Of a stretch of 64,000 nucleotides of DNA, positions 1 to 64,000 are shown one piece after another. The DNA comes from an uncultured Flavobacteriaceae bacterium (GTDB lineage Bacteria > Bacteroidota > Bacteroidia > Flavobacteriales > Flavobacteriaceae). Position numbers and translations under genes: made by a program. Numbering within the stretch: the stretch's first letter is position 1; each line of letters begins with the position of its first letter. The DNA lies in NCBI GenBank assembly GCA_964389205.1, contig CAYMDH010000003.1, positions 55,702 through 119,701 of the forward strand, read 5' to 3'. The notes under the pieces were generated by a model. That model did not search any database. It was not told where the DNA came from and saw only the letters and a list, made by a program, of their open reading frames with translations.

Positions 1-575
1 TTTTAGTACTAGAAGAGAATATGTTTTCTACGATGTCTTTGGCAGGGACACAGTTATATAGAAAAGAAGGAAATACTCAATGGAATGAAAAAGAAAAAAG
101 AGAACAACAAATAGTAACAAATACAATTGTTTCTAATTTGGAGCAGGTAGAAGGTTTAATTAAAATTAAGACATCTGAAGTTGAGACTGTTAAAGCAGGT
201 AACTTATTACATTTAAAGACAGTTGTCAAAGGTTTTTTTAACAGTATAAATCTCAAAGAGATAATTTATGCATTACATCCAACTCCTGCAGTATGTGGAT
301 TCCCAACTGCCAGTGCTAAAAAATTCATATTAGAATATGAAAATTATCATCGTTCTTTTTATACAGGTTTTCTTGGAGAATTAAACATGACACCATATCC
401 TAATAAGACTGCTTTTTCTCATTTATTTGTAAATCTACGATGTATGGAGATTAAAAATAATGAAGCGCTTTTATATGTAGGAGGAGGAATAACAAAAGAA
501 AGCAGTCCAGAATCAGAATGGGAAGAGACTGTTAATAAATCTCAAACTATGAAAAAAGTCTTATTTGAATCTTAA
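1..575 (+). CDS. menF: isochorismate synthase, C-terminal part (5' end lies upstream of the window)
   Basis: The frame is open from nt 3 with no stop before the ATG at 21. Chorismate-binding motifs are present (HPTPAVCGFP, LRCMEI, GGGITKESSPE.EW.ET). It sits directly upstream of menD. Confidence 0.8.
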   Translation, partial: LVLEENMFSTMSLAGTQLYRKEGNTQWNEKEKREQQIVTNTIVSNLEQVEGLIKIKTSEVETVKAGNLLHLKTVVKGFFNSINLKEIIYALHPTPAVCGFPTASAKKFILEYENYHRSFYTGFLGELNMTPYPNKTAFSHLFVNLRCMEIKNNEALLYVGGGITKESSPESEWEETVNKSQTMKKVLFES

Positions 576-717
576 AAAGTATTCTAAAAATGCCTTTTAG
601 TTTGTATCTTTGAAGAGCACATTTTAATTAATTATAGATCGTCATTTGTGCAATAAATTATAAGTTTTGAGATATCTAATTTAAATTTATAACAAGCTGT
701 AGAATAAATTACAATAA

Positions 718-2394
718 ATGAACTATCCAAAAATACAGCTTGCGCAAACCATTATACAGCTTTGTAAACTCTATGATATAAAGCATGTAGTTATTTCTCC
801 AGGATCTAGAAATGCACCACTTACTTTAGGATTTTACGAAGATAGTTTCTTTAAATTATATAGTATTGTAGACGAAAGATGTGCTGCTTTTTTTGCTTTG
901 GGAATTGCACAACAAATAAATGAAACAGTAGCTTTAGTTTGTACTTCAGGCTCAGCACTTTTAAACTATTATCCTGCCATTTCAGAAGCGTATTACAGTG
1001 ACATTCCTTTGGTTGTTATCTCTGCAGATAGACCTGCAAATAAAATAGATATTGGAGATGGACAAACCATTAGACAAAACAATGTTTTTTCAAATCACAT
1101 ATTACATTCGGTTCAATTAGATGAAAGTGAAAATCAATTAGATCAAAACGAGAAAAAAATAAATAGCGCATTAGAAGTAGCTATTTCTCAAAAAGGACCA
1201 GTACATATAAATGCTCCTTTTGAAGAACCTTTATATGAGCTAACAACTACCTTAGATGTTTTTCCTAAAAAAATAAAAAACATAGAGAATGTAAGGCCAC
1301 CTATAGATCCTACATTTTTTGTCAATCAATGGAATAGCTCAAAAAAGAAAATGGTACTTGTAGGAGTTAATGCTCCTAATACTATTTCAAAAGCATTAAT
1401 AAATTGGCTAGCACAAGATCCCTCTGTAATTGTTTTGACAGAAACAACTTCTAATTTACATCACGATAATTTCTTTCCAGCTATTGATAAAATTATAGCT
1501 CCTATAGAGTATATAACAACAGAGATTAGTAAGCTTCAACCAGATTTATTACTCACATTCGGCGGGATGGTTATATCAAAAAAAATTAAAGCTTTTCTTA
1601 GAAAATATAGCCCTAAAAATCATTTTCATATAGATGAAAAGAAAGCATACAACACTTTTTTTAATTTAAAAGATCATTTTAAAACAACTCCTAATGCTTT
1701 TTTTGAGCTAATAGTTAATAAAGTAAATCAAGTCTCAAGCACCTATAGAGAACATTGGTTATCAACCAAGGAGAATAGAAAAATTAAACACAATCAATAT
1801 CTAAAACAAACCTCTTTTTCAGATTTTTTAGCCTATGATACACTATTGAGATCAATACCAAATGATTATAATTTACAATTGAGCAATAGTTCCACAGTGC
1901 GTTATTCTCAACTGTTTGATTTAAATTCTACGGTAAAGGTATTTTGCAATAGGGGAACCAGTGGGATAGATGGAAGTACATCCACAGCTATAGGAGCCTC
2001 TATTGTTACTAAAAACCCAACTTTATTAATTACAGGAGATTTGAGTTTTTTCTACGATAGTAATGCATTATGGAATTCATACATCCCTGAAAACTTCAGA
2101 ATAATTGTATTAAATAATGGAGGAGGAGGAATATTTAGAATATTACCTGGGCCAAAAAATACAGAAAATTTTAAAACTTATTTTGAAACAAAACATGAAT
2201 TAAATGCACGTTCATTATGTGAAATGTATACTATTAATTATAGTAGTGTAACTAATAAAGCAGCATTAGATATAGCACTAAAATACTTTTTTTTAGATGA
2301 CACAAAACCAAAACTATTAGAGATTTTTACACCAAGTGAAATGAATGATAAGATTTTAATCGATTATTTTAATTATTTGAACGATAATTCATAA
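718..2394 (+). CDS. menD: 2-succinyl-5-enolpyruvyl-6-hydroxy-3-cyclohexene-1-carboxylate (SEPHCHC) synthase
   Basis: 558 aa ThDP enzyme. The N-terminus has SPGSRNAPL and CTSGSALLNYYPAI; the C-terminus has the ThDP motif GDLSFFYDSNAL...NNGGGGIF. The men cluster context agrees. Confidence 0.9.
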   Translation: MNYPKIQLAQTIIQLCKLYDIKHVVISPGSRNAPLTLGFYEDSFFKLYSIVDERCAAFFALGIAQQINETVALVCTSGSALLNYYPAISEAYYSDIPLVVISADRPANKIDIGDGQTIRQNNVFSNHILHSVQLDESENQLDQNEKKINSALEVAISQKGPVHINAPFEEPLYELTTTLDVFPKKIKNIENVRPPIDPTFFVNQWNSSKKKMVLVGVNAPNTISKALINWLAQDPSVIVLTETTSNLHHDNFFPAIDKIIAPIEYITTEISKLQPDLLLTFGGMVISKKIKAFLRKYSPKNHFHIDEKKAYNTFFNLKDHFKTTPNAFFELIVNKVNQVSSTYREHWLSTKENRKIKHNQYLKQTSFSDFLAYDTLLRSIPNDYNLQLSNSSTVRYSQLFDLNSTVKVFCNRGTSGIDGSTSTAIGASIVTKNPTLLITGDLSFFYDSNALWNSYIPENFRIIVLNNGGGGIFRILPGPKNTENFKTYFETKHELNARSLCEMYTINYSSVTNKAALDIALKYFFLDDTKPKLLEIFTPSEMNDKILIDYFNYLNDNS

Positions 2395-2471
2395 CTTTAA
2401 CGCTTACGATATCCTCCTCCAATATCAATTTTGTTCTTTTAAAATTAATTAACAATTAATATTTTCAAACT

Positions 2472-2813
2472 ATGAGTAAAAGAGATGACTTAATAGCCAA
2501 ATACGCCGCAGATCTAAAAGACAAATGCGGAGTAACTCCAGATGTTGCATTTTTAACTAAAGTAACAATTGGTTTGGGCCCTTCAATTTATAATGCAGAT
2601 TCTTCTACAGTTTCAGGATCTGATGAGAAAGAGTTAGCAACAGTAAAAAATAACTTTTTAATTAAAAAGTTAGGATTAAGTGATAGTGCAGACCTTGATA
2701 AAGCAATAGATTCTGTTATTGATACTTATGGTCGTTCAAATAGAAATAAATACAGAGCAGTAGTTTATTATTTATTAGCAAAGCATTTTAAAAAAGAAGC
2801 TGTTTATAAATAA
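2472..2813 (+). CDS. DUF2853 family protein
   Basis: 113 aa. The N-terminus (MSKRDDLIAKYAADLKDKCGVTPD) and the GPSIYNADS.TV core are recognised as DUF2853. Function is unknown. Confidence 0.65.
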   Translation: MSKRDDLIAKYAADLKDKCGVTPDVAFLTKVTIGLGPSIYNADSSTVSGSDEKELATVKNNFLIKKLGLSDSADLDKAIDSVIDTYGRSNRNKYRAVVYYLLAKHFKKEAVYK

Positions 2814-2835
2814 GATAGCTAGCCATATAAAAATA

Positions 2836-2866
2836 AAAACACTTGCATATTGCAGGTGTTTTTTTA
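2836..2866 (+). terminator. rho-independent terminator
   Basis: Hairpin ACACTTGCA-tat-TGCAGGTGT (one G-U pair) flanked by an A-run and a T-run. Confidence 0.7.
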
Positions 2867-2967
2867 TTCATTCTATTTTGTAATGATAAATAATCAATAG
2901 AAAATGTTGTTGCGATATTCAAAAGATGAATTATGTTTTAGTTAGTTTTGTAGCTTATTAAGATTTT

Positions 2968-3798
2968 ATGATAGTTATAGGAGAATATAATACCTTAGAA
3001 ATATTAAGAGATACAAGCCCTGGATTGTTTTTAGGAGATCAAGAAGGAAATGAAATACTACTTCCTAATAAATACGTACCAGAGAATTTTGAAATAGGTG
3101 ATGAGATCGAAGTTTTTTGTTATTTAGATCATGAAGAGCGCCCAGTGGCAACTAGTTTAATCCCTTTCATTACTTTAAATAACTTTGCATTGCTTAAGGC
3201 GGTATCTGTTACACATATAGGAGCTTTTATGGATTGGGGATTGGAAAAGCATTTATTTGTTCCTTTTAAAGAACAAGCTGCAAAAATGGTTGAAGGAAAA
3301 TGGTATTTAATTCATTGTTATCTTGATAAAGAGACAGAACGACTAGTAGGTTCAAGTAAAACTAATCGATTTATAAACAATGAAGAATTAAGTGTAGAAA
3401 GATTTCAAGAAGTAGATTTAATAATTTCCAGACATACAGATTTGGGAGAAGAAGTTATTATCAATAAGAAGCATAAGGGTATTTTATACAAAAATGAATT
3501 GTATAGAACATATAGTTTAGGAGAATCATTAAAAGGATATATTAAAAAAATAAGAGACGATCATAAAATTGATGTTAGCTTACAACCTATCGGGTATAAA
3601 AATATAGAACCTTCATCACAAATAATATTAGATAAACTTAAGAATAATAACGGTTTTGTTCCTCTTCATGACAAGAGTAATCCAGAGGATATAAAACATG
3701 TGCTAGAGATGAGTAAAAAGAGTTTTAAGAAAGCAATAGGATCTTTGTACAAGCAGAAAATTATTCGTATTGAAAAAAATGGTATTTATTTAAATTAA
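2968..3798 (+). CDS. S1-like RNA-binding domain protein (CvfB/YitL family)
   Basis: 276 aa with repeated S1-like modules and a C-terminal winged-helix-like segment (KKSFKKAIGSLYKQKII). Confidence 0.7.
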   Translation: MIVIGEYNTLEILRDTSPGLFLGDQEGNEILLPNKYVPENFEIGDEIEVFCYLDHEERPVATSLIPFITLNNFALLKAVSVTHIGAFMDWGLEKHLFVPFKEQAAKMVEGKWYLIHCYLDKETERLVGSSKTNRFINNEELSVERFQEVDLIISRHTDLGEEVIINKKHKGILYKNELYRTYSLGESLKGYIKKIRDDHKIDVSLQPIGYKNIEPSSQIILDKLKNNNGFVPLHDKSNPEDIKHVLEMSKKSFKKAIGSLYKQKIIRIEKNGIYLN

Positions 3799-4145
3799 AA
3801 CCTAGGGATACAAAAGCCATATCCACCACTACCAGGTATATAGTATGGACCTCCTTCAGAGGCTTTATAAACAGTATTAATGTTTTTCTGTTTTGTAGAA
3901 GTTGATTTCACTTTTATTTTTGGAATATTTGTATTTATTTCTAGACTTTTTAATGCACTTTTTTGTGTATTAGCAGTAGCCATATTGACTGTTTTTTTAT
4001 CGGAAGATAGAATACTGAAATTTGCTTTTTGAGTTGAACTATTTAAAAGCACTTTGCTTGATGCAATATTTTTAGTGCGTTTTATGTCTTGAGCATAAGA
4101 AAATGTAGAAACCCCAAAAAATAATATAAAAATATAAAACCTCAT
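3795..4145 (-). CDS. hypothetical secreted protein
   Basis: Signal-peptide-like N-terminus (MRFYIFILFFGVSTFSYAQ). No recognisable domain. Confidence 0.45.
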   Translation of the reverse strand: MRFYIFILFFGVSTFSYAQDIKRTKNIASSKVLLNSSTQKANFSILSSDKKTVNMATANTQKSALKSLEINTNIPKIKVKSTSTKQKNINTVYKASEGGPYYIPGSGGYGFCIPRF

Positions 4146-4233
4146 AGATCAAATTTTTATCAAGATACAGAATTTCTCATAGAGAAAAATGTTAATTAAC
4201 ATATAGAAACAAGTGTAAATATTGTAATAATTA

Positions 4234-4671
4234 AGCAGTTTCTTTTAGTTCTTCTTTTTTAAAATCATTTTCTAATGACTCCTGAGCCCAAATCATAGCT
4301 TCTGTTAGCGAATTAAAAGCTTCAAACCTTCGAAAGCAGAAAAGTTTTTCGACATTGAAAAAACGCCTTCTAAGTCTATCGGGTTGTACAACTCCTATTC
4401 CTTTTAAATTTTTATACTTTTTATTTACTTATGACAACGCTATAGGATTTACAGCATATGAATTAATACGATTGGAAATATAATAGACATTATCTTCATT
4501 TTCATAAAAACTGTTAACAGTATTTTTAAATTCTATAGCGTTGTCATAAGTCAATAAGATTCCTTCTTTAAATTCTGCAACAATAATATTTGAAAGTAAA
4601 TAGATAGTACCAAACTCAAAAGAATGTTCAAAAAATGTTGAATTAGCGTAGATAGAGTCTTTAAATTTCAT
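4234..4671 (-). pseudogene. STAS/SpoIIAA-like small protein gene interrupted by an in-frame TAA (complement of 4429-4431)
   Basis: The 80-aa ORF 4429..4671 ends at TAA. The same frame stays open for 65 more codons down to the TAA at 4231-4233 (VNKKYKNLKGIGVVQPDRL...AMIWAQESLE). Confidence 0.5.
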
Positions 4672-4854
4672 AATAATTTGGGTATTATTTATTGCAAATG
4701 TTATAAGTTTTTATTTTTCAATAAATTACTGTTATATTTTTTAGATAAACTGTATTATAACTTAGATGAATTCAAAAAAATATAAATTGCGAAAAGTTAT
4801 TTTTTGCTTTTTTAACGTAATCGTAAAATGTATTTTTGCTTAAAACATAAAATT

Positions 4855-5697
4855 ATGGCTCAAGTTCGATGGGAAACCGTTAAAGAATATGTAGATATTA
4901 CATATAAGAAATGTGATGGAGTAGCCAGAATAGCTTTTAATAGACCCAATGTTCGAAATGCATTTAGACCTAAAACTGTTGGAGAACTTTTTGAAGCTTT
5001 TTTAGATGCTCGTGAAGATACTTCAATAGGAGTAGTACTTTTATCAGCTGAAGGACCTTCTACTAAAGATGGAGTATTTTCTTTTTGTAGTGGTGGTGAT
5101 CAAAATGCAAGAGGACACCAAGGATATGTAGATGAAGATGGAATGCCTAGATTGAACATTCTAGAAGTACAGCGATTGATACGATTTATGCCAAAAGTGG
5201 TTATTGCAGTTGTACCTGGATGGGCTGTTGGAGGTGGACATAGTTTACATACTGTATGTGATTTGACATTAGCTAGTAAAGAGCATGCTATTTTCAAACA
5301 AACAGATGCAGATGTAACTAGCTTTGACGGCGGGTATGGTTCTGCATATCTTGCAAAAATGATAGGTCAAAAAAGAGCAAGAGAAATCTTCTTTTTGGGG
5401 AGAAACTATTCAGCACAAGATGCATTTGAAATGGGAATGGTAAATGCAGTAATACCTCATGAAGAATTAGAGACTACTGCATATCAATGGGCTTTGGAAA
5501 TTTTAGAAAAATCGCCTACTTCTATTAAAATGCTTAAGTTTGCATTTAATGCAACTGATGATGGCATGGTAGGACAGCAAGTATTTGCAGGAGAGGCTAC
5601 TAGATTAGCATATATGACAGATGAGGCAAAAGAAGGACGAAATGCCTTTTTAGAAAAAAGAAAGCCTAATTTTAAAAATATAAAATGGATTCCTTAA
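4855..5697 (+). CDS. menB: 1,4-dihydroxy-2-naphthoyl-CoA synthase
   Basis: Crotonase fold with typical MenB sequence (RIAFNRPNVRNAFRP, FCSGGDQ, VPGWAVGGGHSLH, KPNF). The start is taken at the MAQVRWE ATG rather than the upstream ATG at 4828. Confidence 0.93.
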   Translation: MAQVRWETVKEYVDITYKKCDGVARIAFNRPNVRNAFRPKTVGELFEAFLDAREDTSIGVVLLSAEGPSTKDGVFSFCSGGDQNARGHQGYVDEDGMPRLNILEVQRLIRFMPKVVIAVVPGWAVGGGHSLHTVCDLTLASKEHAIFKQTDADVTSFDGGYGSAYLAKMIGQKRAREIFFLGRNYSAQDAFEMGMVNAVIPHEELETTAYQWALEILEKSPTSIKMLKFAFNATDDGMVGQQVFAGEATRLAYMTDEAKEGRNAFLEKRKPNFKNIKWIP

Positions 5698-5710
5698 AAT
5701 AATTTATCAA

Positions 5711-6319
5711 ATGCCTTTTATAGAAGAAGATAACTTATTAGACCTATATAAAAAGATAGATAAATCTGAAGCTAACAACTTGCGGCTTCAAGATCAGATA
5801 TCATATAAAAATAGAGAAGTTACAAAAAGCGTAAAGCAGCGAAATTTTTTTGTAGTTGCAGGTGTAATATCTGTAATTATTTGTGCCATTGTTATTTCTT
5901 TTTCATTAGGCGTTAGAAATACGGTTAACAATTTAAAAGCAACTAGTGCAGACAAAGTAACAATTCCGATAGATAGTATTGAATCTCTTAAAAATAAAGC
6001 AAGAGTACTAGAAACTCAAAATACGCAATTAAATGCGGTAAGAGATTTTTACTTAGCAAAAAACTTATTAGATGGTAAAAAGATTTACACTATTCAATTA
6101 AGTGCTATAGAACAAAGTCATCTTTCTTTATTACCACTTTCTTTTAGTAACTTAAGATTGATAAAAAATAATGAATACCTATCATTATCATTAGGAGCTT
6201 TTGAAACATTAAAAGAAGCGCAAACTTTTCGATATGAACTTGTAAAGGTAGGATTTGATGAGGTCTTTATAATATCATATAAAGAAGGGAAGAGAATTCA
6301 GATTGAAGAGACTTATTAA
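5711..6319 (+). CDS. membrane-anchored protein with a SPOR-like C-terminal domain
   Basis: One TM helix (FFVVAGVISVIICAIVISF) and a coiled-coil region. The C-terminus (YTIQLSA...LSLGAFETLKEAQTF...GFDEVFII) resembles a SPOR repeat. Confidence 0.45.
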   Translation: MPFIEEDNLLDLYKKIDKSEANNLRLQDQISYKNREVTKSVKQRNFFVVAGVISVIICAIVISFSLGVRNTVNNLKATSADKVTIPIDSIESLKNKARVLETQNTQLNAVRDFYLAKNLLDGKKIYTIQLSAIEQSHLSLLPLSFSNLRLIKNNEYLSLSLGAFETLKEAQTFRYELVKVGFDEVFIISYKEGKRIQIEETY

Positions 6320-6320
6320 A

Positions 6321-7217
6321 ATGATAAAAATTAAGGCTTGGTTTTCTGCCGCCAGATTGCGCACATTGCCACTATCTGTTTCGGGAATTATAGTAGGCGG
6401 GGCATTAGCAACTTCAAACGATAATTTTGACACTACAATTTTTATATTAGCAATACTAACTACCATAGGTTTTCAAGTCATATCAAATTTTTCAAATGAT
6501 TATGGAGACGGTGTTAAAGGTACTGATAATGAAGATAGAATTGGCCCAGAACGTGCATTACAAAGCGGTATAATTTCTCCTTTAGAAATGAAAACAGCGA
6601 TTATTGCGACCACCATTATTACATTATTAATAGCAATACTTTTAATATATATATCTTTTGGTACAGCATCTTTAAATTATTTTTTAATTTTCTTATTACT
6701 TGGTATAGGGGCTATTATAGCTGCGATTAAATATACCGTAGGGAAAGATGCGTATGGATATCATGGTTATGGAGATTTATTTGTTTTCATTTTTTTTGGT
6801 TTAGTAAGTGTTTTAGGAAGTTATTTTTTGTTTACTAAAGAATTAAGCTTAGCTATTGTATTACCAGCTGTTACTATAGGTCTATTAAGCGTAACAGTAT
6901 TGAATCTTAATAATATGAGAGATCGAGAGAGTGATAAAAAAGCAGGAAAGAAAACATTAGTTGTTAAAATAGGAGCATCGTTAGCTAAAAAATATCATTT
7001 TGTAATCGTCATTCTGGCAATGCTATCAACGCTAGGGTATTCAATATTAATACAAGCAACAGAGCCTATTAACTATCTTTATGTAATAGCCTATATACCT
7101 TTAATCTTCCATTTGGCTAAGGTTTATAAAATAGAAACCCCTAAAGAGTTTGATCCAGAGTTAAAGAAAATAGCCTTAACAACCTTCATATTTGCGATCT
7201 TGTTTTCTTTTAGTTGA
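6321..7217 (+). CDS. menA: 1,4-dihydroxy-2-naphthoate polyprenyltransferase
   Basis: Polytopic UbiA-family protein with NDYGD and D-rich motifs (NNMRDRESDKKAGKKTL). The ATG at 6321 is 1 nt after the upstream stop; the ORF-track start at 6303 is a TTG overlapping that gene. Confidence 0.9.
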   Translation: MIKIKAWFSAARLRTLPLSVSGIIVGGALATSNDNFDTTIFILAILTTIGFQVISNFSNDYGDGVKGTDNEDRIGPERALQSGIISPLEMKTAIIATTIITLLIAILLIYISFGTASLNYFLIFLLLGIGAIIAAIKYTVGKDAYGYHGYGDLFVFIFFGLVSVLGSYFLFTKELSLAIVLPAVTIGLLSVTVLNLNNMRDRESDKKAGKKTLVVKIGASLAKKYHFVIVILAMLSTLGYSILIQATEPINYLYVIAYIPLIFHLAKVYKIETPKEFDPELKKIALTTFIFAILFSFS

Positions 7218-7264
7218 TATTTTTTTGTAGCTTTATTTTTTAATATTAAATTAACACTATCATT

Positions 7265-8038
7265 TTGAACGACGCCATTAGAATACTCATAGTAGAAGAT
7301 AATGTAATTATAGCAGATGATATTCAAGCTATATTAGAAGATATTGGTTATGAGATCGTTGATAATGTAATAGATTTTGAACAAGCCACTGAAGCTTTAA
7401 AAAATAATGAAGTAGACCTTGTTTTAATTGATATTATACTGGCTTCTGAAAAAACAGGAATAGATTTAGGGCATCATATCAGATCTAATTATGATATTCC
7501 GTTTATTTTTGTGACTTCAAACTCAGATAAAGCAACTGTTGAAATAGCTAAAGAAGTAAAACCAAATGGATATTTAGTGAAGCCATTTGAACAACAAGAT
7601 TTATATACTTCTATAGAAACAGCATTATCTAGTTATACTTATGGAGAAAGCCAAGAAGATAAGAAAGCTAAAGAGACATCTACAAATGTTAGTGATTCTG
7701 ATAGACAGAATGTAACCAATGCAGTTTTAAAAGATTCTATTTTTGTAAAGAAAAATAACCTTTACTATAGAATAAAATTTGATGATATTCAATTTATCAA
7801 AGCAGATAATGTTTATTTAGAAGTAAATACGGCTGATAAAACATTTTTAGTGCGATCTGCATTAAAAGATTATTTAGATAAACTTCCTTCTAATAATTTT
7901 TATAGAGCACATAAATCTTACATTGTTAACCTATCTCATATTCAAGCTGTTAATAGTAAGGATATCATGATAAAAGATGAATTGATTCCGATTTCTAAAG
8001 ATTTCAGAGAATTTATTCTATCAAGTTTAAATTCTTAA
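7265..8038 (+). CDS. two-component response regulator, REC + LytTR DNA-binding domain
   Basis: The REC domain has ILIVEDN, DLVLIDI and KP. The C-terminal LytTR domain has IQFIKADNVYLEV...FYRAHKSYIVNL. The start is TTG. Confidence 0.9.
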   Translation: MNDAIRILIVEDNVIIADDIQAILEDIGYEIVDNVIDFEQATEALKNNEVDLVLIDIILASEKTGIDLGHHIRSNYDIPFIFVTSNSDKATVEIAKEVKPNGYLVKPFEQQDLYTSIETALSSYTYGESQEDKKAKETSTNVSDSDRQNVTNAVLKDSIFVKKNNLYYRIKFDDIQFIKADNVYLEVNTADKTFLVRSALKDYLDKLPSNNFYRAHKSYIVNLSHIQAVNSKDIMIKDELIPISKDFREFILSSLNS

Positions 8039-8066
8039 AAAGTTATTAACAACATATTAACAAGTG

Positions 8067-8132
8067 TTCACCACAATTAATAAACGATTCACAACAATCT
8101 TTTCATTATTCCTTTAGACCCTCATATATTTA
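8067..8132 (+). promoter_or_regulatory. module 1: direct repeats TTCACCACA (8067) and TTCACAACA (8088), plus -7 box TATATTTA (8125)
   Basis: The two 9-mers start 21 bp apart. The -7-like box starts 29 nt after the last base of repeat 2. Modules 2 and 3 have the same geometry. Confidence 0.5.
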
Positions 8133-8137
8133 CATTG

Positions 8138-8240
8138 TATTTGTTGAGAAACAAATCTTTAGTCCACGGTCCCAAATGTTATCATGTTAAATATAAATGA
8201 TTGAAAAAACGCTTTAAGTATATACTTAAAGCGTTTTTTA
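8138..8240 (+). ncRNA. candidate small RNA 1 (about 100 nt, 5' end approximate)
   Basis: Downstream of module 1. A 5' hairpin ATTTGTT-GAGA-AACAAAT spans 8139-8156. A perfect 10-bp terminator stem (8210-8219 / 8224-8233) is followed by six T. No ORF exceeds 6 codons on this strand. Confidence 0.4.
8204..8239 (+). terminator. rho-independent terminator (A-run / perfect stem / T-run)
   Basis: AAAAAA CGCTTTAAGT atat ACTTAAAGCG TTTTTT. Confidence 0.75.
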
Positions 8241-8318
8241 ATTCTAAATACATTATAATGCATACAAACTGGTGAGAAAGGGATAAGATAAATCTGTATA
8301 AATCATTTTTTTATTGTT

Positions 8319-8384
8319 TTCACAACACTTTCAGTTAGTTACACAACAAAAATTATTTTCTGATTGAAAAACTCCCTATGTTTG
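8319..8384 (+). promoter_or_regulatory. module 2: direct repeats TTCACAACA (8319) and TACACAACA (8340), plus -7 box TATGTTTG (8377)
   Basis: The repeats are 21 bp apart. A perfect TAnnTTTG match starts 29 nt after the last base of repeat 2. Confidence 0.55.
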
Positions 8385-8389
8385 GATAG

Positions 8390-8493
8390 TGAAAATATTT
8401 TAGTTTTTATAGTGTTATTTATTACCCAGATCTCATTTTGTTATTTAATGTTTAGAATAAGTCCCGAACCCTACTTTTCGGGACTTATTTTTT
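8390..8493 (+). ncRNA. candidate small RNA 2 (about 100 nt, 5' end approximate)
   Basis: Downstream of module 2. It ends in a 13-bp perfect hairpin AATAAGTCCCGAA / TTCGGGACTTATT (8456-8489) plus a T-run. The only ORF (18 codons) runs through the terminator. Confidence 0.4.
8456..8493 (+). terminator. rho-independent terminator
   Basis: A 13-bp perfect stem, an 8-nt loop and a T-run. Confidence 0.8.
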
Positions 8494-8618
8494 ATATTAA
8501 TTAACATTAACATTTTAGAACTTTTATTTTTAATTTATTCATAATAACTATAAACCTAGTGATACGGTAAAGTTAAATAAAGAAGATTTTTGGAAGGAAA
8601 ACATGCATCTTTGACTTT

Positions 8619-8684
8619 TACGCAACAAAAAAAACAATTTACACAACAAAAATTTACCTATAGATTATAAATAGTATAGGTTTA
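8619..8684 (+). promoter_or_regulatory. module 3: direct repeats TACGCAACA (8619) and TACACAACA (8640), plus -7 box TAGGTTTA (8677), upstream of the kinase gene
   Basis: Same 21-bp and 29-nt geometry. The 16-mer TTACACAACAAAAATT is identical to the one in module 2. Confidence 0.5.
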
Positions 8685-8823
8685 CAACTAGATTAATAAT
8701 TAAAGTATTATGTTTTTTAATGATTTTATGTAAAGAAAATATTAAAAACTAATTGTTTATTAAAAACATATTTTGATTTTTTGATCGTTAAAAAAGAAAT
8801 ACTATATATCATATCCTTGGAAT

Positions 8824-10758
8824 ATGAATTTAAATAATAAAATATTAAGTGCAGCGATACTAAATTTCTTCGTGTTTATTAGTGGATGGTCCCAAACCAC
8901 TAATGACCCTCTTTTGAAGTTTCAAGAAGCGAATTCAATCGATAAACGATTTGAAATTTTCTTCAATAATGACGATAAATACGCTGTAAAATCTGCTTAC
9001 AAATGGTTAGATAAAGTATCTGAATATGCCGCTATTGCAGATAAATCAAAAGATTCTATAAGTATATTCAAATACAGAACCATTTTATCTCAAATACATC
9101 TAGATTTAGGCGATTACAAGAAAAGTGCCTTATTAGCAGAAAAGCTTTATAAAAAAGAAAAAAAAATAGACCTACCTGTTCGAAAAGCACTGTTCAAAAT
9201 ATTGGATGAATCATATGCAGTGCTAGGATTGTTTGAAAAACAATTAGAAGTGCGAAAAGAAATGAAGAAAAGTGGAGAACAGATTAAATTATATGATATC
9301 TATTCTAATTTAGGATTGCATAGGCAAGCTATGATGGATTATATAATTGAAGTTGGATCTACCGTAGATAAAAATAACTATTTTAGTGTAGCTGAATATC
9401 AAAATAATTTAGCGACCTTTTTAAGAAAAGACGGATCGACATATTCTGCTAAGAAAAAAATTGATACTGCTTTAAGTTATATCGACTTATATCTAAAAGA
9501 AGTTAATTTTAAAGATGCTCCAGAGGCTTTTAGAGATGCTGTTTTCTTAAAAGGTCTTATACAAGGAAATTTAGGTAAATGTCATATAGTACAGGAAGAA
9601 TTTGAAAAAGCAATCCCTTTGTTAGAAGCAGGAGTTTCTTCTAGTAAAGATTATGATAAAGGTAAATTTTCTTCTAGCGTAATAGGCATGTGGATAGATT
9701 TGGCAGATTCGTATTTACAATTAAATAATTCTCGTATTGCAAAATCATATTTGGATAGTATTTCATTGGTTAATGAAAACACTTATGTAGTTAATTATAA
9801 TCGATTGTTAGCAGAATATTATTTACAACAAGGAGATACAGATTCTGCTTCTTATATATTTAAAGAATATATTAAATTAAAAGACTCTGTAGATACAAAT
9901 AATAGAAAGAAAGAGCTTTTAGGTCAATTAGTGAATTTTGATTTAGAGCATCAAAAAGGAATTATCCTAAAGCAACGATTAGATTTAGAAGAAACAAAAG
10001 AACAGGTATTGCAACGCGACAAAAAAATAAACTATAGTATTATAGCATTATTATTTACCCTTGTAGGATTGGGAGCTGTAGCATACGCTTATTTTAAAAG
10101 TGTCAAGAACAAAAAACTAATTGAAGATCAAAATAAAATTATAGAAGCTTCACTTGTAGAAAAAGACTCATTGTTGAAAGAGATTCACCATAGAGTGAAA
10201 AACAATTTACAAATGGTATCGAGTCTTCTAAGCATGCAAACTAAGAATACGCGTAGTCAAGAAGCAATAGACGCTTTAGAAGAAGGAAAGAGTCGAGTAA
10301 AAGCAATGGCGCTTATTCACCAAAAATTGTATCAAAACGAAGGACTTTCTGTGATCGAAATGCAAGGTTATATAGAGTCATTAGTGAATAGTATACAATC
10401 CGTTTATAAAAAAGGAGGCCACGATGTGAATATCAATATAGATGCAGAAGGAGCAGAGTTAGACATTGATAGAGCAATACCTATAGGATTAATCTTAAAT
10501 GAATTAGTATCGAATTCATTTAAATATGCTTTTCCAAACAAAGAAGAAGGACAAATTTATATCAATATAAGAAAAGACGGAGACCTAGGTTTCTTTGAAT
10601 ATACAGATGATGGCAAAGGACTTCCGGAAGATATAGAAGAGCAAAGCAGTACTTCTATGGGAATTAAGTTAATACAACGATTAGTGAATCAATTGCGTTC
10701 AAACCTTAATATAGATAAAGATGCAAAAGGCGCTCGATTCTGGTTTGACTTTAGCTAA
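8824..10758 (+). CDS. sensor histidine kinase: signal peptide, TPR-like periplasmic region, one TM helix, HisKA_2 + HATPase_c
   Basis: H-box EIHHRVKNNLQMVSSLL (HisKA_2 type). N-box LNELVSNSFKYAF and G-box DDGKGLP. TM helix INYSIIALLFTLVGLGAVAYAYF. Confidence 0.85.
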   Translation: MNLNNKILSAAILNFFVFISGWSQTTNDPLLKFQEANSIDKRFEIFFNNDDKYAVKSAYKWLDKVSEYAAIADKSKDSISIFKYRTILSQIHLDLGDYKKSALLAEKLYKKEKKIDLPVRKALFKILDESYAVLGLFEKQLEVRKEMKKSGEQIKLYDIYSNLGLHRQAMMDYIIEVGSTVDKNNYFSVAEYQNNLATFLRKDGSTYSAKKKIDTALSYIDLYLKEVNFKDAPEAFRDAVFLKGLIQGNLGKCHIVQEEFEKAIPLLEAGVSSSKDYDKGKFSSSVIGMWIDLADSYLQLNNSRIAKSYLDSISLVNENTYVVNYNRLLAEYYLQQGDTDSASYIFKEYIKLKDSVDTNNRKKELLGQLVNFDLEHQKGIILKQRLDLEETKEQVLQRDKKINYSIIALLFTLVGLGAVAYAYFKSVKNKKLIEDQNKIIEASLVEKDSLLKEIHHRVKNNLQMVSSLLSMQTKNTRSQEAIDALEEGKSRVKAMALIHQKLYQNEGLSVIEMQGYIESLVNSIQSVYKKGGHDVNINIDAEGAELDIDRAIPIGLILNELVSNSFKYAFPNKEEGQIYINIRKDGDLGFFEYTDDGKGLPEDIEEQSSTSMGIKLIQRLVNQLRSNLNIDKDAKGARFWFDFS

Positions 10759-10884
10759 ACTAACGCACCTTGCTTTTTAAAACAAGCTTGTGTAAGAGTT
10801 TTGGAAAAAAACGCTTTACGTATACTCCAAAAATTTCTTTTTTACCAATGTAAGCTTCTTGTTTTCTTTTTTCAATAGCTTATA

Positions 10885-11553
10885 TCATTTTTTTACAAAT
10901 TTAACGACTGTCAATCCGTTTTGTGTAGCAGTATCGTTTGCTTGTTGAGCAGTCTCGTTTGCAGTTAATGCATTAATAGCAATATTTGTTTGAACAAAAC
11001 CTGGACAAATCATTGTAATAAATACACCATCTTTTTCATGCTCCATCCTTAATACATCAAAAAAACCGTGTAATGCATGTTTAGCACCACAATAACCAGA
11101 CCTGTATGGAGAACCAAACTTTCCCATTAAACTACTAACAGTAACAAAATGCCCAAATTGATGTTTTACGAAATGTGGTAATAAAGCTTTGGATAGTGCT
11201 ACTGTACCTAAATAGTCAATTTCCATTATTTTTTTATCTACAGTAAAATCTGTTTCGGCAATTAATGATCGTTGACTGACACCTCCATTATTAATTAAAA
11301 CATCTATTTTGCCAAAAAAACTAAGCGCTTTTTCAACATACGTTTTCATTCTATCAAATGCTAATAAATCTAAAGTGAGTATTTCAATATTTTTTGGAAA
11401 AGCACATTTACTTTTAACGCGAATTAACTCTTTTTCTCGTCTTGAAGAAAGTATTAATTTACAATTTTTTTTAGAGAGTTCGTAGGCAAGAGTTTCTCCT
11501 ATACCACTAGAGGCTCCGGTAATCCATATAATTTTATGATCTATAGACTTCAA
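10885..11553 (-). CDS. SDR family oxidoreductase
   Basis: TGASSGIG cofactor motif, NNGG, and the YCGAKHA catalytic motif. The start is placed at the TTG at 11553 (LKSIDHKIIWITG), because the longer track ORF (to 11652) overlaps the menC start and adds a non-SDR leader. Confidence 0.8.
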   Translation of the reverse strand: MKSIDHKIIWITGASSGIGETLAYELSKKNCKLILSSRREKELIRVKSKCAFPKNIEILTLDLLAFDRMKTYVEKALSFFGKIDVLINNGGVSQRSLIAETDFTVDKKIMEIDYLGTVALSKALLPHFVKHQFGHFVTVSSLMGKFGSPYRSGYCGAKHALHGFFDVLRMEHEKDGVFITMICPGFVQTNIAINALTANETAQQANDTATQNGLTVVKFVKK

Positions 11554-11610
11554 TAGCTTAAATTGTTTTATTCGCAGTAATTTATAATTAAATTTGCTGT
11601 AATCAAAAAG

Positions 11611-12639
11611 ATGAAAGCTACTTATAAGAAATATACACTTCACTTTAAACAACCTAGCGGTACTTCTCGAGGGATTTTAAAAACTAAAGAAACTTGGTTT
11701 ATTAGTATAGAAAAAAATAATAAATTGGGTATTGGAGAATGCGGAATGTTTAAAGGATTAAGCATAGACGATGTACCAGATTATGAAAACAAACTACAAT
11801 GGGTATGTGATAATATTAAACTTGGTCTAGATAAATTGCACGAAGAATTGGAGAGATATCCTAGTATTCGATTTGGATTAGAACAAGCTTTTTTAATGTT
11901 GGATGTAATAAAACCCTTCGAATTATTCCCTTCAGATTTTACTAAAGGAAATAGAAATATTTATATAAATGGACTTATTTGGATGGGAAAAGAAGTTTTT
12001 ATGAAATCTCAGATTGAAAAAAAACTTGAAGAAGGATACAGGTGCATAAAAATGAAGATTGGAGCTATAGATTTTGATAGCGAAATAAAACTACTTAAAT
12101 CAATTCGAAAAGACTTTAATAATGATCAAATAGAGATACGTGTAGATGCTAATGGCGCTTTTCACCCAGATACTGCTTTAGAGAAGTTGAAAAGACTATC
12201 AGACCTTAACTTACACTCTATAGAACAACCTATCAAGCAAGGGCAAATAGATAAAATGGCAGCACTGTGTTTGACATCACCATTACCCATAGCATTGGAT
12301 GAAGAATTAATAGGGGTATTTAATGTAACAAAAAAGGTAGAGTTGCTACAAATCATTCAGCCACAATATATCATTTTAAAACCTAGTTTGATAGGGGGTT
12401 ACAAAGCTTCTGAAGAGTGGATAACTATTGCAGAGAAATATAATATAGGTTGGTGGATAACAAGTGCGCTAGAAAGTAATATAGGATTAAATGCCATAGC
12501 GCAATGGACTTATTTAAAACAAAATAAAATGCCTCAAGGTTTAGGTACAGGAGCGCTTTTTACAAATAATTTTAAAAGCCCTCTTAAAGTAGTTAATGGT
12601 AGTTTGACATATAACCCTTTAGAGAAAATAGAATTTTAA
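11611..12639 (+). CDS. menC: o-succinylbenzoate synthase (enolase superfamily)
   Basis: Enolase-superfamily barrel motifs (IKMKIG, RVDANGAF, IEQP, ALDEEL). It lies in the men cluster next to menE. Confidence 0.8.
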   Translation: MKATYKKYTLHFKQPSGTSRGILKTKETWFISIEKNNKLGIGECGMFKGLSIDDVPDYENKLQWVCDNIKLGLDKLHEELERYPSIRFGLEQAFLMLDVIKPFELFPSDFTKGNRNIYINGLIWMGKEVFMKSQIEKKLEEGYRCIKMKIGAIDFDSEIKLLKSIRKDFNNDQIEIRVDANGAFHPDTALEKLKRLSDLNLHSIEQPIKQGQIDKMAALCLTSPLPIALDEELIGVFNVTKKVELLQIIQPQYIILKPSLIGGYKASEEWITIAEKYNIGWWITSALESNIGLNAIAQWTYLKQNKMPQGLGTGALFTNNFKSPLKVVNGSLTYNPLEKIEF

Positions 12640-12656
12640 TATAAAAAAACGGAATA

Positions 12657-13556
12657 ATGTATATAGAACAGGGTTTTAAAGGTGAATTAGGAAAATGGAA
12701 ATATTTTATTTTTCCGATTTTCTTTTTTGGTTTAATCGTATTAAATTTTCTAGCTATCACATTGCTTGATCTAGATACTAATGAAATAATCCAACAAGAA
12801 ATAGAAAACAAAGGAGAAAATAGATTTTTAGTAGAGACTCTGATACCTTTTACAATAGGGTTAGGAATATTATTATTTTGGGTTAAGTATGTTCATAAAC
12901 AAACACTAGCGTCATTAACAACTGCTAGAAATAAAGTAAATTGGAAACGAGTTTTTTTTGCTTTTGGATTGTGGGGGCTTATTACAGCAGCAATGATTTT
13001 TATAGATTATTATATGGCTCCAGAAAAGTATTTATTAAATTTTGATTTACAATCATTTTTGATATTGGCAGTCATAGGAGTTCTTTTAATTCCTTTACAA
13101 ACAAGTTTTGAAGAATATCTTTTTAGAGGATATTTAATGCAGGGTATTGGGATATTAGTAAGAAATAGATGGTTTCCGTTACTACTTACTTCTTTAATTT
13201 TTGGATTGTTACATATTGCAAATCCTGAAGTAGAAAAAATAGGCTATATCATTATGGTGTATTATATAGGAACAGGCTTGTTTTTAGGGATCATTACCTT
13301 AATGGATGATGGGATAGAACTAGCGCTTGGATTTCATGCTGCCAATAATTTGGTTTCAGCACTTTTAGTAACAGCAGACTGGACTGCATTCCAAACTAAT
13401 TCTGTTTTTAAAGATATTTCAGAACCAATTGCAGGATGGGACATTATCATACCAGTGGTGATAGTATATCCAATATTGATTTTCATTTTTGCTAAGAAAT
13501 ATAAATGGTCTGGATGGAAAGATAAACTGTTTGGAAAAGTAAGCACTCCTGTTTAA
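12657..13556 (+). CDS. CPBP family intramembrane glutamic endopeptidase (CAAX/Abi-like)
   Basis: Polytopic membrane protein with the EEYLFRGYL and FGLLH motifs plus a HAANN-type third motif. Confidence 0.85.
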   Translation: MYIEQGFKGELGKWKYFIFPIFFFGLIVLNFLAITLLDLDTNEIIQQEIENKGENRFLVETLIPFTIGLGILLFWVKYVHKQTLASLTTARNKVNWKRVFFAFGLWGLITAAMIFIDYYMAPEKYLLNFDLQSFLILAVIGVLLIPLQTSFEEYLFRGYLMQGIGILVRNRWFPLLLTSLIFGLLHIANPEVEKIGYIIMVYYIGTGLFLGIITLMDDGIELALGFHAANNLVSALLVTADWTAFQTNSVFKDISEPIAGWDIIIPVVIVYPILIFIFAKKYKWSGWKDKLFGKVSTPV

Positions 13557-13558
13557 AT

Positions 13559-14629
13559 ATGGAACCAAATTTTAAAGATATTCATTTGAGCTTTCGGTTT
13601 AATGGATTGTATTTTAACAGATCTGCATTAAAAGAAGTTGCTTATAGCTTGGTTAAGGAAGGGGTACCTTTTGAACAATCTATAGGGGATTTTTTGATTG
13701 ACTGGCTAAACGATAAAGAATATGTAGAAGTAAAAACTTCAGGTACTACGGGAGCCCCTAAGCTCATTGAATTGCAAAAAAAACATATGGTTAACTCGGC
13801 AATTGCAACAGGAGCATTTTTTAACTTATCAGAAGGAGATACTGCTTTACATTGCCTTCCATCAGATTATATTGCTGGAAAAATGATGTTAGTAAGAGCG
13901 CTGGTACTAGGATTAAAAATAGTAACCATAGTTCCAGATTCAAATCCTTTAAGCATGATTACAGATCATTATGATTTTTGTGCAATGGTTCCTTTGCAAG
14001 TACAGAATTCATATGATAAACTAACAAAAATAAAAACACTCATTATAGGAGGAGCTCCAATATCTAGAGAACTTATTGAAAGCATAAATAAAACTTCTGT
14101 AAATGCATATGAAACCTATGGAATGACAGAAACTAGTACTCATATTGCAGCCAAAGACCTTACTAATATTAAAAATAACAAAGAAGCAAACACGTATTTT
14201 AATGCATTGCCTAATGTAACGTTTAGTTTAGATGAACGAGAATGCTTGTGTATTGATGCGCCACTTATATCAGATGTTTTAATCAAAACAAATGATATTG
14301 CTTGTCTTGTTTCTGAAAATTCATTCCAATGGTTAGGAAGGTATGATACCGTTATAAATTCAGGAGGAATCAAACTAATTCCTGAACAAATAGAAAAAAA
14401 ATTGTCAAGTATTATAAAAAATAGATTCTTTATTACAACCATTAAAGACAAAAAACTAGGAAACAAACTTGTTTTAGCTATTGAGGGAGAAGAGAAAAAC
14501 AAAGAAGAAATTATAAAAGCAATAAAAAAAGACACTACGTTTAGTAAATATGAAATTCCTAAGGAGATCTATTTCATAAGTCACTTTAAAGAAACCGATA
14601 ACGGAAAACTTATTAGAACATTAGTGTAA
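13559..14629 (+). CDS. menE: o-succinylbenzoate--CoA ligase (AMP-binding family)
   Basis: TSGTTGAPK P-loop, YETYGMTET, and a short (356 aa) MenE-like architecture. It starts 2 nt after the CPBP stop. Confidence 0.8.
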   Translation: MEPNFKDIHLSFRFNGLYFNRSALKEVAYSLVKEGVPFEQSIGDFLIDWLNDKEYVEVKTSGTTGAPKLIELQKKHMVNSAIATGAFFNLSEGDTALHCLPSDYIAGKMMLVRALVLGLKIVTIVPDSNPLSMITDHYDFCAMVPLQVQNSYDKLTKIKTLIIGGAPISRELIESINKTSVNAYETYGMTETSTHIAAKDLTNIKNNKEANTYFNALPNVTFSLDERECLCIDAPLISDVLIKTNDIACLVSENSFQWLGRYDTVINSGGIKLIPEQIEKKLSSIIKNRFFITTIKDKKLGNKLVLAIEGEEKNKEEIIKAIKKDTTFSKYEIPKEIYFISHFKETDNGKLIRTLV

Positions 14630-14755
14630 ATACAAATAATATAAAATTTTAAACTCAACCATACCTAGCTTTTACTTTCTATTTTGACCTCTTAACTCAT
14701 TCTTCATTTTTTTAAATATAGATTCCTTTTAGTTTTATTTCAAAATTAAAATAAG

Positions 14756-15172
14756 ATGAAAAAGATTGTAATGGGATTATTACTTATAAGCAGCTTTTGT
14801 TTACAAGCTCAAAAAGAGAAAAATGAGTTAGAGTCACAAGCTAAGGAACAGCAAAGTAAAGTTTCAAACGTTAAAAAAAGTAAAGTTAAAAAAGCGAGTA
14901 CTTTAAGAGTTTATACCATATTTGAGCATAAACAAAACTGGAATACTATTGAAGATATATTTGATGATTTAGCGGTCAAAGCAGGCATAAGAATCAATAG
15001 AGCCCAACCTTTTGGTCAAATAAATAGTAGATTAAATAGAAATGTAACTGTTATTGTAGACGGTGTTCAATATGACTTATCTATTCTAAACTCTCTTAAC
15101 CCTAAAGATATTGAAAAGATAGAAATACTTAGAGGTGCTATTTCTAATAATCAGGCTACTCTAAGAAACTAA
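14756..15172 (+). CDS. hypothetical secreted protein with a plug-like C-terminal motif
   Basis: Signal peptide. The C-terminus (VIVDGV...LNSLNPKDIEKIEILRGA) resembles the TonB-receptor plug signature. Confidence 0.45.
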   Translation: MKKIVMGLLLISSFCLQAQKEKNELESQAKEQQSKVSNVKKSKVKKASTLRVYTIFEHKQNWNTIEDIFDDLAVKAGIRINRAQPFGQINSRLNRNVTVIVDGVQYDLSILNSLNPKDIEKIEILRGAISNNQATLRN

Positions 15173-15190
15173 CTAATAAACCAACATCAT

Positions 15191-17326
15191 ATGAAAAAAG
15201 CAACACTAATCATTTTTACAATGCTATTAGGAATATCATTGTATGGGCAAAAACAAAAAATAACAGGAACTATCGTAGATGAAAGCAATCTTCCGCTTCC
15301 TGGAGTTAATATTGTAATTAAAGGTACTAAAAAAGGAACGCAATCAGATTTTGATGGCAATTATAATATAGAAGCATATCAAGGACAAACACTAGTTTAT
15401 ACTTATGTTGGATACAAAACAGCAGAAAAAGTAATAGGTACTTCATCTGTTATTAATATTCGACTAGAAACAGATGCTCAAGCATTAGATGAAGTTGTAG
15501 TAACAGCCCTTGGTATAAGGCGAGAAAGCCATTCAATTGGGTATGCAGTATCTTCAGTTAGAACGTCTAAACCTTCTGCATCAGCTATAAAACGAAGAAA
15601 ACAAAAAGCATATCACAACCAAATTGCACAAAAATTACAAGGAAAGGTAACAGGGGTAAAAATTACAAGTGCATCAGGAGCAGTGGGAGCTGCAGAAAAA
15701 ATTAAAATCCGTAATGCTAAGAAAGGTGAAAAAAATGTAGAACCTCTATATATTGTAGATGGAGTGCCTATTCAAAATCAATACAATTCAATAGTAAAAA
15801 ATATTGATAAAAATGAAATAGAACATATTAATAGATATGAAAAATCAAAAGCGAAGGCATTGTTTGGCACAAGCGCAAAAAATGGATGTATTGTTATTAA
15901 CACTAAAAAAGGGAATTATAGAATTAAAAACGAAGAATCTTATGCTCATTTTAATGAGAACCAATTTGAAAATGTAACATCTTCACCACTTTCAACATTT
16001 TCTATAGATGTAGATAAGGCTTCATACAGTAATGTAAGGCGTATGATTAATACAGGAGCTACCATTCCTGTAGATGCTGTTAAAATTGAAGAAATGATAA
16101 ATTATTTTAATTATACATATCCACAACCTAAAGATGAACATCCTTTTTCTATTAATTCTGAAGTAATAACAACTCCTTGGAATGTGGCAACAAAGCTTGT
16201 TAGAATAGGGTTACAGGGTAAGGCTTATAAAAATGAAGAGATTCCTCCGGCAAATCTAGTTTTCTTAATTGATGTATCAGGATCGATGTCTTCACAAAAT
16301 AAACTACCCTTACTTAAATCTGCATTTAAACTGCTAGTGAACCAATTAAGAAATAAAGACAAAGTATCTATTGTTGTTTATGCAGGTGCAGCAGGAATGG
16401 TTTTAAAACCAACATCAGGAGATAATAAAGAAACGATACTAACAGCAATAGATAATTTAGAAGCAGGAGGTTCAACTGCAGGAGGTGCAGGAATTAAACT
16501 AGCATATAAGATCGCAGAACAACATTTTAAGAAAAATGGAAATAACCGAGTGATTCTTGCTACAGATGGTGATTTTAATATTGGTGCTTCTAGTGATAAA
16601 GCAATGGAAACACTTATAGAAGAAAAAAGAAAATCGAATGTGTTTTTATCTGTTTTAGGTTTTGGAATGGGGAATTATAAAAATTCAAAATTAGAGATAC
16701 TTGCAGATAAAGGAAATGGCAATCATGCTTATATAGATACAAAACAAGAAGCTCAAAAAATATTTGGTGAAGAATTTGGAGGAACATTATATACGATTGC
16801 AAAAGATGTTAAAATTCAAGTAGAATTTAATCCTGTAAAAGTAAAAGGATATCGATTAATTGGGTATGAAAATAGGATATTGGCAGATGAAGATTTTATT
16901 GATGATACTAAAGATGCAGGAGAATTAGGAAGCGGTCATACCGTTACTGCATTATATGAAATAATACCTGTAGGAGTAGAGTCAAGTTTTTTAAAAAAAG
17001 TAGATGACCTGAAATACATAAATAAAATTGAGAACGATACATATTTAAATGAACTAGTAACTGTTAAATTTAGATATAAGAAACCATTAGCGACTACAAG
17101 TATCCAAATGATTCATACAATAGAAGATGAGGTTGTACAGGCTTCAGAAGATTTAAAATTTATATCAGCAGTAGCATTATTTGGTATGAAATTAAGAAAA
17201 TCACAATTTGACAATAATGCTTCTTTAGCTACAATACTTTCTTTAGCAGAAGAAGGAAGAAGAGAAGATAAAAATGGTTATAGAGCAGAGTTTATACGGT
17301 TAGCGAAATCGCTCTATAATTTATAA
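15191..17326 (+). CDS. von Willebrand factor type A domain protein (YfbK-like) with N-terminal CarboxypepD_reg and plug-like modules
   Basis: N-terminus has ITGTIVDE...PGVNIVIKGT and VVVTALGIRRE. The vWA MIDAS motif is FLIDVSGSMS...GGSTAGGAG...LATDGDFN. The C-terminal region is DUF3520-like. Confidence 0.8.
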   Translation: MKKATLIIFTMLLGISLYGQKQKITGTIVDESNLPLPGVNIVIKGTKKGTQSDFDGNYNIEAYQGQTLVYTYVGYKTAEKVIGTSSVINIRLETDAQALDEVVVTALGIRRESHSIGYAVSSVRTSKPSASAIKRRKQKAYHNQIAQKLQGKVTGVKITSASGAVGAAEKIKIRNAKKGEKNVEPLYIVDGVPIQNQYNSIVKNIDKNEIEHINRYEKSKAKALFGTSAKNGCIVINTKKGNYRIKNEESYAHFNENQFENVTSSPLSTFSIDVDKASYSNVRRMINTGATIPVDAVKIEEMINYFNYTYPQPKDEHPFSINSEVITTPWNVATKLVRIGLQGKAYKNEEIPPANLVFLIDVSGSMSSQNKLPLLKSAFKLLVNQLRNKDKVSIVVYAGAAGMVLKPTSGDNKETILTAIDNLEAGGSTAGGAGIKLAYKIAEQHFKKNGNNRVILATDGDFNIGASSDKAMETLIEEKRKSNVFLSVLGFGMGNYKNSKLEILADKGNGNHAYIDTKQEAQKIFGEEFGGTLYTIAKDVKIQVEFNPVKVKGYRLIGYENRILADEDFIDDTKDAGELGSGHTVTALYEIIPVGVESSFLKKVDDLKYINKIENDTYLNELVTVKFRYKKPLATTSIQMIHTIEDEVVQASEDLKFISAVALFGMKLRKSQFDNNASLATILSLAEEGRREDKNGYRAEFIRLAKSLYNL

Positions 17327-17373
17327 TGATGGTGTGTGAGGGTTAGGGGCTCTATATGAGGAAGGAAGGAAGA

Positions 17374-17405
17374 GTGCTTTTATAGCGCTCTTCTTGTTTT
17401 CAACT
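17374..17405 (+). terminator. rho-independent terminator
   Basis: GAAGAGTGC-ttttata-GCGCTCTTC followed by a T-rich tract. Confidence 0.65.
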
Positions 17406-17446
17406 AGTTATATTTTCATTATTTTAGGAGCGCAAATTATTTTATT

Positions 17447-18775
17447 ATGAAAAGAGTAATACTCCTAGTGCTGTTTGTAATCCCTGTGTTTAGTATAGGG
17501 CAACATATTCTTTCAGAAAGAGAAAGAGCAGAAGTAATAGATGAATTATTAGCTGATAGATTTGATAATTTACTCCCAAAACTAATGGATAAGAATGACA
17601 TTGATATGTGGGTGTTAATTTCTAGGGAATATAATGAAGATCCTGTATTAAAAACGATGCTACCTGCTACTTGGTTAAATGCCCGAAGAAGAACCATTTT
17701 AGTTTTTTATAGAGATAAAACCAAAAATACGATAGCTAAACTAGCTATTGCTAGGTATAATGTTGGGAAAAACATTATTTCTGCTTGGGATAAAGAAAAG
17801 GAACCCAATCAATGGAAACGATTAAATCAAATAATAGATCAATACAATCCTAAAAAGATTGCATTGAATTATTCAGAGCATTTTAATATAGCAGATGGAT
17901 TAGTGAAAACAGATTATGAAGCATTTTTAAAAAACATATCGAAAAAACATTTAAAGAAAGTTATTTCTGCAGAGCGGTTAGCTATCGCATGGATTGAAAC
18001 TAGAACAGAAAGAGAAATGATTATTTATAATCAATTGGTAGACATGACTCATGATATAATAGCCGAAGGGTTTTCAGAAAATGTAATTACTCCAGGAATT
18101 ACTACTACAACAGATGTAGAATGGTGGATGCGACAAAAAGTAACAAGCTTAGGTTTAGAAACTTGGTTTCATCCGTCTGTTGATGTCCAACGAAAAAAAG
18201 ACGATTTAGGAAATCATCTTTATGCATTTTCAAATAGGCCAGAAGATATGGTTATTTTACCAGGCGATCTTTTGCATTGTGATTTTGGGATTACGTATCT
18301 TAGGTTAAACACAGATTGTCAACAATTGGCATATGTATTGAGACCAGAAGAAAAAGAAGTTCCAATATTTTTAAAAGAAGCTTTAAAAGCAGGAAACAAA
18401 GTGCAAGATCATTTAACTAATAATTTTGTCACTGGAGCAAGCGGAAATGAAATTTTATTAAAATCATTAAGTGATGCTAAAACTAATGGATTTAAACCAG
18501 CTATTTATACACATCCTTTAGGAACCTATGGACACTCATCAGGACCAACTATTGGTATGTGGGATGCACAACAAGGTGTTCCTTTTACAGGAGATTATCC
18601 ACTATTCCCTAATACTGTATACGCTATAGAATTAAATACAACAGTTACGATTCCAGAATGGAATAGAAATATTAGAGTAATGCTAGAAGAAGCAGGCTTT
18701 TATAGCGAAAGTGGATTTCGATATGTAAACGGTAGACAAACAAAAATACTTAGCATCCCGAGAATTAATGAATAA
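17447..18775 (+). CDS. M24 family metallopeptidase (Xaa-Pro aminopeptidase-like), secreted
   Basis: Signal peptide plus the pita-bread fold metal ligand pattern (LHCDFG, HPLG..GH, IELN, MLEE). Confidence 0.75.
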   Translation: MKRVILLVLFVIPVFSIGQHILSERERAEVIDELLADRFDNLLPKLMDKNDIDMWVLISREYNEDPVLKTMLPATWLNARRRTILVFYRDKTKNTIAKLAIARYNVGKNIISAWDKEKEPNQWKRLNQIIDQYNPKKIALNYSEHFNIADGLVKTDYEAFLKNISKKHLKKVISAERLAIAWIETRTEREMIIYNQLVDMTHDIIAEGFSENVITPGITTTTDVEWWMRQKVTSLGLETWFHPSVDVQRKKDDLGNHLYAFSNRPEDMVILPGDLLHCDFGITYLRLNTDCQQLAYVLRPEEKEVPIFLKEALKAGNKVQDHLTNNFVTGASGNEILLKSLSDAKTNGFKPAIYTHPLGTYGHSSGPTIGMWDAQQGVPFTGDYPLFPNTVYAIELNTTVTIPEWNRNIRVMLEEAGFYSESGFRYVNGRQTKILSIPRINE

Positions 18776-18797
18776 AGTCTAGCTGACTAAAGTTTAA

Positions 18798-20426
18798 TTA
18801 AACCTGTATGACTCCTAAATTAAATGGCTTTTCAATAGGTGCATGATCTGCAGCTTCTATTCCCATAGAAATCCATTTTCTGGTATCTAAAGGATTAATA
18901 ACACCATCTGTCCATATTCTAGCTGCAGCATAATATGGAGAAACCTGTGCATCATAACGAGATTTAATCTTATTAAATAATTCTTCTTCTTTTTCTTTAG
19001 AAATTGTTTCTCCTTTCTTTTTAAGCGAGGCTGTTTCTATTTGAAGAAGTACTTTTGCTGCTTGAGAACCACCCATTACTGCTAATTCTGCACTTGGCCA
19101 GGCTGCAATAAGCCTCGGGTCATAAGCTTTACCACACATTGCATAATTTCCAGCCCCATAACTATTTCCAATTACAATAGTAAATTTAGGAACTACAGAA
19201 TTACTTACTGCATTTACCATTTTTGCACCATCTTTAATAATACCTCCATGTTCACTTTTGCTTCCAACCATAAAACCAGTAACATCCTGTAAAAAAACAA
19301 GGGGTATCTTTTTCTGATTGCAATTGGCAATAAATCGGGTTGCTTTATCTGCCGAGTCTGAATAGATAACACCACCAAATTGCATTTCTCCTTTTTTTGT
19401 CTTTACAACCTTTCGTTGATTAGCAACAATACCAACTGCCCATCCATTTATTCTTGCATAAGCCGTAATAATACTTTGCCCATATCCTTCTTTATATTCA
19501 TCAAATTCAGAATTATCCACCAATCTTTTGATAATTTCTTTCATATCATACTGATCTGAACGAGATTTAGGCAGGATCCCAAAAATTTCTTCAGGGTTTT
19601 CTTTTGGTTTCTTTGCTTTTATTTTGCTATAACCAGCCTTTTCATAACTACCAATCTTATCAATAATATTTTTTATAGTATCTAGAGCATCTTTATCATC
19701 TTCAGCTTTATAATCTGTAACTCCACTTATTTCACAATGTGTAGTAGCACCACCCAGTGTTTCATTGTCAATAGTTTCTCCAATGGCGGCTTTTACTAGA
19801 TAACTTCCAGCCAAAAAAATACTCCCAGTTTTGTTTACAATTAAAGCTTCATCACTCATTATAGGTAAATAAGCTCCTCCCGCAACACAACTTCCCATTA
19901 CAGCAGCTATTTGTACAATACCCATACTACTCATCTTGGCATTATTTCTGAAAATACGACCAAAATGTTCTTTATCTGGAAAAATTTCATCTTGCATAGG
20001 TAAATAAACACCAGCACTGTCTACAAGATATATAATAGGGAGCCTATTTTCCATGGCTATTTCTTGTGCTCTTAAGTTTTTCTTTCCTGTAATAGGAAAC
20101 CAAGCACCAGCTTTAACTGTAGCATCGTTTGCTACCACCATACACTGTTTGCCTTGAACATACCCTATTTTTACTACAACACCACCTGATGGGCACCCAC
20201 CATGTTCTTCATACATTCCTTCTCCAGTGAAAGCTCCAATCTCAATGCAGTCTGCATCTTTATCTAACAGATAGTCAATTCGTTCACGAGCAGTTAATTT
20301 ACCTTGCGAATGCAATTTTTCTATTCTTTTTTGTCCACCTCCCAGTTTTACTTTAGCAAGTTTGCGTTTTAAATCTGAAAGAAGTAATTTATTGTGATCT
20401 TCGTTTTTGTTGAAGTTAATATCCAT
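18798..20426 (-). CDS. acyl-CoA carboxylase carboxyltransferase subunit (methylcrotonyl-/propionyl-CoA carboxylase beta chain)
   Basis: 542 aa with two carboxyltransferase half-domains (VVANDATVKAG.W, GSCVAGGAY, VTGFMVG, GNSYGAGNYAM). Confidence 0.9.
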   Translation of the reverse strand: MDINFNKNEDHNKLLLSDLKRKLAKVKLGGGQKRIEKLHSQGKLTARERIDYLLDKDADCIEIGAFTGEGMYEEHGGCPSGGVVVKIGYVQGKQCMVVANDATVKAGAWFPITGKKNLRAQEIAMENRLPIIYLVDSAGVYLPMQDEIFPDKEHFGRIFRNNAKMSSMGIVQIAAVMGSCVAGGAYLPIMSDEALIVNKTGSIFLAGSYLVKAAIGETIDNETLGGATTHCEISGVTDYKAEDDKDALDTIKNIIDKIGSYEKAGYSKIKAKKPKENPEEIFGILPKSRSDQYDMKEIIKRLVDNSEFDEYKEGYGQSIITAYARINGWAVGIVANQRKVVKTKKGEMQFGGVIYSDSADKATRFIANCNQKKIPLVFLQDVTGFMVGSKSEHGGIIKDGAKMVNAVSNSVVPKFTIVIGNSYGAGNYAMCGKAYDPRLIAAWPSAELAVMGGSQAAKVLLQIETASLKKKGETISKEKEEELFNKIKSRYDAQVSPYYAAARIWTDGVINPLDTRKWISMGIEAADHAPIEKPFNLGVIQV

Positions 20427-20653
20427 ACCTTAAAATATTTTGCCAGAACTATAGTCGTAGCATTTGTTCTGTTGCTTACGTTTCTTTTTGTTTCATATTG
20501 GTTCTTTAAAAGAAGCGGCAGGCTAAAATACAAAAACGTTCTATTTTTAATAGGCTAAAAATTGCATAAAAAATTGCATATTTGTGATCTTGATATGATG
20601 TATTATGATTATTATTTGATAATACTCTTATCAAATTAAAAAAATGGCAAGAA

Positions 20654-20836
20654 ATGGGAATGAATAAAAATACAGTATTGGGATATGCAACACTAATTAT
20701 GATTATTGTTGGATTAGGATTAATAGCTTTAGGCGCTTTTAGATATGACGATGTAGCAGGATATGGATTTGCTGCCGTTGGAATTGGCTTTTTTGCTATT
20801 GCATGGGTATTTAACGCTTTAAAAGGAAGAGTATAA
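20654..20836 (+). CDS. small two-TM membrane protein, coupled to ettA
   Basis: 60 aa with two hydrophobic helices. Its stop lies 2 nt before the ettA ATG. Confidence 0.55.
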   Translation: MGMNKNTVLGYATLIMIIVGLGLIALGAFRYDDVAGYGFAAVGIGFFAIAWVFNALKGRV

Positions 20837-20838
20837 TT

Positions 20839-22530
20839 ATGAGCGATGATAAGAAAGTAATCTTTTCAATGTCTGGTGTGTCTAAAACATACCAAAGTAC
20901 TAACAAGCAAGTTTTAAAAGATATATACTTAAGTTTTTTCTATGGCGCAAAAATAGGAATATTAGGACTTAATGGTTCTGGTAAATCAACCTTATTAAAA
21001 ATTATAGCAGGGATAGAAAAAAATTATCAAGGAGATGTTGTTTTTTCACCTGGATATACTGTTGGTTACTTAGAGCAAGAACCTCAGTTAGATGATTCTA
21101 AAACAGTTATAGAGATTGTGAAAGAAGGAGTGGCAGATGTAGTAGCTGTATTAGATGAATACAATAGTATTAATGATCAATTTGGTTTGCCTGAAGTATA
21201 TGAAGATCCAGATAAGATGCAAAAACTTATGGATAAGCAAGCAGCACTTCAAGATAAGATAGACGCATCTAATGCATGGGAATTAGATACCAAATTAGAA
21301 ATTGCCATGGATGCATTAAGAACTCCAGAACCAGATACCCCAATAAAAGTATTATCAGGTGGTGAGCGTAGGAGAGTTGCACTATGTCGTTTATTACTAA
21401 AACAGCCAGATATATTACTCTTAGATGAACCTACTAACCATTTGGATGCAGAATCAGTATTATGGTTAGAACAGCATTTGAAACAATACAGTGGTACTGT
21501 TATAGCAGTAACCCATGATCGATATTTCTTAGATAATGTAGCTGGTTGGATACTTGAATTAGATAGAGGAGAAGGAATTCCATGGAAAGGAAATTATTCT
21601 TCATGGTTGGATCAAAAATCAAAACGATTAGCATTAGAAGAAAAAACGGCTAGCAAAAGAAGAAAAACATTAGAACGAGAATTAGAATGGGTACGCATGG
21701 CTCCAAAAGGTAGGCAAGCCAAGCAAAAAGCACGTTTGAGTAATTATGATAAATTACTAAATGAAGATCAGAAGAAACTAGATGAAAAGCTTGAAATTTA
21801 TATTCCTAATGGCCCACGTTTGGGGACTAATGTTATCGATGCTAAAGGAGTTTCAAAAGCATTTGGAGATAAACTTTTATACGAAGATTTAAACTTTACA
21901 CTTCCACAAGCTGGAATTGTAGGTATTATAGGCCCAAATGGAGCTGGGAAAACCACTATTTTTAGAATGATAATGGGAGAAGAAAACCCAGATAAGGGAA
22001 CCTTTGTTATGGGAGAAACGGCTAAAGTTTCTTATGTAGATCAAGATCATTCTAATATAACTCCTGATAAATCGATATGGGAGAATTTTTGCGATGGGCA
22101 AGAACTCATTATGATGGGAGGAAAACAAATAAACTCTAGAGCATATTTAAGTCGTTTTAATTTTTCAGGAAGTGAACAAAACAAAAAAGTAGCTACTTTA
22201 TCAGGTGGAGAACGAAATAGACTTCACTTAGCGATGACATTGCGAGAAGAAGGGAATGTTCTTTTATTAGATGAGCCAACAAATGATTTGGATGTTAATA
22301 CTTTAAGAGCCTTAGAAGAAGGATTAGAAAATTTTGCAGGCTGTGCTGTTGTCATTTCTCATGACAGATGGTTTTTAGATAGAATTTGTACGCATATTTT
22401 AGCTTTTGAAGGAGATTCTCAAGTCTATTTCTTTGAGGGCAGTTTCTCAGATTATGAAGAAAATAAGAGAAAACGTTTGGGAGCAGATGTAACTCCTAAA
22501 AGAATTAAGTATAAGAAACTTATCAGATAA
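20839..22530 (+). CDS. ettA: energy-dependent translational throttle protein EttA (ABC-F ATPase)
   Basis: 563 aa with two ABC cassettes (GLNGSGKST / LSGGERRR; GPNGAGKTT / LSGGERNR) and the EttA-typical start (IFSMSGVSK) and arm/linker. Confidence 0.95.
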   Translation: MSDDKKVIFSMSGVSKTYQSTNKQVLKDIYLSFFYGAKIGILGLNGSGKSTLLKIIAGIEKNYQGDVVFSPGYTVGYLEQEPQLDDSKTVIEIVKEGVADVVAVLDEYNSINDQFGLPEVYEDPDKMQKLMDKQAALQDKIDASNAWELDTKLEIAMDALRTPEPDTPIKVLSGGERRRVALCRLLLKQPDILLLDEPTNHLDAESVLWLEQHLKQYSGTVIAVTHDRYFLDNVAGWILELDRGEGIPWKGNYSSWLDQKSKRLALEEKTASKRRKTLERELEWVRMAPKGRQAKQKARLSNYDKLLNEDQKKLDEKLEIYIPNGPRLGTNVIDAKGVSKAFGDKLLYEDLNFTLPQAGIVGIIGPNGAGKTTIFRMIMGEENPDKGTFVMGETAKVSYVDQDHSNITPDKSIWENFCDGQELIMMGGKQINSRAYLSRFNFSGSEQNKKVATLSGGERNRLHLAMTLREEGNVLLLDEPTNDLDVNTLRALEEGLENFAGCAVVISHDRWFLDRICTHILAFEGDSQVYFFEGSFSDYEENKRKRLGADVTPKRIKYKKLIR

Positions 22531-22642
22531 CAATTTAATATCAAATAGTATTCTTATTTACGAATAAATAAATAATATATAGAAATTATTAAAACCGTTA
22601 TTTGGTGTTTTTTTATATGCTTACAACCTATTTAAATAGATG

Positions 22643-22667
22643 AAAACCATAAGTATATGGTTTTTTT
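22643..22667 (+). terminator. rho-independent terminator
   Basis: AAAACCATA-agta-TATGGTTTT, a perfect 9-bp stem plus a T-run. Confidence 0.75.
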
Positions 22668-22710
22668 GTGATATGTTTGTAGTACCCATACTTACATAAA
22701 CAACTAAATC

Positions 22711-24915
22711 TTGAAAATTATTCGTTTCATATTCTTCTTCTTTTTGTGCTCATTTCATTTTGGTTTTTCTCAGACTATCGATGACCCAATAATAGATAGT
22801 ATTAATAACTATTTAGATAAGTCAAGGGCATATCAACGCGAATATGATATTAAAAAATCTATTGAATATGCAAATAAGGTTATAGAACTCTCACAAGAAA
22901 TAGATAATGAAAAATATCAATTTGAGGCATATAATAGTGTAGGTATTAGTTATGAGTTAGTCTCAGATTTTAATACTGCTGAAAAAAATTATCAAAAAGC
23001 ATTATCAAAAGCAGAGTTTCTTAAAAATGACACACTGAGTATCCGGATATATAATAACCTTGGAAATGTCTATTCTGATGGACTTAAAGAGAAAGAGAAA
23101 GGCTTGTTTTATTATAATGAATCATTAGCACTAGCCAAAAAAAATAAAGATACAGTAAAGTTTATAGTTCCTATGATTAATATAGCTTGGACCTATATTG
23201 ATGAAAAAGAATTTGAAAAAGCATATCCTTATTTAAATGAAGTAATGGGATATGTGAAAATATATGGTAATGAAAGACTAATGACTAGTTTAAGTTATTT
23301 AGAAGGGCAATATTATGTTTATAAAAAACAATATAAAAAAGCATTGAAGTCTTTTGATAAATCTATTAATAAGTCTTTAAAATTAGAAATGTTAGCCCAA
23401 CTTTATCATGCGTATCTTGAAAAATCTAAATTGCTTGAAATTTTAGGTCAAAATGATAAAGCATACGAAGCTTTTAAGGCATATGAGAAAAATAAAGAAA
23501 AGGTATTTAACAAAACAAAGTTAAGAGAATTAGAAATTGCAAAGGCCAGATTTGAACTTGATGAATTTCAAAGAGATTTAGGAAAAGCTAAAAAAGAAAA
23601 TGCGTTACAGGCATCTGATGCAAGAAAATCAAAAATAATTACGATAGCATCTTTTATATTAGTCTTAATTTTAATTATCCTTCTTATTATTTTATATAAA
23701 AATTATATCACTAAAAACGAGCTTAGTAATATATTAAAGATTCAAAATCAGAACCTTGAAAAGTCTAAAGAAGCTGCAGAAAAACTATCTAAATTAAAAA
23801 CACAATTTATATCTACGGTTAGCCATGAATTAAGAACTCCTTTATATGGAGTTGTTGGTATTACATCTCTTTTGATGGAGGAAGAAGGAGTTTTGTCAAA
23901 AAAGGAAAATGAATATTTGAAATCCCTTAAATTTTCAAGTGATTATCTGCTTAACCTTATTAATGATGTATTACAATTGAGTAAAATAGAATCCAATAAA
24001 TTACAACTTGAAAAAATAGACTTTAATATTCAAACATTATTAAGAAATGTAGTTAACTCTTTTGGTTTTCACTTAGATCAAAAAAAGAACCAGCTTGAGC
24101 TAGAGATTGATGAAAATATTCCATGTTTTTTAGTGGGTGATAAAATTAGATTGCAACAAATACTAATTAATTTGGTAGGCAATGCTATAAAGTTTACTAG
24201 TAAGGGAACTATATGGTTACGTTTAAAAAAAGTAAAAGAAAACGATGATCATATAACTATTAATTTTCAAATAGAAGATAATGGTATTGGTATTCCAGAA
24301 GAGAAACAAGAGGAGATATTTGATAATTTCTTGCAAATAGAAAGAGAAGACGCAGAATTTCAAGGAACTGGCTTAGGATTGTCTATAGTAAAGAAATTGG
24401 TAACCTTATTTGGAGGAGATATTTATTTAGAAAGTGAAATACATAAAGGGTCTAAGTTTTGTTTTACAATAGATTTTATAAAAAGCAACTCAGAAATAGA
24501 AATAGAATCATTTAAAGAACTATCAAAGAATAATCCCACTCATAAAAAGATATTAGTAGTAGATGATAACAAGATAAATCGAGTAGTCACTCAAAATATA
24601 CTAAAGAAAGAAGAATTTGAATCTGTAGCAGTAAACAATGGACTATTAGCTATAGAAAAAATAAAGGAAGATCATTTTGATCTTATACTAATGGATTTAA
24701 ATATGCCAGTTATGAATGGGTTTGAGACTACCCATAAGATAAGAGAGTTTAATAGAACAATCCCTATCATAGCATTAACAGCTGTTGCTATTGATGAAAT
24801 AAAAGATAAAGTTTTTGAAGCAGGATTGAATGATATAATAAATAAGCCTTATGATAACCTTGAATTTTATCAAACTATTCTTCGAAATATTAAAAAAAGT
24901 AAAATTGAAAATTAA
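22711..24915 (+). CDS. hybrid sensor histidine kinase/response regulator with N-terminal TPR sensor region
   Basis: Signal peptide, TPR repeats, coiled coil and one TM helix. HisKA (STVSHELRTPL), HATPase (GTGLGLSIVK), and a REC domain (ILVVDDN...LILMDLNMP). Confidence 0.85.
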   Translation: MKIIRFIFFFFLCSFHFGFSQTIDDPIIDSINNYLDKSRAYQREYDIKKSIEYANKVIELSQEIDNEKYQFEAYNSVGISYELVSDFNTAEKNYQKALSKAEFLKNDTLSIRIYNNLGNVYSDGLKEKEKGLFYYNESLALAKKNKDTVKFIVPMINIAWTYIDEKEFEKAYPYLNEVMGYVKIYGNERLMTSLSYLEGQYYVYKKQYKKALKSFDKSINKSLKLEMLAQLYHAYLEKSKLLEILGQNDKAYEAFKAYEKNKEKVFNKTKLRELEIAKARFELDEFQRDLGKAKKENALQASDARKSKIITIASFILVLILIILLIILYKNYITKNELSNILKIQNQNLEKSKEAAEKLSKLKTQFISTVSHELRTPLYGVVGITSLLMEEEGVLSKKENEYLKSLKFSSDYLLNLINDVLQLSKIESNKLQLEKIDFNIQTLLRNVVNSFGFHLDQKKNQLELEIDENIPCFLVGDKIRLQQILINLVGNAIKFTSKGTIWLRLKKVKENDDHITINFQIEDNGIGIPEEKQEEIFDNFLQIEREDAEFQGTGLGLSIVKKLVTLFGGDIYLESEIHKGSKFCFTIDFIKSNSEIEIESFKELSKNNPTHKKILVVDDNKINRVVTQNILKKEEFESVAVNNGLLAIEKIKEDHFDLILMDLNMPVMNGFETTHKIREFNRTIPIIALTAVAIDEIKDKVFEAGLNDIINKPYDNLEFYQTILRNIKKSKIEN

Positions 24916-25104
24916 AAATTACTATACGCTTCATTTTTTTATGTTATAGTAAGTTTTGAAATGTTTTTTTCTTCAAAAAAGGCGCTTCATTTTATAATTT
25001 TTAACATTACTTCCAAGAAATTAATCACTTTATCGTCTAATTGCCCTAAAAGTTTTTTGCCTCCATTTAAATGATTAAAATTGCTTGGTTATTGATAGAA
25101 TAAA

Positions 25105-27369
25105 TTGAAAAAAACGCTCGTTTTAATAAGTATACTTTTTTGCTACACATTAGCAAAAGGTCAAGTAGGGGATGAACGTCTAAAGGACAGTATGCGAAAT
25201 ACGTTTTCTTTAGCAGAAAGTCTTCAAGTTAGGTACAAAATTGTAGCATCTACAGAGAAAGCTTGCGAGGTAATACGCTTTGCAAAGCTAAATGATAATA
25301 CTTATTATCAGGGAGCTGCATATAATCTTATAGGAATAAACTACGAAACAATTCTTGAATTCAAGAAAGCAGAAGTGAATTATCAAGAAGCTTTAAAATA
25401 TGCCTTAGAAAGTACTAATGATGCATTAATAGGTCGTATATATAATAATTTAGGAAATATATATTATATGGCTTATAACAATCTAGATAAGAGTAATGAA
25501 TATTATTTCAAATCTATTGATTTAGCTAAGGCAAATAATGATATTTCTGAAATAATTACTCCAACACTTAATCTTGGTTGGAATTACCTAGACAGGCAAG
25601 ATACAGCGAGAGCATTCCTTTATTTACAACAAGCAAAAAAGCATATAGAAGAACAGGGAGAATTAAATACAAATATTTATATACATTATCTCTTTGGAAT
25701 ATACCATACACAAAACAATGAGTATGGACAAGCTACTGAAAGTTTTAATAAAGCTATAACAATTGGAGAACACTTTGAAAGTTATCTTGAATTGTCAGAT
25801 GTTTATTTAGCACAATCTAAATTATTTGATTTAACTAAAGATCAAATTAAGAAAAGTAATGCATTAGAAAAATATTATGAGTTTCGTTTAAAAGTGTCTG
25901 GTGTTGAAAACCTGAAACAATTAGCAATAATAGAATCAAAAAACCTACAAGATGGTATTGTTCCAAACACAGAAAGTCCATCTGTATTGAATGATGTTGA
26001 TAATTCATCACCTGTAGTAAATAATAATATTGAAACTAAAAGTTTTTTTAGAAAATACCAGAATATCTTGACCTATATATTACTGGGGTTAGTATTTGCA
26101 AGTATTTTAGGAGTAGTAATATACAGAAGTGTTCAATCTAAAAAGAAACTTACAGAAATGCTAGAAACAAGGAATGAACATTTAGAAGAAGCGAAAGAAG
26201 AAGCAGAAAAATTATCTCAATTAAAATCTCAATTTGTTTCAACCGTAAGTCACGAACTCAGAACTCCTTTATATGGAGTTGTTGGTTTAACTTCATTATT
26301 GTTAGAAGAAAACACATTATCCTCTGAAGAAAACCAATATTTGAAGTCACTTAAATTCTCTGGAGACTATTTACTTAATTTAATAAATGATATTCTTAAT
26401 CTGAGTAAAATAGAATCAAATAAAATTGTATTAGAAAGACGTCCATTCAATATCAGAGATTTAGTTGAAGACGTTATAAGTTCTTTTAAATTTCAATTGG
26501 ATCAAAAGAGTAATAAAATTCATTTATACTTAGACAAAAAGATCCCTCCATTTTTAAAAGGTGATGAGGTTCCATTATCTCAGATACTTATTAATTTAAT
26601 AGGGAATGCGATTAAGTTTACATCCTATGGTAATATCTGGATCTTTTTAAAGTTAACCAGCATTAAAGAAGATGTTGTTAGTATTAATTTTATAGTTAAA
26701 GATGATGGTCCAGGAATCCCTAAAAAGAAACATGATGAGATTTTTGAAAACTTTTCTCAATTAGATCGTGATAATAATGAATACCAAGGAACAGGCTTAG
26801 GTTTATCTATAGTAAAGAAATTAGTAGATTTATTAGAAGGGGAAATTAAATTAATTAGTGATGAAGGTGAAGGAGCTACTTTTAGTTTTAACCTTAATTT
26901 TGATATTGTAAAAGAAAGTAATGCTACTATTGAAAAGAAACGTGTAGAAACCACAAATCTATCAGATAGTGTTTTCGGAAAAGGATATAGAGTATTGATA
27001 GTAGAAGATAATAAGATCAATCAAATAGTTACAAAAAATATACTACTTAGAGAAAACTTTGATTGTGAAGTAGTAGATAATGGAATATCTGCAATAGAAT
27101 ATGTTAAGAATGGAAAATTTGATTTAGTCTTGATGGATTTGAACATGCCACTAATGAGTGGGATAGAAGCATCGGCTAAAATAAGAGAATTTGATGATGA
27201 GACTCCAATTGTAGCATTGACAGCTGTAGAGATAGAAGATGTACGAGACGATATAAAAGACGCAGGAATAGATGATATTATCAATAAACCTTTTGATAAA
27301 AACGAGTTTTATAAGGTCATACTAAAAAATATCAATAGCCGTAAAACAAGAGCAACTAGTAATAGCTAG
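25105..27369 (+). CDS. hybrid sensor histidine kinase/response regulator with N-terminal TPR sensor region (paralog of 22711..24915)
   Basis: Same architecture. The H-box region is nearly identical (SQLKSQFVSTVSHELRTPLYGVVGLTSLL versus SKLKTQFISTVSHELRTPLYGVVGITSLL). The start is TTG. Confidence 0.85.
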   Translation: MKKTLVLISILFCYTLAKGQVGDERLKDSMRNTFSLAESLQVRYKIVASTEKACEVIRFAKLNDNTYYQGAAYNLIGINYETILEFKKAEVNYQEALKYALESTNDALIGRIYNNLGNIYYMAYNNLDKSNEYYFKSIDLAKANNDISEIITPTLNLGWNYLDRQDTARAFLYLQQAKKHIEEQGELNTNIYIHYLFGIYHTQNNEYGQATESFNKAITIGEHFESYLELSDVYLAQSKLFDLTKDQIKKSNALEKYYEFRLKVSGVENLKQLAIIESKNLQDGIVPNTESPSVLNDVDNSSPVVNNNIETKSFFRKYQNILTYILLGLVFASILGVVIYRSVQSKKKLTEMLETRNEHLEEAKEEAEKLSQLKSQFVSTVSHELRTPLYGVVGLTSLLLEENTLSSEENQYLKSLKFSGDYLLNLINDILNLSKIESNKIVLERRPFNIRDLVEDVISSFKFQLDQKSNKIHLYLDKKIPPFLKGDEVPLSQILINLIGNAIKFTSYGNIWIFLKLTSIKEDVVSINFIVKDDGPGIPKKKHDEIFENFSQLDRDNNEYQGTGLGLSIVKKLVDLLEGEIKLISDEGEGATFSFNLNFDIVKESNATIEKKRVETTNLSDSVFGKGYRVLIVEDNKINQIVTKNILLRENFDCEVVDNGISAIEYVKNGKFDLVLMDLNMPLMSGIEASAKIREFDDETPIVALTAVEIEDVRDDIKDAGIDDIINKPFDKNEFYKVILKNINSRKTRATSNS

Positions 27370-27839
27370 TGATTAAAAATCAATTCCATTTTAATATTAC
27401 TTCTTAAATAAGGCGAACTTTCTTCTAATTTTATTTCTTTAAATCCATGTTTTTTATATAAATGTATAGCATTTTCTAATTTTGTATTAGAATATAAAAT
27501 AAGTTTTTCCCAATTATTAGTATTGGCAAGACTAATACATTGTTGCATAAGTTTATGTCCAACTTTCATTCCTTGAAATTGAGGATCAACAGCCATTTTC
27601 CCTAACTCGTACTGTTTGTTGGCTATTTTCATTAATGCTACGGTTCCAATTATTTGGTTATCGATTTTTGCAAAAAATATATATCCATCATTGTTTATGA
27701 TGAGTTTTTCACTAGTATTTAATAATTCACTATCATGGGGTTCAACAACAAAATATTTTTCTAACCAAGCGATATTTAAATCACTAAAATCTTTTATATA
27801 TTTAGAATCAAAAGGGATAATAATTACTTCTTTTGTCAT
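27366..27839 (-). CDS. GNAT family N-acetyltransferase
   Basis: 157 aa with the GNAT motif A (QFQGMKVGHKLM) and a YKKHGF tail. There is a 4-nt convergent overlap with the kinase gene. Confidence 0.85.
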   Translation of the reverse strand: MTKEVIIIPFDSKYIKDFSDLNIAWLEKYFVVEPHDSELLNTSEKLIINNDGYIFFAKIDNQIIGTVALMKIANKQYELGKMAVDPQFQGMKVGHKLMQQCISLANTNNWEKLILYSNTKLENAIHLYKKHGFKEIKLEESSPYLRSNIKMELIFNH

Positions 27840-28105
27840 GGTAACATAAATAATTTTAAAGATATATTAAAAATATAAAAATTTAGAATATATATGATAA
27901 TGTCATATTAAAATAACTGTTAGTTTCTTTAAACCAGAATGTTAACTTCTTTGTGGGTATTAAGACTTATAGTATAGTCTTCTGATATTTTTTAATATCG
28001 TAACTTTGAAAAATTATTAAACAATAATCTAAAAATCAATTTAACACGTATATAAAAAACAAGCACTAAAAAATATAAAAAGTGCGAATTTAAAATTATT
28101 ATATT

Positions 28106-28993
28106 ATGACTGAATCTAAAAACAATAACGGACTAAAGGTAATAGCTATTTTACTTGGTGTAGTTTTAGCTGGGACATTATTTTATACGGCAAACCTTTA
28201 CAACGATAAAAAAGAAACAACAGCTAAACTTACTAATGAAAAGAGTTTAGTAGTTGAAGATTTAAACAATCTTAAAGCAGATTATGACAGAGCTATTGAA
28301 GAGAGCGAAAACACTAATCAAGAACTTGTAGAGGCTAGAAATAGAATAACAGAGTATATTGATTCTGTAAAAACAATGAAAGCTGATATCTCTGCTTTAT
28401 ATAGATACAGAAGACAGGTACGTACTTTAGAAAAAGAAAGAGAATTTCTTTTAGCTCAGAATGATTCTTTGCGTAAATCAAACACATTACTAGCAATGGA
28501 AAGAGATAGTACGTTTGTAGCTTTAGAAAGACAAACTACATATTCAGATTCATTAGTAGTTCAAAATACACAGTTAGCTAAAGTGGTAGAAATAGGTTCT
28601 GCAATTACGTTATCAAAGTTTTCTGTAGATGCAGTTAAAGAAAGGTCTAGTGGTAAATTAGTTTCTACCAATAGAGCTACAAGAGCCGATAAACTAAAAA
28701 TTTGTTATACAGTTGCAGCAAACAATATAGCGACGTCTGGAGATAGACAGTTTTATATTCAAGTTACAGACCCTACAGGAAATATTTTAGGAGAAAATGG
28801 AACAGCTTCTACAGAAGAAGGGGCTAGTGTAACCTATAGTAAAGTTTCTAACTTCTTCTTTGAAAATGGAGCATTAGATGTTTGCGATTTTGTAAGTAAA
28901 TCTGGTGATAAGTTTGCAAAAGGAAACTATGAGGTAAAAGTATTTGATCCTAAGTTAAGAGAGTTAAGTACTTCTAAGTTTGCACTTAAATAA
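28106..28993 (+). CDS. hypothetical membrane-anchored coiled-coil protein
   Basis: N-terminal TM helix, about 130 aa of coiled coil, and a C-terminal beta-rich domain. No family recognised. Confidence 0.45.
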   Translation: MTESKNNNGLKVIAILLGVVLAGTLFYTANLYNDKKETTAKLTNEKSLVVEDLNNLKADYDRAIEESENTNQELVEARNRITEYIDSVKTMKADISALYRYRRQVRTLEKEREFLLAQNDSLRKSNTLLAMERDSTFVALERQTTYSDSLVVQNTQLAKVVEIGSAITLSKFSVDAVKERSSGKLVSTNRATRADKLKICYTVAANNIATSGDRQFYIQVTDPTGNILGENGTASTEEGASVTYSKVSNFFFENGALDVCDFVSKSGDKFAKGNYEVKVFDPKLRELSTSKFALK

Positions 28994-29025
28994 TAAATAC
29001 GATATATAACAATAACACTAATTAT

Positions 29026-29056
29026 AAAAAACACTCGATAACTCGAGTGTTTTTTT
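29026..29056. terminator. bidirectional rho-independent terminator between convergent genes
   Basis: AAAAA ACACTCGA-taac-TCGAGTGT TTTTTT. Confidence 0.75.
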
Positions 29057-29076
29057 ATGTTATATTGTTGATGATA

Positions 29077-30477
29077 TTATTTTTTGAGTGCTCCTACCAT
29101 AGCTGAAGGTTTTACCCATTGGTCATACTCTTCTGCAGTAACATATCTTAAATTAACGGCTTCTTCTTTTAAAGTAGTTCCGTTCTTATGTGCAGTATTT
29201 GCTATTTCGGCAGCTTTATAATATCCGATTTTTGTATTTAAAGCAGTAACCAACATTAGAGAATTATTTAATAATTCTTCAATGCGTTTATGGTTAGGTT
29301 CAATGCCAGAAACACAATGCTCTTCAAAAGAAACACAGGCATCACCTATTAATTGTGCAGACTGTATTAGGTTGGCAGCCATAACAGGTTTGAAAACATT
29401 TAATTCATAATGACCTTGGGTACCACCAACAGTTATAGCGACATCATTTCCAATTACTTGTGCGCAAACCATGGTTATTGCTTCTGCTTGTGTTGGGTTT
29501 ACTTTTCCAGGCATGATAGAACTTCCAGGTTCATTTGCAGGAATAATAATTTCACCAATTCCACTTCTAGGTCCAGAGGCCATTAAACGAATATCATTTG
29601 CTATTTTATTTAATGAAACGGCCAATTGTTTTAAAGCAGCATGAGATTCTACTATAGCATCATGCGCAGCCAAAGCTTCAAATTTATTTTCAGCGGTTAT
29701 AAATGGAAATCCAGAAAAATCAGCTATATACTTAGCGACCATCGTATCATATCCTGTAGGAGTATTTAAACCCGTTCCAACAGCTGTTCCTCCCAATGCT
29801 AATTCAGAAAGGTGATTTAGAGAATACTTTAATGTTTTTAAACCGTGATCTAATTGTGATACATATCCAGAAAACTCCTGGCCTAATGTTAATGGGGTAG
29901 CATCCATTAAATGAGTTCTACCAATTTTCACGACATCTTTAAACGCTTCAGATTTTTTTTGAAATGTATCTCTTAATTTTGTGATACCAGGTATAGTAAT
30001 CTCTACAATTTTTCTATAAGCAGCAATATGCATGCTCGTTGGAAATGTATCATTAGACGATTGCGATTTATTAACATCATCATTGGGTTGGATTGTTTTT
30101 TCTCCTTCTCCTATAGTTTTTCCCGCCAATTGATGTGCTCTGTTAGCAATAACTTCATTTACATTCATATTGCTTTGCGTACCAGAACCTGTTTGCCATA
30201 TGACCAATGGAAATTGATCGTCGTGCTTTCCTTCTAAAATTTCATCACACACTTGAGCAATAAAATCTCTTTTTTCAATTGCTAAAACTCCTAATTCACA
30301 ATTTGTGTAAGCAGCAGCTTTTTTTAAATATGCAAAACCATGAATAATTTCGATGGGCATAGAAGCTAAAGGACCTATTTTAAAATTATTCCTAGAGCGT
30401 TCTGTTTGCGCTCCCCATAATTTATCTGCGGGAACCTTTACTTCTCCCATCGTATCTTTTTCAATTCTATATTCCAT
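29077..30477 (-). CDS. fumC: class II fumarate hydratase
   Basis: 466 aa with the [13 protein letters not shown] signature loop and typical FumC N-terminus ([16 protein letters not shown]...LWGAQT.RS). Confidence 0.95.
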
Positions 30478-30675
30478 TACTGTTTTTGATTTTTTAACAT
30501 TACAAATTTAATGCTTTGTCGTTTATATTTTCTAGCCTTTACTTATTTTTTAGATATCTACAGGTGTATTACTAATAAATGAGTAAGAAGAAAAGTCTAA
30601 AAATCACAAATTCATTTGTGAAATATAGATTTTATAAAGTATCTTTGAACTCGGATTTAAAAATCTCCGGAAATT

Positions 30676-30849
30676 ATGTTTGATTTTGATCAATATTTAG
30701 GTTTTATAGCATTTTTAACAATTTTGACCATTGGATTTTGGCTAATGATCTTTCTACTTACATTTATTGTTCCTTATTGGGTAGGAGGTTCGCTAATTGA
30801 GATGCTCAAAGAAAAAAGAGAAGCTAAAAAAGCTAAACGAAACGAATAA
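30676..30849 (+). CDS. small (57 aa) membrane protein, not in the ORF track
   Basis: Hand translation: MFDFDQYLGFIAFLTILTIGFWLMIFLLTFIVPYWVGGSLIEMLKEKREAKKAKRNE. It has two hydrophobic segments and a basic tail. Confidence 0.35.
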   Translation: MFDFDQYLGFIAFLTILTIGFWLMIFLLTFIVPYWVGGSLIEMLKEKREAKKAKRNE

Positions 30850-30896
30850 AAAAAGACGCCTTAATGGCTTCTTTTTTTATGCCCAATAACGTTTCT

Positions 30897-33392
30897 CTAA
30901 GGAGTGCCAAATTCTTCATCACCACCATCATTGTTTTGTTGTGACCCTCTATTTCTCCGTTGTGAATCTCTTTTGCTTTGGTTAAACCTATACGTGAAAG
31001 TTAAAGTTGCTTGTGTTTGTCTAAATTGAAATTCGCTATCAATAAAATTAAACTCAGTAGTTGTTTCGCTTCTTCTTATGGCAGAGTTAAAAACGTCACT
31101 AACGTTTAATGATAGGGTTCCTTTATCTTTTAATATATCCTTACTAAAAGCAAGATTTAATGAAAACAACCCTAATCTTTCTGATTGAGCATTTTCACTT
31201 GGTCCTCTATAGAAAAAACGAGTTTGCCAGCTTATCTTAGAGGGGAGTGTTATTGTAGAGTTTACCCTTGCAAACCAACTTATGTTGGTATTGTCAAAAT
31301 TTTGAAAGAATTCTGTACCATCATTATTTACAAAAGTAAAATCACCATCAGTTTCAGAATAGAAGAGATTAATATTTCCATTAAGTCGCCACCATTTATA
31401 AGGGTTATATGATAATGTAGCTTCTATACCATAGCGATCATTTGTAGATAGGTTTGTAGGGAATCGTATGTTAATCAAATCTCCATTATCTGTTCTTTGA
31501 TCAGGATCTGTAAATGTAATAAATTGAAATACATCGGTAGATCTTTGATAAAATATAGATCCATTTAATGTAAATTCCTTCCAACGTTTGATATAACTAA
31601 AATCGAGTGCATTTGTAAAAGCAGGTTGAATGTCTGGATTTCCTTGAAATAGATTAGATTCACTGCTTCTAGACGGGAAAGGATTTATAAAACGTGATCT
31701 GGGCCTTCTTATTCGTCTATTAAATCCTAATGTAATACTAGTTTTTTCGTCAAACTCATAGCCTAAGTTTATGGTAGGAAAAAGACTTGTGTAATTTTGC
31801 GTAGAAATATCGTTAGTAGTTACCTGATCAACAACAACATTTGTAATTTCAGTACGTAAGCCTAGTAAATAAGAAAATTTACCTGTTTTGCTTCCAAATT
31901 GAGAATAAAAGGCATTGACATCTTCATCATAAATCAATCGATTGGACAGATTGAGATCTCTATCTAATATACCTGTGTTAATATTTAAAGTATCTACACT
32001 AAAATCTGTATCCAACTCTCTGAAATTACCTCTATAACCTGCTTCAAATTGACTTTCTTTCCCAATAGGTAGTACATAATCAACTTGAAGAAGAAGTCTA
32101 TCTTGTTCTTCTAAGGTAGTTACGTTTTCTAATTCATCGGGAGTATTAGCAATAAATTCTTCCTCAGTAATTATTGAAAACTCATCTTCGGTGCTTTTTT
32201 CAGTTTGAAAATCTACAGTAAGCTTATGACCTTCCTTTTTGAAGTTTTGTATATAATTAAACGAATACTGAAAAGTTTCATCATCTTCGTCTTCGTCATC
32301 AATTCTTAAACTCCGGCTTGTTAAAGTTCTATTTGGATCAAATCGTAACGTATTATTATCTGTAAGTGACCCGTTATCACTATTTCTATACAATACTGAA
32401 TTTGTAATTGTAATTTTGTCGGAAAGAAAGTATTCGAAACCAAAGTTGGTATTAAACCCATTTCTAGTTCTGTCAAAATCTCTATCTTCTTCTATAAAAC
32501 GATTGTCACTAAAAAAATTTTCTGAGTTGTTTTCTGCATTACTGGGAATTTCTCTATAATTATATCCGGATGTATTAAAAAGATTAAAGTTTTTAGTTCT
32601 GTAATTTAAATTTATAGAAACTCTATGATTATCAGGAATTCCTGTACTGGCAGAAATAGATCCGTTAAGCCCTTTTGCTTTTCCTCTCTTAAGAATGATA
32701 TTTAAAATACCTGCAGTCCCTTCTGCATCGTAACGTGCAGATGGAGATGTGATTACCTCTACTTTCTCAATAGCATCAGCTGGGAGTTGGCGTAAAACTT
32801 CTGTAGAGCTTAAACCTACCAAACCAGAAGGTTTCCCATTGATTAGAATACGAACGTTATCATTTCCTCTTAACGAAATATTACCTTCTACATCTACAGA
32901 TACTGAAGGAACATTATCCAAAACATCTGTAACAGTACCACCTCTAACTGTGAGATCTTTCCCTACATTATAGATTTTTTTATCTAACCTAATTTCTACT
33001 TGAGAACGTTCTGCAATAACTTCGACGCCTTCTAAAGCAGCAACATCAATTTCAAGAGAAAAACGACCTAAATCTGTAGAGGTTCTAATTTGTTTTGCTT
33101 TAACCTCAATAGATTTAAAGGTTATATATTCTATTTTTATATCATAAGGACCTGGAAATATTTCAATTTCAAAAAAACCTTTTTCATCGGTAATGGCTCC
33201 GGTTAGTATTTTTGTTCTTCGAGTGTGTTGCAGGCTAATAGTTGCATATTCTAACGGCGTATTTGTTTCTTTATCGATTACCTGACCGCTTACTTTTATT
33301 TTGGATATGTTGGGACGTTGTTGCGCATTACTTTGGATAATAGTTCCTATTATTACCAAAAAAGTATAAATGCTTTTTTTCATTAATAGCAA
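30897..33392 (-). CDS. TonB-dependent outer-membrane receptor-like beta-barrel protein (CarboxypepD_reg + plug + barrel)
   Basis: N-terminus has VSGQVIDKETNTPLEYATI and plug motifs (VPSVSVD.EGNISLRG, ILINGKP, IEKVEVITSPSARYDAEG). A long barrel ends in TFTYRF, followed by a 28-aa charged extension. Confidence 0.8.
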   Translation of the reverse strand: MLLMKKSIYTFLVIIGTIIQSNAQQRPNISKIKVSGQVIDKETNTPLEYATISLQHTRRTKILTGAITDEKGFFEIEIFPGPYDIKIEYITFKSIEVKAKQIRTSTDLGRFSLEIDVAALEGVEVIAERSQVEIRLDKKIYNVGKDLTVRGGTVTDVLDNVPSVSVDVEGNISLRGNDNVRILINGKPSGLVGLSSTEVLRQLPADAIEKVEVITSPSARYDAEGTAGILNIILKRGKAKGLNGSISASTGIPDNHRVSINLNYRTKNFNLFNTSGYNYREIPSNAENNSENFFSDNRFIEEDRDFDRTRNGFNTNFGFEYFLSDKITITNSVLYRNSDNGSLTDNNTLRFDPNRTLTSRSLRIDDEDEDDETFQYSFNYIQNFKKEGHKLTVDFQTEKSTEDEFSIITEEEFIANTPDELENVTTLEEQDRLLLQVDYVLPIGKESQFEAGYRGNFRELDTDFSVDTLNINTGILDRDLNLSNRLIYDEDVNAFYSQFGSKTGKFSYLLGLRTEITNVVVDQVTTNDISTQNYTSLFPTINLGYEFDEKTSITLGFNRRIRRPRSRFINPFPSRSSESNLFQGNPDIQPAFTNALDFSYIKRWKEFTLNGSIFYQRSTDVFQFITFTDPDQRTDNGDLINIRFPTNLSTNDRYGIEATLSYNPYKWWRLNGNINLFYSETDGDFTFVNNDGTEFFQNFDNTNISWFARVNSTITLPSKISWQTRFFYRGPSENAQSERLGLFSLNLAFSKDILKDKGTLSLNVSDVFNSAIRRSETTTEFNFIDSEFQFRQTQATLTFTYRFNQSKRDSQRRNRGSQQNNDGGDEEFGTP

Positions 33393-33537
33393 TTTTTAAA
33401 AGTATTATGTAATTAACTACATTAACTTTTTTAGAGCGCTAAATTAAACGAAGGTTTAACCTCGAAAGGTTAAATGTTTGTTAAATGAAAATTTGTAATA
33501 GTAAACTACAGTAATACACTTTGAGATAAGATGTATT

Positions 33538-33969
33538 TTAAAATCCTCTGCCACGTGTTAACTGCTTGTATTTTCTTCTGGATTCAAAATCTGGGCGAAC
33601 ATTTTTTCGCTTTTTACTGTCTTTCTTTTCTAATTTTTCTAATTTTTCCACCTGTTCTTCAGAAAGAAATTGAGAAAGTTCTTGCTTTCTAGCTTGTTTG
33701 ATTTCTTTAATGAGATCTGCTTTTTGTCTTATAGGTAATTCTTTCCTATGAACTTCTAATGCTTTTATTCCATATTTTGTCATTGTATTGGTTAATATAG
33801 CTAGTTGTAGCTTATCTAACCCTATTTTTTCTGCATAAACTGCAGCCTTTTCTTGCATGATTTTTTCGACATCGTTTTCATTAATAGATAAACTATTCCC
33901 TTGCTGTGCATTTATAAACATAACAGTAAATGAGAATAAAAAAACGAAAATGATCTTTATGTGTTTCAT
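33538..33969 (-). CDS. hypothetical secreted helical protein
   Basis: Signal peptide and K/E-rich helices. Its start overlaps the upstream stop by 1 nt (TAATG). Confidence 0.45.
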   Translation of the reverse strand: MKHIKIIFVFLFSFTVMFINAQQGNSLSINENDVEKIMQEKAAVYAEKIGLDKLQLAILTNTMTKYGIKALEVHRKELPIRQKADLIKEIKQARKQELSQFLSEEQVEKLEKLEKKDSKKRKNVRPDFESRRKYKQLTRGRGF

Positions 33970-34310
33970 TAGATAATAGTTTTTATGATTTCAGGAGGTC
34001 TCCCTACCACTGCTTTATTTCCATTAATTACTATAGGCCTTTCGATGAGTTTTGGATGTTCTACCATAATTTTGATAAGTTCATTGTCACTCAAGCGTTT
34101 CCCTTTATAGTGTTCTTTCCAAATGATTTCATTTTTTCTGACCAACTGTTCGGGTTTAATCTGAAGTAAAGATACAATTTCTTTAATTTCAGCTTCTGTG
34201 GGTATTGTTTTTAAATATTCCACGATTTCATATTCGCTTTTTGATTTTTCTAAAATGCCAAGCCCTTCTCTAGACTTACTACACCTTGGATTGTGATATA
34301 TTTTAATCAT
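33969..34310 (-). CDS. ArsC/Spx/MgsR family protein (glutaredoxin-type arsenate reductase-like)
   Basis: MIKIYHNPRCSKSR N-terminal motif, IERPIV, 113 aa. Confidence 0.8.
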   Translation of the reverse strand: MIKIYHNPRCSKSREGLGILEKSKSEYEIVEYLKTIPTEAEIKEIVSLLQIKPEQLVRKNEIIWKEHYKGKRLSDNELIKIMVEHPKLIERPIVINGNKAVVGRPPEIIKTII

Positions 34311-34317
34311 AGATTTA

Positions 34318-34935
34318 TTATAAGGAAATATTATATTCTTTTAATTTTTCAATAAGATTTTTAGGAGATGTAAAATGAATGCCTTGAATACCAAGGTCAT
34401 TTGCACCCTTTATATTTCTGAGATTGCCATCAATAAATACTGTATTTTCAGGATTAATTTTAAACCTATTAATAGTAAGTTCATAAATATCTCGAAAAGG
34501 TTTTCTTGTTTTTTCGGTACCTGAAACTACAATGTCTTTAAACCAATGTAAAAAATCAAAACGCTCTAATGCAATAGGAAATGTTTCAGCACTCCAATTG
34601 GTAAGTGCATAAACCTCATAGTTAGATTGATTGATGAGTGATTTCAATATGTCGACAGTTTCATCAATAGCGCCACCAAGCATTTCTTCCCAGCGTCCAT
34701 AATAACTTTTAATTAACTCTTCGTGTTCTGGGAAAAGTGCTATTCTCTCTTTTGTAGCCACTGCTAATGATTTTCCAGCATCCTGTTCTTCGTTCCAATC
34801 TGAAGTACAAACAGTATTAAAAAACCATTGCATTTTTTCGCGATCTCCTTCAAATATATCTAAATAAACATATTCAGGATTCCAATCAATTAAAACTCCT
34901 CCCAGATCGAATATAATAGTATTTATTTTTTTCAA
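34318..34935 (-). CDS. HAD family hydrolase
   Basis: Motif I (IIFDLGGVL), motif II (LTNW) and motif III-like (K...FIDGN). Confidence 0.8.
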   Translation of the reverse strand: MKKINTIIFDLGGVLIDWNPEYVYLDIFEGDREKMQWFFNTVCTSDWNEEQDAGKSLAVATKERIALFPEHEELIKSYYGRWEEMLGGAIDETVDILKSLINQSNYEVYALTNWSAETFPIALERFDFLHWFKDIVVSGTEKTRKPFRDIYELTINRFKINPENTVFIDGNLRNIKGANDLGIQGIHFTSPKNLIEKLKEYNISL

Positions 34936-34972
34936 AATAATATTTTGTTTAATAATTTAGTTCGCTAACCGC

Positions 34973-36071
34973 TCAATCTTCACCTTTCTGCCCCATCATC
35001 ATAAGAAAGGCTTTTAGAAATTCGTCTATGTTACCATTCATTACTGCATCCACATTACCAGTTTCATGTGCAGTTCTAACATCTTTTACTAATTTGTATG
35101 GATGCATAACATAATTTCGTATTTGTGAACCCCATTCAATTTTCATTTTGGAAGATTCAATTTCATCACGTGCCGCTTGTTGTTTTCGCAATTCAATTTC
35201 ATATAACTGAGATTTAAGCATTTGCATTGCTTTCTCTCTATTTTCTAATTGCGATCGAGTTTCAGAATTATGGATTATAATTCCTGAAGGATGATGTGTT
35301 AAAATAGCTTTGGTCTCAACTTTATTTACGTTTTGACCTCCAGCACCACTTGATCGGGCAAAATCCCACGAAATATGTGCCGGATTTATATCTATTTCTA
35401 TACTGTCATCTGCTAGAGGATATACATACACAGAAGCAAATGAAGTATGTCTTTTAGCATTGCTATCAAAAGGGGAAATACGTACTAATCTATGAACGCC
35501 ATTTTCTCCTTTTAGATACCCAAAAGCAAATTCTCCTTCAATTTCTAGTGTTACTGTTTTTATACCCGCAACATCTCCTTCTTGGAAATTAAGTTCTTTA
35601 ACTTTATATCCATTTTTTTCACTCCACATCATATACATACGCATGAGCATAGCTGCCCAATCACAACTTTCTGTACCTCCAGCTCCAGCAGTTACTTGTA
35701 AAACGGCACTCATTTGATCGCCTTCTTCAGAAAGCATATTTCTAAATTCTATGTTTTCAAGATGTTCAATGGTTTTTGTAAAATGTATTTCTACTTCCCC
35801 TAATGAAGTTTCTCCTTCTTTATAAAATTCAAAAAGTACTTCTAGATCACTAATTAAAGATTTTGATTGTTCATAATCTTCAACCCACTTTTTTTTACTT
35901 CGAAGCGATTTCATGAAAATTTCAGCCTCTTTGGGCTTATTCCAAAAATCTGGAGCAAAAGTTTTTTCTTCTTCGTTGGTGATTTCTATTAATTTGGCAT
36001 CAATGTCAAAGATACCTCCTTAACGCACCAAGACGCTCAAAAAGATCCTTTATTTGATCAGATGTTATCAT
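34973..36071 (-). CDS. prfB: peptide chain release factor 2, expressed through a programmed +1 frameshift
   Basis: ORF0 (ATG at 36071) encodes MITSDQIKDLFERLGALRRYL and stops at TGA (36008..36006). The +1 frame continues from GAC (36007) for 345 codons with SPF and GGQ motifs (RISPFDS, RSSGAGGQNVNK). Confidence 0.92.
36005..36020 (-). other. prfB +1 ribosomal frameshift site AGGAGG TAT CTT TGA C
   Basis: An internal SD-like AGGAGG lies 3 nt before the slippery CTT and the in-frame TGA followed by C. This is the same layout as the E. coli prfB site. Confidence 0.9.
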
Positions 36072-36165
36072 AAATCATTCAATTTTCAACAAAAATACTA
36101 TTTACCTAAGGGTGAAGAAACAATTTTATATAAATTTATACGCTTATCAGCTAAATAAGATACAA

Positions 36166-38574
36166 ATGCAAAAAATACTATTTCTAATTTCTGTTTTTAC
36201 ATCAATGGTAATTAATGGACAATTTTTAGAAAATAAAGAGGATCTTAAAAAATATGAAGGATTTTTCAATTTTCATTACGATCAAAAGGTAGATAAAATT
36301 TATTTGGAAGTATCATCACTGGAAAAAGAATTCTTATATGTTTATTCTTTAAGTAATGGAGTAGGAAGTAATGATATTGGATTGGATAGAGGGCAGTTAG
36401 GAAGTGAACAAGTGGTTAAATTTCAAAGAGCAGGAAACAAACTTCTTTTGGTTCAACCTAATTTAGATTATAGAGCTATTACAAATAATGAATTAGAAAG
36501 ACGCTCTGTAGAACAGGCATTTGCAAAATCTGTATTGTATGGGTTTAAAATTGAAGAAGAGAAAGATGACGTTTTTATTATAGATATTACTTCATTTTTA
36601 ATGCAAGATGTACATGGCGTTAAAAGGCGTTTAGCAGCTTTAAAGCAAGGTAATTATAATGTAGATATTTCAAAAAGTGCTTTAGCATTAGAACGCACAA
36701 AAGCATTTCCTAAAAATGTAGAATTTGAAGCATTACTTACATTTAAAGGAGAGGCAAAGGGAGGAGAAATTAGATCTGTAACACCCAATCCTGAATTGGT
36801 TACTGTATTAGAGCATCATTCTTTTATTGAATTACCAGATGCTAATTATAAGAAAAGAGCTTTTGACCCGAGAAGTGGTGCTATTTCAATCTCATATTTT
36901 GATTATGCTACTCCTGTTTTTGAACCCATACAGAAACGATATATTACAAGGCATCGGTTAGAGAAAAAAAATCCTGAAGCCAGTGTTAGTGAAGCAAAAG
37001 AACCTATTATTTATTATTTAGATAATGGAACACCAGAGCCTATTAGATCTGCACTTTTAGAAGGAGGAAAATGGTGGAATCAAGCTTTTGAAGCGATTGG
37101 ATATAAAGACGCTTTTCAAGTGAAAATATTACCAGATGATGCAGATCCTTTAGATGTTAGATACAATGTTATTCAATGGGTGCATCGCTCTACTCGTGGT
37201 TGGAGTTATGGAGGGAGTATTACAGACCCCAGAACAGGTGAAATTTTAAAAGGACATGTAAGTTTGGGAAGTTTAAGAATTAGACAAGACTTTCTAATAG
37301 CACAGGCATTAATGAATAAACCTTTTGCAAAAAGGGACGACAATTATCAACCTATGTTAGAATTGGCCTTAGCTAGAATTCGTCAGTTATCTGCTCATGA
37401 AATTGGACATACTATAGGGTTTGCTCATAATTTTGCAGCAAGCATTAGTGATAGAGCATCTGTAATGGATTATCCGCATCCTAGATTTAGTATTAAAAAT
37501 GGAGAAGTAGACTTTAGCGATGCTTATGACACCAAAATAGGAGAATGGGATAAGGTGACAGTAGCTTATTCTTATACAGAATTTCCTAAAAATACTAATG
37601 AAAAAAAAGCGCTCAATAAAATTTTAAAAGAAGCTCAAGATAGAGGTTTGCGGTTTATCTCAGATAGTGATGCTAGACCGCAAGGTGGAGCACATGCATA
37701 TGCACATTTGTGGGATATTGAAAAAAATCCAATAGCGGGCTTGGAACACACTTTAAGCATTAGAGAAATAGCGATTAATAATTTTTCTAAAGATAATATT
37801 AGAAGTAATGAACCTTATGCTGTTTTAGAAGATGTTTTTGTTCCCCTTTATTTCTTTCATCGTTATCAAACAGAAGCAGCTGTTAAAGTTATTGGAGGGT
37901 TAGATTATAATTATGCCATTAAAGGAGATGGGCAATTAATTCGTAAAGTAGTAGATATAAAAACTCAGAAAAAAGCATTAGATGCAATTTTAAAAACACT
38001 AGAGACAGATATTTTAACAATCCCAGAAGAAAAGTTGGCATTGTTTCCACCAAGGGCAATGGGATATGGAAGAACTAAAGAATCTTTTCGAAGTAACGCA
38101 GGAGTAGCATTTGACCCTATAAGTGCAGCTTCAACCGCTAGTGAAATGACATTACGCCTTTTATTAAATATTCAAAGAGCACACCGAGTTATTCAACAGA
38201 AGGCAATAGATGATAAACAATTGGGTTTGCATGAGCTTATTGATATAGTATTGTCTAAAACAATTAAATCCAAAACTAAAAAAGGATATAAAGGTGAAGT
38301 TCAAAAAGCAGTTAATTTTAATGTACTTAAATATTTAATGAATTTGTCAGCAAGTGATAAAAATGCAACGCACATTCGAGCTATTGTTAATTTTGAATTA
38401 TTAAAACTTAATACGTGGTTAAAAAGTAAAGCTGTTGATCCTATTGCCATTTCAATGAGTAAAGAGATTGATCGATTTTTAGGAAATCCTTCAGGATTTA
38501 AAACAATACCGTCTCCTAAAATTCCAGACGGTTCTCCTATAGGAACAAACATTTGTATTATAATAAAACGCTAA
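36166..38574 (+). CDS. secreted zinc-dependent metalloprotease (DUF5117/DUF4953-type)
   Basis: HEXXH motif in SAHEIGHTIGFAHNF, and MDYP downstream. The start is taken at MQKILFLISVF (signal peptide) rather than the GTG at 36112. Confidence 0.75.
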   Translation: MQKILFLISVFTSMVINGQFLENKEDLKKYEGFFNFHYDQKVDKIYLEVSSLEKEFLYVYSLSNGVGSNDIGLDRGQLGSEQVVKFQRAGNKLLLVQPNLDYRAITNNELERRSVEQAFAKSVLYGFKIEEEKDDVFIIDITSFLMQDVHGVKRRLAALKQGNYNVDISKSALALERTKAFPKNVEFEALLTFKGEAKGGEIRSVTPNPELVTVLEHHSFIELPDANYKKRAFDPRSGAISISYFDYATPVFEPIQKRYITRHRLEKKNPEASVSEAKEPIIYYLDNGTPEPIRSALLEGGKWWNQAFEAIGYKDAFQVKILPDDADPLDVRYNVIQWVHRSTRGWSYGGSITDPRTGEILKGHVSLGSLRIRQDFLIAQALMNKPFAKRDDNYQPMLELALARIRQLSAHEIGHTIGFAHNFAASISDRASVMDYPHPRFSIKNGEVDFSDAYDTKIGEWDKVTVAYSYTEFPKNTNEKKALNKILKEAQDRGLRFISDSDARPQGGAHAYAHLWDIEKNPIAGLEHTLSIREIAINNFSKDNIRSNEPYAVLEDVFVPLYFFHRYQTEAAVKVIGGLDYNYAIKGDGQLIRKVVDIKTQKKALDAILKTLETDILTIPEEKLALFPPRAMGYGRTKESFRSNAGVAFDPISAASTASEMTLRLLLNIQRAHRVIQQKAIDDKQLGLHELIDIVLSKTIKSKTKKGYKGEVQKAVNFNVLKYLMNLSASDKNATHIRAIVNFELLKLNTWLKSKAVDPIAISMSKEIDRFLGNPSGFKTIPSPKIPDGSPIGTNICIIIKR

Positions 38575-38578
38575 GCGA

Positions 38579-39619
38579 ATGAAAATAAATTTAATAAGTG
38601 ATACTACTACACGCCCAACTCCAGAAATGTTGGAGGCGATGATGCAAGCTAAAGTAGGTGATGATGTATTTAAAGAAGATGAAACAATTAATCAATTAGA
38701 AGCTAAAGTAGCTAGTTTGTTTGGGATGGAAGCTGCATTATTTTTCCCTAGCGGAACCATGGCCAATCAAACAGCTATTAAAATACATACGCAACCAGGA
38801 GATCAACTTATTTGTGATAAATATGCGCATGTGTATAATTATGAAGGGGGAGGAGTAAGTTTTAATAGTAATGCTTCCTGTAGATTGGTAGATGGAAATA
38901 GAGGGATGATGACAGCTGCGCAAGTAAAAGCAGCAATCAATCCTCCAGATTTCTATCATAGCCCGCTCACTTCTTTAGTGTGTATTGAAAATACCACAAA
39001 TAAAGGAGGAGGAGCTTGTTGGGATTTTAATGAAATTGAAAACATACGAAGTGTATGTGATCAGCACAAATTAAAATATCATTTAGATGGTGCCAGGTTG
39101 TGGAATGCACTAGTAGAAAAAGGAGAAACTACATTACAATATGGAAATGTTTTTGATACTATTTCTGTATGCTTATCTAAAGGATTAGGATGCCCTATAG
39201 GATCTGTATTGGTAGGAAGTAAATTAGATATGGATAAAGCGCTTCGCATTCGAAAAATACTAGGGGGAGGGATGCGTCAAGTAGGATATTTAGGAGCTGC
39301 TGCACTATATGCATTAGAGCATCATCTAGATCGTTTAAAAGAAGATCATCAGAGAGCTAAAGAGATAGGAAAAACACTAAAAACGTTGTCTTTTATTAAA
39401 AGTGTAGAGCCTATAGAAACTAATATTGTGATTTTTAATTTAGAAAGCGATATAGACGAACATGCTTTTCTAGATACTTTAAAAGAAAATGATATTCATA
39501 TTATAGGAATGGGTCAAGGAAAACTAAGGATGGTTACACACCTTGATTATACAGGGACAATGCATGATAGATTGCTATCAATGTTACATAAATTTAAAAT
39601 AAAAAAGGTGTTGTTTTAA
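38579..39619 (+). CDS. low-specificity threonine aldolase / GntG-family PLP-dependent aldolase
   Basis: DTTTRPT, GDDV, PSGTMANQ, and the PLP lysine context (SVCLSKGLG). Confidence 0.85.
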   Translation: MKINLISDTTTRPTPEMLEAMMQAKVGDDVFKEDETINQLEAKVASLFGMEAALFFPSGTMANQTAIKIHTQPGDQLICDKYAHVYNYEGGGVSFNSNASCRLVDGNRGMMTAAQVKAAINPPDFYHSPLTSLVCIENTTNKGGGACWDFNEIENIRSVCDQHKLKYHLDGARLWNALVEKGETTLQYGNVFDTISVCLSKGLGCPIGSVLVGSKLDMDKALRIRKILGGGMRQVGYLGAAALYALEHHLDRLKEDHQRAKEIGKTLKTLSFIKSVEPIETNIVIFNLESDIDEHAFLDTLKENDIHIIGMGQGKLRMVTHLDYTGTMHDRLLSMLHKFKIKKVLF

Positions 39620-39655
39620 CAACACCTTTTTTATTTTAAATTTATGTAACAATAA

Positions 39656-39982
39656 CTATGAGTTGTCTTTCACAGCTGCGTCAGGTGCGTTTGTTTTTAC
39701 AGAATCTATTCCATTTTCCATTCCTGCTTCTGAAGCATACATCTGGCTACTTCCAATAATTTGTCCGTTACCTGCTTTTATGTTGAAGTGAAATTTTCCA
39801 TTTGTTGCAGTCTTGCGCTCGTATTTACCGTCTTCACTACAATTATTCTTTATAGAATTGATGCCATTTTCAGCACCATTTTTATCAGCATAACCTTGAC
39901 TAGATAAAATGATTTGTCCATTTTTAGCTTTTAGGTTAAAATAAAACTTCTGATTGTTTTCGCTTTGAAATAATTCGAACAT
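39656..39982 (-). CDS. YegP family protein (two DUF1508 repeats)
   Basis: Tandem repeats FYFNLKAKNGQIILSSQGY and FHFNIKAGNGQIIGSSQMY. Confidence 0.85.
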   Translation of the reverse strand: MFELFQSENNQKFYFNLKAKNGQIILSSQGYADKNGAENGINSIKNNCSEDGKYERKTATNGKFHFNIKAGNGQIIGSSQMYASEAGMENGIDSVKTNAPDAAVKDNS

Positions 39983-40287
39983 GATTTTATTTTTTTAGTT
40001 GTCTGTAATTCTATAAAAATAAAAAATAATGTTTTAATTTTTTAAATACAATTGGTTTTTATTTTTATAGATGGAAAACTTAATTCTCATTGATATTCTT
40101 TTTTATTTATAATCTGTTTTTTTTTATGTTTTTCGTCGAATAAAAATGCTACTTTATCTATTTTTTGTATTTTAGATGTTATCAGTTAATTATTTGTTAA
40201 AAACAATACTTAATATTGACTAATTAATTGTATTTCAGGTTATTACATAATATGCTAAATATACACTAACACATTAAACAAATTAAA

Positions 40288-50658: not shown

Positions 50659-53121
50659 ATGAAGATCGATTTTAAGAGATTTCTTCCGCATCTTGGCGCC
50701 ATTATTTTATTTGTTATCACGTCATTAATCTATTTTAATCCTGTTTTGCAAGGGAAAAAAATATTTCAAAGTGATATTGCACAATATACAGGAATGGCCA
50801 AGGAACAAAACGATTACAGAAAGGCTACTGGAGAAGAACCTTACTGGACTAATAGCGCTTTTGGTGGTATGCCTACTTATCAATTAGGAGCTAATTATCC
50901 GCATAATTACGTTAAAAAAGTTGATAAGCTAATACGCTTTTTGCCTAGACCTGCAGATTATCTTTTTTTGTATTTCATAAGCTTTTACATCTTGCTTATA
51001 GTATTAAAAACCAATTATAAATATGCATTTTTGGGGGCTTTAGCTTTTGGATTTTCTACATATTTAGTTATTATATTAGGTGTAGGACATAATGCGAAGG
51101 CACATGCCATTGGTTATTTTCCATTAGTACTGGCAGGCATCTTACTTACTTTTCAACGAAGGTATTTATATGGGTTTTTATTAACTGCTTTTGCAATGGC
51201 ATTAGAAATAGGTACCAACCATTTTCAAATGACCTATTACTTACTTTTATTAGTTTTGGTTTTTGGAGTTGTCTATTTAATCAATGCTTTTAAGAAAAAA
51301 GAGCTCCCTCATTTTTTTAAATCTGTTGGAATACTTACCGGTGCAGTTTTGTTATCTATAGCTGCTAATGCTACTAATATAATGGCAACTCAAGAATATG
51401 TAAAATGGAGTACAAGAGGGGAAAGTGAACTAACAATTGATGAAAATGGAGATCCTAAGGAGATTACTTCTGGGCTTTCTAAAGAATATATAACACAATA
51501 TAGTTATGGAATAGGAGAATCTTTAAATCTATTTGCACCACGCCTTTATGGAGGTGGAAGTGGAGAAGGATTGAGCGAAAACTCTGCTACTTTTGATTAT
51601 TTAGTAAAACAAGGACTTCCTAGATCTCAAGCCAAAGAGATCGTTTCTGGATTGCCTACCTATTGGGGAGAACAAATTATAGTAGAAGCTCCAGCGTATA
51701 TTGGAGCTGTAATTATATTTCTTTTTATTCTGGCACTTTTCTATGTTAACGGCCCTATAAAATGGTGGTTATTAGGAGGTACATTACTATCTCTATTTTT
51801 ATCTTGGGGAAGACATTTTAGCCTATTGACAGACTTTATGATAGATTATTTTCCCTTGTATAATAAGTTTAGGGCAGTTTCTTCTATTCAAGTACTATTA
51901 GAGTTATGTATCCCACTGTTAGGTGTTTATGGTTTGTTTCGTTTCTTTTCAGATAAAACAACACTTGCCCATAAAATGAAAGCTCTTAAGCTGGCATCTA
52001 TTACTACTTTAGGAATTGTTATTGTATTATTTCTTTTAAAAGGAAGTTTTGATTTTGTTGGTATTAGAGATGGCGCTTTAAGAGCACAATTTGATCAATT
52101 TGGTTTAGGACAAATAGTAGATTTTATTATTGAGGATAGAAAGTCACTATACAATCAAGATCTAATACGTTCATTTATCTTAGTTACTTTGGCTGCAAGT
52201 GTTATATGGCTAACATTAAAAGGCAAATTAAAAGAACTGTATATGATTGTTGTTTTTGCAGGCCTTATCTTATTTGATTTAGGAATTGTAGACAAGCGTT
52301 ATGTGAATACAGATGACTTTGTACAGGCTAGAGTTATGGACAAACCATTTGGAGAAAGTCCTGTAGATACTGAAATTCTTAAAGATAAAGGCCATTACCG
52401 CGTCTTTGAACCTTCTATTGGTTTAAATGGTGCTAGAACATCATATTTTCATAAGGCAATTAGCGGATATCATGCTGCCAAACCTAGACGATTAGAAGAA
52501 TTGTTTTATTATCAAATTGCAAACAATAATCTGTCGGTGTTAAACATGTTAAATGTTAAGTATATTATTCAACAAGATGAAGAAGGCAGAACAATCCCAT
52601 CTGTTAATCCTTTGGCTAATGGAAATGCATGGTTTGTTAACAAACTTACTATAGTAGCTTCTGTCGATGATGCAATGAAAGCATTGGAAACCTTTGATGA
52701 TAAAAACGAAGTAATATTAAATAGCAATGATGTTCCTAAAGAAATTTTGGAGCGTACATATAGAAAAGATTCTACGGCATCTATTCAACTTATCTCGTAT
52801 CAACCAAATCATTTAAAATATAAATCTATAACTTCCAGTGAACAACTAACTGTTTTTTCAGAAATGCATTATCCATACGATTGGAATGTATATATAGATG
52901 ATCAACCTGCTTTTCATTTTAGAGCTAATTATGCACTAAGGGCAATGCAAGTACCCTCAGGAACGCATACCATAGAATTTAAGTTTGAACCTACGGTTGT
53001 ACAAAAAGGAAGTACTATTACATTGGCGAGTTCTTTATTATTTGTTTTGATTTTTATAGGAGGGATTTATTATAATTGGAAACAGAACCAAGTACTAACT
53101 TCACAAGAAAAAGAAGTTTAA
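50659..53121 (+). CDS. YfhO-like polytopic membrane glycosyltransferase family protein
   Basis: 820 aa with more than 10 TM helices, a large extracytoplasmic C-terminal domain and a final TM helix. Confidence 0.7.
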   Translation: MKIDFKRFLPHLGAIILFVITSLIYFNPVLQGKKIFQSDIAQYTGMAKEQNDYRKATGEEPYWTNSAFGGMPTYQLGANYPHNYVKKVDKLIRFLPRPADYLFLYFISFYILLIVLKTNYKYAFLGALAFGFSTYLVIILGVGHNAKAHAIGYFPLVLAGILLTFQRRYLYGFLLTAFAMALEIGTNHFQMTYYLLLLVLVFGVVYLINAFKKKELPHFFKSVGILTGAVLLSIAANATNIMATQEYVKWSTRGESELTIDENGDPKEITSGLSKEYITQYSYGIGESLNLFAPRLYGGGSGEGLSENSATFDYLVKQGLPRSQAKEIVSGLPTYWGEQIIVEAPAYIGAVIIFLFILALFYVNGPIKWWLLGGTLLSLFLSWGRHFSLLTDFMIDYFPLYNKFRAVSSIQVLLELCIPLLGVYGLFRFFSDKTTLAHKMKALKLASITTLGIVIVLFLLKGSFDFVGIRDGALRAQFDQFGLGQIVDFIIEDRKSLYNQDLIRSFILVTLAASVIWLTLKGKLKELYMIVVFAGLILFDLGIVDKRYVNTDDFVQARVMDKPFGESPVDTEILKDKGHYRVFEPSIGLNGARTSYFHKAISGYHAAKPRRLEELFYYQIANNNLSVLNMLNVKYIIQQDEEGRTIPSVNPLANGNAWFVNKLTIVASVDDAMKALETFDDKNEVILNSNDVPKEILERTYRKDSTASIQLISYQPNHLKYKSITSSEQLTVFSEMHYPYDWNVYIDDQPAFHFRANYALRAMQVPSGTHTIEFKFEPTVVQKGSTITLASSLLFVLIFIGGIYYNWKQNQVLTSQEKEV

Positions 53122-53125
53122 AAGG

Positions 53126-54409
53126 GTGAAAAAAGCACTCATCATAACATATTATTGGCCCCCTGCTGGAGGACCTGGAGTGCAACGATGGCTTAAGTTT
53201 GTAAAATATTTAAAGGAATTTAACGTGACTCCTGTAGTGTATATTCCTGAGAACCCTAATTACCCTTTAATAGATACAAGTTTTTTAAAAGAAATACCAA
53301 GCGATATAAGAATCTTAAAACAGCCCATTTTTGAACCTTATAAATTAGCTTCTGTCTTTTCTAAAAAAAAATCGAAACGATTAAGCTCCGGTATTATTCA
53401 TGAAAAAAACCAAACCTTTTTAGAAAAATTGCTTTTGTGGATACGAGGAAATGTTTTTATTCCAGATGCAAGAAAGTATTGGGTGAAGCCATCGATAGCT
53501 TATTTATCTAAGTATATAAAGCAGGAAAATATTGAAGTAATTATTACTACAGGCCCACCTCATAGTGTACATCTTATAGGAATGAAAATTAAAAACACAT
53601 TAGATGTACGTTGGATAAGTGATTTTAGAGATCCTTGGACTACCATAGGATATCATCAAAAACTAAAATTAGGAAAAAGGGCAAAACAAAAACATTTGAA
53701 ACTTGAAAAACAAGTGCTAAATACGGCAGATACTATTATAGTAACAAGCCCTACTACTAAAAAAGAGTTTGAAATTAAGACGACAAAGCCTATATATGTT
53801 ATTACTAATGGGTATGATCAAATTAAAGATAGCGAAGTTGTTCTTGATAAGAAATTTACAATTTCTCATATAGGCTCTTTATTATCTGGTAGGGATCCAA
53901 AGATATTATGGGAATCTCTATCAGAATTAATCCAAGAAAATAAAGAGTTTAAAAACGATTTTCAATTGCAATTAATTGGTGCCGTTAGTCAAGATGTTTT
54001 GACAACAATTAATAATCATCAATTAAATAAACATTGTAATTTATTAGGGTATTTGCCACATGATGAAGTACTTGCAATTCAACAATCTTCTCAAGTATTG
54101 CTATTAATAGAGATAAATAGTGAAGAAACACGTTGTATAATACCAGGAAAATTATTTGAGTACTTATCTGCTAATCGCCCTGTTTTAGCTTTGGGCCCCA
54201 ATAGATGGGATGTCTTTCATATTTTAAATAAAACAGGCGGAGGTACAGGATATTTGTATTCTGAAAAAATAGCTTTAAAAGAAAAGATAGTATCTTTCTA
54301 CAACAATTTTAAAGCAGGAAAACTAACAGTAACATCTAAAAATTTAGATGCGTATAGTAGAAGATCATTAACAAGAGAACTTTCAGTTCTTATTCATAAT
54401 GACATATAA
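53126..54409 (+). CDS. glycosyltransferase (GT-B fold, GT4-like)
   Basis: N-terminus has ITYYWPPAGGPGVQR. The C-terminal segment is E-x7-E-like (PGKLFEYL). Confidence 0.75.
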   Translation: MKKALIITYYWPPAGGPGVQRWLKFVKYLKEFNVTPVVYIPENPNYPLIDTSFLKEIPSDIRILKQPIFEPYKLASVFSKKKSKRLSSGIIHEKNQTFLEKLLLWIRGNVFIPDARKYWVKPSIAYLSKYIKQENIEVIITTGPPHSVHLIGMKIKNTLDVRWISDFRDPWTTIGYHQKLKLGKRAKQKHLKLEKQVLNTADTIIVTSPTTKKEFEIKTTKPIYVITNGYDQIKDSEVVLDKKFTISHIGSLLSGRDPKILWESLSELIQENKEFKNDFQLQLIGAVSQDVLTTINNHQLNKHCNLLGYLPHDEVLAIQQSSQVLLLIEINSEETRCIIPGKLFEYLSANRPVLALGPNRWDVFHILNKTGGGTGYLYSEKIALKEKIVSFYNNFKAGKLTVTSKNLDAYSRRSLTRELSVLIHNDI

Positions 54410-55861
54410 ATGGGAATTATAATTAATCAATCACTAAAAAACACCATTACCACTTATTTTGGGTTTGCTTTTGGGGCTATTAATACAATTTTTCTCTATA
54501 CTTTTTTTTTGACAGAAGAATACTATGGGTTGGTTATTTTTATATTATCTGCAGCCAATGTTATTATGCCTTTATTAGCATTTGGAGTTCATAATACTAT
54601 AGTAAAATTTTTTTCTTCATATACAGATGAAAAAGAAAAAGCCAAATTTACAACACTCATGTTTTTGCTTCCTATTGGTATTATTATACCGGTAGGTTTT
54701 ATAGGAATCCTTTTGTATGAACATTTAGTTGTTTTTTTAAGTGAAGAAAATGCTCTTGTTAAAGATTATGTATGGATGATATATGCAGTGGCAATTGCAA
54801 TGGCTTATTTTGAAATTTTCTTTGCATGGGCAAAAGTGCATTTGAAATCAGTTTTTGGAAACTTTTTAAAAGAAGTTTTTCATAGAATTGCTACTATGAT
54901 ATTATTACTTGCATTGTATTTAGATTTTTTGAGTATTGAGAATTTTATTTTAGCACTGGTTATTATGTATTTTTTACGCACTTTATTAATTGGAATAAGT
55001 GCAATAAATAATAAAAAACCAACCTTTAGATTTGCGTTGCCTTTTAATGTAAAAGATGTATTGAAATACTCTTCATTAATTATTTTAGCAGGCTCTGTAG
55101 CTAACCTACTTTTAGAGATAGATAAGGTAATGATAAACCAATACATTGCTATTGAAAATATTGCCTTTTACAGCGTTGGTGTTTTTATAGCAATGGTTAT
55201 TACAGTGCCGTCTAGAGCCATGCATCAAATAGCGCATCCCATTACTGCTAGTTTAATGAATAAAAAGGACACAAAAGCATTAAATAGTCTCTATAAGCGT
55301 AGTTCTTTGACACTTTTTATAATAGGAGGAGGGATTTTTTTATTAATTGTATTGAATATAAATGAATTGTATAGATTACTCCCAGAAAAATATACTCCTG
55401 AAATTATAGTTGTATTTGCTATTTCTTTGGCTAAGCTATCAGATACTCTTTTAGGGAATAATAATTCTATTATCTTCAATTCAGATTATTATAGGATGAT
55501 TTTGCTTTTTGGCGTTTTGCTTATCATCATTACAGTTGTTTTAAATATATTATTTATACCAATGTGGGGAATCGATGGAGCAGCTATAGCTAGTATGATT
55601 TCTTTTTTTATTTATAATACTATAAAGATTTGGTTTGTGAAGTTTAAATTTAAAATTCATCCATTTAGTGTAAAAACAATATATGTGAGTATTGTGTTAA
55701 GTGTTTTTTTGATAGCATTTTATTTTTGGAACTTTCCTTTTCACCCAATGCTCAATATTGTTTTAAAATCTGCTATAATAGGAATTTTGTATTTAACAAC
55801 AATACATAAACTATCATTGTCTGATGATGTGTCTAATTTACTAAAACGCTTTTTACCATAA
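54410..55861 (+). CDS. polysaccharide/oligosaccharide flippase (MOP/Wzx-like)
   Basis: 483 aa with about 12-14 TM helices. Its start abuts the GT stop (TAAATG). Confidence 0.75.
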   Translation: MGIIINQSLKNTITTYFGFAFGAINTIFLYTFFLTEEYYGLVIFILSAANVIMPLLAFGVHNTIVKFFSSYTDEKEKAKFTTLMFLLPIGIIIPVGFIGILLYEHLVVFLSEENALVKDYVWMIYAVAIAMAYFEIFFAWAKVHLKSVFGNFLKEVFHRIATMILLLALYLDFLSIENFILALVIMYFLRTLLIGISAINNKKPTFRFALPFNVKDVLKYSSLIILAGSVANLLLEIDKVMINQYIAIENIAFYSVGVFIAMVITVPSRAMHQIAHPITASLMNKKDTKALNSLYKRSSLTLFIIGGGIFLLIVLNINELYRLLPEKYTPEIIVVFAISLAKLSDTLLGNNNSIIFNSDYYRMILLFGVLLIIITVVLNILFIPMWGIDGAAIASMISFFIYNTIKIWFVKFKFKIHPFSVKTIYVSIVLSVFLIAFYFWNFPFHPMLNIVLKSAIIGILYLTTIHKLSLSDDVSNLLKRFLP

Positions 55862-55867
55862 AAAGAA

Positions 55868-55899
55868 ACCCGCGAACTGTAGTATACAAGTTCACGGGT
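55868..55899. terminator. hairpin between convergent genes
   Basis: ACCCGCGAACT / AGTTCACGGGT, 10 of 11 bp paired, 10-nt loop, no clear T-run. Confidence 0.45.
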
Positions 55900-55924
55900 A
55901 ATCCATAACTAACCAACCAAAATC

Positions 55925-57172
55925 TTAATTTCTTCCTCTCCCTCTAGCTCCATTGTTTCTACTTCTAGGGCTACTTTTACTTGAAGTATTACTTCTACTT
56001 CTTGAAGTTGTTTGTCTTTTATTAGAAGAATTATTACTTCTTCTAGATGTCACTTGTTTTCTATTATTAGACGACGATCTATTTGCTTGAGAATTACTTC
56101 TTCTGCTATTGTTACTATTTGTTCTTCTGGCTTGTGAAGAACGTGTAGTAGATCGTTGTTGTGTTCTTGTTCCATTATTAGAAGAACGTTGCCTTGTCGT
56201 ACTTGTACTTCTACGTTGTGCGTTACCATTTGAAGTGTTTCTTCTTGTGGTAGTACTTCTTCTTTGAGTATTTGTACCAGAAGTATTTCTTCTCGTAGTA
56301 GTAGAAGTTCCTCTACGTGTATTATTTGTTGTACCTCTTCTAGTGGTTGCTTGACTTCTCCCTGAATTTCCTCTTGTACCAACATTACTTCTTCTATCAT
56401 CAACTCTTCTGTTAGAAGCCAAGCTACCTCTATTACTAGATCCTCTTCTTGAATTCGAATATGTATAATTTCTTCTGCTTACTCTACTATCGTTTCTATA
56501 TATTGATCTTCTTTTATTATTATAATGATTATAACGATAATCTCTTCCTACACTTACATAACGTGTTCTTCTATTGTGATGATATGGTCTGTAATAAGAA
56601 TATCTAACAGGTGTATAATATCTTCTATATGGACGGTAATTTATAATACAATAGTTTCTATATGGTTTTGCAAAATATCTATGATACGGCCTATATACAT
56701 ATGATCTATTGTAGTAGTTAATATATCCAGAATAGTGACTGTATACTCCATAGTTATTATAATGAACATACAAACCTCCCAATTGAATTAACCTTCCATT
56801 TCTATAGTTTATATTAAGATCACCAATTCTATTAACCCTGCCATAGTAATCATAGAATACAGGAACGTTTTCTATCTGAATAACTGCTCCATAGTCATCA
56901 TACTGTACATAAGCATTATAGTCATACCCCGAATTAAAACTGATATTGACATTACCAAGGTTAACATTGGCTCCTATAAAAGAATTATTATCTGTATAAA
57001 AATCGAACTGACCATCTGGATATACAGAAAATGTAATACCTCCTTCAGTAAAGATGAAAGATTTCCCATAACCTGCAGTATAATTCCCTGCAAGAGTTGC
57101 TATTTTATTAGTAGCACTCATTGTAAATGTGCTTAAAATAGCTATTGTGAATAGTAGTATTAATTTTTTCAT
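55925..57172 (-). CDS. secreted protein with a Tyr/Arg-rich middle and an Arg/Ser/Thr/Asn-rich disordered tail
   Basis: Signal peptide (MKKLILLFTIAILSTFTMSA) and a beta-rich N-domain. This is followed by YRPYHRYF-type segments and about 156 C-terminal residues with no Asp or Glu. Confidence 0.6.
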   Translation of the reverse strand: MKKLILLFTIAILSTFTMSATNKIATLAGNYTAGYGKSFIFTEGGITFSVYPDGQFDFYTDNNSFIGANVNLGNVNISFNSGYDYNAYVQYDDYGAVIQIENVPVFYDYYGRVNRIGDLNINYRNGRLIQLGGLYVHYNNYGVYSHYSGYINYYNRSYVYRPYHRYFAKPYRNYCIINYRPYRRYYTPVRYSYYRPYHHNRRTRYVSVGRDYRYNHYNNKRRSIYRNDSRVSRRNYTYSNSRRGSSNRGSLASNRRVDDRRSNVGTRGNSGRSQATTRRGTTNNTRRGTSTTTRRNTSGTNTQRRSTTTRRNTSNGNAQRRSTSTTRQRSSNNGTRTQQRSTTRSSQARRTNSNNSRRSNSQANRSSSNNRKQVTSRRSNNSSNKRQTTSRSRSNTSSKSSPRSRNNGARGRGRN

Positions 57173-57387
57173 AATCTATGGTTTTAGATGTTAAACAATC
57201 GGTTCGGTTTATACAAATCAAACAGCGTGCCAAAAATATAAATCGCTGGTTATCAGTAGTGCCTCGTATGCTTGTTTTGCTTTTATCTAAAATTGATTGA
57301 AAAGCTCTAATGATTTCCAGTAAAACTTAAAATAGGTCGTTACCTAAAAGTGTGAACTATAGTGCCCTTTATTTGCTGAGGGCAGAA

Positions 57388-57412
57388 TAAAAAACACAAT
57401 GACTTGTGTTTT
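57388..57412 (-). terminator. rho-independent terminator (bidirectional form)
   Basis: AAAACACAA-tgac-TTGTGTTTT with an A-run and a T-run. Confidence 0.65.
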
Positions 57413-57419
57413 GAATAAT

Positions 57420-57433
57420 ACTTCTATTCATTT
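57420..57433. repeat. left copy of the 14-bp direct repeat ACTTCTATTCATTT
   Basis: Identical to 59814-59827. Confidence 0.9.
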
Positions 57434-57829
57434 TTTTCTTGACAAAAAAACGAAATCGAGCTTGTGACCATAATCCTTACGAACTCTATGGAGTTGATAG
57501 TTAGGACTATCCTTCATTTGTTGGATGATGCTATCAGGGACATCTTCCAAACTTCCAAGTTGATTATGAAGCGTAACATCATTACGATGTACACTATTAA
57601 GGTAATCTCCAAAATCTTCTGCTCTGAAGAAAAAACCAACGGAACGTTCTATATCCCATTCCAGTTCTAAATATGGAATTAATCGTTTTGCAGTATCAAA
57701 AGATTTTTTACCATAACCATTACCGTCCATGTGTGGGAGTTGCAAGCGACAAGCAATAGAATCTAATAAGGTAGATTTACCCGAACCATTTTCTCTTATA
57801 ATGAATGTAATCTTATTGGATAGAAAATT
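57428..57829 (-). pseudogene. remnant of a P-loop (AAA_21/ABC-like) ATPase gene
   Basis: The frame is open from 57829 with no start codon (NFLSNKITFIIRENGSGKSTLLDSIA...). The Walker A motif has Arg in place of the first Gly. The remnant is only about 134 codons and overlaps the 3' end of the Fic gene. Confidence 0.6.
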
Positions 57830-58400
57830 CTATTAAATCTGTAAAGTCTCCTTTGTCAGCTTTTCGCAGTGCTTGTATATACACATCACGAACATTTCCT
57901 TCATGTACCAAATCTTTATGTCCCCAAGTAAATTTAGGTTTTCCAAAAATATGCTTCATTACGATATCCCCCATTAAACGAGAGTGCCTTCCGTTACCAT
58001 TAGGAAAGATATGAATAGCAACTAATTCGTGTTTAAAACGGATAGCAATTTCTTCTTCTAAAAAAGTGTTATTCTCAATCCAATATTTACAATTTCCAAT
58101 GAGTTGATTTACTTGAAACTTATCAACTCCAATATTCTTATTAGATTTTATGACCGTTCCTGCCCATGACCATACATCGCCAAACATCTTTTTATGGACA
58201 TCAAAAATAAATTTTTCAGTAAGGATATTATCTGCTTTGAACTTTCTTCGTAGCAAATAAAATTCAACCGCTTTTTCAATATTGAGCTGTTCAAACTCAT
58301 CCAATTCCTCACGAGTGGTTATCGTGGAAATGAGCAAACCTTCTTTTTCATCTTCATCAATAGGGGTCTGCCCATTGTAATAGTTTAAATCTAATCCCAT
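57813..58400 (-). CDS. Fic family protein ('mobile mystery protein B' type)
   Basis: Fic motif HIFPNGNGRHSR (HxFxxGNGRxxR). 195 aa, with a 10-nt overlap with the upstream HTH gene. Confidence 0.88.
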   Translation of the reverse strand: MGLDLNYYNGQTPIDEDEKEGLLISTITTREELDEFEQLNIEKAVEFYLLRRKFKADNILTEKFIFDVHKKMFGDVWSWAGTVIKSNKNIGVDKFQVNQLIGNCKYWIENNTFLEEEIAIRFKHELVAIHIFPNGNGRHSRLMGDIVMKHIFGKPKFTWGHKDLVHEGNVRDVYIQALRKADKGDFTDLIEFSIQ

Positions 58401-58855
58401 AAGTATCGTGGCATCTCATATACCAATTGCTTGGCTTTATCTTCTACAGCTTTTTGTAATCGTTCATTAGAATTTGCTTGGTCTTCCAATGCCATAGTAT
58501 TAGAAGTGGTTTTTACAATTTCTAATGCCAGTTCTTTTGCTCTGTTTTCAATAGTTTGTTCAATTGAACCATCCATAGGAACAAAGCCATAGACTAACTT
58601 CATATTCAAAGCTCGACTAGCTTCCTCTAAACTTTTCAAGGTAATCGTCCCGTCTTTTTCTCTTTTTTCTATGTTTTCTGCACCTTGACGTGTGATATTC
58701 ATACGCTCTCCAAACTGTCGTAAAGACATCTTGAAAGAGGTGCGTATAGCATTTACCCATCCACTTTCTGGTGATTGATTTTGTAACAGGTGAGCAAATG
58801 CTCTTAACTTAGCATCCATCTGTTCAATCATTAATTTTTGTTTTAAATCTTTCAT
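58391..58855 (-). CDS. XRE-type HTH protein ('mobile mystery protein A' type), putative antitoxin/regulator of the Fic protein
   Basis: HTH segment MSLRQFGERMNITRQGAENIEKRE and C-terminus LKSLEEASRALNMKLVYGFVP. Confidence 0.78.
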   Translation of the reverse strand: MKDLKQKLMIEQMDAKLRAFAHLLQNQSPESGWVNAIRTSFKMSLRQFGERMNITRQGAENIEKREKDGTITLKSLEEASRALNMKLVYGFVPMDGSIEQTIENRAKELALEIVKTTSNTMALEDQANSNERLQKAVEDKAKQLVYEMPRYLWD

Positions 58856-59045
58856 AATAAGTCAATTTATATACTGACAATGACAACACAAATGTAAACA
58901 TATATATTGATATAATAATGTATAAACACAATATATACGTTGACGAAATAATGTCAAGTGGATGTCAAAGCATTTAAAAAAATAGTTTAGCTAGTCAATT
59001 ATTTGTGTTTTCTATTTTGATTAGTTACTTATATGTTAAATGTAG

Positions 59046-59207
59046 AAGATCCCTTGTAATTCCCATAATTGCGCATATAAAACAGCAAAGAAAATACAAA
59101 CACAAGGTGATAGAGTTAAAATAGTTGGAACATCAAGTAATGGTATGAAAATACAAATGTGGGTAAATAAAGCTACAAAAACTATTGAGACCGCTTGGCC
59201 AAAATAA
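59046..59207 (+). pseudogene. start-less 53-codon frame; possible 3' remnant of a polymorphic-toxin nuclease domain
   Basis: The frame is open from the TAG at 59043 to the TAA at 59205 with no usable start. It ends GDRVKIVGTSSNGMKIQMWVNKATKTIETAWPK. To my recollection this resembles the ...TAYP ending of bacterial EndoU-type toxin domains. Confidence 0.3.
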
Positions 59208-59213
59208 TAAAAT

Positions 59214-59642
59214 ATGTGTATAAAAATAGATCATAATTCAATAACAAAAAGGGGCGATACAATTTTTGGAAATATCTATTTTGAAAATAATACTATAATT
59301 TTCCCTGAAAAGGTGTGGAATGATTTCATTGTTATTATATTGAATTGTTGGATGGAGGAATTAGTTAAACTAAAAAAAAATGAAAAAATTTCCGCTGAGT
59401 TATTATTTATGGATGGACCATTATCAATGAAAATCAATTACTCTGATAATGACACTTTTAAATTTTTTTTCGTACATAATGATGAAGTTATAAATTTTAC
59501 TTACCTCCCAATTGAAGACTTCATAAAGTTTTTTTTAATAGAGGTCAATTCCTTAATTCTTTTCTTTTTAAGAAGGCAAAGGAATAATGATGAAATAGAG
59601 AAGCTCAGAAATAATTACACAAAATTAAATAAGATAGGGTAG
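59214..59642 (+). CDS. hypothetical protein; candidate immunity protein by position
   Basis: 142 aa with an ATG 6 nt after the stop of the toxin-like tail. No signal peptide and no recognised domain. Confidence 0.35.
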   Translation: MCIKIDHNSITKRGDTIFGNIYFENNTIIFPEKVWNDFIVIILNCWMEELVKLKKNEKISAELLFMDGPLSMKINYSDNDTFKFFFVHNDEVINFTYLPIEDFIKFFLIEVNSLILFFLRRQRNNDEIEKLRNNYTKLNKIG

Positions 59643-59708
59643 TGTAATAAACTGGCGCTTTTGCAGTTTTTGACATTTTTATCATTGAATATCAGTAAAT
59701 TAAATATG

Positions 59709-59736
59709 GAATAGGCTTCATTTTTGAAACCTATTC
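59709..59736 (+). terminator. hairpin downstream of 59214..59642
   Basis: GAATAGGCTTC / GAAACCTATTC, 10 of 11 bp paired, 6-nt loop, followed by a T-rich tract. Confidence 0.45.
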
Positions 59737-59813
59737 TTGTTCTTAGATGTATTAAAAAGTTTGTTAGAACGCATAGAATGATGGTTTCTATTTCTTTAGT
59801 GTAGTAAATAGAC

Positions 59814-59827
59814 ACTTCTATTCATTT
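59814..59827. repeat. right copy of the 14-bp direct repeat ACTTCTATTCATTT
   Basis: Identical to 57420-57433. Confidence 0.9.
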
Positions 59828-59889
59828 CCTCATTATAGATAATTAATAGTTTATTTTCTTGTTATCTTTTTAAGAATAAAAGAAACGTT

Positions 59890-60657
59890 TTACAAATTAA
59901 TTATCCTTCTAACCCCAATAAAAATTAAAATAAAAGAAGAATATCCTATAAAAAAAGGTACAACATAATGTTCTAAATGAAAAGCAAATAAAATTGCAAT
60001 TATTAATAATTGAAAACCAAGTCCAAAAGTAGAAACAGCAGTCATAAACCAATTAGGAAATTTTTTTCCTTTAACAGCACTTTTGTCTAGATAACAAATA
60101 ATTTTATCAAAAGCTCCGTATAAAATATAGTATAATTTAAATAAAATAGTAACGTATTTCTGTTTTTCCCCCTTCATGGCTATAGGAACTTTATCTTCAA
60201 AAACTCTACTGGTAGTATCGCCATTGTATTTATTTCTTAAAATCACATAATAATAGTTATAGAGCGTACCTTGAAGCTGAATTCCAAAAAAAGCAATAAA
60301 CATGTATAGTATAGAAACTTCTGTAATATGCCATATGGTAAGAAGAATTAAAAAATTTAAAATAATATCTGATACAGAATCTAAGTAACGACCTGTATAA
60401 GAAGGTGTGTTTTTAATTCGTGCTAACTCACCATCAGCAGCATCTAAAATAGATTTGAGAATTAAAAAAAAAGCAGAAGCCCAATATAACTCATTAAGAA
60501 TACAAATAATAGAGATAATGCCAGAAATTATAAAACTTATAGTGATATGTATAGGCGTAGTTGTTGTATTTTTAAGTGATTTGGCTATTAAACGAGCAAT
60601 TGGTCTTCCATAATCGGATAAATCTATAAATTGATTATTCTTAGGTAATTTAGACAT
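59890..60657 (-). CDS. CDP-alcohol phosphatidyltransferase family protein
   Basis: Signature DGx2ARx8Gx3Dx3D is present as DAADGELARIKNTPSYTGRYLDSVSDIILN. Polytopic membrane protein. Confidence 0.85.
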   Translation of the reverse strand: MSKLPKNNQFIDLSDYGRPIARLIAKSLKNTTTTPIHITISFIISGIISIICILNELYWASAFFLILKSILDAADGELARIKNTPSYTGRYLDSVSDIILNFLILLTIWHITEVSILYMFIAFFGIQLQGTLYNYYYVILRNKYNGDTTSRVFEDKVPIAMKGEKQKYVTILFKLYYILYGAFDKIICYLDKSAVKGKKFPNWFMTAVSTFGLGFQLLIIAILFAFHLEHYVVPFFIGYSSFILIFIGVRRIINL

Positions 60658-60895
60658 CCAATTTTATCACTTAATAAATATAAAAAACATTTTTAGTTGA
60701 TATACCAAAAGTAACCAAACTTACTAGCCCCGGCAATTAATAATTTATTAAAATAAAAATAAGACTTAATTAACGTAGAGTTATTTTTAATAGGTGGTTA
60801 TTATTTTTTTACATTTTATCGATTAATATTTATCTTTTGTAGTTAAATAGTCTCTAAAATGTAGTCTAAAGTTGTTGTTTTTATATATTAGTAAT

Positions 60896-63800
60896 ATGAA
60901 AAATATTTTATCAGTACTTATACTATTTAATCTTACATTTATTATAGCTCAAAGTAAAATTGAAAATAATGATTATGATTATATAGTTGAAAATATAAGA
61001 CAATTTGCTAATAATGATGATTATGATAGTATCATAAAAGAAATAGATAAATTGAGTGAAAATGACTCAGCTTATTATGATCTTTTAATTACTAAGTCAT
61101 ATTATTTGATGCAACAAAAAAAATATGAAGAAGCTATTAAAATTACAAACAAAGGGCTTAAAGAAGCTCGATATACACCAAAATATTCTTTTTACATTAA
61201 TAAAGGAGTTTCTTTAAGAAGCCTTAAGAAGTATGACGATGCATTAAAATTGTATAATGAAGCATTAAAAATATACCCTAAAAATCATATTTTTAATTAT
61301 AATAAAGGATTGATTTTTGAAGCACAAGGAGCTTATAATAAAGCTATTGAATCGTATCAAAAGACGATAGCACTGAATCCATTTTATGCTAATAGTCATT
61401 TAAAACTAGGAAATCTTTTCTATAGAAAACGACTTATATCACAGGCACTCATGTGTTTTAATGTTTACTTGATATTAAACCCAGAGGGAGAGGCTGCATT
61501 TAATGTGTTAAACTCATTAAATAAAGCAGTATCTGCCAGTAATCAAAGTGATGAAATAAAAGGCGGTTTAATATCTTCTGAAGACAATGAAAGCTTTGAA
61601 GATTTAGACTTGTTAATAGATAATAGAATTGCTTTGAATGAAGAGTATAAAACCTCAAATGAAATTAATATTGCCTTTACAAAGCAAAATCATTTGTTGT
61701 TAAATCAACTTGTCGAGATATCAGGAAATGGTGGCTTTTGGGCTAAACGATACTTGCCTTTATATAAGTGGATTATGACTAATGATCTATTTGATGCGTT
61801 CATTTATACTACAACATATTCTATTAAGAATGAGAAGTATAAAAAAATAGTTGAAAAAAAAGTACCAGAGATTAAGTCATTTATATCTTCATTTAAAGAA
61901 GTTTTAGGAAAAACAATGAGTGAATGGGAATATGCCGTAGATGGTGTAAAAAAAACACTTACACATTATTTCGATGAAGAAAAGTTTTATGGAATAGGAA
62001 TAATGAAATCAGAAAATTTCATTGGAAAATGGGAGTTTTATAATAAACATGGACGATTAATTACAACGGGGAATTTTGATGAAAATGGAGAGAGAAAAGG
62101 AAATTGGGTTTGGTTAGATAGTTTCGGTAAAAAAGAAGAAGAAGGAACATACTTGGCAGGAAAAGTAACAGATATTTACAAAGAATACTTTTCTAATGGA
62201 AAGTTACAATATTCAACTACTTATTCAAATGGAATTGTAAATGGAGAGTTTAAAGCTTATAACATTAAAGGTGCACTTATTGAAAAAAAGAATTTTAAAG
62301 AAGGAAAATTGGATGGAGCATATCAATCGTTTTATGAAGTTGGAGAGTCCAGTCCTAGCTCTAAAGTTATTTATGAAAATGGAGAAGCTGTAGGTAAAGC
62401 TCAACAATTTTACCCTAATGGAACTTTAAAGTTTGAAGTAAACTTTGTAAATGGATTAAGAGAAGGTATAGAAAAAAACTATTTTGATGATGGAAAATTA
62501 TTAAATGAAATCCCATACATAAATGGAGACTATAATGGGCTTTATAAACAGTACCATCACAATGGAGTAATTGAAGAAGAAGGGCAAGCTAAAGATGGGG
62601 CTAATGTTGGAGAATGGAAAGAGTATTATACAAATGGTATTTTATCAAGAAAATATAATTATAATAAAGGGATGCTTAATGGGCTATATCATGATAATAA
62701 TTATCAGGGAAAACCGTATTCTGATTTTGTTTATAGAAATGGAGAAATTATAGAATACACGTATTTTGATAAAGAAGGAAGTATTATTAAGACAGCTAGA
62801 AAAAAAGGAGGAGAATTTCTCTACGAAGGTTATTCTATAGACGGAAATAAGATATCAGAAGGCTTATATAATATTAAAGGAGGAAAAAAAGGTGCTTGGA
62901 AATTTTACACTAATAATGGAGTCCTAAGTGGTGAAGGTAATTATGAAGATGATAAAATATTAGGGGTTTATACTAATTATCATACAAATGGAAAAATTAG
63001 TAATAGGGTAGGTTACAAGAATGATTCTGTAACTGGATATTATGAAAACTATTATAAATGGGGGCAGTTAGAACAGCAAGGTTGGTATAGAGATAATGCA
63101 TCTTCAGGAATATGGAAATCATATTATCCAGATGGTACTTTAAAAGAGGAAGATTATTATCATAAAGGAAAATTACATGGAAATCAAAAATCATTTACCG
63201 CAAAAGGCAAACTTTACTTGGTTTCTCTATATCAATATGGTGAGTTAATAAGAGAAAGTTATTATGATGATAAAGGAGTATTTCTTGAAGAGATAAGTTT
63301 TTTAGACCAAGGCATTACTGCCAGAACAACTCTAAAACATTCTAATGGAAAACCATATATTAATGTTGATTATAAAAATGGAGTTAAACAGGGGAAATAT
63401 GAAGAATTTGATTTTTATGGAACTAAAATAATAGATGGACATTATTTAAATGGGAAACCTCATGGTGATTGGAAGTGGTATTATCCAAATGGAGCCTTAC
63501 GCATTACTGGGTCTGTAATAAACGATAAGTATCATGGAGAATGGACTAAATATTATAAAGATGGACAACTCCAAGATAAATATTCCTATGTTTTAGGAGC
63601 TCTAAATGGGGTATGGGAATCTTATTATAAAGATGGTACTATAGAAGACACCATAGAATACACAAATAACCTTATCCATGGAAAGCGAGCATTTTATAGC
63701 CCTGAAGGAAAACTTCAAATTATTAGATATTATGAATATGGACGTTTAATAGGGTATAGCTATAATACTAAAGAAGGAAAAATACTTCCAATGATTCCTG

Positions 63801-64000
63801 TCAAAAATGAAACGGTAAAGATCATTACTTATTATGATAATGGTAAAAAAGCCAGAGAAATGGAAATGAAAAATGGAGAGTGGGTAGGTACTTATAAAGC
63901 TTATTATTATTCTGGCACGCTACATAAAGAACATACTTATGTAGATAATAATACACACGGAGGTGCTATAATATACTACCCTAATGGAGGAGTTAAAGAA
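60896..64000 (+). CDS. large secreted TPR + MORN-variant (MORN_2 / YwqK-like) repeat protein, 3' end beyond the window
   Basis: Not in the ORF track because no stop occurs before nt 64000. Hand translation from the ATG at 60896 gives a signal peptide, TPR repeats (AIESYQKTIALNPFYANSHLKLGNLF), then dozens of about 23-aa repeats of the type G.W..YY.NG.L..E..Y.NG..HG. The frame was checked at 61382 and at the window end (YYPNGGVKE). Confidence 0.8.
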   Translation, partial: MKNILSVLILFNLTFIIAQSKIENNDYDYIVENIRQFANNDDYDSIIKEIDKLSENDSAYYDLLITKSYYLMQQKKYEEAIKITNKGLKEARYTPKYSFYINKGVSLRSLKKYDDALKLYNEALKIYPKNHIFNYNKGLIFEAQGAYNKAIESYQKTIALNPFYANSHLKLGNLFYRKRLISQALMCFNVYLILNPEGEAAFNVLNSLNKAVSASNQSDEIKGGLISSEDNESFEDLDLLIDNRIALNEEYKTSNEINIAFTKQNHLLLNQLVEISGNGGFWAKRYLPLYKWIMTNDLFDAFIYTTTYSIKNEKYKKIVEKKVPEIKSFISSFKEVLGKTMSEWEYAVDGVKKTLTHYFDEEKFYGIGIMKSENFIGKWEFYNKHGRLITTGNFDENGERKGNWVWLDSFGKKEEEGTYLAGKVTDIYKEYFSNGKLQYSTTYSNGIVNGEFKAYNIKGALIEKKNFKEGKLDGAYQSFYEVGESSPSSKVIYENGEAVGKAQQFYPNGTLKFEVNFVNGLREGIEKNYFDDGKLLNEIPYINGDYNGLYKQYHHNGVIEEEGQAKDGANVGEWKEYYTNGILSRKYNYNKGMLNGLYHDNNYQGKPYSDFVYRNGEIIEYTYFDKEGSIIKTARKKGGEFLYEGYSIDGNKISEGLYNIKGGKKGAWKFYTNNGVLSGEGNYEDDKILGVYTNYHTNGKISNRVGYKNDSVTGYYENYYKWGQLEQQGWYRDNASSGIWKSYYPDGTLKEEDYYHKGKLHGNQKSFTAKGKLYLVSLYQYGELIRESYYDDKGVFLEEISFLDQGITARTTLKHSNGKPYINVDYKNGVKQGKYEEFDFYGTKIIDGHYLNGKPHGDWKWYYPNGALRITGSVINDKYHGEWTKYYKDGQLQDKYSYVLGALNGVWESYYKDGTIEDTIEYTNNLIHGKRAFYSPEGKLQIIRYYEYGRLIGYSYNTKEGKILPMIPVKNETVKIITYYDNGKKAREMEMKNGEWVGTYKAYYYSGTLHKEHTYVDNNTHGGAIIYYPNGGVKE

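What the first reader, a model, noticed from the sequence alone, without database searches (positions are those of the whole stretch)
8067..8684. Three identically built direct-repeat + -7 box modules next to a LytTR regulator gene
Seen directly:
- The 9-mers T[TA]C[AG]C[CA]ACA occur as three pairs (8067/8088, 8319/8340, 8619/8640). Each pair is exactly 21 bp start-to-start.
- In each case a TAnnTTT(G/A) box starts exactly 29 nt after the last base of the second repeat: 8125 TATATTTA, 8377 TATGTTTG, 8677 TAGGTTTA.
- Outside these boxes the three units are not similar, so this is motif conservation and not a segment duplication.

Established knowledge:
- LytTR regulators (AgrA, ComE, PlnC/D, BlpR, AlgR) bind pairs of about 9-bp direct repeats separated by about 12 bp, just upstream of the promoter core.
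- TAnnTTTG is the Bacteroidota primary-sigma -7 element.

Inference: these are operator/promoter units for the LytTR response regulator encoded immediately upstream (7265..8038). They would define a compact three-promoter regulon, with the third promoter driving the adjacent TPR/HisKA_2 kinase gene in an autoregulatory loop. I know of no described LytTR operator or regulon in Flavobacteriia.
Basis: partly seen in the sequence, partly recalled or inferred. Interest (0 to 1): 0.8.

Follow-up and report, generated by a model that had tools for sequence, protein, structure and literature searches.

The report
LytTR operator modules driving small RNAs
Between a response-regulator gene and its kinase gene lie three conserved repeat-plus-promoter units; two appear to switch on previously undescribed small RNAs and the third the kinase, which gives marine flavobacteria an agr-like regulatory circuit that nobody seems to have described.

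Summary
The three TWCRCMACA-N12-TWCRCMACA pairs are the only exact matches in 64 kb (0 expected), and each has a TAnnTTT(G/A) box starting 29 nt after repeat 2.

In 77 of 80 Flavobacteriaceae genomes with the orthologous regulator, 1-5 such modules lie between the regulator and kinase genes, all on the sense strand. There are 125 modules in 54.5 kb of gap and 5 in the other ~773 kb. Spacing is always 12, and 111 of 125 have the box at +29. There is no -33 element, and the predicted +1 is a purine.

They drive ~105-nt terminated, non-coding transcripts (8137-8241 and 8389-8493) of two sRNA families absent from Rfam. Each has a conserved unpaired core and a covarying terminator. Module 3 drives the kinase.

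The logic resembles AgrA P2/P3-RNAIII, but without a peptide signal. A paralogous pair uses the same motif upstream of a hemerythrin gene.

Unexpectedly, the A-type core is nearly perfectly complementary to the unpaired region of Rfp13, an iron-starvation sRNA of Flavobacteriaceae, which suggests sRNA-sRNA antagonism. Binding, transcription starts and targets remain untested.

The parts
7228..7235 (+). Putative sigma-A -7 box (TAGCTTTA) of the regulator gene's own promoter, just after menA
   Evidence: Orthologous position carries a conserved TTTTTTGTAATTTTG in most of the 80 loci. Function is inferred.
7265..8038 (+). Response regulator gene (257 aa, REC + LytTR), with a conserved TTG start
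   Evidence: Pfam Response_reg 72.7 bits and LytTR 66.3 bits. 72-81% identical orthologs in 80 genomes. TTG start conserved.
8046..8054 (+). Extra upstream half-site TTAACAACA (1 mismatch), 21 bp in phase with module 1
   Evidence: Also present in L001 and L002.
8067..8096 (+). Module 1 operator: TTCACCACA-N12-TTCACAACA
8125..8132 (+). Module 1 -7 box TATATTTA
   Evidence: Box at +29 in 111 of 125 modules across genomes.
8137..8241 (+). Predicted sRNA-1 (A-type): 5' hairpin 8139-8156, unpaired core GGUCCCAAAUGUUAUCAUG (~8168-8186), palindromic terminator 8204-8239 plus U tract
   Evidence: Fold z = -4.6. Family alignment with covarying terminator. Core-to-module link. No conserved ORF.
8319..8348 (+). 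Module 2 operator: TTCACAACA-N12-TACACAACA
8377..8384 (+). Module 2 -7 box TATGTTTG
8389..8493 (+). Predicted sRNA-2 (hybrid: UAUAGUGUUA B-like element followed by CCCAGAUCUCAUUUUG A-like element), terminator 8454-8491 plus U tract
   Evidence: Terminator scan. Fold z = -4.7. Orthologs in L001 (module 6682) and L002 (module 6048).
8619..8648 (+). Module 3 operator: TACGCAACA-N12-TACACAACA
8677..8684 (+). Module 3 -7 box TAGGTTTA
8689..8823 (+). Predicted kinase mRNA leader (no terminator, no significant structure)
   Evidence: z = -1.2
8824..10758 (+). Sensor kinase gene (644 aa): signal/anchor, ~380-aa extracytoplasmic TPR region, TM ~402-425, HisKA_2, HATPase_c
   Evidence: Pfam. Hydropathy. 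Syntenic orthologs at ~50% identity.

Best explanation
These are three activator-dependent sigma-A promoters. Each consists of two 9-bp direct repeats (consensus TTCACAACA-N12-TACACAACA, at about -70..-62 and -49..-41) and a Bacteroidota -7 box (TAnnTTTG, -12..-5), with no -33 element. The phosphorylated LytTR response regulator encoded just upstream (7265-8038) most likely binds the repeats as a tandem dimer on one face of the DNA and recruits RNA polymerase. The regulator itself is made from its own constitutive-looking promoter. Module 1 drives a ~105-nt small RNA (8137-8241). Module 2 drives a second ~105-nt small RNA (8389-8493). Module 3 drives the TPR/HisKA_2 kinase gene, giving positive feedback. 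The small RNAs have a 5' hairpin, a conserved unpaired core and an intrinsic terminator, so they probably act by base-pairing in trans. Shown here: the sequence anatomy, its conservation, the exclusive association of module with regulator and of sRNA core with module, terminator covariation, and the absence of conserved ORFs. Inferred: regulator binding, transcription start sites, the signal sensed, and the sRNA targets.
For: Chance is excluded: 3 matches against 0 expected. Conservation: 77 of 80 genomes have modules in the regulator-kinase gap, with 125 modules in 54.5 kb of gap and 5 in the other ~773 kb on both strands. Spacing is always 12, 111 of 125 have TAnnTT at +29, and no -33 TTG is present. 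The predicted +1 is a purine in 100 of 114 modules. Of 112 metagenomic sites matching the full module, 95 are in the same context. A paralogous LytTR regulator (40% identical) plus HisKA_2 kinase carries the same motif before a hemerythrin gene. The geometry equals that of defined LytTR operators: 9-bp repeats with a 12-mer linker for ComE (PMC4005675), and 12-bp spacing 4-11 bp upstream of the -35 (PMC6193735). The -7 box position follows PMC9723704. For the sRNAs: terminators are present; fold z is -4.6 and -4.7; 9 of 12 and 9 of 10 terminator pairs show compensatory changes while the cores stay unpaired and conserved; 55 of 57 A-cores and 86 of 87 B-cores in 1.69 Mb have a module upstream; there is no conserved ORF; and no Rfam family matches.
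Against: There is no experimental evidence of binding or of transcripts. F. psychrophilum, the one relative with a TSS map, lacks this locus. The same repeat motif is used by at least one paralogous regulator and precedes unrelated genes in some metagenomic contigs, so cross-talk or a different cognate regulator cannot be formally excluded. Window sRNA-2 is a divergent, rearranged member of the family. No mRNA target was found among neighbouring genes. Many Maribacter loci have a single module with no recognisable sRNA core.
Confidence: 0.78

Rival explanations
1. The modules are real operators but are read by a different protein, either a paralogous LytTR regulator or another factor, so the adjacency to this regulator is only genomic linkage.
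For: The same TTCACAACA-N12-TTCACAACA motif sits next to a paralogous regulator/kinase pair (hemerythrin system) and upstream of unrelated genes in some contigs. Flavobacteria encode many LytTR regulators.
Against: The modules track this particular ortholog in 77 of 80 genomes and 95 of 112 metagenomic sites. The regulator is unusually conserved (~74% identity against ~55% for menA and ~50% for the kinase), as expected if it co-evolves with fixed DNA sites. In the paralogous system the motif is again next to its own regulator.
Confidence: 0.1
2. The short terminated transcripts are not trans-acting sRNAs. They would be cis-acting leaders or attenuators that gate read-through into the kinase gene, or promoter-proximal decoys.
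For: In many genomes the last module before the kinase is followed by a terminator and no further recognisable module (for example L007 and L013), so kinase expression there might depend on read-through.
Against: In the window and its clade the kinase has its own module 3. The ~30-nt cores are conserved far better than attenuator logic requires and stay unpaired. The same module plus sRNA occurs away from any kinase gene, next to an HTH/S24 repressor gene in L085 and L103 and apparently in L190. The A-core is complementary to another sRNA.
Confidence: 0.12
3. The short transcripts encode small peptides, such as pheromones or bacteriocins, as in classical LytTR quorum-sensing loci.
For: LytTR regulators classically control peptide genes. 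One metagenomic contig (L089) has a module in front of a double-glycine-leader-like peptide.
Against: Only 9 of 85 A-type and 2 of 73 B-type transcripts contain any ATG ORF of 8 codons or more, and none is conserved across lineages. The conserved cores lack start codons.
Confidence: 0.02
4. The repeats are chance matches or remnants of local duplication with no function.
For: The region is AT-rich and intergenic.
Against: 0 expected against 3 found. Identity outside the motifs is at background level. The motifs are conserved across genera while the spacers diverge.
Confidence: 0.01

Closest known systems
Staphylococcus aureus AgrA with the P2/P3 promoters and RNAIII
   Same: A LytTR response regulator binds paired direct repeats just upstream of the promoter core. 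One promoter feeds back on its own signalling genes and another drives a regulatory RNA as the main effector (established knowledge).
   Different: No autoinducing peptide, AgrB-like processing gene or HPK10 kinase is present. The kinase here is a TPR/HisKA_2 type with a large extracytoplasmic domain. The regulator has its own promoter, and only the kinase is under the module. There are two small (~80-105 nt) sRNAs rather than the 514-nt RNAIII. The promoter is of the Bacteroidota -7 type, and the half-site sequence is different (TTCACAACA).
Streptococcus pneumoniae ComE (comCDE/comAB/comX) and the related PlnC/D and BlpR bacteriocin regulons
   Same: Two imperfect 9-bp direct repeats separated by a 12-mer, a tandem LytTR dimer, and autoregulation (PMC4005675).
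   Different: Those regulons respond to peptide pheromones and drive protein-coding operons. Here the outputs are non-coding RNAs plus the kinase, and no peptide or exporter genes are nearby.
LytTR regulatory systems (HdrRM/BrsRM) of Streptococcus mutans
   Same: Direct repeats 12 bp apart lie 4-11 bp upstream of the -35, with positive-feedback autoregulation (PMC6193735).
   Different: Those regulators lack a receiver domain and pair with a membrane inhibitor. Here it is a canonical two-component REC-LytTR regulator with a histidine kinase.
Rfp13, the iron-depletion-induced sRNA of Flavobacterium psychrophilum (PMC9723704 supplement)
   Same: It is a small flavobacterial sRNA with a 5' hairpin, an unpaired conserved stretch and a terminator, conserved in Cellulophaga and Zobellia.
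   Different: It is not homologous. Its unpaired stretch is the complement of the A-type core. It has no LytTR module in the data available, and it lies next to sodA in F. psychrophilum.

Membership tests
LytTR-family two-component response regulator and its operator | Protein has a REC receiver domain plus a C-terminal LytTR DNA-binding domain (PF04397) | tested here: met
   Response_reg 72.7 bits and LytTR 66.3 bits, both above their cutoffs. Weak matches to the solved LytTR domains 3d6w and 4cbv (ComE).
LytTR-family two-component response regulator and its operator | Operator is two ~9-bp direct repeats separated by ~12 bp | tested here: met
   Three exact pairs in the window. Spacing is 12 in all 125 gap modules across 80 genomes. 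Reference geometry from PMC4005675 and PMC6193735.
LytTR-family two-component response regulator and its operator | Repeats lie immediately upstream of the -35 (here -33) region of the regulated promoter | tested here: met
   Repeat 2 ends 29 nt before the -7 box start, at about -41, in 111 of 125 modules. The -7 box position is from PMC9723704. The TSS itself is predicted, not measured.
LytTR-family two-component response regulator and its operator | The regulator physically binds the repeats and activates transcription | not testable with these tools
   Needs EMSA or footprinting and reporter assays.
LytTR-family two-component response regulator and its operator | Positive autoregulation of its own signalling genes | tested here: inconclusive
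   Module 3 precedes the kinase with no terminator in between, and similar modules precede the kinase in other genera. The regulator gene has its own separate promoter. Expression was not measured.
agr/com-type peptide quorum-sensing locus | Adjacent autoinducer peptide gene, processing/export genes, and an HPK10-type multi-pass kinase | tested here: not met
   The neighbours are menaquinone genes (menD, menB, menA, menC), an SDR and a CAAX protease. The kinase is TPR + HisKA_2 with one internal TM helix. No conserved small ORF is present.
Bacteroidota sigma-A promoter | -7 element TAnnTTTG | tested here: met
   Boxes at 8125, 8377 and 8677. The commonest forms across genomes are TATTTTTG, TAATTTTG and TACTTTTG.
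Bacteroidota sigma-A promoter | -33 element (TTG/TTTG) | tested here: not met
   TTG is present at 6% or less at any spacer position. This is consistent with dependence on an activator.
Any Rfam RNA family | Covariance-model score at or above the gathering threshold | tested here: not met
   No hit at gathering in 12 loci. Only sub-threshold noise appears in the window 7900-9000 and in L055 5750-6600.
Trans-acting base-pairing sRNA | Own promoter, intrinsic terminator, conserved unpaired seed, no ORF | tested here: met
Trans-acting base-pairing sRNA | Demonstrated target RNA(s) | tested here: inconclusive
   No neighbouring gene is a predicted target. The A-core is strongly complementary to the Rfp13 seed, but Rfp13 of the same genomes could not be retrieved.

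The most novel reading that the evidence does not exclude
The LytTR-driven A-type sRNA (window sRNA-1) is an antisense partner or sponge of the Rfp13-family iron-starvation sRNA. Its conserved unpaired core (CCCCAAAUCUUAUCAUU) would pair over 13-17 contiguous bases with the unpaired seed of Rfp13 (…AUGGUAAGAUUUGGGG…). An envelope-sensing two-component system embedded in the menaquinone cluster would then override or tune the iron-sparing response by sRNA-sRNA antagonism. A paralogous system that drives a di-iron hemerythrin gene points to the same iron/oxygen theme. This would be the first two-component-controlled sRNA sponge circuit in Bacteroidota.
Probability: 0.35. Interest if true: 0.85.

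Novelty: new variant of a known kind. Interest (0 to 1): 0.68.

Why it matters
Gene regulation in Flavobacteriia, which are major marine polysaccharide degraders and fish pathogens, is poorly mapped. No LytTR operator or regulon appears to have been defined there, even though these genomes encode many LytTR regulators. This locus offers several things.
- A precise, testable DNA recognition motif (TTCACAACA-N12-TACACAACA, 29 nt before TAnnTTTG) that seems to be shared by a subfamily of Bacteroidota LytTR regulators and could be used to predict regulons genome-wide.
- Two new, widely conserved sRNA families whose transcription is wired to a conserved two-component system. sRNA biology in Bacteroidota lacks Hfq/ProQ paradigms and has few cases with a known upstream regulator.
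- An agr-like logic, with regulatory RNA as output and feedback on the sensor, arising without peptide quorum sensing.
- A concrete hypothesis that links this system to iron and respiration through complementarity with the iron-starvation sRNA Rfp13.

Tried and rejected
1. Pairing of the sRNA core with the regulator's own start region: the AACACTAT match exists only in the window and is not conserved.
2. A 'target-like' AATGATAAAATTTTG about 3 kb upstream (window 2344): it is the conserved 3' coding end of menD.
3. Comparative duplex prediction of the sRNA cores against the start regions of RR, HK, menA, menB, menC, the 202-aa ORF, SDR and CAAX: no signal, with mean z between -0.9 and +1.4.
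4. Experimental support from the F. psychrophilum TSS/sRNA atlas: menA there is followed by a peptidase gene, not this two-component system, and neither sRNA core nor TTCACAACA was found in the held supplements, some of which were truncated when stored.
5. Full-length sRNA-by-Rfp13 duplexfold: uninformative because the terminators pair with each other. It was replaced by an analysis of the unpaired regions only.
6. Search for an Rfp13-like gene in the window and all held loci: none found.
7. The fifth relaxed motif hit at 30937-30966 (minus strand): it is coding and has no -7 box.
8. Rfam at gathering and at permissive thresholds: nothing.
9. B. thetaiotaomicron IroR preprint: no stated relation to Rfp13 or to these sRNAs.
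10. NCBIfam: no equivalog reaches its cutoff for the regulator or the kinase.
11. I did not build covariance models, because regex-based core searches already gave near-complete reciprocity.

Full report
**1. Observation**

Reading 7100-9100 confirms every coordinate in the finding.
- The repeats are TTCACCACA/TTCACAACA at 8067/8088, TTCACAACA/TACACAACA at 8319/8340, and TACGCAACA/TACACAACA at 8619/8640.
- The boxes TATATTTA, TATGTTTG and TAGGTTTA start at 8125, 8377 and 8677, each 29 nt after the last base of repeat 2.
- The paired pattern occurs three times in the 64-kb window against 0.00 expected. The window contains no other copy of the 9-mer (6 found, 2.46 expected).
- Outside the motifs the units are 35-40% identical against 31% expected by chance, so they are not duplications.
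- A relaxed scan adds a third, in-phase half-site at 8046.
- The same scan finds one unrelated hit at 30937-30966 on the minus strand. It lies inside an 831-aa receptor-like ORF and has no -7 box.

**2. Surroundings**
- ORF 7265-8038 is a REC + LytTR response regulator. ORF 8824-10758 is a TPR + HisKA_2 + HATPase_c kinase.
- The kinase has an N-terminal signal or anchor, an extracytoplasmic region of about 380 aa and one TM helix at about 402-425.
- The pair is embedded in menaquinone genes: menD 718-2394, a menB-like gene 4828-5697, menA 6303-7217 and menC 11611-12639.
- No NCBIfam equivalog reaches its cutoff for either protein.

**3. Conservation**

A genome-collection scan with the regulator returned 80 loci from many Flavobacteriaceae genera: Leptobacterium, Maribacter, Cellulophaga, Muriicola, Eudoraea, Robiginitalea, Pricia, Sediminicola, Croceitalea and others. 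Identity is 72-81%.
- Synteny is complete: menB, a 202-aa ORF, menA, RR, gap, HK, (SDR), menC, CAAX. The regulator (~74%) is better conserved than menA (~55%) or the kinase (~50%).
- The strict motif recurs in most loci, only in the RR-HK gap and only on the sense strand.
- An alignment of 70 sites shows that only the repeats, a short A/T-rich stretch after each repeat, and TAnnTTTG at a fixed offset are conserved.
- Allowing up to 2 mismatches, 77 of 80 loci have 1-5 modules in the gap. There are 125 modules in 54.5 kb of gap and 5 in the remaining ~773 kb on both strands.
- Spacing is always 12, and 111 of 125 modules have TAnnTT at +29. No -33 TTG is present (6% or less at any position).
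- The base at box end + 5 is a purine in 100 of 114 modules. This fits the flavobacterial sigma-A box at -12..-5 (PMC9723704).
- The regulator gene has a conserved TTG start and its own conserved -7-like box immediately after menA.

**4. What the modules drive**

Modules 1 and 2 in the window are each followed by a strong intrinsic terminator. The first is the palindrome at 8204-8239. The second is at 8454-8491 with a T tract.
- The predicted transcripts 8137-8241 and 8389-8493 fold as a 5' hairpin, an unpaired middle and a terminator, with z = -4.6 and -4.7. The kinase leader 8689-8830 is unstructured (z = -1.2).
- Across genomes most modules are followed 50-110 nt later by a terminator.
- The transcripts fall into two families:
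  - **A-type:** a short 5' hairpin plus CCCAAAUCUUAUCAUU.
  - **B-type:** an AU-rich 5' part plus UUUUUCAUUUUCAUAUAGUGUUCUCG.
- Sediminicola and Cellulophaga carry one RNA with both cores. A frequent order in multi-module loci is RR, then module and B, then module and A, then (module and) HK.
- Window sRNA-1 is A-type. Window sRNA-2 is a rearranged hybrid shared with L001 and L002.
- RNAalifold finds only the terminator helix. It shows compensatory double changes at 9 of 12 pairs (B) and 9 of 10 pairs (A), while the cores stay conserved and unpaired.
- In 1.69 Mb of held sequence, 55 of 57 A-cores and 86 of 87 B-cores have a module a short, constrained distance upstream.
- No conserved ORF exists, and no Rfam family matches.
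- Module 3 has no terminator before the kinase start. Comparable kinase-proximal modules occur in L001, L002, L020, the Eudoraea group and others.

**5. Beyond the locus**

A metagenome scan for the full module found 112 sites. Of these, 95 are in the canonical context. The rest are informative.
- L085 and L103 carry the same module plus A-type sRNA beside an HTH_3/Peptidase_S24 repressor gene, so the unit can be unlinked from the RR-HK pair. L190 has the same flanking ORFs and module, but the contig ends before the sRNA. L115 also carries both sRNAs, but its contig is too short to show the flanking genes.
- L093, L122, L157 and L192 carry a paralogous LytTR regulator (40% identical) plus a HisKA_2 kinase. 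These are followed by TTCACAACA-N12-TTCACAACA and a hemerythrin gene.
- Other sites precede secreted proteins or a double-glycine-leader-like peptide.
- One site (L149) is a tandem-repeat artefact.
- The half-site therefore seems to be shared by a subfamily of Bacteroidota LytTR regulators.

**6. Mechanism**

The geometry equals that of experimentally defined LytTR operators. ComE sites are two 9-bp repeats with a 12-mer linker, bound by tandem LytTR domains (PMC4005675). LytTR repeats are usually 12 bp apart and lie 4-11 bp upstream of the -35, with autoregulation (PMC6193735).

The best-supported model has these steps:
- The regulator is expressed from its own promoter.
- It is phosphorylated by the envelope-sensing kinase.
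- It binds the repeats at about -70..-41.
- It activates -33-less sigma-A promoters that drive two sRNAs and the kinase.

The logic parallels AgrA P2/P3-RNAIII (established knowledge). The locus fails the defining features of a peptide quorum-sensing system: there is no peptide gene, no exporter gene and no HPK10 kinase.

**7. sRNA function**

Neighbouring genes are not predicted targets. While checking the F. psychrophilum atlas, which lacks this locus, I found Rfp13.
- Rfp13 is 73 nt, listed as 'induced under iron depletion', lies next to sodA, and is conserved in F. johnsoniae, F. columnare, Cellulophaga algicola and Zobellia galactanivorans.
- Its unpaired stretch …CAUGGUAAGAUUUGGGG… is the near-perfect complement of the A-type core.
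- With only the unpaired regions considered, A-cores pair with the Zobellia and Cellulophaga Rfp13 seeds over 13-17 contiguous base pairs in the canonical examples listed, at about -20 to -25 kcal/mol there. The mean z over 71 cores is -4.9 against 4000 random genomic 26-mers, and 51% of cores beat the best random window.
- B-cores do not pair (z = +0.26). Window sRNA-1 gives -21.1 kcal/mol with one central mismatch.
- Exact complements of 13 nt or more to the whole of Rfp13 occur in 1.69 Mb (both strands) almost only in module-driven sRNAs (14 of 14 and 14 of 16), and those sRNA matches all fall on the Rfp13 seed.
- This was found post hoc. The cognate Rfp13 genes of these genomes could not be retrieved, so I treat sRNA-sRNA antagonism as a hypothesis with a probability of about 0.35.
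- The window clade's C-to-G change in the core offers a clean covariation test.

**8. Novelty and verdict**

The held literature contains no LytTR operator, no LytTR regulon and no such sRNAs for Flavobacteriia or Bacteroidota. The operator is a new member of the LytTR kind. The arrangement as a whole is a new variant of a known kind. Its features are a two-component gene pair split by its own sRNA targets, conserved across a family, of the Bacteroidota promoter type, without a peptide signal, and possibly acting on an iron-starvation sRNA. Binding, start sites, signal and targets remain to be shown.

Noticed in passing
window 8046-8054: A third half-site (TTAACAACA, 1 mismatch) lies exactly 21 bp upstream of module 1's first repeat, giving three phased repeats. 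The same is seen in L001 (5785) and L002 (5771). It may allow higher-order or cooperative binding at module 1.
   Followed up: partly
window 718-13556: The two-component pair is embedded in a menaquinone biosynthesis cluster (menD, menB-like, 202-aa ORF of unknown family, menA | RR, HK | SDR, menC, CAAX protease). This synteny holds in all 80 genomes, and the regulator is more conserved than the flanking enzymes.
   Followed up: partly
window 7228-7267: The regulator gene uses a TTG start that is conserved in nearly all orthologs (TTGGAACAACC…). It has its own conserved -7-like box (TTTTTTGTAATTTTG in most genomes, TAGCTTTA here) directly after the menA stop.
   Followed up: partly
L093 (module 3430 in module-sense orientation), L122, L157, L192: A paralogous LytTR regulator (241 aa, 40% identical) and a HisKA_2 kinase (655 aa) are followed by TTCACAACA-N12-TTCACAACA plus a -7 box driving a 135-aa hemerythrin (PF01814), then a MORN-repeat protein. 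This suggests an iron/oxygen theme for this regulator subfamily.
   Followed up: partly
L085 (module 3079), L103 (14672), L190 (2755): In L085 and L103 the same module plus an A-type sRNA lies next to an HTH_3 + Peptidase_S24 (LexA/CI-like) repressor gene rather than next to the regulator/kinase pair. L190 has the same flanking ORFs and module, but the contig ends just after the -7 box. It may be a relocated or mobile copy.
   Followed up: partly
L089 (module 10561, module-sense orientation): A module precedes a short ORF, MKHRNTENKNTLDQLKKMGSLTPLTEDQQLSTVGGVAG…, that looks like a double-glycine-leader peptide. This is the classical type of LytTR target, here in a different organism.
   Followed up: no
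L084, L120, L142: A module precedes a secreted protein (MDFKKLF…QVKIGENPNSINAAS…) located downstream of a CHU_C/T9SS-sorted protein gene. It may be another target class of a related regulator.
   Followed up: no
window 8884-8897: The kinase coding sequence contains TGGTCCCAAACC, the same sense-strand GGUCCCAAA element as the sRNA-1 core (8168-8176). It codes for …WSQT… after the signal peptide and is not conserved in orthologs examined by eye. It is probably coincidence, but it could be a second site for the same partner RNA.
   Followed up: partly
window 8204-8239: The sRNA-1 terminator is a perfect 36-nt palindrome flanked by an A tract and a T tract (AAAAAACGCTTTAAGTATATACTTAAAGCGTTTTTT), so it could terminate transcription from both directions.
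   Followed up: no
window 30937-30966 (minus strand): A 2-mismatch match to the repeat pair (TTCACAACG-N12-GTCACAACA) lies inside the 3' end of an 831-aa TonB-dependent-receptor-like ORF (30897-33392). There is no -7 box at +29, so it is judged non-functional.
   Followed up: yes
Many Maribacter loci (e.g. L008, L009, L011, L044, L049-L051, L059): These loci have a single module with no recognisable A or B core downstream. In some (L008, L009, L011) the module appears to drive the kinase directly through a ~100-nt leader. Others show a further CACAACA element ~150 nt downstream. The output of the system seems to have been remodelled in this genus.
   Followed up: no
PMC9723704 supplement (Rfp13, F. 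psychrophilum 208062-208134, minus strand): The iron-depletion-induced sRNA Rfp13 lies convergent to the 3' end of sodA. Its unpaired seed is complementary to the A-type core described here.
   Followed up: partly

What the first reader, a model, noticed from the sequence alone, without database searches (positions are those of the whole stretch)
8133..8493. Two roughly 100-nt terminator-capped units without ORFs between regulator and kinase: candidate LytTR-controlled sRNAs
Seen directly:
- Modules 1 and 2 are each followed about 75-80 nt later by a strong intrinsic terminator. One has a 10-bp perfect stem plus T6 at 8204-8239. The other has a 13-bp perfect stem plus T-run at 8456-8493.
- This predicts two same-strand transcripts of similar size (about 8138-8240 and 8390-8493).
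- The longest same-strand ORFs are 6 codons (unit 1) and 18 codons (unit 2), and the 18-codon ORF runs through the terminator stem.
- Unit 1 begins with a 7-bp GAGA-loop hairpin (8139-8156).

Inference: these are non-coding RNAs whose synthesis depends on the neighbouring two-component system. This is formally analogous to AgrA-P3-RNAIII in staphylococci, here in a Bacteroidota genome and wedged inside a menaquinone gene neighbourhood. I cannot tell from memory whether they match a known Rfam family such as Flavo-1.
Basis: partly seen in the sequence, partly recalled or inferred. Interest (0 to 1): 0.75.

Follow-up and report, generated by a model that had tools for sequence, protein, structure and literature searches.

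The report
Conserved regulator-linked small RNAs in Flavobacteriaceae
The gap between a response-regulator gene and its kinase gene holds two roughly 100-nt non-coding transcription units from an undescribed small-RNA family that is conserved next to this signalling pair across marine Flavobacteriaceae and probably carries its output.

Summary
Both terminators, the 5' GAGA-loop hairpin and the lack of meaningful ORFs are at the stated coordinates.

- Each unit sits behind a fixed promoter module: two TT(T/A)CACAACAA half-sites 21 bp apart, 39 nt upstream of a Bacteroidetes -7 box (TAnnTTTG).
- A third copy of the module lies before the kinase gene.
- Across 80 species-level genomes plus this window, every hit to the module lies in the regulator-kinase spacer, on the sense strand.
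- Downstream bodies are conserved without any conserved ORF on either strand. Terminator stems change by compensatory substitutions.
- A covariance model built only from other genera finds unit 1 (43 bits, E about 1e-5), so it belongs to a family with the core CCCAAAUCUUAUCAUU.
- Unit 2 is a sibling found only in this window, Leptobacterium and strain R38.
- No Rfam family matches, and I found no paper describing the system.

Not shown: transcription, dependence on the regulator, and targets.

Verdict: a new small-RNA family of a known kind (sibling small RNAs driven by a two-component system). It works like AgrA-RNAIII, VirR-VR-RNA or CiaR-csRNA but is not a member of those families.

The parts
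7265..8038 (+). Response regulator gene (receiver domain plus LytTR DNA-binding domain, 257 aa)
   Evidence: Pfam Response_reg 3.5e-20 and LytTR 3e-18. Orthologues are 72-81% identical in 80 Flavobacteriaceae genomes.
8067..8097 (+). Promoter module 1: half-sites TTCACCACAA (8067-8076) and TTCACAACAA (8088-8097), 21 bp start to start
   Evidence: Read. Position-weight-matrix (PWM) hit of 24.4 bits. Conserved in L001, L002 and L020.
8125..8132 (+). -7 box of promoter 1 (TATATTTA), 39 nt after the window that holds half-site 2
   Evidence: Geometry of the TAnnTTTG box at -12 to -5 comes from PMC9723704.
8137..8239 (+). Unit 1, predicted small RNA of about 103 nt: 5' hairpin 8139-8156, C-rich core GGTCCCAAATGTTATCATG 8168-8186, terminator 8204-8239
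   Evidence: Fold. Covariance model R1, built from other genera, hits 8156-8239 at 43.2 bits, E 9.3e-6. Five of 10 terminator pairs change on both sides. No conserved ORF.
8318..8349 (+). Promoter module 2: half-sites TTTCACAACA (8318-8327) and TTACACAACAA (8339-8349)
   Evidence: 1 mismatch; 0.04 expected by chance. PWM 43.4 bits.
8377..8384 (+). -7 box of promoter 2 (TATGTTTG, exact TAnnTTTG)
   Evidence: Conserved in L002.
8389..8493 (+). Unit 2, predicted small RNA of about 105 nt: ATAGTGTTA 8409-8417, CCCAGATCTCATTTTGTTATTTAATG 8426-8451, terminator 8456-8493
   Evidence: Fold. The body is near-identical in L001 and L002 but carries independent 1-nt indels, and 4 of 13 terminator pairs change on both sides. 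Not detected by models R1 or R2.
8618..8684 (+). Promoter module 3: half-sites TTACGCAACAA (8618-8628) and TTACACAACAA (8639-8649), with -7 box TAGGTTTA (8677-8684); it drives the kinase gene
   Evidence: 0 mismatches. PWM 38.3 bits. Conserved in L002 and L001.
8689..8823 (+). Predicted 5' leader of the kinase mRNA (about 135 nt, no significant structure)
   Evidence: Fold z -0.98. No terminator lies between promoter 3 and the ATG.
8824..10758 (+). Sensor histidine kinase (signal peptide, TPR region, one membrane span, HisKA_2 and HATPase_c domains; 644 aa)
   Evidence: Pfam HisKA_2 7.7e-27, HATPase_c 4e-9, weak TPR hits. It lies downstream of the regulator gene in nearly all of the 80 loci.

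Best explanation
Units 1 and 2 are independent, non-coding small-RNA genes. They belong to a set of sibling small RNAs that sit between the LytTR response regulator and its TPR/HisKA_2 kinase in marine Flavobacteriaceae.

Proposed mechanism:
1. The kinase senses an unknown envelope signal and phosphorylates the regulator.
2. A regulator dimer binds the two direct repeats, centred near -67 and -46.
3. This recruits sigma-A RNA polymerase to a promoter that has a good -7 box but no conserved -33 element.
4. Three promoters fire. Two make terminated RNAs of about 100 nt, and the third makes the kinase mRNA, which gives positive feedback.
5. The RNAs then act through an exposed C-rich core, CCCA(A/G)AU(C/G)U plus a U/A-rich extension. 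Most likely they base-pair with mRNAs encoded elsewhere in the genome.

Shown here: the anatomy, conservation, non-coding character, terminator covariation, family membership of unit 1, and the exclusive link of the promoter module to this locus.

Inferred: transcription, binding by this regulator, the feedback loop, and action in trans.
For: Promoter module
- The repeat pair matches twice in 64 kb against 0.04 expected.
- An 84-nt PWM (half-site, 21 bp, half-site, 39 nt, -7 box) scanned over 80 loci of about 12.7 kb plus the 64-kb window, both strands, gives hits only in the regulator-kinase spacer, all on the + strand. Shuffled sequence gives 0 hits.
- A metagenome scan for the exact consensus returned 78 stretches. 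Every one with a good PWM score lies next to the regulator and/or kinase, except three at contig ends where the flanks are missing. The low-scoring ones are unrelated sequences.
- The spacing equals the 9 bp + 12 bp geometry of ComE sites (PMC4005675). AgrA likewise binds paired direct repeats upstream of P2 and P3 (PMC4227749).

The RNAs
- Terminated units of 52-111 nt (median 80) were found in 48 of 78 spacers.
- Conserved cores are CCCAAATCTTATCATT (type A) and TTTTTTCATTTTCATATAGTGTTCTCG (type B). Some genera carry both fused in one RNA.
- In the type A terminator, 9 of 11 pairs show compensatory changes. In the window's own units the figures are 5 of 10 and 4 of 13.
- Model R1, built without the window's clade, hits unit 1 at 43.2 bits and finds 34 further copies in metagenome contigs.
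- There is no conserved ORF on either strand, and 1-nt indels fall in conserved bodies.

Context
- The order unknown gene, menA, regulator, small RNAs, kinase, (SDR), menC, CAAX protease is kept in essentially all 80 loci.
Against: - No expression data of any kind. Promoters, start sites and terminators are predictions.
- Binding by this regulator is inferred only from adjacency and repeat geometry.
- No target was found. Complementarity to the translation-start regions of the roughly 49 genes called in the window is no better than for shuffled RNAs. Neighbouring genes in 40 genomes show no consistent pairing. Recurrent complementary 9-10-mers lie inside coding regions.
- Unit 2 has only two homologues and is not recognised by either family model.
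- The unit 1 hairpin stem never varies apart from one U-A to U-G change, so it gives no covariation support.
- The 5' hairpin is present in only about half of type A members.
- Thirty of 78 spacers, mostly Maribacter, had no terminated unit by my criteria.
- In this window no terminator separates the regulator's stop codon from unit 1, so unit 1 may also be part of the regulator's 3' UTR.
Confidence: 0.62

Rival explanations
1. The units are cis-acting parts of kinase expression. They would be promoter-terminator cassettes whose read-through sets kinase mRNA levels by attenuation or insulation, or unit 1 would simply be the 3' UTR and terminator of the regulator gene. The short RNAs would then be by-products with no function in trans.
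For: All units lie on the same strand, directly upstream of the kinase gene. In the window there is no terminator between the regulator's stop codon at 8038 and terminator 1. In a TARA metagenome clade the small RNA stays with the kinase even though the regulator gene is not adjacent.
Against: The kinase has its own full promoter module downstream of the last terminator, so read-through is not needed. An attenuator does not need its own activator-dependent promoter for each copy. The bodies carry a sequence core conserved across genera while copy number varies from 0 to 4. No alternative anti-terminator fold is evident, because the bodies are unstructured.
Confidence: 0.14
2. The RNAs are real and depend on the regulator, but they act by binding or sequestering a protein or another RNA (a sponge or decoy) rather than by pairing with mRNAs.
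For: No mRNA target signal was found in the DNA available. Multiple copies sharing a short motif would suit titration. Bacteroidota lack Hfq and ProQ (general knowledge), and RbpB-type proteins are reported to bind small RNAs in Bacteroides (title and abstract of PMC11697453, listed).
Against: The shared motif occurs once per RNA, not in repeats. The layout of an unpaired conserved core followed by a terminator is the usual one for pairing small RNAs. Only 64 kb of this genome could be searched, so the negative target result is weak.
Confidence: 0.12
3. The units encode short peptides. LytTR systems of Firmicutes usually sit beside pheromone or bacteriocin precursor genes driven by the same repeats, and these units could be the equivalent.
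For: That arrangement is typical of agr, com, blp and pln loci (general knowledge). An 18-codon ATG ORF exists in unit 2, with 17- and 21-codon counterparts in L002 and L001 that begin MF(R/K/E).
Against: That ORF runs through the terminator stem, and its products diverge after about 7 residues. Unit 1 homologues have ORFs of 4-17 codons with no shared frame, and L020 lacks the ATG. Many family members have no ATG at all on the sense strand. The antisense MKMKK frames in type B end after 6-29 unrelated residues. Indels are not multiples of three.
Confidence: 0.04
4. The units are decaying duplicates of the kinase promoter region with no function of their own.
For: Copy number varies between genera, and some spacers lack recognisable units. 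L001 carries repeat insertions in the spacer.
Against: A 16-nt core and the promoter geometry are kept across genera in which the neighbouring proteins are only about 50% identical. The sequence between the motifs is free to vary. Terminators are maintained by compensatory change.
Confidence: 0.03

Closest known systems
AgrA - P3 - RNAIII (Staphylococcus)
   Same: A LytTR response regulator binds paired direct repeats just upstream of a weak promoter and drives a regulatory RNA next to its own operon. It also feeds back on its own signalling genes (PMC4227749).
   Different: RNAIII is 514 nt (general knowledge), highly structured, and encodes delta-haemolysin (PMC4227749). Here the RNAs are about 100 nt, largely unstructured, non-coding, multi-copy and co-directional. 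There is no Rfam RNAIII match. The kinase is a TPR/HisKA_2 type, not an AgrC-type peptide receptor, and no pheromone gene is evident.
VirR/VirS - VR-RNA, VirT, VirU (Clostridium perfringens)
   Same: A LytTR-family regulator with two repeat boxes directly activates several regulatory RNA genes, and their number differs between strains (PMC2838878). VirR's LytTR domain is from my own knowledge.
   Different: The VirR boxes differ in sequence and spacing. Those RNAs are scattered around the genome and unrelated in sequence, and VirR also drives toxin genes. Here all detected sites lie in one spacer.
CiaRH - csRNAs (Streptococcus) and LuxO - Qrr1-5 (Vibrio)
   Same: Two-component systems whose strongest promoters drive several homologous, terminator-capped small RNAs of roughly 90-150 nt. 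Copy number varies between species. For LuxO the direct output is essentially only small RNAs (general knowledge).
   Different: Different regulator families (OmpR-type CiaR; sigma-54-dependent LuxO), different phyla, and no sequence similarity (no Rfam hits). Those genes are dispersed rather than clustered between regulator and kinase.
RsaE/RoxS (Firmicutes)
   Same: A short RNA with exposed C-rich motifs under two-component control, linked to respiration and redox metabolism (general knowledge). Here the locus is embedded in menaquinone genes.
   Different: There is only a chance-level Rfam alignment driven by the terminator (20 bits against a gathering score of 79, E 1.3). RsaE's C-rich motifs target Shine-Dalgarno sequences, which Bacteroidota largely lack.
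Known Bacteroidota small RNAs (GibS, Rfp18, Flavo-1 motif)
   Same: Same phylum. Sigma-A -7 box promoters and intrinsic terminators (PMC7366714; PMC9723704).
   Different: No sequence or model match. None is reported as driven by a LytTR two-component system. In F. psychrophilum, menA is not followed by this regulator-kinase pair.

Membership tests
Rfam Flavo-1 or any other Rfam 15 family | Covariance-model score at or above the family's gathering threshold | tested here: not met
   0 matches in the 64-kb window and 0 in 11 related loci. In the permissive search the best hits are alignments of 14-24 bits, mostly to the terminator hairpins, far below gathering scores.
LytTR-activated promoter (AgrA/ComE/VirR type) | Two imperfect direct repeats of about 9-10 bp, start-to-start spacing of about 21 bp | tested here: met
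   Three modules with exact 21-bp spacing. The spacing is invariant in 66 non-redundant promoters from other genomes. ComE geometry is 9 bp + 12 bp (PMC4005675).
LytTR-activated promoter (AgrA/ComE/VirR type) | Repeats at a fixed position upstream of a core promoter that is suboptimal without an activator | tested here: met
   Fixed 39 nt from the half-site 2 window to the -7 box. Information content is near zero where a -33 element would sit.
LytTR-activated promoter (AgrA/ComE/VirR type) | Cognate LytTR regulator encoded nearby, with its own signalling genes among the targets | tested here: met
   LytTR regulator immediately upstream. Module 3 lies before the kinase gene. The association holds in 74 of 78 spacers.
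LytTR-activated promoter (AgrA/ComE/VirR type) | Demonstrated binding and activation by the phosphorylated regulator | not testable with these tools
   Needs gel-shift or footprinting assays and reporter or deletion experiments.
Trans-acting, terminator-capped bacterial small RNA | Own promoter and intrinsic terminator bounding 50-300 nt | tested here: met
   Predicted starts at 8137 and 8389. Terminators end at 8239 and 8493.
Trans-acting, terminator-capped bacterial small RNA | No conserved reading frame | tested here: met
Trans-acting, terminator-capped bacterial small RNA | Conserved, accessible seed region | tested here: met
   The CCCAAAT(C/G)TTATCAT core is near-invariant across genera. 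It is predicted mostly unpaired: the unit 1 body alone folds no better than shuffles, z +0.55.
Trans-acting, terminator-capped bacterial small RNA | Complementary target mRNAs | tested here: inconclusive
   No signal above shuffled controls in the window or in neighbouring genes. Only a small part of the genome was available.
Trans-acting, terminator-capped bacterial small RNA | A stable transcript is detected | not testable with these tools
   No transcriptome for any carrier was available. The F. psychrophilum dataset lacks the locus.
New 'type A' family (core CCCAAAUCUUAUCAUU) defined here | Significant score to model R1, which was built from 25 sequences of other genera | tested here: met
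   Unit 1 (8156-8239): 43.2 bits, E 9.3e-6 in 539 kb. Its counterparts in L002, L001 and L020 also hit.
New 'type A' / 'type B' families, applied to unit 2 | Significant score to model R1 or R2 | tested here: not met
   Unit 2 is absent from the hit lists at E <= 1. It shares only the promoter module, a CCCAGATCT variant of the core, and an ATAGTGTT motif.

The most novel reading that the evidence does not exclude
The direct regulon of this very highly conserved two-component system may consist only of small-RNA genes plus its own kinase. That would be a LuxO/Qrr-style circuit with RNA-only output, the first in Bacteroidota. Because the system is fixed inside the menaquinone gene cluster, the sibling RNAs would be the route by which an envelope TPR sensor adjusts respiration or quinone-linked metabolism after transcription, in a phylum that lacks Hfq and ProQ.
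Probability: 0.2. Interest if true: 0.75.

Novelty: new member of a known kind. Interest (0 to 1): 0.6.

Why it matters
Small-RNA regulation in Bacteroidota is poorly charted. As far as my literature searches reached, no flavobacterial small RNA has been tied to a defined signalling pathway.

This work provides:
- a family with clear boundaries and a recognisable promoter code;
- an obvious candidate regulator and sensor;
- dozens of natural variants, with copy number from 0 to 4 and separate, fused or rearranged cores.

Cultured carriers are available for testing, for example Leptobacterium flavescens KCTC 22160, Cellulophaga baltica, Sediminicola and Muriicola. The regulator is 72-81% identical across genera in which its kinase and menA are only about 50% identical. 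The whole arrangement stays locked inside the menaquinone cluster. Together these suggest an important, unstudied function in abundant marine polysaccharide degraders. The models and promoter matrix built here could seed an Rfam entry and a regulon search.

Tried and rejected
- **Rfam membership.** Gathering-threshold and permissive searches found nothing real.
- **Peptide-gene hypothesis.** Sense and antisense ORFs were enumerated in 70 units, and none is conserved.
- **Target search.**
  - Exact complementary 10-mers within each locus gave recurrent hits near locus position 3,900 and near menC. These lie inside coding regions, for example ...TDLGWEV..., far from start codons, so protein conservation explains them.
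  - RNAduplex against the start regions of 49 window genes was no better than for shuffled RNAs.
  - A small comparative test on 8 neighbouring gene families across about 40 genomes showed no consistent gain. The best was the SDR gene, at -1.75 kcal/mol and only 61% of cases better than shuffled.
- **Extra copies elsewhere.** R1 hits near position 3,300 in Maribacter loci turned out to be ordinary gene-end terminators. Core-motif searches of the window gave only chance-level matches outside unit 1.
- **Universal 5' hairpin.** Only about half of type A members have one. The window's hairpin stem shows no covariation.
- **Expression evidence.** The F. psychrophilum transcriptome atlas does not help, because that species lacks the locus at menA.
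- **Unit 2 as a type B member.** Rejected by model R2.

Full report
**What is in the window**

Positions 7265-8038 (+) encode a response regulator with a receiver domain and a LytTR DNA-binding domain. Positions 8824-10758 (+) encode a histidine kinase with weak TPR hits plus HisKA_2 and HATPase_c domains. Its translated sequence also shows a signal-peptide-like N-terminus and one hydrophobic span. The pair is flanked by menaquinone genes. A MenB-like ECH_1 protein, an unknown 202-aa protein and a UbiA-family MenA lie upstream. An SDR gene on the minus strand, a MenC-like enzyme and a CAAX protease lie downstream. The finding concerns the 785-nt spacer at 8039-8823.

**Checking the observation**

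Both terminators are as described. Terminator 1 is a perfect 10-bp stem (8210-8219 with 8224-8233) followed by T6. Terminator 2 is a perfect 13-bp stem (8456-8468 with 8477-8489) followed by a T-run. The complete units fold much better than shuffles (z -5.1 and -4.5), but the bodies alone do not. The GAGA-loop hairpin at 8139-8156 is predicted. The longest ATG ORFs are 6 and 18 codons.

**Promoter architecture**

Each unit, and also the kinase gene, is preceded by two half-sites of the form TT(T/A)CACAACAA, spaced exactly 21 bp apart. The window that holds the second half-site starts exactly 39 nt upstream of a Bacteroidetes sigma-A -7 box:
- 8125-8132, TATATTTA
- 8377-8384, TATGTTTG
- 8677-8684, TAGGTTTA

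That box occupies -12 to -5 in flavobacteria (PMC9723704). The predicted starts are therefore near 8137, 8389 and 8689, and the half-sites are centred near -67 and -46. No -33 element is conserved. That fits an activator-dependent promoter. Two direct repeats of 9-10 bp with a 21-bp period match the site layout described for the LytTR regulator ComE. AgrA likewise binds paired direct repeats (PMC4005675; PMC4227749).

**Related loci**

The regulator protein retrieved 80 species-level genomes, including Leptobacterium, strain R38, Ascidiimonas, Maribacter, Sediminicola, Cellulophaga, Muriicola, Eudoraea, Robiginitalea, Croceivirga, Pricia and Kriegella. Regulator identity is 72-81%.
- Nearly all keep the regulator, spacer (285-1817 nt), kinase order.
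- The wider order (unknown gene, menA, regulator, kinase, (SDR), menC, CAAX protease) is also kept.
- I built an 84-nt matrix from 66 non-redundant promoters and scanned all loci and the whole window on both strands. Every hit of 18 bits or more lies in the spacer on the + strand. There are none elsewhere and none in shuffled sequence.
- An exact-consensus scan of metagenome contigs gave 78 stretches. All with a good matrix score lie beside the regulator and/or kinase, apart from three at contig ends where the flanks are missing. The low-scoring ones are unrelated, for example a 21-bp tandem array.

**What the promoters drive**

Downstream of the promoters lie terminated units of 52-111 nt, median 80. 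Two conserved bodies recur.
- Type A is a short 5' region, sometimes a 4-5-bp hairpin with differing stem sequences. It is followed by CCCAAATCTTATCATT and a terminator.
- Type B has the core TTTTTTCATTTTCATATAGTGTTCTCGTAAAAG followed by a terminator.
- Sediminicola and Cellulophaga carry both cores fused in one RNA.
- Leptobacterium and Ascidiimonas have up to four units, some with CCCAAAUCU in a hairpin loop.

In the type A terminator, 9 of 11 pairs show compensatory changes. No ORF is conserved on either strand, and many units have no ATG. Model R1 found 34 more type A copies in metagenome contigs. Each lies just downstream of the module match.

**The window's own units**

*Unit 1.* It aligns with counterparts in R38 (L002), Leptobacterium (L001) and Ascidiimonas (L020).
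- Conserved: the half-sites, the -7 box, the hairpin and GGTCCCAAAT(G/T)TTAT.
- Diverged: the spacer between half-site 2 and the -7 box, and the region after the core.
- There is a 1-nt indel in the body.
- The terminator changes on both sides at 5 of 10 pairs.
- R1, built only from other genera, hits 8156-8239 at 43.2 bits, E 9.3e-6. Unit 1 is therefore a type A member with a longer 5' part.

*Unit 2.* It has close counterparts only in L002 and L001.
- The 45-nt core ATAGTGTTATT(T/A)ATT(A)CCCAGATCTC(A)ATTTTGTTATTTAATGTTT is nearly identical.
- It carries independent 1-nt indels, which rules out a reading frame across it.
- The terminator changes on both sides at 4 of 13 pairs.
- Neither R1 nor the type B model R2 detects it. 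I treat it as a clade-specific sibling.

**Mechanism**

The most economical reading is a circuit in which the phosphorylated LytTR regulator activates two or more small-RNA genes and its own kinase gene. The RNAs would then act through the exposed C-rich core.

I could not find targets. Local complementary matches are explained by coding conservation. Pairing energies against start regions are no better than for shuffled RNAs. With only 64 kb of this genome available, this negative result is weak.

Rivals, in the order I rate them:
- a cis role in kinase expression, or a regulator 3' UTR (no terminator separates the regulator's stop codon from unit 1);
- protein or RNA sequestration;
- peptide genes;
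- decaying duplicates.

**Comparison with known systems and novelty**

No Rfam family matches the window or 11 related loci. Literature searches found nothing on this system. The F. psychrophilum atlas lacks the locus.

The circuit works like AgrA-RNAIII, VirR-VR-RNA/VirT/VirU (PMC2838878), CiaR-csRNAs and LuxO-Qrr. It is not homologous to any of them.

I classify it as a new member of a known kind: sibling small RNAs driven by a two-component system. Its interest lies in the phylum, its breadth, the striking conservation of the regulator, and its fixed place inside the menaquinone cluster.

Noticed in passing
L001:6990-7660: In Leptobacterium flavescens the spacer carries an insertion of about 670 nt between small-RNA units 1 and 2. 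It holds two copies of a repeat of about 235 nt and CAACAAC-type microsatellites. This may be a small mobile or repeat element.
   Followed up: no
window 7265-8038 versus 8824-10758 and 6303-7217: The regulator is 72-81% identical across genera. Its partner kinase is only about 45-57% identical outside the window's closest relatives, L001 and L002 (73-76%), and MenA is mostly about 50-58% (up to 70% in the closest relatives). A response regulator this much better conserved than its neighbours is unusual.
   Followed up: partly
L142:10265-11032 (also L154, L093, L096, L139): In a TARA Oceans metagenome clade the type A small RNA and the kinase stay together. The upstream gene there is a LexA-like repressor (HTH_3 plus Peptidase_S24), not the LytTR regulator.
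   Followed up: partly
window 8159-8176 and 8879-8896: There is a same-sense 18-nt repeat: TTAGTCCACGGTCCCAAA in unit 1 and TTAGTGGATGGTCCCAAA within the kinase's signal-peptide codons. Because it is same-sense it cannot be a pairing site. Its meaning is unknown and it may be chance.
   Followed up: no
L001:7985-8089, L001:8215-8321, L020:7369-7475: A third unit type places CCCAAAUCU in the loop of a GAUAGU/ACUAUC hairpin. This suggests the C-rich motif is kept exposed by different structural means in different siblings.
   Followed up: partly
L092 and L137 (metagenome contigs): These contigs carry long tandem arrays of a 21-bp unit (AAGCGCACTGTTACACAACAC) that matched the half-site pattern by chance. 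They are unrelated to the locus.
   Followed up: no
L044, L049, L050, L059, L062, L065 spacers (about 6950-7170): Several Maribacter species have the strong promoter module but no type A or B body and no clear terminator. Instead a conserved stretch of about 200 nt, containing AAAAGTACGTAGAACACGCTTTTT and then a single half-site TCACAACAAAAATTTAGTAGAATC, runs into the kinase gene. This may be a leader or a different RNA.
   Followed up: no
window 5711-6319: A 202-aa ORF between the MenB-like and MenA genes has no Pfam or NCBIfam hit. It is nevertheless conserved at this position in 76 of 80 loci.
   Followed up: no

Follow-up and report, generated by a model that had tools for sequence, protein, structure and literature searches.

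Modular repeats of intergenic DNA are represented in bacteria by the REP/BIME sequences of enterobacteria, by the BOX (boxA-B-C) and RUP elements of Streptococcus pneumoniae, and by Correia elements and other MITEs. The repeat family considered here, to which two 14-nt sequences of a 64-kb window belong (the window being the whole stretch of flavobacterial DNA analysed, 64,000 nucleotides of contig C3), resembles these in occurring in tens of copies that are intergenic, often just past stop codons, non-coding and also present in congeners. It resembles them as well in being composed of short modules (A, B, C, R and three continuations that follow C) in varying combinations, with stem-loops that carry compensatory changes. 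Unlike those repeats, it shows no terminal inverted repeats or target duplications that could be defined, no RAYT or IS200/IS605 gene beside the copies examined, and no match in Rfam. The likeness to REP, BOX, RUP and Correia elements is meant as one of organisation, not of sequence.

A second comparison is offered by integron attC arrays and by the recombinase-associated immunity-gene arrays (rAID) of Bacteroidota, which were reportedly described by Ross et al. in 2019. As in such arrays, unrelated small accessory ORFs are found here each with a homologous hairpin repeat unit running from the stop codon; this is the case for the immunity gene of the window and at contig C35 of the same genome, where a ParE-like gene and ORFs for short peptides are each trailed by an R-type unit. 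Unlike those arrays, no recombinase ORF appears in the ORF lists of 54000-62000 or in the first 6 kb of C35, R units number only three or four, and copies of module C are also present between apparent housekeeping genes. One could imagine that cassettes are shuffled in this flavobacterial genus and that R and C units serve as the sites of recombination, with CTTCTnTTCATTT as the crossover core and 57420-59827 as one captured, circularly permuted cassette block; a recombinase gene at another locus or a single-strand mechanism directed by the hairpins would do the moving, and the cargo would be small accessory genes in toxin-immunity, TA and peptide cassettes. We regard this proposal as a long shot.

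Repeat modules at the two 14-mers

A preliminary description of the window had pointed to a perfect direct repeat, ACTTCTATTCATTT, at 57420-57433 and 59814-59827, and had suggested that its two copies were att-like or target-duplication ends of an inserted and since degraded element, or else a recombination scar. The match is exact at both positions, and the sequence occurs nowhere else in the window even with one mismatch allowed. Our analysis indicates that both 14-mers are probably pieces of a dispersed hairpin repeat, module C, located in a strain-specific patch of the chromosome, rather than the ends of an insertion. The copies had been assigned to the two spacers flanking the segment, with correct positions, but the left one in fact overlaps the stop codon (57428-57430) of the ORF of an ATPase fragment.

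The left 14-mer constitutes the 5' edge of a copy of module C (57420..57456, plus strand) that is cut off at 57456 and contains the hairpin TTTTTTT-CTTGAC-AAAAAAA. Upstream, on the same strand, lie module A (57311..57348), with about eight further genomic copies, and module B (57378..57419), with two hairpins, GCCCT..AGGGC and AACACAA-TGAC-TTGTGTT, the latter followed by a T run. Module B shows compensatory variants in other copies, and looks like a terminator on both strands. This A-B-C arrangement is the usual one for the family, and module B directly precedes module C also at C9, C35 and C63, which implies that the junction between B and the left 14-mer is native. The 5' edge of module C is sharp, and versions of the 14-mer with one mismatch also begin other copies; 3' continuations are of at least three types, with no common 3' end or duplication defined.

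The strict 28-nt core of module C, TTCATTTTTKTCTTGAYAMAAAAACGAA, is present in 13 copies in this genome (about 20 by looser BLAST), in six and four copies in the congeners G001 and G002, and in one and two copies in G004 and G021, while a control with the reversed pattern was never found. The module is thus common to three species of the genus and sporadic in two other genera. Its helix (positions 15-21/28-34) is paired in 28 out of 28 copies and includes two covarying base pairs (GC/UA; UA/GC/CG), with a covariation score reached in 0 of 500 shuffles, a score that reflects few independent events since the copies are related. Copies are intergenic and non-coding, and in our reading of the alignments no reading frame is consistent across them; at the left copy, the ORF of the ATPase fragment ends within the module, whose minus strand provides its last codons and its stop (FVFLSRKK*). 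A search of Rfam with the segment between the 14-mers and five repeat-rich loci gave nothing relevant, only tRNA and a sub-threshold match to a plastid 3'UTR. A link of module C to IS200/IS605 or RAYT was considered and abandoned, no transposase being found among the neighbouring ORFs of the copies examined. Module C could be a MITE/REP-like element or a structured RNA, and a covarying hairpin family without an Rfam match is a modest positive outcome, a minor side find of this work.

The right 14-mer is the last part of a different unit, R (59638..59827, plus strand), whose first box, GTGTAATAAACTGG, overlaps the stop codon of a putative immunity gene, and which continues through a hairpin with a 12-bp stem (59709-59736) to a second box, GTGTAGTAAATAG, after which the 14-mer comes. 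Homologs of R were found at C35:435-623, C35:1820-1990 and C111:~3810-4000. A full module C directly follows an R-type box at C35 (twice) and at C62, and the motif is missing from the R copy of C111, so that the 14-mer in R can be identified as a 14-nt stub of module C. The sequence to the right of the stub, from 59828, is CCTCATTATAG, and the stretch 59828..59881 (plus strand) is homologous to C35:~811-859 (by BLAST, 59841-59881 matches C35:820-859 with 90% identity), which at C35 follows the R unit at a distance of about 190 bp, past the full module C. Both sides of the right 14-mer (59638-59827 and 59841-59881) are therefore collinear with C35. Another box, GTGTAGTAAAYTGG, was considered as a frequent cassette signal and dropped, with only five convincing copies.

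Homology to other loci crosses each of the two 14-mers, which rules out a junction at either of them; the true breaks lie at 57456/57457 and 59827/59828. In BLAST comparisons of the window with its own genome, 57210-57456 and 59638-59881 were the sole non-coding dispersed repeats, with up to 10-18 other copies.

The preliminary description had estimated the chance of such a match at well under 1 percent, and the estimate holds for this pair of spacers: the probability of a shared word of at least 14 nt is 0.0013 (3000 dinucleotide shuffles). For the whole window, 17 exact direct repeats of at least 14 bp were counted at spacings of 100-5000 bp, as compared with 7-9 expected from Markov simulations, three of the 17 being accounted for by one paralogous gene pair; the 14-mer pair alone is therefore unremarkable post hoc, and in a genome of about 30% GC a perfect pair within a few kb is to be expected several times per 64 kb. 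A second local pair, ACCTCCCAATTGAA (56774/59503), has no family behind it and was treated as chance. It could be argued from these counts that two unrelated AT-rich spacers share the word by coincidence, especially as the flanks of the two copies, compared inside the window, have nothing in common past 14 nt. Against this, ACTTCTATTCATTT has four exact copies genome-wide where 0.25-0.46 are expected, and no exact copy in G001 or G002; moreover, C35 joins the contexts of both 14-mers, since the end of its R unit carries CTTCTGTTCATTTTTTCTTGA and then runs into a full module C. Coincidence is thus very unlikely, in agreement with the earlier view that base composition does not explain the match. 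The genomic excess is explained by membership of a repeat family, and a 14-mer pair that is not due to chance may, as a caution, merely reflect such a family. A high frequency of the 14-mer across the genome had been named as an argument against an inserted element; the four exact copies, together with the 13 strict cores, go part of the way in that direction.

Genes between the repeats

The gene content reported for the interval (an ATPase fragment, an HTH and Fic pair, a toxin tail and a small ORF coupled to it) is as described, and the ORFs and Pfam/NCBIfam matches of 57420-59827 include these only, with no recombinase or transposase. The ATPase fragment (57455..57823, minus strand) is 71% identical to residues 32-155 of a 262-aa ATPase of other genera, and is a pseudogene relic in which 31 N-terminal and 107 C-terminal residues are missing. 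Walker A is kept, whereas the signature, Walker B and H-loop regions are absent, and Pfam P-loop matches stay below threshold; from the motifs we would assign it to an ABC-type/AAA_21-like protein. No ortholog was found in G001, the only congener listed in the family search, which was a sample. The homology of the fragment stops at 57455, exactly where that of module C stops (57456). The ending ...FVFSSRKK*, shared with C27, had suggested that the left 14-mer derives from an ATPase paralog and belongs to the end of its gene; this was rejected because tblastn gave no paralog of the fragment and the shared stretch is module C.

Next to the fragment are two intact, overlapping genes of the minus strand that code for mobile mystery protein B, of the Fic type (57813..58400; TIGR02613, 214.3 bits against a cut-off of 124.4), and for mobile mystery protein A, with an HTH_3 domain (58391..58855; TIGR02612, 142.7 bits against 122.6). 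This pair of HTH and Fic proteins is regarded, after its NCBIfam description, as addiction-module-like. As in other pairs of this kind, both scores exceed the curated cut-offs, the gene of A precedes that of B and overlaps it (here by 10 nt), and the context is accessory and variable; the models are of the type 'hypoth_equivalog' and their name is mentioned in four papers only, so the function is putative. A promoter-like TTGACA-16-TATATT precedes the gene of protein A (58957-58930). The Fic motif of protein B reads HIFPNGNGRHSR, with Asn at the position that is occupied by Asp or Glu in canonical AMPylating Fic proteins.

On the plus strand, 59073..59207 corresponds to the last 43 codons and stop of an EndoU-type RHS/polymorphic toxin, an orphan 3' tail of a domain of about 129 residues. 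The segment 59073-59201 aligns with the C-terminal 43 residues of proteins that end in an EndoU_bacteria domain (PF14436); in full-length relatives these residues fall at approximately positions 85-128 of the model, which has 129 positions. The tail lacks both a start codon and the catalytic part, and in-frame stops are located upstream. Six nucleotides after its stop begins an immunity-type gene of 142 aa (59214..59642, plus strand), a 40% identical homolog of which is found in another genus (G248), where a complete EndoU RHS-CT precedes it at a distance of 6 bp. The layout, a 5'-truncated EndoU followed at 6 nt by an immunity-type gene, is thus that of the intact G248 pair and resembles the orphan toxin-tail and immunity cassettes that are present downstream of rhs, CDI and polymorphic-toxin genes. 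It differs from them in that no full-length rhs appears in the ORF lists of 54000-62000 and no RHS domain out to the contig end, and in that only 43 toxin codons are left, without the conserved pre-toxin segment through which to recombine with a main gene. The immunity gene probably is still protective. A further modest positive outcome is that two loci lend themselves to functional tests, the intact mobile mystery pair as a candidate addiction module and the orphan EndoU immunity gene as a candidate acquired one.

Base composition had been put forward as a marker of the islet. The GC profile is uneven inside it (32-37% on the left, 24-27% on the right) and has no step at either 14-mer, and so fails to delimit the segment. 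The assemblies SRR2835678 and JGI 3300000976 are the only others found to encode the Fic and immunity proteins, and their arrangement is identical, so that they provide no independent context for the islet.

Synteny and the limits of the variable region

The region upstream of the secreted-protein gene (55925-57172), which includes its promoter (57173..57316, minus strand), contains a conserved box, TGGCACGCTGTTTGAT, at about 57218-57240, which is kept in both congeners and upstream of a paralog at C53. Similarity across species ends near 57243, about 175 bp to the left of the left 14-mer, and similarity to the upstream region of the C53 paralog ends near 57316. Congener synteny holds through 55925-57172 and the promoter box; beyond this point all three genomes differ, G001 and G002 both having different DNA, devoid of the 14-mer, after the secreted-protein gene. 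A search for related loci among genome contigs with a flippase gene rendered one distant match, of no use for synteny.

To the right of the islet, a CDP-alcohol phosphatidyltransferase (59890..60657, minus strand) is followed by a TPR/MORN-repeat protein (from 60872 onward, plus strand, within 59890..64000) and, beyond the window, by two DUF3857 genes and the end of an IS, with contig C3 ending at window coordinate 68261. The transferase had been considered an ordinary gene flanking the insertion; its identity stands, but it is not conserved in the genus. Neither it nor the TPR/MORN protein, the DUF3857 genes, mobB or the immunity gene has an ortholog in G001 or G002, and the mobile mystery A/B pair is absent from the congeners. 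Strain-specific DNA accordingly extends from about 57245 to about 68207 (ca. 11 kb), where the IS forms its right-hand limit, with ca. 8 kb to the right of the right 14-mer, and the islet is only the left quarter of it. Within the window, dispersed repeats are confined to this variable region.

A single 2.4-kb integrative element that has since lost its recombinase, with the 14-mers as att core or target-site duplication, would account for the perfect direct repeat that the two spacers share in the same orientation (P = 0.0013), and for the accessory nature of the genes enclosed. Nevertheless, each copy has homologs of its own at unrelated loci, the similarity continuing across the 14-mer; the B/C junction before the left copy is an arrangement native to the family; and the motif, repeated elsewhere in the genome as exact copies and module C cores, is not specific to an insertion. 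In addition, synteny breaks off at about 57243 instead of 57420, the right-flank genes are not ancestral, and the active IS of this genome duplicates 5 bp of its target, less than the 14 bp considered here. As had been stated, no integrase or transposase is left: the ORF lists of 54000-62000 show none, and the genes called farther on, as far as the contig end, have domains of the TPR, transglutaminase-core and DUF3857 kinds only. Such an element is hardly credible here. The repeats lie off the boundary between inserted and resident DNA, and of the inserted and degraded element originally envisaged there survives an accessory mosaic that is absent from this locus in the congeners, without the 14-mers as its ends.

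Alternatively, two copies of module C, the incoming one in a box-then-C context and the chromosomal one in an A-B-C context, could have recombined through homology or short homology and so have brought in or rearranged the segment or a larger stretch, with the 14-mers as leftovers. If the R end (59797-59827) were joined to 57434-57456, the product would have the box-then-C order observed at C35:595-668 and at C62, which is also what a circle integrating within module C would predict. Furthermore, the two window copies are identical over all 14 positions, at one to three of which most members of the family differ, a hint that they are closer to each other than mere family members, for instance through gene conversion or as a subfamily with C27 and C69; the confinement of the repeats to the variable region fits as well. 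However, the right copy retains only 14 nt of module C, so that a second event would be required; the segment itself is composed of three modules that differ in GC and were each truncated on their own; the strain-specific DNA extends well past both copies; and an AT-rich homology of 14-37 nt is short for RecA-dependent exchange. We consider this course of events unlikely, though it deserves more weight than an integrative element. The scar proposed earlier can be retained in the loose sense that the repeats may be substrates of rearrangement, but not as the scar of one insertion.

The favoured reading, in which both 14-mers represent one short motif, the 5' end of module C, would involve the following events. 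A deletion or illegitimate recombination may have cut the left module C after 37 nt, removing at the same time the 3' 40% of the ATPase gene, and the right 14-nt stub would have been inherited as the terminal part of the R unit that trails the immunity gene; neither 14-mer would have been made by insertion of the intervening DNA. Unrelated accessory modules (the ATPase relic, the intact Fic-type addiction-like pair, and the orphan EndoU tail with its immunity gene) would have gathered and decayed in the ca. 11-kb region, with the repeats as passive substrates of rearrangement; the order of these events is inferred. The region, with its decayed genes of defence and toxin immunity, is an ordinary repeat-rich variable locus, ordinary for a bacterial genome, and shows neither an att site nor a target duplication.

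The closest mobile element is a multi-copy IS, whose terminus lies at the C3 contig end. By means of matching 5-bp IS target duplications, here ATATG, this end could be paired uniquely with the start of C53, which holds the paralog that neighbours the secreted-protein gene in G001. IS target duplications could order nine or ten contig pairs of the draft assembly, C3-IS-C53 among them.

Frequency of the 14-mer pair

The 14-mer ACTTCTATTCATTT occurs at exactly two sites in the window, 57420-57433 and 59814-59827, and the same two sites are recovered when one mismatch is allowed. These positions, as well as the sequence and the ORFs of the 2.4-kb islet that they bracket (57420-59827), agree with the preliminary description, whose estimate that the repeat was unlikely by chance is also correct for this spacer pair: a shared word of at least 14 nt in spacers 57173-57433 and 59643-59889 has P = 0.0013 in dinucleotide shuffles, considering this pair alone. 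The pair was, however, chosen from a window of 64 kb whose GC content is 30%. Exact direct repeats of at least 14 bp with a spacing of 100-5000 bp number 17 in the window versus 7-9 in simulated sequences (Markov order 1-3), and three of the 17 come from a single paralogous gene pair at 23.8-26.8 kb (segments 23767-24870 and 26194-27312, with common words of up to 27 nt ca. 2.43 kb apart). Against such numbers, a bare 14-mer pair is therefore by itself evidence of nothing. A second exact 14-mer pair, ACCTCCCAATTGAA, located at 56774-56787 in the secreted-protein gene and at 59503-59516 in the immunity gene, was rejected as a meaningful repeat and treated as chance, there being no repeat family behind it. 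Across the genome assembly, which has 157 contigs totalling 3.79 Mb at 31% GC (the window is C3:55702-119701), four exact copies of ACTTCTATTCATTT were found, two in the window and one each at C27:97 and C69:421, versus 0.25-0.46 expected; neither congener carries an exact copy.

Dispersed repeats in the two spacers

A BLAST search of 57100-60000 against its own genome revealed that both spacers are composed of dispersed repeats, here named modules A, B and C and unit R, which are the sole non-coding repeats in the whole window. Three modules make up the left spacer: A at 57311-57348, B, which has two hairpins, at 57378-57419, and C, with the core TTCATTTTTKTCTTGAYAMAAAAACGAA, at 57420-57456. 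The second hairpin of module B (AACACAA-TGAC-TTGTGTT plus a T run) is terminator-like on both strands. Allowing up to two mismatches, the module C core has 13 hits in this genome, 6 and 4 in the two congeners, and 1 and 2 in two genera elsewhere in the family, so that module C is present in three species of this genus as well as in two genera outside it; the reversed control pattern rendered zero occurrences. A looser BLAST search detected about 20 copies in this genome, and module C had no match in Rfam.

In an alignment of 28 copies, the 5' edge of module C is sharp, the preceding sequence being unrelated save for a weak TTCTR preference. The hairpin TTTTTNN-CTTGAY-NNAAAAA is paired in all 28, and its two loop-adjacent pairs covary (GT/AC, GG/CC, TT/AA, TC/GA) with a score reached by none of 500 shuffles. 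This hairpin has a 7-bp stem and a conserved loop, CTTGAC. Besides the window, contigs of this genome with module C are C9, C18, C27, C35, C36, C43, C45, C63, C110 and C135. A GTCAAG located 13 nt downstream can pair with the loop as well (78% of cells paired); the outcome would be a pseudoknot or an alternative fold. Past the module, the sequence continues in at least three different conserved ways. Module C could be MITE- or REP-like, or else a structured RNA.

The left 14-mer is the 5' edge of module C, and several one-mismatch variants of it elsewhere in the genome likewise head module C copies. Module B is also directly followed by C at C9, C35 and C63, which makes the join between B and the left 14-mer native to the repeat family. 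The right spacer contains unit R (59638-59827), with homologs at C35:435-623, C35:1820-1990 and C111:~3810-4000. Unit R opens with the box GTGTAGTAAAYTGG, within which the preceding ORF (the immunity gene in the window, a ParE-like gene at C35) has its stop codon, includes a hairpin with a 12-bp stem at 59709-59736, and has the box again at its end. Both the R hairpin and module B probably serve as terminators. After the second box, both C35 copies and C62 continue with an incomplete module C followed by a complete one (...GGTGCTTCTGTTCATTTTTTCTTGA|TGCTTCTTTTCATTTTTGTCTTGACAC...), C111 with unrelated sequence, and the window with the 14-mer only, followed by CCTCATTATAGATAATTAATAG..., which matches C35:~811-859, ca. 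190 bp past the end of R at C35. Both sides of the right 14-mer are collinear with an unrelated locus. From these comparisons, the right 14-mer is a stub of module C. Pure chance is an unlikely source of the pair because the 14-mer is enriched genome-wide and copies at C35 and C62 form a bridge. It is improbable too that the pair is a looser recombination scar, left by exchange within module C, a possibility with which two observations are consistent: if the end of R is joined to what follows the left copy, the box-then-C junction of C35 reappears, as integration by such an exchange would predict, and the two copies are identical where family members usually differ. The two 14-mers are related by descent, since both stem from the 5' end of module C.

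The contig-end 'junkyard' at C35:1-2900 has R, C, A and B units interleaved with a putative ParE/RelE-like gene, an RHS-core fragment (...YIYQYKDHLGNVRLSYS), an IS21-like transposase N-terminal fragment and two tandem 47-aa peptides with leaders M(K/E)NLKKLSLVKK.ISKL.

Gene pieces and junctions inside the islet

At 71% identity, the ATPase fragment corresponds to residues 32-155 of an ATPase of 262 aa found intact in other genera. Its homology stops at 57455 and that of module C at 57456; the final eight codons and stop of the ATPase 'ORF' (FVFLSRKK*) are module C read backwards, which is why C27 seems to share the gene end. The 5' truncation of the fragment adjoins the end of the Fic gene. 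The true junctions are therefore the discontinuities at 57456/57457, ~57823-57829, ~59050-59073 and 59827/59828, none of which coincides with the outer edges of the 14-mers.

The genes for mobile mystery proteins A (58391-58855) and B (57813-58400), both above the curated NCBIfam cut-off and the latter also with a Pfam Fic match, overlap and constitute an intact two-gene module, probably a Fic-type addiction-like one; a good sigma-70-type promoter match is found at 58957-58930. The Fic motif of protein B is HIFPNGNGRHSR, with Asn at the position occupied by Asp or Glu in canonical AMPylating Fic proteins. The open frame that stops at 59207 finds its counterpart at the very C-terminus of 221 representative proteins, 56-2046 aa in length, and the matches tested have a C-terminal EndoU_bacteria domain (PF14436) behind RHS repeats, PT-HINT or DUF6443. 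In G248, a genome of another genus, a 276-aa RHS C-terminal protein ending ...AYSNAKKIKTQGNRVKLRGTASDGTSIEIWLNKVTKTIETAYPLK is followed 6 nt on by a 155-aa protein 40% identical to that of 59214-59642. These matches and this layout identify the tail as that of a truncated EndoU toxin and the small ORF as its immunity gene. The latter may still guard against EndoU-tipped RHS toxins of neighbouring bacteria, and the remnants of the ATPase and of the toxin are probably dead relics. GC content is 32-37% across the ATPase/Fic/HTH part versus 24-27% across the tail and immunity part, and the composition profile of the islet has no step at the 14-mers. The islet is a patchwork of three or more independent pieces. 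The 14-mers were neither made by insertion of the intervening DNA nor are they its limits; the preliminary reading of them as att-like or target-duplication ends of a degraded element fails in several of its defining features.

The strain-specific region and its ends

Comparison with two other species of the genus showed that both keep gene order through a glycosyltransferase, a flippase and the secreted protein (55925-57172), and TTTTTGGCACGCTGTTTGATT is found upstream of the secreted-protein gene in all three genomes and upstream of its paralog on C53. On the minus strand upstream of 55925-57172, TGGCACGCTGTTTGAT (57218-57240) resembles a sigma-54 -24/-12 element, and it is kept upstream of this Tyr/Arg-rich secreted-protein gene in 3/3 species and of the C53 paralog. 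Cross-species similarity ends near 57243, and the three genomes differ beyond. Searches of the congeners G001 and G002 rendered no orthologs of mobile mystery protein B, the immunity gene, the CDP-alcohol phosphatidyltransferase, the TPR/MORN protein or the contig-end DUF3857 protein, and no congener ortholog of the ATPase was found in a search that sampled the family and listed only G001. The right-flank genes, previously considered ordinary, have no orthologs in these two congeners, which makes the right flank as strain-specific as the islet. Other assemblies with these islet proteins have an identical arrangement.

The last 54 nt of contig C3 belong to the terminus of a multi-copy element (window coordinate about 68207-68261). 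The termini of this insertion element (GAGACCTTTGCACTAAAATTT... and GAGACCTTTGAAAAATGTCAT..., both starting GAGACCTTTG) make up 24 contig ends (13 and 11 of the two types), breaking the assembly at about 12 sites, and its body is absent from the assembly contigs. Matching of flanks by target duplication paired nine or ten ends one-to-one, with 5-6 nt each: the C3 end pairs with the C53 start (duplication ATATG), the others being C83-C69, C45-C20, C137-C57, C74-C125, C55-C11, C132-C51, C102-C153 and either C63-C27 or C63-C17. C53 opens with the secreted-protein paralog, which in G001 is 1.3 kb from the secreted-protein gene. The most economical reconstruction is the order secreted-protein gene, ca. 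11 kb of strain-specific DNA (57245-68207) with the 2.4-kb islet as its left quarter, IS, and paralog. Between the paralog and the next conserved gene lie ca. 3.3 kb (L038, C53:745-4042) whose counterpart is absent in G001, where the spacer is 122 bp, and repeat modules are found at C53:725-800; this makes L038 the second insertion at this locus that is specific to the strain.
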